Assembly: GCF_035285525.1 (NCBI RefSeq)
Contig: NZ_JAYKGW010000005.1
Span: 29,647 to 61,646, forward strand
Reading direction: 5' to 3'
DNA from: Okeania sp.
GTDB taxonomy: Bacteria; Cyanobacteriota; Cyanobacteriia; Cyanobacteriales; Microcoleaceae
Length of the DNA stretch: 32,000 bases
The notes below the pieces were generated by a model. That model worked only from the letters and a program-made list of their open reading frames with translations, was not told where the DNA came from and did no database searches. Made by a program: the position numbers and the translations under genes. Every line of letters begins with the position of its first letter. The first letter of the stretch is position 1. Positions 1-32,000 of this stretch are shown piece by piece.

Positions 1-303
1 ATAAAATCTGAAAAAACTCAAGAACAGCAATCAGTTACTAACTCAATATATGCAACTTCAGTTATTCCAGAAAATATAAAACTTGAGCAAATATGGGAAT
101 ATAATCAACAATTAGATTCTTCCTTAATAGTAATTACACCATCTCCAAGTAATGAAACAATTTTAGATGTTTTAGGAAAAATTTCTTTAGGTGCATCGAC
201 TGATATTGTTATGGATTATTTCCAGAAAATTTATCAAAATATTAGTCAACAAGCAGTCATAACTGCATTAAAACAGGGAGAAGATGAGGGTGATAATGCA
301 TAA
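1..303 (+). CDS. 3' end of a CDS truncated by the window edge (hypothetical protein, last 100 codons)
   Basis: Frame 1 is open from base 1 to TAA at 301-303 (...GKISLGASTDIVMDYFQKIYQNISQQAVITALKQGEDEGDNA*). It is absent from the ORF track because there is no long in-frame start inside the window. No family recognised. Confidence 0.4.
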   Translation: MKSEKTQEQQSVTNSIYATSVIPENIKLEQIWEYNQQLDSSLIVITPSPSNETILDVLGKISLGASTDIVMDYFQKIYQNISQQAVITALKQGEDEGDNA

Positions 304-735
304 AGAAAACTAGGGTTATTTCGTGATAATTTTTGACTTTTTCAGCGCCGACAGACTATTTATTTGCTTCTATAAGAAACCAGGTTTCTGGGTCTAGTAA
401 AAAACTATATGCTATAGCTAAGGTTTTCGTATAAAAATATCAAAGTTTTGATAGGTAAAGGTTGTAGCATTTTCAGGTACTAATAAAGTATCAGCTTTTA
501 GGTGTCTCAAGTTAAATTCAGGAGAGCATTTTGGGCATTTCGAGGGGTAGAAAATCACTCTAAAAATTCTTCTGGCTACTTCTTCTATGATTCCTATTCC
601 TCCTGGATTGCAGGATTGCTGGATTCTGGATCCTCCTCACTACTAAAAGACTTTTTCAGCAAGCCCTAATTAGAATTACTTAGGGAAATGCTAAGATTTA
701 TATAATTTTAATTAATAAGGTAGTGATTTCTTGCA

Positions 736-1506
736 ATGTTTTTACAATGCTTTTTCGGACTTTCCTTCCTAAGTTTTCTGGTATTATCTCCTCCAGTTAA
801 TCTCCAGCAACCTACATTAAAAACTCAGGTGAAATTAAATGAGAAATTGCTTGCAGTAGAATTTCCAACCCCCCCAAGTCGAAAAAGGGCGCCAGCTAGA
901 AAGAGAGCTGGTGGGTCTCGGGGTCCATGTAGTCCTATAATCACAGAAAAATTAGGAATAGGTTTAACTGCTGTAATGCCAGAAAATAATATAGGTACAA
1001 CAGTTAGTTCTCACCCAACTGTTTATCTATATGTTCCCAAAACTAATAAACAAAACGCAGAATTTGTTCTGTATGATTTGACAAATGAAAACATAGATCC
1101 AATATATGAAACTAATATATCTTTGCCCCAATCTGCTGGAATTATCAAAGTAAATTTGCCAAAAACTGTTGAGCTACAACCTGACAATACTTATGTTTGG
1201 TATTTTGGTATAACTTGCGATCCAGACAAACCTAGCTTAGATTACTATATTCAAGGATGGTTACAACGTACTTCTTTAACTTCTGAAGTTAAAGTTAAAC
1301 TACAAAAGCTTGAAGAAAACCCATTAGAAAAAGCTAAACTATATGCTGAATTATCGGTCTGGAGTGAAACAATAACTACTTTAGAAAAATCTCGTTCAGC
1401 TTATCCTCAGGCTTGGAAAAAACTTTTTCAGTCAATAGGATTAGGAGAAATTGCAGATAGCCAAATATTTGATTTTTCAGAAGAAATACAGTCTAGTCAA
1501 AGATAA
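736..1506 (+). CDS. DUF928 domain-containing secreted protein
   Basis: 256-aa ORF with a hydrophobic N-terminal signal-like segment. It has a basic stretch followed by GGSRGPC, then a YVWYFGITCDP-type core, which I recall as typical of cyanobacterial DUF928 proteins. These are often found next to hemagglutinin-type exoprotein genes. Confidence 0.75.
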   Translation: MFLQCFFGLSFLSFLVLSPPVNLQQPTLKTQVKLNEKLLAVEFPTPPSRKRAPARKRAGGSRGPCSPIITEKLGIGLTAVMPENNIGTTVSSHPTVYLYVPKTNKQNAEFVLYDLTNENIDPIYETNISLPQSAGIIKVNLPKTVELQPDNTYVWYFGITCDPDKPSLDYYIQGWLQRTSLTSEVKVKLQKLEENPLEKAKLYAELSVWSETITTLEKSRSAYPQAWKKLFQSIGLGEIADSQIFDFSEEIQSSQR

Positions 1507-1726
1507 GAAAAAGAGTTAAATTTTCTGGAAAATTGATGTGAAAAAAACTCGATCAAGTTAGTAGATTAATTTCAATAATTAGTTAATTAAGCAATTCCTA
1601 ATCTTTTATATTACCAACATCTACTACATTAAAATATTAGAGCTTTTCTACTTTTAAAATACTATATTTAGGGTGCATAAATATGTAGGCATTCAGCCGT
1701 CAGCTATTGGTTTTGATTCTCGTTGT

Positions 1727-1826
1727 TTTTCACTCTTGATGAACCACCGGAGCCATAACCAAAATCCAGTAGGGATTTTGCATAAGGGCGTCCCTACTGT
1801 GGTTTGCCGATATCAAAACCGCTGTA
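1727..1826. repeat. Copy 1 of a ~100-bp dispersed repeat with an internal GTAGGGA...CGTCCCTAC hairpin
   Basis: TTTTCACTCTTGATGAACCAC...CATAACCAAAATC..GTAGGGA..TTGCAT.AGGGCGTCCCTACTGTGGTTT....CGCTGTA recurs at 1979-2077 with few mismatches. The three overlapping 73-85 aa ORFs here are repeat artefacts. Confidence 0.8.
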
Positions 1827-1978
1827 TTATAAGACTTCTATTGCCAACAAATTTGATAGAATTAGGAATTACACAGAAACCGGGTTTATTAACGAAGTTT
1901 TTGGTTGGAGCAACAAGATCGCGGCAATAAACCCGGTTTCTTGGTCGCTTTGCGTAACTATTGATTTTTTTACAGCGC

Positions 1979-2077
1979 TTTTCACTCTCGATGAACCACA
2001 TCACCATAACCAAAATCTTGTAGGGACGTTGCATCAGGGCGTCCCTACTGTGGTTTACTGAAATGAAAATCGCTGTA
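1979..2077. repeat. Copy 2 of the same ~100-bp repeat
   Basis: Direct alignment by eye to 1727-1826. It contains the perfect inverted repeat GTAGGGACG / CGTCCCTAC. Confidence 0.8.
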
Positions 2078-2162
2078 AAACTGTATCAGGGCTAAAGCCA
2101 TCTGAATCCAGAAACCCGGTACGAGGGTAGATTATTACTGCTCAAAACAACGATTTATCTTA

Positions 2163-2253
2163 CAGGACTTATGCAAAGGTGCTATATGTAGAGTTAAAAA
2201 ACTATTGCGCAATAGTTTTAGGCACTATATCTAGGGTCGCTGCGTAAGTCCTG
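2163..2253. repeat. Hairpin (MITE-like) element with CAGGACTTA.GCA termini
   Basis: Left end CAGGACTTATGCA pairs with right end TGCGTAAGTCCTG in 12 of 13 positions. The centre is the perfect palindrome AAAACTATTGCGCAATAGTTTT. The same termini occur at 6765-6935 and 9493-9583. Confidence 0.7.
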
Positions 2254-2305
2254 TCTTAGAAACCGGGTTTCTTTGTGTAAGTCCTATGTATAATAACTGA
2301 TAACC

Positions 2306-5300
2306 ATGAAATTAAAATCTTTATTCACACAAATTAGTTTTACATCTGGAATCTGGTTAATTGTATCAACTTTTTGGCTTCAAAAACCAGTTAATTCTCA
2401 AATAATACCAGACCAAACATTAGGTCAAGAAAACACCAAAATCAGAAATGTCGAACGATTCAAAAAACAAATAGAAGGTGGCGCGATTAGAGGCTCGAAT
2501 TTATTCCACAGTTTGCAAGAATTTAACATACAAAAAAATCAAAGTGTCTATTTCACTAACCCAATTGGAATTGAAAATATATTAACTAGAATTACAGGTA
2601 ATAATCCTAGCAATATTTTAGGAAAATTAGGAGTAGATGGAGTAGCAAATTTATTTTTAGTCAATCCCAATGGTATCTTTTTCGGACCTAATTCTACCCT
2701 AGATATTCGAGGTTCATTTATCGCCACAACAGCCGATGAAATTCAATTAGGAGAAAATGGTAGATTCAGTTCAACCAACCCTCAAAATACTAACCTATTA
2801 TCTGTAGCACCATCAGCTTTATTTTTTAATCAAATAACAAATTATAGAGGAAATATTACTAACCAATCCGCAGTAACAGGGCTAGAAATTCCCACAGGAA
2901 AAACTCTAGGTTTAGTAGGAAATAACGTCATAATTGATGGTGGAAAACTAAGCGCAGAACAAGGCAGAATCGAAATCGGTAGCGTCGATAATCAGAGTTT
3001 AATTCAACTAGAAAATACAGAAAATAATTATATTTTTGACTATTCAGAAGTAAAAAAATTTAATAATATTCAACTCAAAAATAATGCAATAGTTGATGCC
3101 AGTGGAGAAGGAAGCGGCACAATACAAATACAAGCAAAACAAATACAAATCACAGAAAAATCAACAATCCTCGCTAACACATTAGGAACTCAACCAGGAA
3201 ACAATGTCTCATTAACTGCCACCGAATCAATAGAAGTAAATGATAGCCTAGTAGATGCCAATGTTGAACCAGGTGCAACAGGCAATGGAGCAACGATCAC
3301 AATCGAAACTCCAACTTTAACACTCACAAACGGAGGACAAATCAGTACAGCAACATTTTATGCAGGAACAAGTGGAGAACTCACAGTAAACGCCAAGGAA
3401 ATAGTAATAATCGGAGCATCATCAGACGGTCAAAACCTAAGTGGTTTATTTACAGACGTTTTACCAGGAGCAAAAGGGAAAGGAGGAGATGTCACCATCA
3501 ATACTCAAAAACTGCAACTATTCAACGGAGGACAAATAGGAGCAAATGTATCAGGTGCAGGACAAGGAGGAAATCTGACAGTAAATGCTGAAGAAATAGA
3601 AGCCAGAGGTACAATACCAGGAAGCTCACCGATACCAGAACAACAACTAATACTGCAAATTTTAAACGATCAATATCCCAGTGCAATTTTAGCTATCGTC
3701 GTACCAGATGCAACAGGAAATAGTGGGAAACTAACTATCGATAGCGATCGCATTCTTTTAGAAGATGGAGCGCAAATAGGAACAGGAACATTTGGTCTAG
3801 GAAATAGTGGAGAACTGAAAATCAAAGCCACAGACATAACAATAAAAGGAACCTTTGAAGATGGACCCAGTAGTTTTTTTACTTCTGTTTTTGGAACTGG
3901 AGGTAAAGGAGGAGATCTCATAATTGAGACCCAAAGTCTGAACCTAGAAAACGGAGGACAAATCAGAGCTGGAACATCTGGAGTAGGAAACAGTGGGAAT
4001 ATAAAAATCACAGCAACAGAAATTAATTTACAAGGAAGTTCTGGTAATCGACCATTTCCTAGTAGTATTCAAGTATCTGTAGAAGATTTATTTAATCTAT
4101 TTCCTGAGTCTGTTAGTAGTGGCAATGGTGGTAACTTAAACATTGAAACTGGACGCCTCCATCTGAGCAACGGTGCCCAAATTAGAGCAGGTACATCAGG
4201 TAAAGGTAAAGGTGGAAACTTGACTATAATAGCTAAAGATATTGAGCTGGATGGTGGTGATGATCGTGGGGTTCTCTCAACGAGTATACTTGCTGGTGTC
4301 GAGGATTTAACCATATTCTCTATAGGTCAAGGTCAAGCAGATGGGGGTAATACTCTGATTCAAACAGAACGCTTAACAATTTTAGATGGAGCTAAAGTTA
4401 GTACAACTACTGAAGGCAGTGGTAGAGCTGGTAATCTTACTATTAATGCCACTGATAACGTTACCCTTTCTGGAGTTAATTCTGTTTTTGGTAACAAGAG
4501 TGCTATTACTGCTAGCAGTGAGTTAGGAGCTACGGGAGCAGGAGGAAATATCAATATTAGTACCCCGACTCTCAGTCTTAGTAATGATGCTGTCATTACT
4601 GTCAGCAGTTCTGGTAGTGAAGCAGCAGGTGCCCTTTCTATTAATGCTTCATCTATTGAACTCAATAACGGTACTCTGAGTGCAGAAACCACTGCTGGAA
4701 ACCGAGGCAACATTAGCATCCAAGGGTCAAAAATTAATCTGCAAAATCAAAGTCAAATTACCACTAATGCTACGAATACGGCGACAGGTGGAAATATTCA
4801 GATTGAGAGTAAATTTTTAATTAGTTCAGACGGTAGCAATATTAGTGCTAATGCGATAGAAGGTCAAGGTGGTAATATTTTTATTAGTGGAGAAGGAGTG
4901 TTTCTTGATAACAGTAGTCAAATTACTGCCACTTCAGATTTAGGTATTGATGGTTCAGTAGAATTAAATACCCAGGTAGATCCGACTCAAGGAATAGTAA
5001 AATTATCGACGACGGTGATAGATGTTGAGTCATTAGTGGCAAATAATTTATGTAGAGCAACAACCGAAGGAAGTTCTTTTGTGATTACAGGTAAAGGAGG
5101 TCTACCCCCAGATCCTACTCAACCATTGACAATATTGAGGGGAATTGTCGAATGGGAAACTAATACACCAGAAGACATTGGCATCTCTCATTATCAAAAA
5201 CCAGTGGTGGTTTACCGTCGGCAAGAAAATCAGCAGTTACCAGAGATTCGTCAGGCAATGGGTTGGGTGATAAATGAATCTGGTCAAGTAACTCTGACAT

Positions 5301-5368
5301 CTACTCCAAATAATGTTAATTCGGTTAGTCCACAGTTAATTCATCCTGAGTGTTATCTATTTTTTTAG
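2306..5368 (+). CDS. Filamentous hemagglutinin N-terminal (TPS) domain exoprotein, TpsA-like
   Basis: 1020-aa ORF with an N-terminal signal-like segment. The TPS-domain signature is present (...ILTRITGNNPSNILGKL...LFLVNPNGIFFGPNS...), followed by long degenerate beta-helix-type repeats (GG.I....SG.G.GG.L.I.A..I.L). The C-terminal motif FVITGKGGLPPDP is typical of cyanobacterial members. Confidence 0.88.
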   Translation: MKLKSLFTQISFTSGIWLIVSTFWLQKPVNSQIIPDQTLGQENTKIRNVERFKKQIEGGAIRGSNLFHSLQEFNIQKNQSVYFTNPIGIENILTRITGNNPSNILGKLGVDGVANLFLVNPNGIFFGPNSTLDIRGSFIATTADEIQLGENGRFSSTNPQNTNLLSVAPSALFFNQITNYRGNITNQSAVTGLEIPTGKTLGLVGNNVIIDGGKLSAEQGRIEIGSVDNQSLIQLENTENNYIFDYSEVKKFNNIQLKNNAIVDASGEGSGTIQIQAKQIQITEKSTILANTLGTQPGNNVSLTATESIEVNDSLVDANVEPGATGNGATITIETPTLTLTNGGQISTATFYAGTSGELTVNAKEIVIIGASSDGQNLSGLFTDVLPGAKGKGGDVTINTQKLQLFNGGQIGANVSGAGQGGNLTVNAEEIEARGTIPGSSPIPEQQLILQILNDQYPSAILAIVVPDATGNSGKLTIDSDRILLEDGAQIGTGTFGLGNSGELKIKATDITIKGTFEDGPSSFFTSVFGTGGKGGDLIIETQSLNLENGGQIRAGTSGVGNSGNIKITATEINLQGSSGNRPFPSSIQVSVEDLFNLFPESVSSGNGGNLNIETGRLHLSNGAQIRAGTSGKGKGGNLTIIAKDIELDGGDDRGVLSTSILAGVEDLTIFSIGQGQADGGNTLIQTERLTILDGAKVSTTTEGSGRAGNLTINATDNVTLSGVNSVFGNKSAITASSELGATGAGGNINISTPTLSLSNDAVITVSSSGSEAAGALSINASSIELNNGTLSAETTAGNRGNISIQGSKINLQNQSQITTNATNTATGGNIQIESKFLISSDGSNISANAIEGQGGNIFISGEGVFLDNSSQITATSDLGIDGSVELNTQVDPTQGIVKLSTTVIDVESLVANNLCRATTEGSSFVITGKGGLPPDPTQPLTILRGIVEWETNTPEDIGISHYQKPVVVYRRQENQQLPEIRQAMGWVINESGQVTLTSTPNNVNSVSPQLIHPECYLFF

Positions 5369-5446
5369 GAAATAGCAAATGAGGACGCAGGGAAGGGGAG
5401 ACACGGTGACACAGAGATAGATGGATATAGGTCTAGAAACTAGGTC

Positions 5447-5481
5447 TAGAAACCCGGTTTCTTAAAGAAACCGGGTTTCTT
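5447..5481. terminator. Pair of near-palindromic AGAAACCCGGTTTCT / AGAAACCGGGTTTCT hairpins between convergent genes (possible bidirectional terminator)
   Basis: 5448-5462 and 5467-5481 are reverse complements of each other and each is self-complementary. They lie between the 3' ends of the TpsA-like gene (+) and speE (-). The same motif is dispersed at about 1876, 1930, 2108, 2258 and 10573-10600, so it is also a repeat family. Confidence 0.4.
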
Positions 5482-5483
5482 TA

Positions 5484-5586
5484 TCTCCCCATCTCCCCAT
5501 CTCCCCATCCCCCCATCCCCCCATCTCCCCATCTCCCCATCCCCCCATCCCCCCATCTCTCCATCTCTCCATCTCCCCGTCTCCCA
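5484..5586. repeat. Octamer microsatellite (CTCCCCAT / CCCCCCAT / CTCTCCAT), about 12 units
   Basis: Read directly: TCTCCCCATCTCCCCATCTCCCCATCCCCCCATCCCCCCATCTCCCCAT... Confidence 0.9.
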
Positions 5587-5600
5587 AATTCGGTTCTATC

Positions 5601-6527
5601 TCAAACCTTAATATCTTGCGGTGGATTTTTCAAAGTGTATATCTGAGTTTCTGCGGCGATCGCTTGTCGTAAATTCAAAGGTATTCGTGACATACCCAAT
5701 AAAGAAATACCATCCATCAGCTTAAAACCACCTGTAGTTTTTTCTAACAATAAACTGTCTACTTTTTCTGGGTTTACTTGAAGAGAAAATTCTCGATCAG
5801 AACTAACCACAAACCCCAGTGGACAACCATAACTTGTAGCGTAAGGCGCTACCGAATGAACATAATTAAACACAGTTTGTAAAGTCTTGACTACACGGAC
5901 ATGAAGATACATTTCAGGAGGAGATATTGAACCTGCTTGTATTATAAATAAGCCGTCAGCAGACAAAATGTTGCGAATTTTTTGAAAGTATTCCTGAGTA
6001 AATAAAGGAAAAGAAAGACCTTCTTCAATAGGATCTGTCAGATCGGAAATAATTACATCCCAAGTTTCTAAAGAAGACTCTAAAAAATTCTGAGCATCAT
6101 CAATGATTAATTCTAAACGGGGATCTTCAAAAACATTTTGGTGCATTTCCGGAAAATACTTTTTGCAAGCTTCTACAACTTCCCCATCTATGTCAACCAT
6201 AACTACTTGCTCAACAGTTTTCCAGCGTAAAACCTCTCGTACTGTTGCTCCTTCTGCTCCTCCAAACACTAAGACTTTCCGTGGAGAACCATGAAAAATC
6301 ATAGGTGGATGCACTAAACATTCATGGTAAAGAAATTCATCTTCAGTGCAAGACTGCCACTTACCATCTAATATTAAAGCTTTGCCATAAACACCTTCGA
6401 CTATAAACATTTCCTGATATTTTGTTTTTTGATGAACAAGCATTTTGTCGATACCATGTTTATACACATCCCAGGGTGTAATTTGTTCAACAAAATACAA
6501 ACTTGTATTCAGATTAGCACCTGCCAT
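5601..6527 (-). CDS. speE: Spermidine synthase / polyamine aminopropyltransferase
   Basis: 308-aa ORF with the family pattern: ...LDGKWQSCTEDEFLYHECLVHPPM..., then the Gly-rich SAM-type motif VLVFGGAEGATVREVL, then VVMVDIDGEVVEACKKYFP and DVIISDLTDP. Confidence 0.85.
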   Translation of the reverse strand: MAGANLNTSLYFVEQITPWDVYKHGIDKMLVHQKTKYQEMFIVEGVYGKALILDGKWQSCTEDEFLYHECLVHPPMIFHGSPRKVLVFGGAEGATVREVLRWKTVEQVVMVDIDGEVVEACKKYFPEMHQNVFEDPRLELIIDDAQNFLESSLETWDVIISDLTDPIEEGLSFPLFTQEYFQKIRNILSADGLFIIQAGSISPPEMYLHVRVVKTLQTVFNYVHSVAPYATSYGCPLGFVVSSDREFSLQVNPEKVDSLLLEKTTGGFKLMDGISLLGMSRIPLNLRQAIAAETQIYTLKNPPQDIKV

Positions 6528-6764
6528 TGATTATTTTCTTCCTCTTAAACTATAGCAATCTTAAATTGGTTTTAACATTTTATCATAGGGTTTAGTCTCC
6601 AAATCTCAATCCACTCAGTATAGCGCTGCGCGCATGGAACAGGGAACAGGTATGGAGGAAGAATGAATAGCTTAATAATATAAGGTTTTTAGCTATTGGA
6701 CACCTCCGGCAATTTGTAAATATTAAGTGCGCACATTGCGATAATCTTGCCAAATTAATTTCTT

Positions 6765-6935
6765 CAGGACTTACCCATGATCGAGGAGTTTTAGCCATTT
6801 GGGATTGCTTTCATGAGGTCATGTTCCGCAAACATGTCGCGGACCGTTAACGTGGGTTTTGCACTCCGCATAACGCTGTCGCTTGCACTGCGAGTCGCGC
6901 CATGATAAAAATACCTTGCGCGTGCGTAAGTCCTG
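6765..6935. mobile_element. MITE-like element with perfect 10-bp terminal inverted repeats CAGGACTTAC / GTAAGTCCTG
   Basis: TIRs at 6765-6774 and 6926-6935. The interior shares CCGCAAACATGTCGCG with the repeats at 15087-15276. No coding capacity. Confidence 0.55.
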
Positions 6936-7072
6936 TTTTTATTGAAATAAGGAACAGGGAACACAGAAGGTGGGAATAGGGAGAAATAATTGATAATTTA
7001 TGGATAAGATTGGAGATTTATAGTAGAATGTTTAATTAATTTTGAAATATTCAATATGGGTCAAAAATAACC

Positions 7073-7324
7073 ATGCAAATTTTTCGTCAATATATTGCTC
7101 CATTAATCGTAGTAATCATATTTTTACTAGCTATGGTTGCAGTCAGCGCTCGTATATTTTTACCAGGAGATTTAGCAGCACCAGCTCCGACAGAGGAATT
7201 AAGTTCTCTTCCAGTTCAGTATTACAGCACAAAAATATTTAATAAAAACTATGTTAATTATTTCCCGGATCAAATTTTTATTAATATTAACTTTTTCCCT
7301 CATAATTTTTCTATACTTTCCTAA
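7073..7324 (+). CDS. Possible small membrane protein (hypothetical)
   Basis: ATG ORF with one clear TM helix (YIAPLIVVIIFLLAMVAVSARIF). The 3' part overlaps the next, better-supported ORF by 74 nt and becomes low-complexity, so the true extent is uncertain. Confidence 0.25.
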   Translation: MQIFRQYIAPLIVVIIFLLAMVAVSARIFLPGDLAAPAPTEELSSLPVQYYSTKIFNKNYVNYFPDQIFININFFPHNFSILS

Positions 7325-8000
7325 TTTCACATTTTCCAAAGTTTATGCTCAACTTATTTCCTCACCCGAAATAACAGCATTAGATCCTATTTTTGATAAT
7401 CCTAAAATTTATTCTTTTGTCCAATCAGGATTTAATTATAGTCAGGAACTTTACGGTCAACCCAAAATACCAGTAAAAAAGGTTAATTTAAACTTAAATA
7501 CAACTGCTTTAACTTCACTTGATGATCCAAATCAAGCAAAATTTACTATATATTTAAGTCGTAAACCATCTGAATATGCTTTCCACGGTCAATTAGCTCA
7601 CGAAATATTTCACCTATTAAATGCAGAATTACTTGATTGTTATGCAGAAGGTTTAGCTACTGTTTTTGCTGAGAAAATGTTAACCCGTAATAACTTAAAT
7701 TGGAATGGATGGGAACAATATTTTCAACAAGGTTACGAACCTTTTTATGGTTTAAGTTACTTGATGATGAAAGAAGTTAGTGAAACAGCAGGTGCAGCAA
7801 ATATGAGTCGTTTTCTTGACTTTGTTGTTACCAATAACTCCGATGAAAAATGGATGGATGTTGATATTGATCAATGGTTATCTTCAATGTCCGATAATGT
7901 CAAAAATGAGGTAAAGAAAGTGATTAATAAACATATTATTCAAGTCAAACAAGTAGTTGAATCAAATAATCAGAAATACACTTGCTTCAGCCCTGGTTAA
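7251..8000 (+). CDS. Hypothetical secreted protein with an HExxH (zinc-metallopeptidase-like) motif
   Basis: 249-aa ORF with a signal-peptide-like N-terminus ending ...SKVYA/QL, and the HEIFH motif in ...FHGQLAHEIFHLLNAE.... No family recognised beyond the motif. Confidence 0.6.
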   Translation: MLIISRIKFLLILTFSLIIFLYFPNFTFSKVYAQLISSPEITALDPIFDNPKIYSFVQSGFNYSQELYGQPKIPVKKVNLNLNTTALTSLDDPNQAKFTIYLSRKPSEYAFHGQLAHEIFHLLNAELLDCYAEGLATVFAEKMLTRNNLNWNGWEQYFQQGYEPFYGLSYLMMKEVSETAGAANMSRFLDFVVTNNSDEKWMDVDIDQWLSSMSDNVKNEVKKVINKHIIQVKQVVESNNQKYTCFSPG

Positions 8001-8180
8001 ATAAATTCAAAAGTAAGAAGTAAGAATTCAAAAGTAAGAAGTAAGAAGTAAATTGCTTCTTTCCACTAAATAATCACTAATTGCTGATAGCTGACAGCTA
8101 ATAGCTGCTTGCGTAGCATTCCGTAGGAAATGCTTACATATTTTTTTATTCTTTATTCCATTGCACTAAATCAAATAACT

Positions 8181-9077
8181 ATGATTTTTCGTCAAAAAAA
8201 CTGGGTTCAACTACTGCTCACTATAAAAGGTTCTGTCATACCTCAAATCTGGCCAAAAGTATTAATTACAATGATTTTTGCCTTAATAATTACTATCATT
8301 TATAAGAGTGGATTAACTTGGATACATCAGCCAACTTTAGTTAGTTTAATTCCTAGTGTCGTCTTAGGTTTATTATTAGTTTTTAGAACTAATACATCTT
8401 ATGACAGATTTTGGGAAGGACGAAAAGTTGTTGGTGGCATCATAGTTTCATGTCGCTCTTTGTCAAGGCAAATATGGGTAAATGTTCCTGAAAAAACTCC
8501 AGCAGATACAGAAGAAAAAAAAGCAGTAATTCGACTTTTAGCAGGATTTTTAATTGGTACAAAACTACACTTGAGAAATGAAAATATAGATCAAAAACTT
8601 CAGTCAATTATTAGCGAAAATCAATATCTAGAACTGACAGAAGTTAATCATATTCCTCTGAGAATAACTAAATGGATTGGTGATTATTTCCATCAGTTAT
8701 ATAACCTTAATTATATAGACAGTATTCAGCTTTCTACCTACAATCAAATTTTAGACTCAATGGTAAAAGATGAAACTGCCTGTGAAAGAATTTTAAATAC
8801 ACCTATACCACTAGCCTATGCAATTCACTTAAAACATTTATTATTTCTTTACTGTTTTGCTTTACCCTTTCAAGTAGTAGCTCAGTTATCTTGGACTACT
8901 ATTCCCGCTGTGGGAGTAATTAGTTTTGCCCTATTAGGAATTGAAGCAATAGGATTAGAAATAGAAAATCCTTTTGGTTACGATCCTAATGATTTACCAT
9001 TAGACAAGATGTGTGATAAACTATTGTTTGATATTGAAGAATTATTGATTTCTAAATCTCCCAAAGAATATTTATAG
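8181..9077 (+). CDS. Bestrophin-family (UPF0187/YneE-like) anion channel, paralog 1
   Basis: Carries the family signature FRTNTSYDRFWEGRK, four hydrophobic helices and a C-terminal IENPFGYDPNDLPLD. Start moved to ATG 8181 (MIFRQKNW...) because it aligns with the start of paralog 2. The ORF-track start at 8130 remains possible. Confidence 0.82.
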   Translation: MIFRQKNWVQLLLTIKGSVIPQIWPKVLITMIFALIITIIYKSGLTWIHQPTLVSLIPSVVLGLLLVFRTNTSYDRFWEGRKVVGGIIVSCRSLSRQIWVNVPEKTPADTEEKKAVIRLLAGFLIGTKLHLRNENIDQKLQSIISENQYLELTEVNHIPLRITKWIGDYFHQLYNLNYIDSIQLSTYNQILDSMVKDETACERILNTPIPLAYAIHLKHLLFLYCFALPFQVVAQLSWTTIPAVGVISFALLGIEAIGLEIENPFGYDPNDLPLDKMCDKLLFDIEELLISKSPKEYL

Positions 9078-9098
9078 CAGTTTTCATTAATATGAGAG

Positions 9099-9336
9099 GT
9101 AAGCATTCAGCTATTAGACGATCTTTTTCTTTAGATTTCACTTTTTGGATATTAATTTATCCTTCCAAACAGGATAAGTTAATAACTCATAGCTTTTATC
9201 TATACAAATGTTTTTAAATGAATATAAGCTTTAAAGTCGGCTTTGATAGTAAGATTAAATTTAACTAAACTAATCAAGCTTTTATCTCAAACTAAAATAA
9301 ATAGCTGGCTAAATGCTGACGATCCAGAATGCTTAC
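9099..9336. mobile_element. ~238-bp MITE with GTAAGCATTC...GAATGCTTAC termini
   Basis: Left end GTAAGCATTCAGCTATTAG, right end ...GCTGACGATCCAGAATGCTTAC. Internal blocks AAATGAATATA.GCT and AAGCTTTTATCTCAAACTAAAA.AAATAGCTG recur at 25408-25732 and 27090-27215. Confidence 0.6.
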
Positions 9337-9492
9337 AGTTTAAGAAAAATCAACTACTTCAAAAGAGAAAATAAACTTCAGTATTTCTAGCCTCTGACTT
9401 CAAGAAGAGCTATAGCAATGAGCGCTCAGGTATTTATAATGTCCAGCTCAAAGTACAGTCTAGAAAAGATGTACAAAAAATTATGTGTAAAT

Positions 9493-9583
9493 CAGGACTT
9501 GGACGGGAGCCACTATATATAGAGTATTGGTGCGTGGCGCTGCCACTAACACACCCTACCAATAGCTTTTATGCGTAAGTCCT
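9493..9583. repeat. Hairpin element of the CAGGACTT...AAGTCCT family
   Basis: CAGGACTTGGACGGGAGCCACTATATA...TATGCGTAAGTCCT. Same termini as 2163-2253 and 6765-6935. Confidence 0.6.
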
Positions 9584-9644
9584 ATAAATATTAGGTGCGA
9601 ACATTGCTATACTAATAACTAATAACTAATAACTGATAAATAAA

Positions 9645-10568
9645 ATGACTGTCGATCAAAAAAATTGGCTCCAATCACTGTTAACCTTAAAAGGCTCCGT
9701 TATACCTCAAATTTGGCAAAGAGTAGTAATTGCAATGATTTTTTCTGCAATAATAACTATCTTTTATAAAAATGGATTTACTTGGATAAATCAATCAGCT
9801 TTAGGTATTTTAATTCCTAGTGTCGTATTGGGTTTATTGTTAGTTTTTAGAACTAATACATCTTATGACAGATTTTGGGAAGGTCGAAAAGTAGTTGGTA
9901 GCACCATAACTTCAAGTCGCTCTTTGTCAAGACAAATATGGGTAAATATTCCTGAAAAAAATCCAACAGATACAGAGGAAAAAAAAGCAGTAATTCAACT
10001 TCTAGTAGGATTTTTAATCGGTACAAAACTACACTTGAGAAGTGAAGCTCTAGATGAAAAACTTCAATCAGTTATTAGCGAACATCAATATTTAGAACTG
10101 AAAGAAGTTAATCATATTCCTTTGAGAATAGCTAAATGGATTGGAGATTATTTCTCTAAACTATATGACCAAAATTATATAGATAGTATTCAGCTTTCTA
10201 CCTATAACCAAACCTTAGATTCTATGGTAAAAGATTTGGGTGTTTGTGAAAGAATTTTAAAGACACCTATCCCACCAGCTTATGCAATACACTTAAAACA
10301 TTTATTATTTCTTTATTGCTTTGCTTTACCTTTTCAATTAGTAGCTCAGTTATCTTGGATGACTATTCCTGCTGTAGGAGTAATTAGTTTTACTCTATTA
10401 GGAATTGAAGAAATAGGAATAGAAATAGAAAATCCTTTTGGTTACGACCCTAATGATTTACCTTTAGATCAGATGTGCGATAAATTATTGTTAGATATAA
10501 AAGAATTATTTACTTCTGACTCTTGTAAAAAATATTCAGTCGATGTAGAAAATTCTCCTTCAAATTAG
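9645..10568 (+). CDS. Bestrophin-family anion channel, paralog 2
   Basis: 307-aa ORF colinear with 8181-9077. It has the same FRTNTSYDRFWEGRK and IENPFGYDPNDLPLD motifs. By eye, roughly four fifths of residues are identical to paralog 1. Confidence 0.87.
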   Translation: MTVDQKNWLQSLLTLKGSVIPQIWQRVVIAMIFSAIITIFYKNGFTWINQSALGILIPSVVLGLLLVFRTNTSYDRFWEGRKVVGSTITSSRSLSRQIWVNIPEKNPTDTEEKKAVIQLLVGFLIGTKLHLRSEALDEKLQSVISEHQYLELKEVNHIPLRIAKWIGDYFSKLYDQNYIDSIQLSTYNQTLDSMVKDLGVCERILKTPIPPAYAIHLKHLLFLYCFALPFQLVAQLSWMTIPAVGVISFTLLGIEEIGIEIENPFGYDPNDLPLDQMCDKLLLDIKELFTSDSCKKYSVDVENSPSN

Positions 10569-10726
10569 GAACCCAGAAACCCGCTTTATCGCAGAAACCG
10601 GGTTCCTCCCGTGTAAGTCCTAAAAATTTTAACCATCAAAAAATACTCTCCACATCGTAAAATTAATTCTAAGCTGGCCTCTAGTGTCAGCAATTTTTTT
10701 TTGATTAGTATTTTCTAGGTTTAACT

Positions 10727-12256
10727 ATGCCATTTTCAAGAGCTAGCGGTATTTTACTTCATCCAACTTCTTTCCCCAGTCCCTTTGGAATTGGTGACTT
10801 AGGCCAAGAAGCATACAATTTTGTCGGTTTTTTGCAAGACAGTGGACAAAAAATTTGGCAAGTTCTCCCTCTAGGGCCAACAGGTTTTGGAAATTCTCCC
10901 TATCAGTGTTATTCAGCCATCGCAGGAAACCCTCTACTTATTAGTCCAGATAAGTTAAAAGACCAAGGATTGCTTTCTGAGGAGGACATCTCTAACATAC
11001 CGGAGTTTCCCAGCGATCGGGTAGATTTTGATTCAGTTGTCCAATTTAAGGGAACTTTGCTGAAAACTGCTTACCAAAACTTTCAAAAAGACGCTTCTGA
11101 AGAACAGCAAGAGGCATTTAAAGAATTTTACACCAGTAAAGCTTTTTGGTTAGATGATTATGCTTTTTTTATGGCTTTGAAAGAAGCTCACGAAGGAGCT
11201 AGTTGGCATACTTGGGATAAAAATATTGCCCATCGTCAACCAGCAGCATTAGCAGAATGGCAAGAACGTCTAGCTGATGAAATTCTATACCATAAATTTC
11301 TACAATTTCTATTCTTTCAGCAATGGGATAAATTAAAAAGTTATGCTAATGAACAAGGAATTGAAATTTTTGGCGACATTCCTATATATGTTTCCCATGA
11401 TAGTTCTGATGTTTGGGCGCATCCAGAAATATTCTCTTTAGATCCAGAAACATACGAAGTATATTTGATGGCTGGCGTTCCCCCAGATTATTTTAGTGAG
11501 GATGGTCAACTATGGGGTAATCCAGTTTATGAATGGGAAAAATTAGAAGAGGACCATTTTCTTTGGTGGGTACAACGCATTCAGTCTATGTTAGATATGG
11601 TTGATCTGATTAGAATTGACCATTTTCGAGGTTTGGCTGCTTATTGGGCAGTACCCCAAGGTGAAACTACAGCTAGAAATGGTGAATGGGTTACAGCTCC
11701 AGGTGAGGCTTTCTTTACTGCTATTAAAGAAAAGTTGGGTACACTACCAATTATTGCTGAAGATTTAGGAGTTATTACTCCTGATGTGGAAGAGTTACGG
11801 GATAAGTTTGAATTTCCCGGTATGAAGATTCTCCATTTTGCTTTTGACTCAGATAGCGATAATCCCTATTTACCCTTTAACTATAATTCTCCTAATTGGG
11901 TGGTTTATACTGGAACTCACGATAATAATACTACTGTGGGCTGGTTCAATAAGCGTTCTGCTGAAGAACAAGAAAGAGTTCATCGTTTTCTCGGTGGTAC
12001 TTGGGGTAATGGCATTCATTGGGATTTAATTCGTTTAGCTATGTCTTCTGTCGCTTGTATGGCAATTTTTCCTCTACAAGATATTTTAGGGTTAGGAGAA
12101 GAGGCTATTATGAATCAGCCTGGTATTCCTGATGGTAACTGGTGTTGGCGCTACCAAGCAGGAGCTTTAACCTCAGAGATAAGCGATCGCCTCAGAGAGG
12201 TTACAGACATTTATGGCCGTACCCCCAAAAATCAAGATGAAAGTAAAGATACATAA
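10727..12256 (+). CDS. malQ: 4-alpha-glucanotransferase (amylomaltase, GH77)
   Basis: 509-aa ORF. It has the canonical N-terminus RASGILLHPTSFPSPFGIGDLG and GH77 blocks (IRIDHFRGL, GDIPIYV, PIIAEDLGVITPDV, VVYTGTHDNNT). Confidence 0.93.
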   Translation: MPFSRASGILLHPTSFPSPFGIGDLGQEAYNFVGFLQDSGQKIWQVLPLGPTGFGNSPYQCYSAIAGNPLLISPDKLKDQGLLSEEDISNIPEFPSDRVDFDSVVQFKGTLLKTAYQNFQKDASEEQQEAFKEFYTSKAFWLDDYAFFMALKEAHEGASWHTWDKNIAHRQPAALAEWQERLADEILYHKFLQFLFFQQWDKLKSYANEQGIEIFGDIPIYVSHDSSDVWAHPEIFSLDPETYEVYLMAGVPPDYFSEDGQLWGNPVYEWEKLEEDHFLWWVQRIQSMLDMVDLIRIDHFRGLAAYWAVPQGETTARNGEWVTAPGEAFFTAIKEKLGTLPIIAEDLGVITPDVEELRDKFEFPGMKILHFAFDSDSDNPYLPFNYNSPNWVVYTGTHDNNTTVGWFNKRSAEEQERVHRFLGGTWGNGIHWDLIRLAMSSVACMAIFPLQDILGLGEEAIMNQPGIPDGNWCWRYQAGALTSEISDRLREVTDIYGRTPKNQDESKDT

Positions 12257-12294
12257 TACTGTTTAATTTTCAGTAGCCTTGTATACTAATTTTC

Positions 12295-12493
12295 GCATTT
12301 CCTCCGGAATGCTGCGCAAACAGCCGTCAGCTATTAGCTATTGGTTTGAGTTTATGATCAAAGCTTTTTCATTTTAGAACGAAAAATTACTACAAAAGCC
12401 AGTTTTTAGGCTTATATTTGTTTAAGTAGTCTCCTTACTTAAGCTTAAGATTTTTATTGCGCTTGAGCTGACAGTTAATAGCTGAACGCTTAC
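12295..12493. mobile_element. ~200-bp MITE-like element (GCATTTCC.CCGGAATGC / CAGCTAT family)
   Basis: Left end GCATTTCCTCCGGAATGCTGCGCAAACAGCCGTCAGCTATTAGC, right end GCGCTTGAGCTGACAGTTAATAGCTGAACGCTTAC. The element at 13539-13718 is the same family in inverted orientation. Confidence 0.55.
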
Positions 12494-12552
12494 ATATTAA
12501 TAGACATCTGCAAAAATCAACAATATCCTATTTAGACTGGGAAATTTAAGCA

Positions 12553-13455
12553 TTATTGAGGAGTAAAAACAACTTCTTTAATTTCACCCACTTTTCCCAG
12601 TTGGATATTTTTTTCTTTACTATCAGATATTAGTATTCCTCCAGCATTACCAGTAAAGAAAACCAGTTGTTTTTGAGCAGACCAAGTTTTCTGAGTACCT
12701 TGAGTTAAAGTTCCTTCAAATGCTAGTTTTCCATCTATCTCTATAGATACCCAAGATTCCTCTTTGGCAACTATATTTACCAAAACAGGTTGTTTTTCCT
12801 CTGTTTTTTCAGGCTTTTGTGCTGTAGTTTTATCTAACAAATCTTTTTGATTTTCTGGTTCAGATTGTTGTTTCTTAGTATTAATAATTTTCTCTTCTTT
12901 CACTAATACATTAGTGTTAATAATTTCCTCTTCTTTCACTAATATATTAGTATTATTAACTTCCTCTTCTTTCACTAATATATTAGTATTATTAATTACA
13001 TAAGATAAGGAACGAACCGACAAAACAATAAGCAATATATACAGTAAGTAAAGATGATATGGCCGTAGGTGAAGTCTTGATAAATTCGGAATAGATTTTT
13101 TCGCAATTTCCTGAGTTTTGACAGTCGGAAATAAATTAGCTAGCTCCTCTCCATCTAACCCTATAGCATCAGCATATCGCTTAATCATACCTTGGATATA
13201 AACCGGCTCTGGCAGTGGTTCTAAATTACCTTCTTCTATCGCTTCTAATAAATTGATTCTAATCATTGTCATTATTGCGACTTTTTCTAAACTGATTGAA
13301 TGTTTATCTCTAAACATTTTTAATTTATTCCCTATATCTTTTAATGCCTGAATTTGTTCTTCTTCAAAAGATAATTCTGGTGTTTGATTAATATCTTGTT
13401 TTAAGGGTAAAGAAAAGCTTTTTTTCAAGTTTTTGATTCCTGTCAAATTCACCAT
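12553..13455 (-). CDS. RodZ-like protein (N-terminal HTH, one TM helix, C-terminal DUF4115)
   Basis: 300-aa ORF. The Xre-type HTH region is ...FRDKHSISLEKVAIMTMIRINLLEAIEEG...YIQGMIKRYADAIGLD, the TM helix is HLYLLYILLIVLSV, and the C-terminal beta domain is ...SWVSIEIDGKLAFEGTL..GTQKTW...VFFTGNAGGILI. Confidence 0.72.
   Translation of the reverse strand: MVNLTGIKNLKKSFSLPLKQDINQTPELSFEEEQIQALKDIGNKLKMFRDKHSISLEKVAIMTMIRINLLEAIEEGNLEPLPEPVYIQGMIKRYADAIGLDGEELANLFPTVKTQEIAKKSIPNLSRLHLRPYHLYLLYILLIVLSVRSLSYVINNTNILVKEEEVNNTNILVKEEEIINTNVLVKEEKIINTKKQQSEPENQKDLLDKTTAQKPEKTEEKQPVLVNIVAKEESWVSIEIDGKLAFEGTLTQGTQKTWSAQKQLVFFTGNAGGILISDSKEKNIQLGKVGEIKEVVFTPQ
12881..12988 (-). repeat. In-frame 36-bp x 3 tandem repeat inside the RodZ-like gene
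   Basis: Units 12881-12916, 12917-12952 and 12953-12988 (TTAATAATTT.CTCTTCTTTCACTAATA.ATTAGT.) encode NNTNILVKEEEV / NNTNILVKEEEI / INTNVLVKEEKI in the linker after the TM helix. Confidence 0.9.
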
Positions 13456-13538
13456 CGCTTTAACTTAATTGTATATAAACTATAGTTTGTCTGGTTGTAA
13501 AAGTTATCTTTTTTGGAAAAAAGTTAGCTACAAATTAC

Positions 13539-13718
13539 TTAAGCATTCAGCCGTCAGCTATCAGCTATTATATTTTGAAGTAAATCTATAATTTTCCAGC
13601 CATATATATGGTTGAAAAGTAGAATTTAAAGGAGTGCTTGCCATTCATTTTATTGCACTTGAGCTGATGGCTAACTGCTAATAGCTGTTGGCGCAGCATT
13701 CCTCAGGAAATGGTTACC
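13539..13718. mobile_element. ~180-bp MITE-like element, inverted copy of the 12295-12493 family
   Basis: TTAAGCATTCAGCCGTCAGCTATCAGCTATTA ... GAGCTGATGGCTAACTGCTAATAGCTGTTGGCGCAGCATTCCTCAGGAAATGGTTACC. The reverse complement of the right end matches the left end of 12295-12493. Confidence 0.55.
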
Positions 13719-14023
13719 AAATTACGTTAGAGTTATTATTTAGGATTGATAATTCCGAAAATACAGCATCTAAACGTTTATGGTTTGTTTTTTGTCTATG
13801 GACATTTATTGACTCCTTCATATATTCATTAATTTATATAAAAGTAAGAGCCTTTAGCTAGCTCGTAGTTAGTTTTTAGCTATTGTATAAATAAATAATA
13901 AATATACACTTCTCGTGGTCAAGATCAGTTTTTTTCTTTTTATTCTCTCTATACTAATCCCTGCTCTAAACTCAATAAATTAATAGCTAATAGGGAGGAA
14001 CTGAATGGTGATCAAGAGAACTT

Positions 14024-14788
14024 TTAGCAGAATTGAGATTTGATAATTTGAGCATTCAAAAAGTCAACTTCAAAATGCTGTAAGGGTCGATAATGGCCAG
14101 TAGGTAAAACTGATTCTCCTGGTAGCTGTAACTTAATTTGGCCAATTGCAGTACGGTGTAGTTTAAGTACAGGATATCCTAATCTTTCTGCAATTCTACG
14201 AATTTGGCGATTTCTGCCTTCGGAAATAATTACTTCCAAAAAAGTTTGAGTGCCATTATATTCTTTTAAAACTTTAACCTGAGCTGGTAAAGTTTTTTTA
14301 CCAGATAAAATAATACCTTGACGCCACAATTCTAATACTGACTCTTGGGGATGACCTTCTACCAATACTTGATAGGTTTTGGGAAGACAATGTTTAGGAT
14401 GAGTTAAAGCATAAGTTACGCGGCCATCATTGGTGAGAAGTAATGCCCCTGTAGAATCTGCATCTAAACGTCCTACGGGATGAATACCTTTTCCATTTCG
14501 CAGTTCTATACTTAAGATATCTAAAACTTTACTACGTTTGCTAGGTTCTGCACAAGTCGAAATTACTCCTATAGGTTTATTTAGCAATAAGTATATATGT
14601 TCTGGCCGATCTTCCGGTTTCACAGACAAACCATCTACTTCGATTTTGTCCAAGTTTGGTATAGCTCTTGCACCTAGTTGGACAACTTGATCATTAACCT
14701 TGACTCGTCCAGCTATAATCATTTGTTCAGCTTGACGTCGGGAGGCTATCCCCCACTGAGATAATATTTTTTGTAATCTTTCACCCAT
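14024..14788 (-). CDS. Pseudouridine synthase, RsuA/RluB family, with N-terminal S4 domain
   Basis: 254-aa ORF. The S4 motif is RLQKILSQWGIASRRQAEQMIIAGRVKVN, the catalytic motif is HPVGRLDADSTGALLLTNDG, and there is a C-terminal GRNRQIRR. Confidence 0.9.
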   Translation of the reverse strand: MGERLQKILSQWGIASRRQAEQMIIAGRVKVNDQVVQLGARAIPNLDKIEVDGLSVKPEDRPEHIYLLLNKPIGVISTCAEPSKRSKVLDILSIELRNGKGIHPVGRLDADSTGALLLTNDGRVTYALTHPKHCLPKTYQVLVEGHPQESVLELWRQGIILSGKKTLPAQVKVLKEYNGTQTFLEVIISEGRNRQIRRIAERLGYPVLKLHRTAIGQIKLQLPGESVLPTGHYRPLQHFEVDFLNAQIIKSQFC

Positions 14789-15086
14789 ATTCTTCTGATA
14801 GCGCCAAAAGTTATTCTGAGTTCATAATAAAAGTAATTTCCTATTTTAGGGAACAGAGAAAATCTCAAAATAATCTGCCTGTTTAAAATGATAGTCTATA
14901 TATTTAGGCAATAGGAGTATTATTTGATATTAGTTTTATATAATTTTAAGGTAGGGAGTAGGGAGTAGTGGTCGTTTTCGGCGCTTGATCCGACATTAAA
15001 CCCTGCGCTAAAAAGCGGAGTTTCCCGAATACTGGGATGGATGGGTTCCCTAACCACATCCAATCAACCAATAGAAGTAGGGAGTC

Positions 15087-15276
15087 GTAAGGACGTTGCA
15101 TAACAAAAATGCGTTTTCCGTTCCGGAATGCTCCGCAAACATGTCGCGCAGTGAAACGTCCGTACAGAGTTAGGATGAATCAGAGTTATAGAATAGTAAG
15201 GACGTTGCATAACAAAAATGCGTTTTCCGTTCCGGAATGCTCCGCAAACGTATCGCGCAGTGAAACGTCCGTACAG
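15087..15276. repeat. Two 81-bp direct repeats (15087-15167 and 15196-15276), each a hairpin element
   Basis: GTAAGGACGTTGCATAACAAAAATGCGTTTTCCGTTCCGGAATGCTCCGCAAAC.T.TCGCGCAGTGAAACGTCCGTACAG occurs twice. The termini GTAAGGACGTT / AAACGTCCGTAC are inverted. The 79-aa ORF 15109..15348 is an artefact of these repeats. Confidence 0.85.
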
Positions 15277-15651
15277 AAGAATTGTCTTTTAATTTTTCTG
15301 TCAAAGGTGAGGCATTTATTGCTAACTTTTTTAACCTTTTTGACCTAAAAGCTGTTACTTTTTCCCGATCTATCTAAAGTTGCTAAAACCATTAGTATGT
15401 TAATGCTTTCATATTTAATCAGCAAAGCAATAATTATTAATTATTTGGTAAAAATTTAAGTCAGCATTTCCTGGGAAATTCTGTGTAAAAAGCTATTAGC
15501 TATTAGTTACAACAGATGCCAGGTATATGAAGTACAGATATTCAGAATTAAATGTTTTTATGCAGGCCGGAAAGCCCTTATGGAGGTCTACCTCATCTCT
15601 AGTGGAGTCGGCTGTATCAACTTTTTAATTACTAATTTAATAGTTTATTTG

Positions 15652-16425
15652 ATGAATAAAAAATCACCAGAATTGCATCAAAATCATAATTTTAATGTTG
15701 TTGAAAGTCAAGATAAAATATCAACTAAAATAAAAAGTAGAATTGTTAGTAAATTTCTCTCTCCTGCCTGCAAATTTTGGTTAAAGTCTCAACTAGAACA
15801 GGTAGAAAAATTAAAGGTTAATATCGAAGGTGGCGATCGCCAAATTCTGACTGGTAAAATTCCTCTAGTTTCTGTTGTTGCTTCTCATGTTATTTTTCAA
15901 GGATTACATTTAACTGAAGTGAATTTGTCTGCTACTGACATTAGGATTAATATTGGTCAAGTTATCAAAGGTAAACCATTAAAAATATTAAAGTCTTTTC
16001 CGATATTTTGTCATATTAAATTGCTAGAATCGGACTTTAATGCTAGTTTGAAATCTCATCTTTTAGTTGAGGCTATTATGGAGTTTTTAACCCCACTATT
16101 AGTGCCTGATTTTATAGAAGTTTTAGAAACACCTATTACTTTACACGATCAGAAAGCTGAAATATCTAGAGGTCATCTAAATTTTTTTGCTAATCTTTTG
16201 TCTCAATTTAATGCTAAAATTCCCTTAAGTTTACATACAGATTTGAAACTTGCTAGTAGCTGTGAATTGTTACTAGAAAATTTTAATCTCTTAGTTTCAC
16301 AAAAGTCTAGTAATTCCTTTTCTGATAATATTAAAGTTGATTTAGGTTCCGATGTTGAATTACAGGAATTAAAATTAGATTCTGGTCAACTTGTTTGTGT
16401 AGGTAAATTAATAGTTAATCCCTAA
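15652..16425 (+). CDS. DUF2993 (LmeA-like) domain protein
   Basis: Pattern recalled for cyanobacterial DUF2993 proteins: ...QLEQVEKLKVNIEGGDRQILTGKIPLVSVVASHVIFQGLHLTEVNLSATDIRINIGQVIKGKPLKIL.... Start placed at ATG 15652 (MNKKSPEL...), though the ORF-track start at 15580 is possible. Confidence 0.68.
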   Translation: MNKKSPELHQNHNFNVVESQDKISTKIKSRIVSKFLSPACKFWLKSQLEQVEKLKVNIEGGDRQILTGKIPLVSVVASHVIFQGLHLTEVNLSATDIRINIGQVIKGKPLKILKSFPIFCHIKLLESDFNASLKSHLLVEAIMEFLTPLLVPDFIEVLETPITLHDQKAEISRGHLNFFANLLSQFNAKIPLSLHTDLKLASSCELLLENFNLLVSQKSSNSFSDNIKVDLGSDVELQELKLDSGQLVCVGKLIVNP

Positions 16426-16459
16426 ATAGGGTTTCCGTATGGAAAGTTTTTTTTGTGGA

Positions 16460-16508
16460 GGTAGGGAGTAGGGAGTAGGGAGTAGGGAGTAGTTAGGAGT
16501 TAAGAGGG
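16460..16508. repeat. Heptamer satellite (AGGGAGT)n, STRR-like
   Basis: GGTAGGGAGTAGGGAGTAGGGAGTAGGGAGTAGTTAGGAGT. The same heptamer is at 14951-14968, and in complementary orientation (CTACTCC, then CTATTTC) at 24130-24176. Confidence 0.9.
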
Positions 16509-16769
16509 ATAGGAGTTACAGAGGAGTTGGTCGGAATGTGGGGGAAGAGTGATTTTTCTATCATAGTCAGCCAAAAATGCTCAATTTTTGATTTTTCACC
16601 GATTTATCGGGAACCGTACCGTACTTCAATAGCCTAAAAATTGGCACTTTTTGACACCTAAAAACCCTGAAACCTTTATATATTAATGCTTCTATATTTA
16701 ATCAGCAAGCCCTAAATAAATTCAACTAAAATGTGATTTCAGTATTTTTTAAATATCAAAAGAAAGATT

Positions 16770-17012
16770 GTAGGGGCGGGTTTTTCAGTCAACTTTCTGG
16801 CAAAATACTAAAGTATAATAAACCCGCCCCATTTCCAGTCAACAGAAAACCAACACCGTAGGGGCGGGTTTTTCAGTCAACTTTCTGGCAAAACACTAAA
16901 GTATAATAAAACCGCCCCATTTCCAGTCAACAGAAAACCAACAGCGTAGGGGCGGGTTTTTCAGTCAACTTTCTGGCAAAACACTAAAGTATAATAAAAC
17001 CGCCCCATTTCA
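16770..17012. repeat. 88-bp tandem repeat, 2.75 copies, each unit a long GC-clamped hairpin
   Basis: Units start at 16770, 16858 and 16946 (GTAGGGGCGGGTTTTTCAGTCAACTTTCTGGCAAAA.ACTAAAGTATAATAAA(C)CCGCCCCATTTCCAGTCAACAGAAAACCAACA.C). GGGGCGGGTTT pairs with AAACCCGCCCC across ~36 nt. Confidence 0.9.
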
Positions 17013-17148
17013 AAGCTATTTATTATTCATTATCAATTAATGAACCACATCTTTCTTAAGATAAAGTTTGACAAAATAGACAGACTATCTATAATATCAT
17101 ATCCAGATAATCACTAATAAAAAAACATCTTCCTTTAAACCTTTATTT

Positions 17149-17197
17149 CCCTTCTGCCTTCCGCCTTCCGCCCTCTGCCTTCTGTCCTTTGCCTTTC
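17149..17197. repeat. Heptamer satellite (CCTTCTG / CCTTCCG)n just beyond the cdsA stop codon
   Basis: CCCTTCTGCCTTCCGCCTTCCGCCCTCTGCCTTCTGTCCTTTGCCTTTC, read directly. Confidence 0.85.
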
Positions 17198-17199
17198 TC

Positions 17200-18081
17200 T
17201 TAATTTAAAACTTTCAGAAGTGGTAAAAGTAAAGTAATAAAATAATAGACAAGAGGTGCAGTAAAAACATAACTGTCAGTGCGGTCAAGAATCCCTCCAT
17301 GTCCAGGTATCAGTTGTCCAGAATCTTTAACACCCGCATCTCGTTTCATCATAGATTCAGTTAAGTCTCCCAGTAGACTAGCAATACCTACTACTAAACC
17401 CAGGAAAGTACCTGTCCAAGGATAAATCGGCCAATCTAAGTACCAAGAACCTATTGTAGCAACTACTACACTACCTAAAACTCCAAATACTGCACCCTCC
17501 ACAGTCTTTTTCGGGCTAATTTCCGAAAGTCTAATTTTACCAAAAAACTTGCCGACAAAATAAGCACCTATATCAGCAGCCCAGATACAACAAAAACCTA
17601 GTAGAGTAAATGTTAAACTCGAAGGCCAACTCAAAGGGTCTATCCATGAAATATACTTGTAATTTTCTAAAGTTATTTGGGATGTTTGTAATTGAGCTTC
17701 CAGTCCAACTCTGAGTCTAATCCAATAACTTGGTAAATATCCACCATAAAATAAACCTAAGATTGATGATGCTATGTCAGCTATAGTTGCTAACTTTGGT
17801 TGAAATAATAGATAAAAACAAATTATAGTTCCTGCTAATGTAAATGTGGCATCTACTAGATTCGGATTTACGGCTGCTACTAATATCATTACTTGACTTA
17901 GTGCTAGAGTAGTTTTGGCTGCTGGTGCAATACCTTTAGCACGAGCTAGTTGAAAATATTCGAGCTGGCCTAGGCAAACTATGACCCCTATGCCTACTGT
18001 AAACCACCAACCTCCAAAAATAATCATTCCCAAAGCTAGGGCGATCGCTACCAATCCACTAATTATTCTAGCCCAAGACAT
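17200..18081 (-). CDS. cdsA: Phosphatidate cytidylyltransferase (CDP-diglyceride synthase)
   Basis: 293-aa polytopic membrane ORF with the CdsA signature SMMKRDAGVKDSGQLIPGHGGILDRTDS near the C-terminus. Confidence 0.9.
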   Translation of the reverse strand: MSWARIISGLVAIALALGMIIFGGWWFTVGIGVIVCLGQLEYFQLARAKGIAPAAKTTLALSQVMILVAAVNPNLVDATFTLAGTIICFYLLFQPKLATIADIASSILGLFYGGYLPSYWIRLRVGLEAQLQTSQITLENYKYISWIDPLSWPSSLTFTLLGFCCIWAADIGAYFVGKFFGKIRLSEISPKKTVEGAVFGVLGSVVVATIGSWYLDWPIYPWTGTFLGLVVGIASLLGDLTESMMKRDAGVKDSGQLIPGHGGILDRTDSYVFTAPLVYYFITLLLPLLKVLN

Positions 18082-18418
18082 AATTTTACTAACTTAAACC
18101 TTATATTATAAACTTGTTTGATCAAAAATTGTGGTGTCGAATTTAATATCCTCATAAATTAACAGCTATAGACTTAACTAAACTTGATAGCTATAGCTGT
18201 TTTTAGTGTGAATGTTACTTCAGAAATACCGCTTCAATTTTTTTCTATTTGTAGATTTTCTTGGGGTCATTTCAGTTATCAGTTATCAGTCGGAATTGTT
18301 TCTTGAACTGAATCATTACTACAACAAACTACTTTTGGTCTGATTGATTCCCCCAAAAAATTTTTATCCATCTTATTAGTTTAGTTAATTTTTGTTTAAC
18401 TTGAAGTTGATGAAGAAA

Positions 18419-19021
18419 TTAATTTATTTTTTCTCCACTCAAAATAAATATAGGATCAATCGCCGCCAAAGTTTGATTTATACCCCTAGTCTCTAGACGA
18501 TTTACTGCTGACTGTACTACCTCTACATTCCTAACTTGTAAATTAGCAAAACTTTCCGAAATAGCATAAAGACTTTCTAGATTAGCAGCAGTAGCAATAA
18601 TTCGACCCTGGGGTAATAATCTTTGCCAAACTTCTTGTAATATAAGTTTGATATAACGACCTCCTTCTACACAGACACGGTTAGGTGAATCAGTCAAACT
18701 ATCAAGACATTCGGGAGCATTACCCTCAACTACTGAGACATTTTCTACTTCAAAGTGATAACAATTTCTCCTAATTAAATTTGCTACTTCTTGGTCTCTT
18801 TCTATAGCAATAACTCGACCTTGAGGACACATCAAGCCAATTTCTACTGGTATGGTTCCTGTTCCTGCACCAATGTCCCATACTACTGAATCTGATTGTA
18901 ATCGTAAATAAGATATTATCAGTAAGCGGACTTCTCGCTTACTCATGGGAATGCCAGGTAAACGTTCAAATAAGTCATCTGGGATACCTGGGGTAACATA
19001 AGGCCAAAATTGGGAAGGCAT
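18419..19021 (-). CDS. cbiT: Precorrin-6Y C5,15-methyltransferase (decarboxylating) subunit CbiT
   Basis: 200-aa ORF. The N-terminus W.YVTPGIPDDLFERLPGIPMSKREVRLL and the SAM motif VWDIGAGTGTIPVE are as I recall for cyanobacterial CbiT. Confidence 0.8.
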   Translation of the reverse strand: MPSQFWPYVTPGIPDDLFERLPGIPMSKREVRLLIISYLRLQSDSVVWDIGAGTGTIPVEIGLMCPQGRVIAIERDQEVANLIRRNCYHFEVENVSVVEGNAPECLDSLTDSPNRVCVEGGRYIKLILQEVWQRLLPQGRIIATAANLESLYAISESFANLQVRNVEVVQSAVNRLETRGINQTLAAIDPIFILSGEKIN

Positions 19022-19068
19022 AGATAATTAATAATTAATAATTAGTAATTAATAATAAATAATTAAGG

Positions 19069-19270
19069 GTTTGTGCATTTAAATGGGATATTTTTTCTGT
19101 GATTAGTTAAGAAGACAAACTTTATAACTTCTGACTTATAACTTTAGCAAAAAGACTTTATTCAGGAAGCCCTAGAAATTTTCAAGTAGTTAAGCCGTTG
19201 TGCATTTGCATTTAAAGGGCATATTTTTTCTGTGATTAGTTAAGAAAACAAACTTTATAACTTCTGACTT
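19069..19270. repeat. Two ~70-bp direct repeats (19069-19137 and 19197-19270) between cbiT and the decarboxylase gene
   Basis: GT(T)TGTGCATTT...ATATTTTTTCTGTGATTAGTTAAGAA.ACAAACTTTATAACTTCTGACTT occurs twice. Confidence 0.8.
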
Positions 19271-19324
19271 CTAATTTCTGATTTGCTAATATGTCTATTA
19301 ATTGATAATTTATTATAGTTAAAA

Positions 19325-20920
19325 CTAAAATTTAGAGACTTTGATAGTTGTCAGATTAGGGTCACTACATCCTGTTATTATCCCACCTAATGTCTGCACT
19401 TTTTCAAGTATTTGAAGATGTTTTTCTCTAATAATTTCTCCAGGTATTAATACTGGAATTCCTGGTGGATAGGGAGCAATTAATTCGGCACTAATATTTC
19501 CTACAGATTTTTCTATGGGCAAACAATCTTTCTGGGCAAAAAAAGCATCTCTAGGAGAGACTGGTATGGAAAAATCTGTCACCTCAAAGTTAAGTTTTGT
19601 TTTCTGTTTATTAGGTAAGTTAATCTGACTTTTATTTCTTAAACTAATTAAACCAGTTACTAATTGATTGATATCTGTTTTTGTATTTCCTAGAGAAATA
19701 ATAAATGTCAGATTTTGGAAGCTGGGTAACTCACAGGTTACACCTAATTCTTGATGCAAAATTTCATCAGCTTCATAGCCACTTAATCCAATATCAGAGA
19801 CTTTAATAGTTAATCTTGTTTGGTCAAGAGCAATAAATTCTTTGTGAAAATAATTATCACTTGAAAAGTTAGAATTTGGAAAGATTTCTCCTGATTTTTC
19901 AATCTTTTCTTTCACCTCATTTTCTAATAAATTAGAATCTCCTGATAAGCAAGTTAAATTTATTTCTTCTTTCTTTTTTTTCCTTCCTTTTAAATCAAAT
20001 ATTGAATAATTCGAGAGTTGACTAATTCTATTTCTAGCATTTTTAGCTAATTCTAGAGTTTGACTCATTAGTTCCTCTCCAAATAATGCCATTTGTTGTC
20101 GAGCAGCATCCAGGGAAGCTAGAAGTAAATAACTTGGACTACTAGATTGTAATATCTGTAATGCTTGTTCAAGTCGGTAAAGATCGATACGATTACTACC
20201 AATATGAAGCATGGATGCTTGAGTCATTGCTCCTAGAGTTTTATGAGTTGACTGTACTGTTAAGTCTGCTCCACCAAATAATGCTGGTATTGGTAATTCT
20301 GGATGAAAGGCAAAGTGAGGTCCATGAGCTTCATCTACTAATAAAGGAATGTTATATTTATGGACTTCTTGGGCGATCGCTACAATATCTCCACAAATAC
20401 CATGATAAGTAGGATACACTATCATTACTGCTTTGGCATCGGGATGTTTGGCTAAAGTTTGGCCTATAGATTGGGGAGTAATGTTAAGAGGTATATCCCA
20501 ATCAGGATTATATTCTGGATGGATAAAAATTGGCATTGCTCCAGATAGAATTAAGCCGGAAATTACAGATTGATGAATATTCCGAGGTAAGATGATTTTT
20601 TGTCCATTTCCACAAGTAGCTAGAATTGAGGCGATAATTCCTGTAGTGGAACCGTTAACTAGAAATCTGGTGTGTAATGCGCCGAAGGTTTCTGCTGCTA
20701 ATTCTTGAGCTTCTTGAATTATACCTTCTGGTGCGAATAGGTTATCTAATTCTGGTAATTCTGGTAAGTCTGCTGAAAAGACTTTTTTACCTAATAATTT
20801 AGTGAGTGATCGGGGAATGGCTTTTCCTTGTTTATGTCCTGGTGCATAGAAAGGAGCGTGAGATTTTTGGGTGAGATTTTTCAGAGTATCAACTATTGGT
20901 GTCTTGTTTTGGTCAGACAT
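19325..20920 (-). CDS. Orn/Lys/Arg decarboxylase family PLP-dependent enzyme
   Basis: 531-aa ORF with ...FYAPGHKQGK..., DLPELPELDNLF, FLVNGSTTG, LLVDEAHGPHF and the PLP-lysine motif QSTHKTLGAMTQASMLH. Substrate cannot be assigned from sequence alone. Confidence 0.85.
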   Translation of the reverse strand: MSDQNKTPIVDTLKNLTQKSHAPFYAPGHKQGKAIPRSLTKLLGKKVFSADLPELPELDNLFAPEGIIQEAQELAAETFGALHTRFLVNGSTTGIIASILATCGNGQKIILPRNIHQSVISGLILSGAMPIFIHPEYNPDWDIPLNITPQSIGQTLAKHPDAKAVMIVYPTYHGICGDIVAIAQEVHKYNIPLLVDEAHGPHFAFHPELPIPALFGGADLTVQSTHKTLGAMTQASMLHIGSNRIDLYRLEQALQILQSSSPSYLLLASLDAARQQMALFGEELMSQTLELAKNARNRISQLSNYSIFDLKGRKKKKEEINLTCLSGDSNLLENEVKEKIEKSGEIFPNSNFSSDNYFHKEFIALDQTRLTIKVSDIGLSGYEADEILHQELGVTCELPSFQNLTFIISLGNTKTDINQLVTGLISLRNKSQINLPNKQKTKLNFEVTDFSIPVSPRDAFFAQKDCLPIEKSVGNISAELIAPYPPGIPVLIPGEIIREKHLQILEKVQTLGGIITGCSDPNLTTIKVSKF

Positions 20921-21144
20921 TTCACTTTTTCTATATTTTGAATAATGAATAATAGATAATTAATAATAGATAGTGGATAACTAATTTAGGAGTATCCCTA
21001 AATTCCCCTTGGAAAGCTATCTATTACTTAGATATTGTTTAAGATAAAGCTTGACAAAATATACAAGTTATGCTTAAGTTTTGGTTTATTTTTTTGCAAG
21101 AAAAAATGAAATTTATAGAAAAGTATATTGTTTTTGATAGCTTA

Positions 21145-21453
21145 AACTGAAAAAAACTATTAATTGTTAAAGTTGTTAATTGAAAAAAGCTGATAACTGA
21201 TAACTGAAAAAACTGTTAACTGAAAAAAGCTGATAACTGACAACTGTTAACTGTTAAAGCTGTTAACTGAAAAAAGCTGTTAACTGAAAAAAGCTGTTAA
21301 CTGAAAAAAACTGTTAATTGCTAAAGTTGTTAACTGAAAAAAGCTGATAACTGACAACTGTTAACTGTTAAAGCTGTTAACTGTTAAAGCTGTTAACTGA
21401 AAAAAGCTGTTAACTGAAAAAAGCTGATAACTGATAACTGATAACTGAAAAAA
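21145..21453. repeat. ~310-bp heptamer-based satellite (CTGTTAA / CTGATAA / CTGAAAA) running up to the kinase start codon
   Basis: Read directly. There is a higher-order ~114-bp repeat: CTGAAAAAAGCTGATAACTGACAACTGTTAACTGTTAAAGCTGTTAACTG at 21220 and at 21334. The last unit ends ...CTGAAAAAA immediately before ATG 21454. Confidence 0.9.
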
Positions 21454-23631
21454 ATGCTTCCCCTCCTCAAAAAAATCGGAGAAATAATTGCTAACTGGTG
21501 GGCAGAGTTTACCCTCCAAACTAAACTCATGGCAGTTATCACCCTAATGGTATCTTTGCTAATGAGTAGCTTCAGTTTCTGGGCAGTAAATACCATTCAA
21601 GAAGATGCTCGCCTCAATGATACCCGTTATGGTCGAGACCTGGGTCTATTATTAGCAGCTAATATCGCTCCACTTCTAGCAGAAGGCAACCGTAACGAAG
21701 TGGCCCGTTTTTCCAAACTTTTCTACAAGAGTACCTCTAGTGTACGTTATATGCTTTACGCCGATGAAGAAGGAAAAATTTTCTTGGGTCTTCCCTTCTC
21801 AGAATCTGAGGTAAAAACGTCCCTTACTCTACGTCGTCGGATTCAACTGCCAGAAGATTTTATGGCCAATATAGAAGCCAAAAATTTTTCTGCTTTACCT
21901 TTGATTCGACAACATTTGACTCCTAATGCTCAATTAACTGATGTTTTTGTTCCTTTAATTAATGATGGTAAATATTTAGGAGTTTTGGCAGTTGGAATTA
22001 ATCCTAATCCTACGGTTGTTGTTTCTTCAAATCTGACTAGAGATGTAACTTTAGCAGTATTTGTTTCTATCTGGGCAATGGTAATTTTAGGGGCAGTATT
22101 TAATGCTTTGATTATTACTAAACCAATTAAGGAATTATCGGAAGGTGTGAAAAATATTGCTCAGGGAAATTTTAAACAAAGGATAGATTTACCCTTTGGA
22201 GGAGAATTAGGGGAACTGATTTTTAGCTTTAATGAAATGGGGGAACAATTAGAAAGTTATAAGAAGCAAAATATTGAACAATTAACAGCCGAAAAAGCTA
22301 AATTGGAAACTTTAGTTTCGACTATTGCTGATGGTGCTTTATTATTAGATGCTAATTTACAATTAATTTTAGTTAATCCAACTGCTCGACGCATTTTTAG
22401 TTGGGAAGAAAAAAATGTTATTGGTGGAAAAATAACGGATATTTTGCCTGTAACTGCACAAATAGAATTAAATAGACCACTTGAGCAAATAGCTACAGGA
22501 AAAATAGAAGGAGGTGAGTATCGTTGTACTTTAGATGAACCGAATAAACGTACTATTAGAATTTTATTAACAACTGTTATTTTACATAAAGCATCAGGTA
22601 AAGAATCTCTTTGTGAAAATTGTATTTATGATGGTTATAATGGTTGTAATTCTGACGATTTTCCTGTGGTTAATGAATGTACACTTTATGAAAATAAATT
22701 AGGAAAAGATCATTTTTCTCCATACCGAAACAGTCTGAAAGGAATTGCGATGACTGTGCAAGATATTACTAGGGAAGTAGAATTAAATGAAGCTAAAAGT
22801 CAGTTTATTAGTAATGTCTCCCATGAGTTAAGAACTCCTCTATTTAATATTAAGTCTTTTATTGAAACTTTGTATGAATATGGGGAAGATTTAAGTGAAG
22901 TGGAAAGACGAGAATTTCTGGAAACTGCTAATCACGAAACAGATCGTTTGACTCGTTTGGTTAATGATGTATTAGATTTAAGTCGTTTAGAATCTTGTTT
23001 GATTTATCATCTCAATGCTGTTGATATTTCTCAACCAATAGAACAAACTTTAAGAACTTATCAACTTAATGCTAAAGATAAAGGAATAGAGTTAAATTAT
23101 GATATAGAACCTAATTTACCTTTTGTGGTTGGTCATTATGATTTATTGTTACAAGTATTTGCTAATTTAGTAGGCAATGCTATGAAGTTTACGGAACCAG
23201 GAGGTCGAATAGTTATTAGGGCTTATTTGTTAGAATCTGAGTTAGAAAATACTAATATTGAAGCTCAACAAATTGAAGAAGGAGGATGGATAGTTTCTCC
23301 TCCTCCACCTCGACCAATAGAACTACATTTACAACCTAAAAATAATTCTCATCGGTTTGTTAGAATTGAAATTTCTGACACGGGAAGTGGTATCGATCCT
23401 GAAGACCAAGAAGCTATTTTTGAGAGGTTTTTCCGAGTAGAAAATCGGGTTCATACTTTGGAAGGAACGGGTTTAGGTTTGTCTATTGTTAGGAATATTA
23501 TTGATAAGCATCATAGTAAGGTTAATTTAGTAAGTGAAGTTGGTGTTGGTACAACTTTCTGGTTTGATTTGGCAGTATTTGAAGAAAAGTCAGTATCAGA
23601 AGAAAATAAGTTATTAGAAGCCCTGAAATAA
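21454..23631 (+). CDS. nblS: Membrane sensor histidine kinase (TM-periplasmic loop-TM-HAMP-PAS-HisKA-HATPase), NblS/Hik33/DspA-like
   Basis: 725-aa ORF. The N-terminus WWAEFTLQTKLMAVITLMVSLLMSSFSFWAVNTIQEDARL and the block MTVQDITREVELNEAKSQFISNVSHELRTPLFNIKSFIETL match my memory of the conserved cyanobacterial Hik33/NblS kinase. The H-box is SHELRTPL, the N-box is NLVGNAMKFT, and the G-boxes are DTGSGI and GTGLGLSIV. The symbol is less certain than the kinase call. Confidence 0.85.
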   Translation: MLPLLKKIGEIIANWWAEFTLQTKLMAVITLMVSLLMSSFSFWAVNTIQEDARLNDTRYGRDLGLLLAANIAPLLAEGNRNEVARFSKLFYKSTSSVRYMLYADEEGKIFLGLPFSESEVKTSLTLRRRIQLPEDFMANIEAKNFSALPLIRQHLTPNAQLTDVFVPLINDGKYLGVLAVGINPNPTVVVSSNLTRDVTLAVFVSIWAMVILGAVFNALIITKPIKELSEGVKNIAQGNFKQRIDLPFGGELGELIFSFNEMGEQLESYKKQNIEQLTAEKAKLETLVSTIADGALLLDANLQLILVNPTARRIFSWEEKNVIGGKITDILPVTAQIELNRPLEQIATGKIEGGEYRCTLDEPNKRTIRILLTTVILHKASGKESLCENCIYDGYNGCNSDDFPVVNECTLYENKLGKDHFSPYRNSLKGIAMTVQDITREVELNEAKSQFISNVSHELRTPLFNIKSFIETLYEYGEDLSEVERREFLETANHETDRLTRLVNDVLDLSRLESCLIYHLNAVDISQPIEQTLRTYQLNAKDKGIELNYDIEPNLPFVVGHYDLLLQVFANLVGNAMKFTEPGGRIVIRAYLLESELENTNIEAQQIEEGGWIVSPPPPRPIELHLQPKNNSHRFVRIEISDTGSGIDPEDQEAIFERFFRVENRVHTLEGTGLGLSIVRNIIDKHHSKVNLVSEVGVGTTFWFDLAVFEEKSVSEENKLLEALK

Positions 23632-23674
23632 ATTTCACAGCTCAGAGCTTCAAGTCCCTTGGAGTTCAGCTTTG

Positions 23675-23698
23675 ATCCAGGGATTAAAATCCCTGGAT
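23675..23698 (+). terminator. Perfect 9-bp stem hairpin 44 nt after the kinase stop codon
   Basis: ATCCAGGGA-TTAAAA-TCCCTGGAT followed by TCTTCATTTATC, a T-rich but not clean U-run. Confidence 0.45.
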
Positions 23699-23703
23699 TC
23701 TTC

Positions 23704-23880
23704 ATTTATCAGCTTAGGATTTAGAGTAAATAACTGAATAACATTTTTGATTTTAGTTGATAAATTATCTGGATTTATTTATCAGTTATCAGCTTAATAT
23801 TTAGAGTAAATAACTGAATAACATTTTTGATTTTAGTTGATAAAGTATCTGGATTTATTTATTAGTTATTAGCTCAGGAG
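23704..23880. repeat. Tandem ~80-bp repeats, with a third partial copy at 24011-24058
   Basis: ...TTAGAGTAAATAACTGAATAACATTTTTGATTTTAGTTGATAAA.TATCTGGATTTATTTAT.AGTTAT.AGC... occurs twice in tandem. AGAGTAAATAGCTTAATAACATTTTTGATTTTAGGCGATAAATTATCT appears again at 24011. Confidence 0.8.
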
Positions 23881-24224
23881 TTAAGTATATAGGTGCGAAT
23901 AAACACCACTATATAAGGAAATATTAAAGTAATTAAAACCTTTAAGATTGCTTCCTTCCACTCCGCTCCAGTAGCAATAACGTAGTTGTATTTTTTTTAC
24001 CTACATACTAAGAGTAAATAGCTTAATAACATTTTTGATTTTAGGCGATAAATTATCTTTGTTGTCAAAGAGAAATATTTTTACTCGTAATATAGCAATC
24101 CTATATTTTTTGCTTCAAAATTTACTAATCCCTACTCCCTACTCCCTATTTCCTATTTCCTATTTCCTATTTCCTAGATAAAGAGTATAATTACTATAAT
24201 CAAGATTAAAACAGGTAAAAAAAT

Positions 24225-24551
24225 ATGAATAATACAGAAAATTTACTTCAACAACTTTTAATGATAGGCATTGGTACAACTTCCCTAGTAGCAGAAAAAA
24301 TACAGGAAGTAACTAATCAATGGGTTAAAGATGGTACTATCAATTCAGAACAAGCTAAGACTTTTGTTGATGATATTATGGAACAACTTAAGTCAGAACA
24401 GGGAAACTGGGAAGCTCAAATGCAGCGACAAATGCGAAATGTTATGCAGGATATAGGAGTGCCTCGTCAATCAGAATTAGACGAACTACGAGGCCGTTTA
24501 GACCGTTTGGAGCGTCAAATACGAGATTTGGAAAATCGTAACTGGCGTTAG
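24225..24551 (+). CDS. Small coiled-coil protein, phasin-family-like
   Basis: 108-aa ORF. The N-terminus ...LLMIGIGTTSLVAEKIQE... and the C-terminus ...PRQSELDELRGRLDRLERQIRDLE resemble small proteins annotated as phasin family (PHA granule-associated) in cyanobacteria. This is recognised from memory only. Confidence 0.5.
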   Translation: MNNTENLLQQLLMIGIGTTSLVAEKIQEVTNQWVKDGTINSEQAKTFVDDIMEQLKSEQGNWEAQMQRQMRNVMQDIGVPRQSELDELRGRLDRLERQIRDLENRNWR

Positions 24552-24766
24552 ATTAATTCAAAATTCAAAATTTAAAAGTTAGATTTTCAGCAGAGAACTA
24601 AAATTGAGAGGTGTGAAATGTGGAATTTACTATGCCTATATTTGGCTATACTTTTACTAAACTGTAGCTCTAGAATATACTAGCTATAATCTTAAGTATT
24701 CAGTGATCGGCTGATAACTTTTGAATTTTCACTTTTAAATTTTGACTTAAATTAGGAGGATTAATT

Positions 24767-25300
24767 TTGCGAGCAATTATTATTAGTTTGGTAGTAGTAA
24801 TAATCTGTGGTTTAATTTTGCTTATTGCTCAAATTACAGGTTCTGAAAAAGGTGTAGTTGCTACTCAAAATACATCAGGAACTCAAGAGCAAATAGCAGA
24901 AAATACTAAACTAAATTCAACAACAACAACGGAAAATATTATGGCTCAAAATAACGAAGAAGTTACTACTGAATCTGGTCTTAAATATGTAGTTTTGCAA
25001 GAAGGAGATGGCGCTACTCCTCAAAAAGGTAACACAGTTGTGGTTCACTATACTGGTACTTTAGAAAATGGTACTAAGTTTGATAGTTCTCGCGATCGCA
25101 ATCAACCTTTCTCTTTTAAAGTTGGTGTCGGCCAAGTTATTAAAGGTTGGGATGAAGGTGTAGGTAGTATGAAGGTTGGTGAGCGTCGTAAGTTGACTAT
25201 TCCACCAGAATTAGGATATGGTGCTAGCGGTGCGGGTGGGGTAATACCTCCTAATGCTACTCTGATTTTTGATGTGGAATTATTGAGAATTGCAAATTAA
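24767..25300 (+). CDS. FKBP-type peptidyl-prolyl cis-trans isomerase with N-terminal membrane/signal anchor
   Basis: Canonical FKBP domain [82 protein letters not shown]...[14 protein letters not shown]. The TTG start at 24767 lies 7 nt after a strong AGGAGG box. Confidence 0.92.
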
Positions 25301-25309
25301 TTAAGTATT

Positions 25310-25349
25310 CAGCTATCAGCTATCAGCTATCAGCTATTAGCTATTAGCT
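25310..25349. repeat. Heptamer satellite (CAGCTAT / TAGCTAT)n
   Basis: CAGCTATCAGCTATCAGCTATCAGCTATTAGCTATTAGCTC immediately after the FKBP stop codon. Confidence 0.9.
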
Positions 25350-25407
25350 CTGAGGAATTATAATTATTAATTAGGGAATAGAGACTTGTTTTCTATTCCC
25401 TTTTATA

Positions 25408-25732
25408 GTAAGCATTCAGCTATCAGCAATAAAACCTCAATTTTTAGGAGGAGGTTTATAATGAATATAGACTGGAAAGTTGGCTTTTTTATTAAGTAAG
25501 ATTTAATTTTTAATAACTAAGTTTAACAACTAAAAGTAACAGCTATCAGTTATTTTTTAGTGTAAGCATTCAGCTATTAGCAAGAAAAACCTCAATCCTA
25601 AAGGAGGAAATTTAAACGAATATAGGCTTAAAAGCTAAATTTTGTAGTCAGAAAAATTTCTGATTTTTCGGGAATGTTATCATAAAGCTTTTATCTCAAA
25701 CTAAAAGCAATAGCTGACTGCTGAATGTTTAC
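25408..25732. mobile_element. Two abutting MITE copies of the GTAAGCATTCAGC family (25408-~25551 truncated; 25562-25732 complete)
   Basis: Both start GTAAGCATTCAGCTAT.AGCAA.AAAACCTCAAT..TAAAGGAGGA..TTTA.A..GAATATAG.CT. The second ends AAGCTTTTATCTCAAACTAAAAGCAATAGCTGACTGCTGAATGTTTAC. An inverted solo end lies at 25820-25870. Confidence 0.6.
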
Positions 25733-25984
25733 TTTTTAGTTTTATATCAAAGCTTTATTAATTAAATCAAAATTAATCTTGACGAAAAAAGTAGACTTCA
25801 AATATATTAACTTAAACTTCCTCCTTTAGGTTTGAATAAAATTGCTCAAAGCTAATAGCTGAATGTTTACAGCATTCCTAAATTGGTTTTAACAATTTTT
25901 ATAACAGTTAATCTGAGGTGAAAATTTTTAAAATTCTAACTCCTGATTTCCCACAAAATATTACAACTTAGATAGGATTATTAT

Positions 25985-26542
25985 ATGTCAAATCTCACAG
26001 TTAAAGATTTAGAAATACTGCAAGATAATCTTAATAAATTAGATTTAGATTATCAATTAGAATTAGATGAAGGAAAGATATTAGTTATGAGTCCGTCGGA
26101 TATTATTTCTAGTGAAGTTGGCGTTCAATTAATTAGATTATTAGGTAATTGGGTTTACCCGCGTCGTCTCGGACGTGTGTTTGATTCTAGTGGTGCTTTT
26201 ATTCTTCCAGATACTAATTTAAAGGTTCCTGATGTTTCTTTTGTTCGTGCCCAACGTTTGAAAAAAAGTGTTCGTTATTTTGGGGAGTTGGTGCCAGATT
26301 TAGTAGTAGAAATTAAGTCTCAAAGTGATAGAATTAAACCTTTAAAACAGAAAATAAAGAAGTATTTAGAGTTAGGAGTAGAAGTAGGAATATTGATCGA
26401 TCCTGACAAAGAAATAGTTATTATTTATCGTCCTAATAGTGAAGAAATAGAGTTAAAAAATGGAGATATTTTGACTATTCCTGAATTATTTGGTGAGTGG
26501 GAATTATCTATTGTTGAACTTTGGCCTCCTGTGTTTGAATAA
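25985..26542 (+). CDS. Uma2-family (DUF820) restriction-endonuclease-fold protein
   Basis: 185-aa ORF with the family pattern: ...ELDEGKILVMSP...; VPDVSFV; and the PD-(D/E)xK-like block LVPDLVVEIKSQSD followed by KKYLELGVEVGILIDP. Confidence 0.8.
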   Translation: MSNLTVKDLEILQDNLNKLDLDYQLELDEGKILVMSPSDIISSEVGVQLIRLLGNWVYPRRLGRVFDSSGAFILPDTNLKVPDVSFVRAQRLKKSVRYFGELVPDLVVEIKSQSDRIKPLKQKIKKYLELGVEVGILIDPDKEIVIIYRPNSEEIELKNGDILTIPELFGEWELSIVELWPPVFE

Positions 26543-27453
26543 AGCTTTTAGCTATTAGCAATCAGCTATCAGCTTTTTGATGAGTTAATTCAAAATTTGT
26601 TTAAGAAAATTCATATAATAATCCTCAACGATTTGTGATAAAAACTGTATGGGTTTGTTCTCTATGATTGGGTTTGGAGAGTAAACCCCTACGATAAAAT
26701 ATTACAAGCTATTTTAAGATTACTATATTAATTGAAAAGCTATTTATTTATCTTAAAAAATTATCTGAAATATATCAATAATAATTTCTGACTTCAAGAT
26801 AATATTATCAGCATTTCCTGGGGAATGCTGGGCAAACAGCTATTATACCAATTACCAAAAATAATGCTATACTTCAGCAATACTTCAACAGTTAATAGTT
26901 ACTAAGATTAAAAGTTTTTTTTGAGAATTATTAGTCGGTTAGTAATTATTTTTCCGGCTTTTTCTCTCCCCACATCTCCCACACTTCTCCATCCAATCAT
27001 ATATAGCATTCATGCATGAGAAATGGTATTAGCCATCAGCTATTCCTGCGGAATGCTATGGAAACAGCGATAAAATCTTTTGATCAAAGATGGGGTTTAA
27101 ATGAATATAGACTTTAGAGTTGATTTTTGTAGTAAGATTTTTCGTTTCTCAGTCAATAAAGCTTTTATCACTTACTAAACTTACTAAAAGCAATAGTTGA
27201 TAGTTAACAGGTTTTTACCGAAGAATTAATAATTAAATAATTAGGTATTTTGCTACAAATTTTCTATAATCATAATTGTTAAATTTATTATCAACATAAT
27301 TAGCTATAAAATCATGCTTTTTAATTAGTTAAATTCTGACAAAGTAACTGCATTGACAGTTATCAGTTAAATATTTTTTCTAGCTTTAGCAGAACAAAAA
27401 AGTAAAAATTAAACTTCTGATTTATGATTTCTAAGTTCTGATTTTAATTTAAT

Positions 27454-28056
27454 ATGTCTAAATCTAATTTCTCTTACATTCAACTTTTTAGACACAAATT
27501 TAACCGACTGGTTTCGATTAGTTTGTTTTTACTAACTTTAACTATTATATTGTCTTGGAGTTGGATATTACCTAGTTACACTCAGACACCTACACCTAAT
27601 GTTCAAAGTCGGGAAAGTTTAATTCAAGAAATTAAAGATTATGCTGAACGTCATGTTGAAAATGATAAGGCAATGGATAGTAGGTTAATGATTGATTTAT
27701 ATGAGAAAAATTCTGTGGGTTTAAGTACTCCAGAAATTACTAAAATTTATGAGGAAGAATACACAAAACTCAAAGAGGCAAAAGATAGTAATCTCTGGGA
27801 AAGAATAAAGGATGATTTATTTTATGGGTTGTCTTGGTTTGCTGCAATAGTATTTTTGATACTGTTTATTTTTAAAGAAGCTATACAAGGTTGGGCAACT
27901 AATTTAACTAATACTTTTGGGGACTGGTTATACAATCAAATTTCTGGTCTGGAATTATTTTGGAATTACTCTCTAAGACGCTATAAAAAAGGTCTCATTA
28001 ATAAACACGAAAAACTCAAAATTCCTTTTCGTCCAAATCGTCCTTTAAGTCTATAA
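27454..28056 (+). CDS. Fragment 1: N-terminal bitopic membrane domain (2 TM helices flanking an ~80-aa loop)
   Basis: TM1 is LVSISLFLLTLTIILSWSWIL and TM2 is LSWFAAIVFLILFIF. The basic juxtamembrane tail is ...LRRYKKGLINKHEKLKIPFRPNRPLSL. Confidence 0.6.
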   Translation: MSKSNFSYIQLFRHKFNRLVSISLFLLTLTIILSWSWILPSYTQTPTPNVQSRESLIQEIKDYAERHVENDKAMDSRLMIDLYEKNSVGLSTPEITKIYEEEYTKLKEAKDSNLWERIKDDLFYGLSWFAAIVFLILFIFKEAIQGWATNLTNTFGDWLYNQISGLELFWNYSLRRYKKGLINKHEKLKIPFRPNRPLSL

Positions 28057-28065
28057 GAAGTTTAT

Positions 28066-29277
28066 GTGGATTTGCAATTTTTGGAAAAAGCTAATAATGA
28101 ACCAATTAATTTTTCTGAGATTAAAAAATATCATCGTTTGACTATTAAGGGGCAACCTGGTTCTGGAAAAACACTTTTATTAAAATATCTGGTTCTTTCT
28201 TGGGCGAGTCAAAAATTAAACAGTTCCTCCAATGAATATGTGCCGATTTTATTAGAATTATATCGCCTCAATGAAATAGAAATTTCTGCCCTCAATATCG
28301 AAGCATTAAAACAGAAATTAGTAGAAGCTTTAGATAGGGATGATTTTCCAAAAGCTAATTCTTTTGTCGAACAAAATCTCAAAAAAGGAAAATTATTTCT
28401 ATTATTTGATGGCTTAGATGAAGTGAAAAGTTTGATTCGCACTGAAGTTGTAAAAGCTATTAATGACTTATTAGATAAATACGATAAATGTCGAACAATT
28501 ATTACTTGTCGGGCAGCAGTTTATCGGAATGATTTTGCCAAATCAGTCGATAAAACATTAGATATTAAAGAATTTAGCGACAGACAAATGCGACTCTTTT
28601 TAGAAGCATGGAAATCGGAAATGCCACCCGAAAAATCTATCGATCAACTCATACAAACTTTGAGAGATAGACCTCTAATTATGGAGTTAGCAAGAAATCC
28701 TTTAATGTTGACTATTGTTGCTCATCTTTATACTCAACCTGCCTTTATTTTGCCTCAGTCTCGGTCAGATTTTTATCAAGAATCTACTCATATTTTATTG
28801 AATCAATGGCAGAATAATTTTAATCAATATAAAGAGAGCGCTCATAAACGGAGAGTTTTACAACATTTGGCTTTATTTGCTCAAGATAATGCTAGTAAAC
28901 AACAAAAAAATGACTTAAGTTTAGATTATCAAATTGTCTTAAAACAAATTAGAAAAATTTTACCTAATTTGAATCTTAATCCTGAAACAGATACTCAATC
29001 AATATTAAAAGAAATTGTCGAACGTAGTGGATTATTATTGGAAATTGAAAGAGGAGATAAATATCAATTTGCTCATTTAACTTTGCAAGAATATTTTGCA
29101 GCAACAGCTTTGAGAGATAGAGAAAATGAGTTAATAGAAAGGTTTAAAAATGACCCCGAACGTTGGCGAGAAACTGTTAAACTTTGGTGTGGTTTTGCCG
29201 GGAATAGTACGAATTTAATAGAAGTTATTTATCACGAAGATTCTCTCATAGCTTTTGAATGTTTAGCCGATGCTTAA
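28066..29277 (+). CDS. Fragment 2: NACHT-type P-loop NTPase domain
   Basis: Walker A GQPGSGKT (28150-28173), Walker B LFLLFDGLDE, then TCRAAVY, ARNPLMLTIVAHLY and FAHLTLQEYFAA. These are hallmark NACHT / winged-helix blocks. Confidence 0.8.
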   Translation: MDLQFLEKANNEPINFSEIKKYHRLTIKGQPGSGKTLLLKYLVLSWASQKLNSSSNEYVPILLELYRLNEIEISALNIEALKQKLVEALDRDDFPKANSFVEQNLKKGKLFLLFDGLDEVKSLIRTEVVKAINDLLDKYDKCRTIITCRAAVYRNDFAKSVDKTLDIKEFSDRQMRLFLEAWKSEMPPEKSIDQLIQTLRDRPLIMELARNPLMLTIVAHLYTQPAFILPQSRSDFYQESTHILLNQWQNNFNQYKESAHKRRVLQHLALFAQDNASKQQKNDLSLDYQIVLKQIRKILPNLNLNPETDTQSILKEIVERSGLLLEIERGDKYQFAHLTLQEYFAATALRDRENELIERFKNDPERWRETVKLWCGFAGNSTNLIEVIYHEDSLIAFECLADA

Positions 29278-29292
29278 GAAGTTTCTCCTATT

Positions 29293-29772
29293 TTGGTAGA
29301 GAAAATTATTGAAGAGTTTAAGCAAAAATTGGCAGAAGTAAATTATGATGAAAATTTAGCTAGAGCTTTTGGAGCAGTCGCTTCTGATGTTCGGGAAAGA
29401 GGTAGGGGAAAAGTTGTTTTTGAGTTTCTAGAAAATGCTTTGAAAAATTCTGAATCTTTAGAAGTTCGTAAAGCATCTATTAAGGCTTTATCTAAAACAA
29501 ATTTGCCACAAGCGGCGAATATTTTGTTTAATTATTATATGGATATTGATTTGGAAGATGCTCGTTTAGCACTTATTAATATGGGAGATATTACAGTTTC
29601 TTTATTGAAGGGTTTGGCAGAGAAAGGTTCGGAAACAGCAATGAGAGATTTAGTGAAAATTGGTACTCCCTATTCGAGAGAAGTTTTAAATAATTTACTA
29701 TATCATTCTGATGAGAATATTCAGAGGTTAGCTGCTTTAAATATTGCGGAATTTAGGAGTTTAAATAATTAA
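29293..29772 (+). CDS. Fragment 3: HEAT/armadillo-like helical repeat region
   Basis: Helical-repeat-like segments ...ALKNSESLEVRKASIKALSKTNLPQAANIL..., ...GSETAMRDLVKIGTP... and ...HSDENIQRLAALNIAEF. This is the usual C-terminal partner of cyanobacterial NACHT proteins. Confidence 0.55.
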   Translation: MVEKIIEEFKQKLAEVNYDENLARAFGAVASDVRERGRGKVVFEFLENALKNSESLEVRKASIKALSKTNLPQAANILFNYYMDIDLEDARLALINMGDITVSLLKGLAEKGSETAMRDLVKIGTPYSREVLNNLLYHSDENIQRLAALNIAEFRSLNN

Positions 29773-29792
29773 GTTTTCTAGAAGTAGGAAAT

Positions 29793-30593
29793 ATGGCAAA
29801 AGTTGATAAGGAATTTAATTTAAAAGATTGGGAATGGATAGCAGTTCATTTTCCAAAATCAGAAAGAGAAACTATGGCAAGAGTAGCTTGGTTGGTTTGT
29901 TCTAAATGTACTCCTGAAGAAATTTATCAGTATAATCTTGACCCAAGAATAGTTATTCCTTTGTGTGCGATACTATTGCTTGATAAAAAAGATTTTTTAG
30001 AGTTAAAAAACTTTCCCAAAAGCAAAGAAAAAGAAATTGATAGCTATTTGGCAATTTTAGAAAAATCAGAGAGAAAACAAGAAAATTATAATAGAGTCAA
30101 ACAAGAATTTATTAATCCAGCAATTAATTCTATTAATCCTAGTAAAAAATGGCTATCTCTGTTTCAAACTTTGGATATATATTTACAATTTTCCTTACTT
30201 TATAGCTTTATCAAATATCGTCGTATAACCCGTAATGATTGGCGTAATATTTTTCTAGATATAGAAAATTTAAGTATTAATTTTTATTTTTTAGTTGTTT
30301 TAATAATATCTCTAAGAGTAATAATGATATCAGATAATCAGTTAAATTCCTCTACAATTAAACAGATAATACTCTTATTTTTGCTCTTAAGTGGGCTTCT
30401 TTTATGGATAGTTTTACTATTTATTTTTTTCTGGAAAACAACCCTATTAGTTAAAATAATAAGTTTAGTTGCTTGCTCAATATTGTGGATTTACGGACAA
30501 AATATATATCGCAAACTTACTAATCCTCTGAGGAAAATTTTCCAATCTAATATTTCTCGAAGTCTAGCAAACCTAGATAGATTTAATAACTGA
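29793..30593 (+). CDS. Hypothetical protein with soluble N-terminal half and 3-4 C-terminal TM helices
   Basis: 266-aa ATG ORF 20 nt after fragment 3, with AGGAAAT just upstream. The hydrophobic segments are FYFLVVLIISLRVIMI, IILLFLLLSGLLLWIVLLFIFFW and LLVKIISLVACSILWIY. No family recognised. Confidence 0.55.
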   Translation: MAKVDKEFNLKDWEWIAVHFPKSERETMARVAWLVCSKCTPEEIYQYNLDPRIVIPLCAILLLDKKDFLELKNFPKSKEKEIDSYLAILEKSERKQENYNRVKQEFINPAINSINPSKKWLSLFQTLDIYLQFSLLYSFIKYRRITRNDWRNIFLDIENLSINFYFLVVLIISLRVIMISDNQLNSSTIKQIILLFLLLSGLLLWIVLLFIFFWKTTLLVKIISLVACSILWIYGQNIYRKLTNPLRKIFQSNISRSLANLDRFNN

Positions 30594-30899
30594 AGATTAG
30601 TAAATAAAAAATTATTCTCAATCTGAAAAAGGAATAAATATTAAAGTTCACAATCTGAAATTATCCTGACAAAAATATTGCTTGATTTAACTGACTTTCT
30701 CAAAACATTCGATAAGCGATCGCTCTTTAAATTTCACCCTTTATTTATTCCTAAATTCTCACTTTCTTTAATATATAGAAATAGCGATCGCGAAGCGGAA
30801 CGGAGTTTTATCCCTCTCTAATATTTCATCTTTTAAGGATTGGTAATTTAGGTAGAAAATTAATAGCTGAAGAGGCGATCTCCCTCAAAACTATCTTTT

Positions 30900-31006
30900 G
30901 TTGAATAAAAAGTCATGTGTATAGGCGAACAAACCCAGTTAAATATTATCATATCAGAAAAATTGTCAGGGCGCAACCCCTAAATCCTTCGATGCGCGGA
31001 TTTTTT
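30900..31006 (+). promoter_or_regulatory. Conserved ~107-nt element, copy 1: mini-ORF (30915-30983, 22 aa) plus hairpin and U-run
   Basis: GTTGAATAAAAAGTCATG.GTATAG.CGAACAAACCCAGTTAAATATTATCATATCAGAAAAATT... The hairpin is AAATCC(30982-30987)/GGATTT(30998-31003), followed by T6. Repeated at 31177 and 31692. Confidence 0.55.
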
Positions 31007-31021
31007 CAGGAGCTTCAGAGA

Positions 31022-31153
31022 ATGAGAATACTGATAATTTTCTGCTCAAGAGTGGTATGGAAAGATTTGAAGAGGAAGAAACACTATTCATGGGTGCTTC
31101 ATAAAATGAAAATATTTCTGGTATTGCTCTTGAGAAAATTCCCGAATATTTGA
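31022..31153 (+). CDS. Small ORF, 43 aa (MRILIIFCSRVVWKDLKRKKHYSWVLHKMKIFLVLLLRKFPNI), cassette 1
   Basis: GGAG box lies 9 nt upstream of the ATG. It is colinear without indels with the 41-aa ORF at 31817. Of the codon differences between the two copies, 7 are synonymous (ctg/ttg, ttc/ttt, aag/aaa, cat/cac, ata/atc, ctc/ctt, ttg/ctg). The ORF-track version starting at GTG 30917 reads through the terminator and is rejected. Confidence 0.4.
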   Translation: MRILIIFCSRVVWKDLKRKKHYSWVLHKMKIFLVLLLRKFPNI

Positions 31154-31176
31154 TTGTCTCCTGGCCATAAAATTAA

Positions 31177-31287
31177 GTTGAATAAAAAGTCATGCGTATA
31201 GACGAACAAACCCAGTTAAATATTATCATATCAGAAAAATTCTGAGAACGCAACCCCTAAATCCTTCGACGCGCGGATTTTTTTTTT
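31177..31287 (+). promoter_or_regulatory. Conserved ~107-nt element, copy 2 (mini-ORF 31192-31245, 17 aa; hairpin plus T10)
   Basis: Near-identical to copy 1. It is followed by GGGAG and a small ORF truncated after 8 codons (31303-31329, MTMLVIFH*), i.e. a decayed cassette. Confidence 0.55.
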
Positions 31288-31691
31288 CGGGAGTTTCAGA
31301 GAATGACAATGTTGGTGATTTTCCATTGAGGAGCTTAGATGGAAAAATTTAATGATGGGAAAATATGGATTTAGCGATCGCGAAGCGGAACGGAGTTCTA
31401 TCGCTCTCGCGGAACATAGTTCTATAACTTCCTAATATTTCATTCTTTTCAGTAGATTCTAATTTTGAAGATTTAGAAAAAAGCTGACTGCCGACTGTCG
31501 AAAACTTATCGAACTTCTTTTGTGAGAAAGCAACTGAAAATTCTTTGACACGGCGAATTTTTTGGGAGCTTCACACTCAGGAAAATATTCGTACTCTTCT
31601 ACTTAGGAGAAATAGATGGAAAGATTTGAGGAGAGAAAAACTACCATTTCTAGGAGCTTAACAAAACGCAAATTTTGGCCTAGGAAAATAG

Positions 31692-31800
31692 GTTGAATAA
31701 AAAGTCATGCGTATAGACGAACAACCCCAGTTAAATATTATGATATCAGAAAAATTGTCAGGATGCAACCCCTAAATTCTTCGGCGCGCCGATTTTTTTT
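31692..31800 (+). promoter_or_regulatory. Conserved ~107-nt element, copy 3 (mini-ORF 31707-31775, 22 aa; GC-rich hairpin plus T8)
   Basis: Same element. The terminator region is changed to AAATTCTTCGGCGCGCCGATTTTTTTT and can still form a hairpin (TCGG/CCGA). Confidence 0.55.
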
Positions 31801-31816
31801 AGGTAGCTCTTAGACA

Positions 31817-31942
31817 ATGAAAATATTGGTGATTTTTCAAAGGAGAGATAGATGGAAAGATTTGATTAGGAAAAACAACCATTTCCCGGAGCTTCACAAA
31901 ATGAAAATCTTTCTGGCATTGCTTCTGGGTAAATTATTTTGA
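31817..31942 (+). CDS. Small ORF, 41 aa (MKILVIFQRRDRWKDLIRKNNHFPELHKMKIFLALLLGKLF), cassette 3
   Basis: Homologous to 31022..31153 in the same frame. An internal second GGAG-N9-ATG lies at 31887-31903. A further copy of its 5' end (31959-32000, identical to 31801-31842) runs off the window. Confidence 0.4.
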   Translation: MKILVIFQRRDRWKDLIRKNNHFPELHKMKIFLALLLGKLF

Positions 31943-32000
31943 TGCTGGGATTTTTTTTAGGTAGCTCTTAGACAATGAAAATATTGGTGATTTTTCAAAG

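Follow-up and report, generated by a model that had tools for sequence, protein, structure and literature searches.

The region considered here comprises positions 27454–30593, on the forward strand, of a 32,000-nucleotide stretch of Okeania sp. DNA, the whole of which we refer to as the window. The first-pass annotation had read it as four co-directional open reading frames separated by spacers of 9, 15, and 20 nt, and all four do lie at these positions and with this spacing. ORF1, ORF2, and ORF3, however, have a single reading frame in common (that of ORF4 is different) and are parted solely by single in-frame TAA codons, at 28054–28056 and 29275–29277, bearing out the hint in that annotation that the sequence could be “conceptually repaired”. 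Intact 772-residue orthologs from Okeania, Dapis, and Trichodesmium align with 80–90% identity over 100% of the length, and 11 of the 11 aligned orthologs carry Gln at both stop positions. Together with the shared frame, this indicates that 27454–29772 is one gene (gene A) interrupted by two CAA>TAA nonsense mutations, such that what had been taken for four separate parts is really two genes, in a member of the Oscillatoriales rather than of the Nostocales, as had been assumed. On the basis of its sequence, the region is a two-gene version of a widespread NACHT-HEAT STAND NTPase family whose members are doubly anchored in the membrane, with the following features:

27454–29772, + strand: gene A, TM-loop-TM, NACHT, and HEAT; 772-codon gene with two in-frame TAA codons
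27454–28053, + strand: ORF1, N-terminal membrane module (hydropathy, charge counts)
Residues 1–18 of ORF1, + strand: basic N-terminal tail (charge counts)
27508–27579, + strand: TM1, hydrophobic segment at residues ~19–42 (hydropathy)
27580–27816, + strand: acidic extracytoplasmic helical loop (hydropathy, charge counts)
27817–27873, + strand: TM2, hydrophobic segment at residues ~122–140 (hydropathy)
27874–28053, + strand: basic juxtamembrane helix region (hydropathy, charge counts)
28054–28056, + strand: first in-frame TAA, CAA>TAA at ortholog Gln201
28066–29274, + strand: ORF2, NACHT NTPase module with NBD, HD1, WHD, and HD2 (Pfam NACHT)
28150–28173, + strand: Walker A, GQPGSGKT
28393–28422, + strand: Walker B, LFLLFDGLDE
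28501–28512, + strand: sensor-1, ITCR
28690–28719, + strand: NPL motif, ARNPLMLTIV
29068–29103, + strand: WHD His motif, FAHLTLQEYFAA
29275–29277, + strand: second in-frame TAA, CAA>TAA at ortholog Gln608
29293–29772, + strand: ORF3, HEAT-repeat region (HEAT_2), with the natural gene A stop at 29770–29772
29793–30593, + strand: gene B (ORF4), split-off C-terminal module, homologous to residues ~780–1157 of fused relatives
29793–30248, + strand: conserved soluble helical domain of gene B, residues 1–152
30249–30500, + strand: variable hydrophobic region of gene B, 3–4 helices (hydropathy)
30501–30590, + strand: basic tail of gene B with a TNPL motif

The loop encoded by ORF1 is 79 residues long, in agreement with the ~80-residue extracytoplasmic loop between two TM helices proposed earlier, and it is acidic (net charge –6) with flanks of +4 and +6, a charge pattern that fits an N-in, loop-out topology. 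Calling this module a “bitopic” anchor does not do it justice, as the two TM helices enclose a domain of three helices, modeled by AF2 at a pLDDT of 83–96 in the fused homolog P0031, that is conserved from cyanobacteria to proteobacteria. ORF1 gives no Pfam match at E < 0.02 and no SLATT match. Matches to the N-module were found in 259 representatives and are N-terminal in all of them; NACHT is present in 43 of the 44 long matches, the exception (P0199) being a family member with an internal deletion, and we therefore rejected a wider use of the N-module in other architectures.

The NACHT assignment of ORF2 was borne out both by Pfam NACHT (PF05729; E 7.5e-16, 58.8 bits against a cut-off of 26.7) and by motif content. 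The NACHT clade is defined by a Walker A of the form GxxGxGK[ST], a Walker B of the form hhhhDGxDE, a sensor-1 Arg, an NPL/GxP motif in HD1, and a WHD His, and these occur here as GQPGSGKT, LFLLFDGLDE, ITCR, ARNPLMLTIV, and FAHLTLQEYFAA, all invariant in the orthologs; a NACHT STAND NTPase is further expected to have an uninterrupted coding sequence, which the window copy, with its two in-frame TAA codons, does not. Searching solved structures by sequence returned only weak P-loop matches (NLRP14, NLRP5, and NLRP3), and the AF2 model of P0031, from Calothrix (pLDDT 84.8, pTM 0.73), matches the folds of NOD2, NLRC4, and NLRP3 in Foldseek with E values of 7e-12 to 1e-9, a result that pertains to this homolog and not to the window copy. 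The HEAT-type repeats suggested for ORF3 are likewise supported by Pfam HEAT_2 (E 9.9e-9, 35.8 bits against a cut-off of 27.7), and the corresponding region of the P0031 model (604–776) consists of paired antiparallel helices. All gene A orthologs end in SLNN followed by the stop codon, in support of the natural stop assigned to ORF3. Between phyla the HEAT region remains well conserved, which is not how an antigen sensor under rapid evolution would behave.

ORF4 had been described as having a soluble N-terminal half and 3–4 C-terminal TM helices; this holds, with residues 1–152 soluble and residues 11–150 modeled by AF2 at a pLDDT above 90, and the best PDB match to this fold (E 1.4) leaves the C-module with no convincing structural relative. 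It belongs with the NTPase. ORF4 is homologous to the C-terminal ~400 residues of fused relatives of 1,000–1,300 residues (E 6e-11 and 1e-10 when fused proteins were compared with ORF4 or its ortholog by BLASTP), its profile finds a C-terminal match in 66 of the 120 best NACHT homologs, and in Nostoc and Desmonostoc, where the homologs are split, the next gene downstream is homologous to ORF4 (E 5e-56 and 4e-39). Orthologs of gene B lie 20–27 nt downstream of gene A in 14 of 14 related genomes, and all are open. The split forms of Okeania and Nostoc constitute one clade nested among fused forms, with more split-length clades elsewhere in the tree; as judged from these sequences, separation into two genes happened long ago and more than once. 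Defining the family by the N-module, NACHT, HEAT, and a C-module with the motifs DW.WI, DPR.VIPLC, DWRNIF, and NPL, fused or in an adjacent gene, places genes A and B of the window within this doubly anchored TM-NACHT-HEAT-TM family, the usual form of which is one chain running from a TM helix through the periplasmic three-helix domain, a second TM helix, NACHT, HEAT, and the helical module to a TM array that is hypervariable in length across the family.

Synteny of the order HK-phasin-FKBP-(Uma2)-NACHT-ORF4 extends over Okeania, Dapis, and Trichodesmium; the locus has been passed down vertically in these three genera, and the other genes of the window are housekeeping genes. Thus, of the earlier picture of a MITE-dense, accessory stretch, the repeats flanking the genes were found, but an accessory island had to be rejected in light of the conserved order and the housekeeping neighbors. 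Uma2, noted earlier as a neighboring gene, is dispensable: of the 13 related loci in which the upstream flank is preserved, 3 gave no sign of it, and at one other it is duplicated. We do not consider it part of the module.

Beyond this group, clustering at 50% identity divides the family into at least 259 clusters, and its members occur in cyanobacteria, myxobacteria, methanotrophs, and Verrucomicrobia, with tandem paralogs in Calothrix. Its contexts are mixed. A BREX system adjoins the member in Nostoc ATCC 53789, a plasmid member in Nostoc HK-01 has a restriction-modification system and an integrase as neighbors, and a relative with 36% identity is encoded on a contig predicted to be viral, where it is flanked by genes for a recombination directionality factor and a dNMP kinase. 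About half of the contexts sampled, namely those in the Okeania group, Methylobacter, Nodosilinea, and Crocosphaera, consist of housekeeping genes. Some sources annotate family members as “signal transduction protein”. PADLOC, which had been proposed as a check on a defense role, returned no NLR-like or Avs model for the window ORFs or the homologs tested; the matches of the window ORFs and cyanobacterial homologs were at chance level (E ≥ 0.002; PtuA, mad8, and HEAT-ARM_XIII), and two distant relatives gave partial matches (E 2e-7 and 2e-4) to the candidate models PDC-S60 and PDC-S73. No NCBIfam defense model was matched, EruA (NF058535) scoring 33–53 bits against a cut-off of 1000. The literature searched for this architecture yielded only a generic remark on “TM regions” by Kibby et al. 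(10.1101/2022.07.19.500537), in line with the earlier statement that it has no assigned function; these authors count TM regions among the classes of sensor domain found in bacterial NACHT proteins and suggest that some NACHT proteins of this type sense intramembrane or periplasmic signals.

With two CAA>TAA changes in gene A, this Okeania genome cannot make the full-length protein. Such losses recur: of 15 genomes from Okeania, Dapis, and Trichodesmium, 6 have an independently disrupted gene A, with lesions that differ among them (W158*, E373*, E520*, E573*, a deletion, a duplication, and frameshifts), and the finished chromosome of T. erythraeum IMS101 is among the genomes with nonsense mutations of their own. 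We infer that the gene is dispensable and that its allele in the window was inactivated recently. No relaxation of selection was detectable in it: pairwise dN/dS is 0.23–0.30, as for intact orthologs, which it also resembles in its private changes (20 synonymous and 18 nonsynonymous). Both stops fall at module boundaries and are followed, 9 and 15 nt downstream, by an in-frame GTG or TTG, so that the pieces could still be expressed. Programmed readthrough or recoding was rejected, since the TAA context that the two sites share, TAAGAAGTTT, is simply ancestral coding sequence for Gln-Glu-Val/Ile, and the stops in five other genomes are at different positions, which speaks against a conserved recoding site.

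Taking these observations together, we consider it probable that the window copy is a recently inactivated allele of a doubly membrane-anchored, NLR-like switch with a putative membrane-acting output. The intact protein would be embedded in the membrane, which would hold the NACHT-HEAT unit at both ends; autoinhibition would be lifted by a cue from the membrane, the envelope, or the cytoplasm, and NTP-dependent oligomerization would then cluster the TM helices, with membrane permeabilization or depolarization leading to cell dormancy or death in a setting of conflict or defense. An output acting on the membrane is preferred to an enzymatic one because the family has no enzymatic effector. A membrane-acting defense role would be plausible: the BREX, restriction-modification, and viral-contig neighborhoods, the tandem paralogs of Calothrix, and the TM class of Kibby et al. 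suggest conflict, whereas the PADLOC and EruA results, the housekeeping contexts, vertical inheritance across three genera, and the conserved HEAT region weigh against it. One might conjecture that the family forms pores; obvious pore-lining polar residues are absent from the TM helices, and the C-module has no fold match. A bolder version, which we regard as rather unlikely, is that the family represents a distinct class of constitutively membrane-embedded NLRs, in which the loop domain and the TM array would sense the envelope or membrane and oligomerization would produce a resistosome-like channel, built from one chain or from separately encoded parts, in response to cues such as phage membrane proteins, injection, or lysis damage.

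The family might instead act as a transmembrane receptor that responds to an envelope or periplasmic signal and serves physiology rather than defense, the three-helix domain acting as sensor and NACHT-HEAT as a cytoplasmic signaling platform, possibly in membrane or envelope stress or in filament physiology. Such a receptor would account for the conservation of the loop domain from cyanobacteria to proteobacteria and its confident predicted fold, and it is consistent with vertical inheritance among housekeeping neighbors in several lineages, with the unmatched PADLOC defense models, with the “signal transduction protein” annotation of members in some sources, and with the suggestion of intramembrane or periplasmic sensing by Kibby et al. 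(10.1101/2022.07.19.500537). We nevertheless find it doubtful, as there is no output domain, the only conserved partner gene is ORF4, gene A is frequently pseudogenized, the TM array is hypervariable in length, and paralog expansion together with occasional defense-island and prophage contexts is better suited to conflict systems.

It is also conceivable, and in our estimation quite improbable, that gene A has undergone further functional fission into three cotranslated subunits (anchor, NACHT NTPase, and HEAT piece) that form a four-chain complex with ORF4. The stops fall exactly at the boundaries between TM2/juxtamembrane region and NACHT and between WHD-HD2 and HEAT, the in-frame GTG (28066) and TTG (29293) follow shortly after, frameshifts are absent, private N/S is 0.9 as in intact lineages, and the family has tolerated splits at the HEAT/C-module boundary several times over. 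However, no other family member is split at either of these two boundaries. The short N-module matches end at scattered positions, several with frameshift-like tails, which fits fragments or pseudogenes, and we accordingly rejected natural fission at the ORF1/ORF2 boundary. Moreover, five related genomes carry clearly destructive lesions in gene A, so loss is common, the TTG is a weak start with no clear ribosome-binding site, and the NBD requires an N-terminal strand, with 3 codons left after the stop and before the GTG. A sequencing or assembly artifact, with the TAA codons being base-call errors in an intact gene, is highly improbable: an open frame is only two single-base differences away and the remainder of gene A looks constrained, but the same four ORFs are present in both the NCBI and Logan assemblies of the contig, two independent stops are unlikely to arise from substitution errors, and related genomes, including the finished T. 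erythraeum IMS101, have gene A nonsense mutations of their own. The window copy is broken, and what it offers is not a working system but a pointer to the family and an example of how such genes are repeatedly lost and split.

The current picture of bacterial NLR-like proteins is one of soluble sensors in the cytoplasm, each fused to an effector of the enzymatic or adaptor type. For a doubly anchored switch of the kind that we favor, the only plausible input and output would be in or across the membrane. Its closest counterpart is the bNACHT “TM regions” class (Kibby et al., 10.1101/2022.07.19.500537; Cell 2023), with which the family shares a NACHT core complete in its motifs, superstructure-forming repeats (HEAT) on the C-terminal side of that core, TM segments, and abundance and paralogy in multicellular cyanobacteria. 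What sets it apart is that it lacks an effector domain, whether enzymatic or adaptor, that it has membrane segments at either end, that a conserved helical domain on the extracytoplasmic side separates the two N-terminal TM helices, and that its conserved helical C-module is frequently encoded by a gene of its own, as well as that it matches no PADLOC models. EruA, an antiphage NACHT protein, shares the NACHT core segment (E 1e-8 to 1e-14) but is not of the same family, with ~160–260 of 1318 profile positions matched at 33–53 bits against 1000. Animal NLRs (NOD2, NLRC4, and NLRP3) have the same NBD-HD1-WHD-HD2 fold and the ADP-contacting WHD His motif (FAHLTLQEYFAA), at an identity of only 12–16%, and differ in carrying LRRs rather than HEAT repeats and soluble CARD/PYD effectors rather than integral membrane anchors. 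Plant CC-NLR resistosomes of the ZAR1 type resemble the family by analogy only, in that N-terminal helices form a membrane channel upon oligomerization with no enzymatic effector; ZAR1 is an NB-ARC protein (AP-ATPase clade) rather than a NACHT protein and is soluble until activated, whereas the family would be constitutively membrane-embedded and its channel is hypothetical. If the proposed mechanism is correct, the family would provide a bacterial counterpart of channel-forming resistosomes, or else a true transmembrane NLR receptor.

The first-pass annotation described the locus as a four-part, membrane-anchored NACHT-HEAT STAND NTPase, and its four ORFs, 9, 15 and 20 nt gaps, NACHT motifs, HEAT repeats and transmembrane (TM) segments are all present where it placed them, as listed here.

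Features of the NACHT-HEAT locus (window positions)
27454–28056, + strand, ORF1, ending 9 nt before ORF2
28066–29277, + strand, ORF2, ending 15 nt before ORF3
28150–28173, + strand, Walker A motif of ORF2
28393–28422, + strand, Walker B motif of ORF2
28501–28512, + strand, sensor-1 ITCR motif of ORF2
28690–28719, + strand, ARNPLMLTIV motif of ORF2
29068–29103, + strand, fourth quoted NACHT motif of ORF2
29293–29772, + strand, ORF3, ending 20 nt before ORF4
29793–30593, + strand, ORF4, a soluble half followed by 3–4 hydrophobic helices

The Pfam searches it proposed recovered NACHT in ORF2 (E 7.5e-16, 58.8 bits vs a cut-off of 26.7) and HEAT_2 in ORF3 (E 9.9e-9). ORF1 has hydrophobic segments at residues ~19–42 and ~122–140, with a basic N-terminal tail (+4), an acidic 79-residue loop (−6) and a basic region after TM2 (+6), a sequence pattern compatible with an N-in, loop-out, NACHT-in topology. 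Exact look-up of the contig places the organism, Okeania, in Oscillatoriales rather than in the Nostocales suggested earlier.

ORF1, ORF2 and ORF3 share a single reading frame, broken only by TAA codons at 28054–28056 and 29275–29277. The Okeania sp. assembly deposits ORF1–4 as separate proteins (exact look-up). The joined product (gene A, 27454–29772) retrieves intact 770–774-residue proteins, mostly of exactly 772 residues, from Okeania and related Microcoleaceae, at 80–90% identity and 100% coverage. Because all aligned orthologs carry Gln at both stop positions, these are CAA>TAA lesions. The locus is real, but the four-part description gives way to a two-gene member (gene A and ORF4, hereafter gene B) of a doubly membrane-anchored NACHT-HEAT family, present here as a recently broken allele that is probably non-functional. 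Its private changes (20 synonymous, 18 non-synonymous and two stops) are comparable to those of intact lineages, and pairwise dN/dS is ~0.2–0.3 in all gene A pairs, window pairs included, so that either the stops would be recent or the separate pieces would still be working.

The locus is carried by 14 related genomes of the Okeania, Dapis and Trichodesmium group. With the window included (n = 15), gene A is intact in eight, rearranged at its 3′ end in one and disrupted in six, each by different lesions.

Lesions in disrupted gene A copies
Window: Q201* and Q608*
O. hirsuta: deletion and W158*
Dapis M229: E373*
Okeania KiyG1: frameshift and E520*
T. erythraeum IMS101: E573*
Okeania SIO2F4: duplication and frameshift

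The IMS101 lesion, which arose independently of the other five in the group, is an in-frame TAA at position 5711 of the compared locus (NC_008312.1, 2218910–2229219) in a finished chromosome, and the downstream ORF4 ortholog is open (380 residues). Gene B is open in all 14 genomes (229–437 residues); two N-terminal blocks, the last helix and a TNPLK tail are conserved, and the hydrophobic region varies extremely in length, with about 2 to about 7 helices where gene A is ~90% identical (loci L012–L025 and the window), a pattern that could reflect either diversifying selection or relaxed constraint. In Okeania sp. SIO1I7, gene A departs from its relatives past residue 739 and is followed, within 6204–8209 of that locus, by two ORF4-like stretches (6204–7031 and 7271–8209), which suggests that the C-module gene was locally duplicated or rearranged.

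The trailing membrane ORF had been proposed as a companion of the NTPase, and this is borne out by its homologs: of the 120 best NACHT homologs, 66 (Archangium, Methylobacter and Verrucomicrobiales proteins among them) are matched at the C-terminus by a profile built from ORF4 homologs, and in split forms its counterpart is the adjacent gene. Okeania SIO3B5 has an ORF4 ortholog (388 residues) 20 nt 3′ of an intact 772-residue gene A; ORF4 and this ortholog align to residues ~780–1140 of fused Xenococcus and Calothrix homologs (E 6e-11 and 1e-10), and the 771–780-residue split forms of Desmonostoc and Nostoc are followed by an ORF4 homolog (E 5e-56 and 4e-39). Since the Okeania and Nostoc split forms make one clade nested among fused forms in a neighbour-joining tree, with at least three further split-length clades elsewhere (five parsimony changes), fusion is ancestral, and the chain has been split repeatedly at the HEAT/C-module boundary.

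An AF2 model of a fused Calothrix homolog (P0031; pLDDT 84.8, pTM 0.73) orders the chain as TM1, a three-helix extracytoplasmic domain (pLDDT 83–96), TM2 with juxtamembrane helices, the NACHT module, HEAT helix pairs (604–776), a confident helical C-module (795–954), and five long hydrophobic helices before a short tail. Foldseek matches this model to NOD2, NLRC4 and NLRP3 at E ~1e-11. The soluble domain of ORF4 modelled alone is confident (residues 11–150, pLDDT >90), and a PDB fold search with it gave no match (best E 1.4). Of 1.84 billion representatives searched, 259 match the N-module (the ORF1 part) at E ≤ 1e-3, N-terminally without exception and mostly in proteins of 1,000–1,300 residues. 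NACHT is present in 43 of 44 long matches, the exception being a metagenomic member (P0199, 621 residues) with an internal deletion, which retains the N-module and Walker A, lacks most of NACHT and passes straight to the HEAT end and C-module. Calothrix sp. NIES-4071 (AP018290.1, 3463–10474 of the compared locus) has two fused paralogs (1163 and 1157 residues) in tandem, 47 nt apart and 3′ of a TacA1-like antitoxin gene.

The gene order HK-phasin-FKBP-(Uma2)-gene A-gene B is kept in Okeania, Dapis and Trichodesmium; three of the 13 related loci retaining the upstream flank yielded no Uma2 gene. Heptamer-type tandem repeats (CAGCTAT/TAGCTAT) lie on either side of the window Uma2 gene (25299–25352 and 26538–26577), with inverted copies at 25837–25873. 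The DNA 3′ of ORF4 (30770–32000) is non-coding and repeat-rich: a ~116-nt element occurs three times (30893, 31170 and 31685; 89–91% identical), alongside 35–84-nt repeat families and HIP1-like GCGATCGC sites. The remaining window genes are housekeeping, MalQ, RodZ, CdsA, a decarboxylase and a histidine kinase among them. We also note tandem bestrophin-family paralogs (8130–9077 and 9645–10568; Bestrophin_2 E ~1e-92 each) and, within 736–5368, a DUF928 protein (736–1506) followed by a 1020-residue two-partner-secretion (TPS)-domain protein (2306–5368), a pair that possibly forms a locus for a secreted filamentous exoprotein.

Elsewhere, family contexts are mixed. A member adjoins BREX in Nostoc ATCC 53789 and a restriction-modification pair and integrase on a Nostoc HK-01 plasmid, and toxin-antitoxin genes lie near members in two loci; neighbours are housekeeping in Methylobacter, Nodosilinea, Crocosphaera and the Okeania group. 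A 36%-identical relative (1068 residues, 65% GC) lies on a predicted viral contig (IMGVR_UViG_2872861354_000001, 4857–8063 of the compared locus), flanked by a Gp3-like recombination directionality factor on one side and a dNMP kinase on the other; it has one N-terminal TM helix, without the extracytoplasmic loop, and four C-terminal TM helices. The suggested PADLOC search of the window ORFs and homologs left the NLR-like and Avs models unmatched; below E 0.002 there were only partial matches, from two distant relatives, to the candidate models PDC-S60 (2e-7) and PDC-S73 (2e-4).

The TM-NACHT-HEAT-TM family contains no enzymatic or adaptor effector domains, and a literature search for this architecture found no paper. 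Among the sensor-domain classes that Kibby et al. (bioRxiv 10.1101/2022.07.19.500537) give for bacterial NACHT proteins is one called "TM regions", for which they propose intramembrane or periplasmic sensing. We infer that the intact protein is best read as a membrane-embedded NLR-like switch, for which the sole available output would be the membrane itself. In comparison with NCBIfam EruA, the common part is limited to the NACHT core, which alone aligns (33–53 bits vs a cut-off of 1000). This uncharacterised, doubly membrane-anchored NACHT-HEAT family represents a new variant within the bacterial NLR-like proteins.

Follow-up and report, generated by a model that had tools for sequence, protein, structure and literature searches.

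A clade-restricted family of tandem repeats in Okeania, Trichodesmium and their relatives with a conserved promoter-like signature on the minus strand

The 32,000-nucleotide stretch of Okeania sp. DNA analyzed here (the window, taken at its full length) closes with a head-to-tail array of repeats (Table 1) belonging to a clade-restricted family, which on our best reading is undescribed in the searchable literature and in Rfam, Pfam and NCBIfam. We judge it probable, if by no means assured, that this family is non-coding and that each of its units is a self-promoted small RNA gene on the minus strand; it is the succession on that strand of an upstream box, an A-tract, a promoter and a near-invariant block that points to such a gene.

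The tandem modules at 30893-32000 are genuine and occur far above chance: a 33-mer of the repeat element has three matches in the window against 0.00 expected, and the GGAG-N9-ATG box noted in the preliminary description occurs five times against 0.08 expected. The repeated element, put there at ~107 nt, is recovered as ~116-nt copies at 30893, 31170 and 31685 with mutual identities of 89-91%, the GTTGAAT core of these three full copies starting at 30900, 31177 and 31692. A fourth copy without the upstream element corresponds to a partial copy that lacks the 5' block (31498-31576; nhmmer positions 51-123, E=1.7e-6). The surmise of a fifth copy and a larger array also holds, since 31949-32000 is identical (100%) to 31791-31842 and the array hence leaves the window. 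Tandem Repeats Finder returned nothing for the array, to which it is blind because the units are too divergent or interrupted, and plasmid BLAST found no match. The coordinates of the unit 1 core were mapped by hand and then checked against the window sequence. The preliminary description had not separated from unit 2 an unrelated, HIP1-containing dispersed repeat inserted into it, a second copy of which lies upstream of the array at 30770-30834.

Table 1. Features of the repeat array in the window
Feature	Position	Strand	Details
Head-to-tail array	30893..32000	.	at least 3 full and 2 partial repeat units; runs past window end
Unit 1 core, predicted transcribed block (…CGCCUAUACACAUGACUUUUUAUUCAAC)	30900..30941	-	family column table columns 9-49 and alignment
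Unit 1 predicted promoter	30948..30976	-	-35 TTGCGC 30976-30971; spacer 17 bp; TG 30956-30955; -10 TATGAT 30953-30948
Unit 1 T-run	31001..31006	+	equals A-tract at ~-55 to -60 of predicted minus-strand promoter
Unit 1 box 1, GGAGCTTCAGAGAATGA	31009..31025	+	right-hand boundary motif of minimal element; columns 114-130
43-codon ORF, judged fortuitous	31022..31153	+	unit 1
Unit 1 box 2, GGTGCTTCATAAAATGA, internal duplicate	31093..31109	+	"tail" after box 2 reaches 31176
Unit 2 core, predicted transcribed block	31177..31218	-	nhmmer and alignment
Unit 2 predicted promoter	31225..31253	-	-35 TTGCGT 31253-31248; spacer 17 bp; TG 31233-31232; -10 TATGAT 31230-31225
Unit 2 T-run and box	31278..31306	+	T-run 31278-31287; box GGAGTTTCAGAGAATGA 31290-31306
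HIP1-containing dispersed repeat, unrelated	31360..31448	+	inserted into unit 2
Partial unit without core	31498..31576	+	degenerate promoter region; T-run 31558-31563; box 31564-31575
Unit 3 core, predicted transcribed block	31692..31733	-	nhmmer and alignment
Unit 3 predicted promoter	31740..31768	-	-35 TTGCAT 31768-31763; spacer 17 bp; TG 31748-31747; -10 TATCAT 31745-31740
Unit 3 T-run and degenerate box	31793..31820	+	T-run 31793-31800; box GGTAGCTCTTAGACAATGA 31802-31820
41-codon ORF, judged fortuitous	31817..31942	+	includes box 2, GGAGCTTCACAAAATGA, at 31888-31904
Next partial unit, cut by window end	31938..32000	+	T-run 31951-31958; box 31960-31978

The 18-mer that opens each unit was found by a sequence scan at 118 or more genome loci and, among the matches listed, in 120 metagenome contigs; the hosts of the genome loci listed are only Okeania, Trichodesmium and Dapis, all of them non-heterocystous, and related Microcoleaceae MAGs. 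With nhmmer, 406 repeat copies were recovered, arranged head-to-tail in arrays of 1-9 units; none of the 238 fetched loci comes from the window's own genome. Okeania genomes each have a minimum of 15 loci, together holding at least 46-61 copies, and in T. erythraeum IMS101 copies lie at 38,379-39,760 and at 6,209,583-6,210,100 of NC_008312. Sixteen singletons define the limits of the unit, from the core through the box; the minimal unit is ~135 bp long, and unit size in the family ranges from 135 to 330 bp. Arrays in co-directional spacers show no preferred orientation relative to the neighboring genes (21 versus 20), while 26 arrays lie in convergent and 11 in divergent spacers. No neighboring gene recurs around the 118 listed loci, none of the fetched loci has a photolyase neighbor that might link it to the abundant ncr1753291 transcript, and there is no recurrent transposase neighbor, TnpB-like ORFs adjoining only 7 of the 118. 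The window locus is syntenic in L049, L062 and L068, with 8, 9 and 1 units, respectively; the sole contig carrying the gene next to the window array stops inside unit 1. Rfam 15, searched in gathering and E-value modes with the window and four related Okeania and T. erythraeum loci, gave chance matches only, and we found no description of the family in the literature on the repeat sequence or on Trichodesmium and Okeania repeats.

Sigma-70 promoters combine a -35 TTGnnn, a spacer of 17±1 bp, a -10 TAnnnT with an optional TGn and a purine at +1, and in the -10 element conservation is strongest at the position-2 A and the final T. A column profile of 269 dereplicated copies, read on the minus strand, displays a conserved pattern of TTGCAT, a 17-bp spacer, TGnTAnnAT and an A at +1 that fits such a promoter, and in this profile and in raw-sequence counts every sigma-70-type feature is found. 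The frequencies are T.94, T.95, G.88, C.88, A.88 and T.84 in the -35 element, T.96 and G.96 in the extended element, T.95, A 1.00, n, n, A.77 and T 1.00 in the -10 element and A.94 at +1; read on the + strand, the same region has the key A at only ~0.45. A spacer of exactly 17 bp is found in 274 of the 320 copies scored, with flanking segments that differ in length, the TG is present in 274/274 copies by raw-sequence counts, and the -10 hexamers differ only in their middle (TATCAT, TATTAT, TACTAT, TAGTAT and TACAAT). All three full window copies keep TTGCnn-17-TGnTAnnAT, and unit 3 matches the family consensus exactly. A generic promoter scan does not call this promoter because its -35 element TTGCAT agrees with TTGACA at only 3/6 positions. 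Downstream of it lies an almost invariant block, the complement of GTTGAATAAAAAGTCATGCGTAGGGGCGA, within which the search 18-mer is conserved by construction of the search; upstream of it sit the conserved T-run (5-10 T) and the GGAGCTTCAnAnAATGA box. The polarity proposed earlier, of leader, terminator and ORF, is therefore probably inverted, the conserved promoter signature being that of the minus strand. The promoter model leaves one feature unexplained: GGAG-N9-ATG is conserved in the 269-copy profile, and its ATG, at the proper Shine-Dalgarno distance, is the most conserved triplet of the box (0.99-1.00).

We accordingly describe the unit in minus-strand order as a prediction: it would begin with the box TCATTnTnTGAAGCTCC and the A-tract, continue with the sigma-70-type promoter (TTGCAT, 17 bp, TGnTAnnAT) and end in a transcribed region with ~12 variable nt followed by ~29 nearly invariant nt (UCGCCCCUACGCAUGACUUUUUAUUCAAC), the 3' end of the RNA being predicted near …UUUUUAUUCAAC or else heterogeneous. 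In unit 1 such an RNA would start at ~30941 (±2) and run to ~30900. Starts 40-42 nt within the unit are likewise predicted at ~31,218 and ~31,733 for units 2 and 3, and at ~38,419, 38,698, 38,986, 39,259 and 39,550 in NC_008312. The T-run is more likely the upstream A-tract of this promoter than a terminator. Units would have dispersed among many intergenic sites, and unequal recombination would have multiplied them head-to-tail. From these patterns we infer that the promoter fires, that the RNA ends about there and that function resides in the RNA and not in the DNA site; a 29-nt invariant block would also be expected of a DNA-binding site. The RNA might regulate in trans, pair with a protein or be no more than the transcript of a selfish element. 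An ORF that can be read on the minus strand from the invariant CATG, consisting of MTFYST and then 0-59 variable codons, is non-coding.

On the + strand, both long ORFs of the preliminary description, of 43 and 41 codons, are present, each with the internal duplicate box ascribed to it, and the ORF from 31303 in unit 2 does stop after 8 codons, the state encountered most often in the family. The two long ORFs had been said to differ mainly by synonymous or conservative changes; instead, they share 17 identical codons and differ by 7 synonymous and 17 non-synonymous ones, with nucleotide differences of 11/11/15 over the three codon positions. The 43-codon ORF is a fusion of what T. erythraeum IMS101 has as separate mini-ORFs of 8, 4 and 26 codons. 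Over ~400 repeat copies the ORFs are not conserved. Those that begin at the conserved ATG range from 1 to 77 codons (mode 7-8), tails take every length from 75 to 84 nt with indels of lengths not divisible by three, ATG-to-next-TAA distances have no significant skew modulo 3 (58/36/47), and the information content by codon position (0.88/0.97/0.85) has neither periodicity nor a third-position bias. Just 17 out of 136 ORFs have stayed intact (15-36 codons, with 26-27 in 13 cases); these end exactly at the TAA of the next core, and the ATG frame has fewer internal stops than the other two. Preservation of the frame in homologous arrays, named at the outset as the test of the small ORFs, was thus examined directly, and the frame is not kept. 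The peptides, for which no family had been recognized, have no match in Pfam or NCBIfam. Judged by these comparisons, the GGAG-N9-ATG boxes and the 41-43-codon ORFs are by-products of the repeat sequence and not genes.

The same data bear on the resemblance to type I toxin-antitoxin loci that had been suggested for the array. Here the + strand would yield an mRNA for a small hydrophobic peptide (MKIFLVLLL…), ancestrally of ~26 codons, with its stop in the TAA of the next GTTGAATAA; the minus-strand RNA would be an antisense overlapping the 3' end of that mRNA, and most copies would be decayed. The conserved box and its ATG, the hydrophobic N-terminus, the intact ORFs that stop at the next core and the relative paucity of stops in the ATG frame fit this, as does the predicted antisense promoter just past the stop codon, the RNA from which would extend over the stop that closes the preceding tail ORF; Bacillus type I systems with 3' overlap have a similar antisense promoter geometry. 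The units also share with ldr/rdl and ibs/sib a short hydrophobic ORF with a Shine-Dalgarno sequence, a predicted antisense promoter nearby, a tandem layout and some decayed-looking copies. Yet, in contrast to these loci, neither frame nor length of the ORF is conserved, the family profile holds no conserved + strand promoter, singletons have the box without a tail ORF, and the family exceeds them in copy number by one to two orders of magnitude; no toxin-antitoxin family is known to reach the dozens to hundreds of copies that a genome would hold here. Add to this the rarity of intact ORFs, the range of tail and ORF lengths, the excess of non-synonymous changes in the window pair and the absence of any toxin family match in Pfam and NCBIfam, and the toxin reading is largely refuted by the non-conservation of the frame; we consider it very improbable. 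Less remote, but still improbable, is a + strand small RNA array akin to NsiR1, in which a promoter in the "leader" (TAGACG-16-TATTAT in the window) would drive a ~55-nt RNA ending at a hairpin and U-run. The tandem layout, the highly conserved T-run and the + strand promoter-like match in two window copies speak for it, and one Okeania subfamily has a decent hairpin ahead of the T-run (GCAAGG-N7-CCTTGC, ~-9 kcal/mol). Against it, the + strand -10 element breaks down at the key A, a GGCGA-like sequence occupies the -35 position, TAGACG is not conserved (the family consensus is TAGGGG), and the most conserved block (GTTGAAT…GGCGA) would be left untranscribed and unexplained. Moreover, of the hairpin and U-run described earlier, the T-run stands as a conserved feature and the hairpin, taken over the whole family, barely exceeds shuffled sequence: the stretch preceding the T-run averages -3.2 kcal/mol versus -2.5 for shuffles and -3.6 for its reverse complement, and hairpins of -5 kcal/mol or below precede the T-run in 24% of copies versus 14% of shuffles. 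In the window these are weak A/T stems with fold z-scores of -0.7 to +0.6, including the one at 30982-31000 just before the unit 1 T-run, and a terminator scan called none on the + strand. The minus strand is likewise poor in structure: RNAalifold gave an empty consensus for both strands, a candidate 5' hairpin of the predicted RNA has 67% of cells paired versus 53-70% in slid controls, with one covarying pair (62 G-C, 30 A-U), no convincing terminator is seen 3' of the block, and pairing of the RNA with the + strand box region is no better than in shuffles.

NsiR1 itself was described as a tandem small RNA array upstream of hetF in heterocystous cyanobacteria, with a heterocyst-specific promoter bearing a TCCGGA (DIF) motif near -35 (Ionescu et al. 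2010, via PMC6596454). As far as that account of it extends, NsiR1 and the present arrays have in common direct tandem intergenic repeats, each apparently provided with a promoter of its own that drives a very short non-coding RNA; the latter differ in having no sequence or Rfam match to NsiR1, no DIF motif, a position not upstream of hetF, non-heterocystous Microcoleaceae hosts, at least 15 loci per genome rather than one, a predicted transcribed strand opposite the T-runs and no clear terminator. TCCGGA is found four times in the window, at chance frequency and always outside 30800-32000, and so is missing from the array. The Rfam search returned no family at gathering score or meaningful E-value, although Rfam 15 may hold no NsiR1 model, and next to the array at L062, one of the syntenic loci, lies a convergent, intein-containing dnaB and not hetF. 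What survives of the suggested likeness is a larger, self-contained tandem array to which a small RNA is a closer analogy than a protein gene; identity with NsiR1 does not. The same convergent dnaB, the lack of any orientation relation to the downstream gene, the predominance of convergent and co-directional spacers, the rows of as many as nine copies and the missing conserved structure leave next to no chance for a cis-regulatory leader (an attenuator or riboswitch with an upstream mini-ORF controlling a + strand gene), which the order of conserved element, T-run, SD-like box and ATG might suggest and which the orientation statistics already contradict. A more serious contender, though we hold it unlikely, is a repeat without a cellular RNA function that would be purely selfish or structural, resembling a MITE or a satellite or acting as a DNA site for protein binding, and whose promoter-like motif would be incidental or serve only its own spread. 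High copy number at many dispersed intergenic sites, depletion in divergent, promoter-containing spacers (11 versus 26 convergent), unit numbers of 1, 8, 9 and at least 4 at orthologous sites, contigs that break at the repeat, insertions and duplications clustered at the box, and the lack of RNA structure supported by RNAalifold or the slid controls all agree with it. However, arrays are kept at syntenic sites across genera, and conservation is concentrated at promoter-critical positions with a fixed 17-bp spacer, which argues for selection on transcription in most copies. A MITE was rejected, as terminal inverted repeats are absent from the three singletons and the window unit scanned and no transposase is associated. 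Integron attC sites are imperfect palindromes that fold as a long hairpin and are bounded by an inverse core (RYYYAAC) and a core (GTTRRRY); GTTGAAT agrees with the latter but has neither an inverse core as its partner nor a long hairpin, no inverted repeats span the element and single-strand folds have z ~0, so that attC/CALIN was likewise rejected.

The preferred reading, a minus-strand small RNA gene in each unit, finds partial parallels elsewhere. Correia elements of Neisseria, REP/BIME and ERIC are promoter-carrying interspersed bacterial repeats and are, like this family, intergenic, ~100-150 bp long, present in tens to hundreds of copies, equipped with promoter-like elements and tolerated mostly outside divergent promoter regions; the present family differs in its confinement to one cyanobacterial clade, its arrays of up to nine head-to-tail units, and the 29-nt invariant block 3' of the promoter, and in that neither terminal inverted repeats nor, in an unsystematic look, target duplications were seen. 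In type II-C CRISPR of Neisseria and Campylobacter each repeat has its own promoter with a TGn-extended -10, and the predicted extended -10 promoter per repeat would similarly allow units to be transcribed independently. Yet these sequences are not CRISPR-like: unique spacers are missing, unit length is far greater and no cas genes are seen nearby. Within the same lineage, T. erythraeum IMS101 has a >6-kb array of seven 736-973-bp repeats that yields its most abundant ncRNA (Pfreundt et al. 2014, PMC4143802). Both are tandem and non-coding, and the IMS101 repeats each have their own transcription start; that array, however, is a single locus at 103-110 kb with a partial gene duplicate per repeat (PMC4143802), as against units of 135-330 bp in the present family.

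Trichodesmium and its relatives matter ecologically as nitrogen fixers and toxin producers, and genomes of this group are unusually rich in transcribed, largely uncatalogued non-coding DNA. The family is a defined, clade-wide component of that DNA, for which strand, start and product can be predicted precisely; at ~0.1-0.3% of the genome by a lower-bound count, it does not alone account for the 40% non-coding fraction. Its SD-ATG boxes produce many spurious small ORFs, and its repeats break short-read assemblies. A bolder possibility, which we regard as doubtful, is that each unit is an active mini-gene for a trans-acting RNA of ~40-50 nt with the invariant 29-nt sequence, and that the family represents a new, massively multi-copy class of RNA genes in bacteria. 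Such an RNA would be invisible to the sole published Trichodesmium dRNA-seq transcriptome because of its 300-nt cutoff, which excluded shorter RNAs. With 50 to >100 promoters per genome, it would rank with the most abundant small RNAs of Trichodesmium and Okeania, and might work in trans as a regulator on a global scale, as an RNA that partners a protein, or as the guide or primer of an unrecognized mobile system.

The array at the end of the window is a real feature that was spotted correctly in the preliminary description, and it is best regarded as belonging to a clade-specific, previously undescribed repeat family with non-coding, self-promoted units. The repeated leader element claimed there is recovered by the repeat finder as three copies of about 116 nt with 89-91% identity; the 33-mer GTTGAATAAAAAGTCATGCGTATAGACGAACAA has three matches in the window against 0.00 expected, and the GGAG box repeat, GGAGCTTCAnAnAATGAnAAT, has five against 0.08 expected. 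The module said to lack the upstream element is a 5'-truncated copy in the profile search, and the last stretch of the window is identical to an earlier one; hence, the array extends beyond the window, as proposed. The claimed hairpins, on the other hand, are weak (fold z-scores -0.7 to +0.6), and the terminator scan called no + strand terminator in the window. A HIP1-containing repeat unrelated to the array (…AATAGCGATCGCGAAGCGGAACGGAGTTyTATC…CTAATATTTCAT) occurs twice, and strings related to it (GCGATAGAACTCCGTTCCGC) flank the arrays at loci L004 and L006.

Features at and upstream of the array, in window coordinates
Feature	Position	Remark
Uma2-family putative restriction endonuclease	25985-26542	PF05685, 1.4e-33
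Co-oriented gene set	27454-30593	directly upstream of array; conserved together with it in L049, L062 and L068
200-aa membrane protein		upstream set
NACHT/STAND NTPase		upstream set; PF05729, 7.5e-16
159-aa HEAT-like protein		upstream set
266-aa multi-pass membrane protein		upstream set; no Pfam match
HIP1-containing repeat, second copy	30770-30834	just upstream of array
Unit 1, full copy	30893 (start)
Promoter-spacer segment ATATCAGAAAAATTGTCA	30951-30968	83% complementary over 18 nt to TGAAAATATTTCTGGTAT
Insertion/duplication between box copies	31009-31109	box GAGCTTCACAGGATGA
TGAAAATATTTCTGGTAT	31107-31124	starts at box-2 ATG
Unit 2, full copy	31170 (start)
HIP1-containing repeat	31360-31448	interrupts unit 2
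5'-truncated copy	31498-31576
Unit 3, full copy	31685 (start)
Last stretch of window	31949-32000	identical to 31791-31842

The minimal element, defined from 16 singletons, is about 135 nt long and runs from just before the GTTGAAT core, via the T-run, to the box (GGAG-N9-ATG), GGAGCTTCAnAnAATGA. Longer units carry an additional tail 3' of the box, for which every length from 75 to 84 nt occurs, and many also have material between two copies of the box. Such insertions or duplications are seen in the Okeania arrays L103 and L009 as well as in the window; therefore, the box acts as a recombination hot spot inside arrays. The GTTGAAT core fits the GTTRRRY of attC sites, but it comes without a partner core or long hairpin, and this assignment was rejected.

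The 43-, 41- and 8-codon ORFs of the preliminary description are present but are not genes. The two long ones had been said to differ by synonymous or conservative changes; they differ by 17 non-synonymous and 7 synonymous codons, with nucleotide differences of 11/11/15 by codon position. Across 394 boxes, the ORF from the conserved ATG spans 1-77 codons with a mode of 7-8, and the neighbouring frame gives a similar spread; in Trichodesmium erythraeum IMS101, the homologue of the 43-codon ORF is broken into ORFs of 8, 4 and 26 codons. Counted from the ATG, the TAA within the following GTTGAATAA lies at distances that are distributed 58/36/47 modulo 3, just 17 of the 136 distinct tails keep an open frame, and the information content by codon position is 0.88/0.97/0.85. 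Pfam and NCBIfam gave no family match for the peptides. Length varies just as much for the minus-strand ORF that opens at the invariant CATG (MTFYST…). With neither frame nor length conserved and no codon-position bias, the peptide or toxin interpretation is wrong: the array fails the defining test of a type I toxin-antitoxin system, a conserved toxin ORF.

Read on the minus strand, 269 dereplicated copies show a -35 hexamer (T.94 T.95 G.88 C.88 A.88 T.84), a 17-column spacer, an extended element (T.96 G.96 plus one further base), a -10 hexamer (T.95 A1.00 n n A.77 T1.00) and a conserved A (.94) seven bases past it; on the + strand the critical A of these columns reaches only ~0.45. In information content, these columns match a textbook extended -10 sigma-70 promoter, predicted here from sequence. 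Among 412 distinct copies in the raw sequences, 320 were scored for the spacer, which is exactly 17 bp in 274, all of these (274/274) with the extended TG; the segments beside this fixed spacer vary, one measuring 51 or 52 nt and the other 49-61 nt, and the -10 hexamers differ at internal positions only (TATCAT, TATTAT, TACTAT, TAGTAT, TACAAT…). The three full window copies have TTGCGC, TTGCGT or TTGCAT, followed after a 17-bp spacer by TGATATGAT or TGATATCAT. A generic promoter scan calls none of these promoters because TTGCAT shares only three positions with TTGACA. In about 27% of copies the central run of the spacer is rich in A, and in the others it is rich in T, as though a short near-palindrome had been inverted from one subfamily to another. 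We consider it likely that the predicted promoter is functional; it does not explain the conservation of the box ATG, which is near-perfect and at SD distance.

The RNA predicted from this promoter would have its 5' end about 40-42 nt into the unit and would cover the block with the strongest conservation in the family, the complement of GTTGAATAAAAAGTCATGCGTAGGGGCGA; this would place the T-run, as an A-tract, at roughly -53 to -60 and the box at roughly -60 to -77. Hence, the polarity of the array is probably the reverse of that first proposed. The conserved block ends abruptly at …UUCAAC, then a short A-rich stretch, with unique DNA thereafter at array ends and singletons; no convincing terminator follows it. 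RNAalifold yielded no consensus structure on either strand, and a candidate 5' hairpin in the predicted RNA has 67% pairing, which lies inside the range spanned by slid controls; one of its pairs covaries from G-C to A-U. On the + strand, one Okeania subfamily has a good hairpin ahead of the T-run (GCAAGG-N7-CCTTGC, about -9 kcal/mol). The mean over the whole family is -3.2 kcal/mol, compared with -2.5 in shuffled sequences and -3.6 when the reverse complement is folded; the hairpin may thus act as a + strand terminator, but such a role does not define the family. It seems doubtful that the minus-strand RNA has a trans-acting cellular role. The transcriptome of IMS101 excluded RNAs <300 nt (Pfreundt et al. 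2014, PMC4143802).

When one genome per species was scanned, the 18-mer GTTGAATAAAAAGTCATG was found at no fewer than 118 loci, and among the matches listed all hosts are Okeania, Trichodesmium (including IMS101), Dapis or unclassified Microcoleaceae MAGs. Profile search of the listed genome loci gave at least 406 copies in at least 130 arrays of 1-9 units, with start-to-start distances peaking at around 185 and 285 nt. Among Okeania genomes, the four with the best sampling (SIO2B3, SIO2C9, KiyG1) each have at least 46-61 copies at no fewer than 15 loci. IMS101 has an array at 38,379-39,760 with the layout of unit 1 and a shorter variant at about 6,209,583; its large array of 736-973-bp repeats at 103-110 kb (PMC4143802) is a different element. 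A metagenome scan added 120 contigs, many ending at the repeat; many short-read contigs among L120-L199 end inside or at it, and the Logan contig of SRR19514071 (L001) stops 336 nt past the neighbouring gene. Thus, the family systematically causes breaks in assemblies of these cyanobacteria. The literature search found no paper mentioning the sequence or such a repeat family.

In the window, genes for the NACHT NTPase, the HEAT-like protein and a membrane protein precede the array, an order syntenic with L049, L062 and L068, which hold 8, 9 and 1 units; the number of units thus changes, but the arrays themselves are retained at orthologous positions. Beyond the L062 array lies a convergent dnaB helicase gene with an intein (220-1389; PF03796 3.9e-81, PF14890 2.6e-28). 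The upstream gene set could be a STAND-type conflict system; the Uma2 family is very common in cyanobacteria. Orientation and neighbours of the arrays speak against a cis-regulatory leader: arrays have no preferred orientation relative to flanking genes (21 versus 20 in co-directional spacers, with 26 in convergent and 11 in divergent spacers), and no recurrent gene family was found beside them. The lack of both argues for autonomous units tolerated away from gene promoters. Of the proposed likeness to NsiR1, what stands is the tandem arrangement, with a short-RNA promoter apparently present in each unit. Membership failed several tests: an Rfam search gave no match for the array, the TCCGGA motif was not found in it, and, unlike NsiR1, it has no hetF, many loci per genome and non-heterocystous hosts, as Okeania, Trichodesmium and Dapis are. 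The family resembles the interspersed bacterial repeats Correia, REP and ERIC in size, copy number and promoter content but forms head-to-tail arrays, and a scan of three singletons and the window unit showed no terminal inverted repeats. We are highly confident that these are dispersed repeats of a non-coding family. The non-coding genome of the host organisms is a recognised puzzle and, while making up only a small fraction of it, these units are a new repeat family there.
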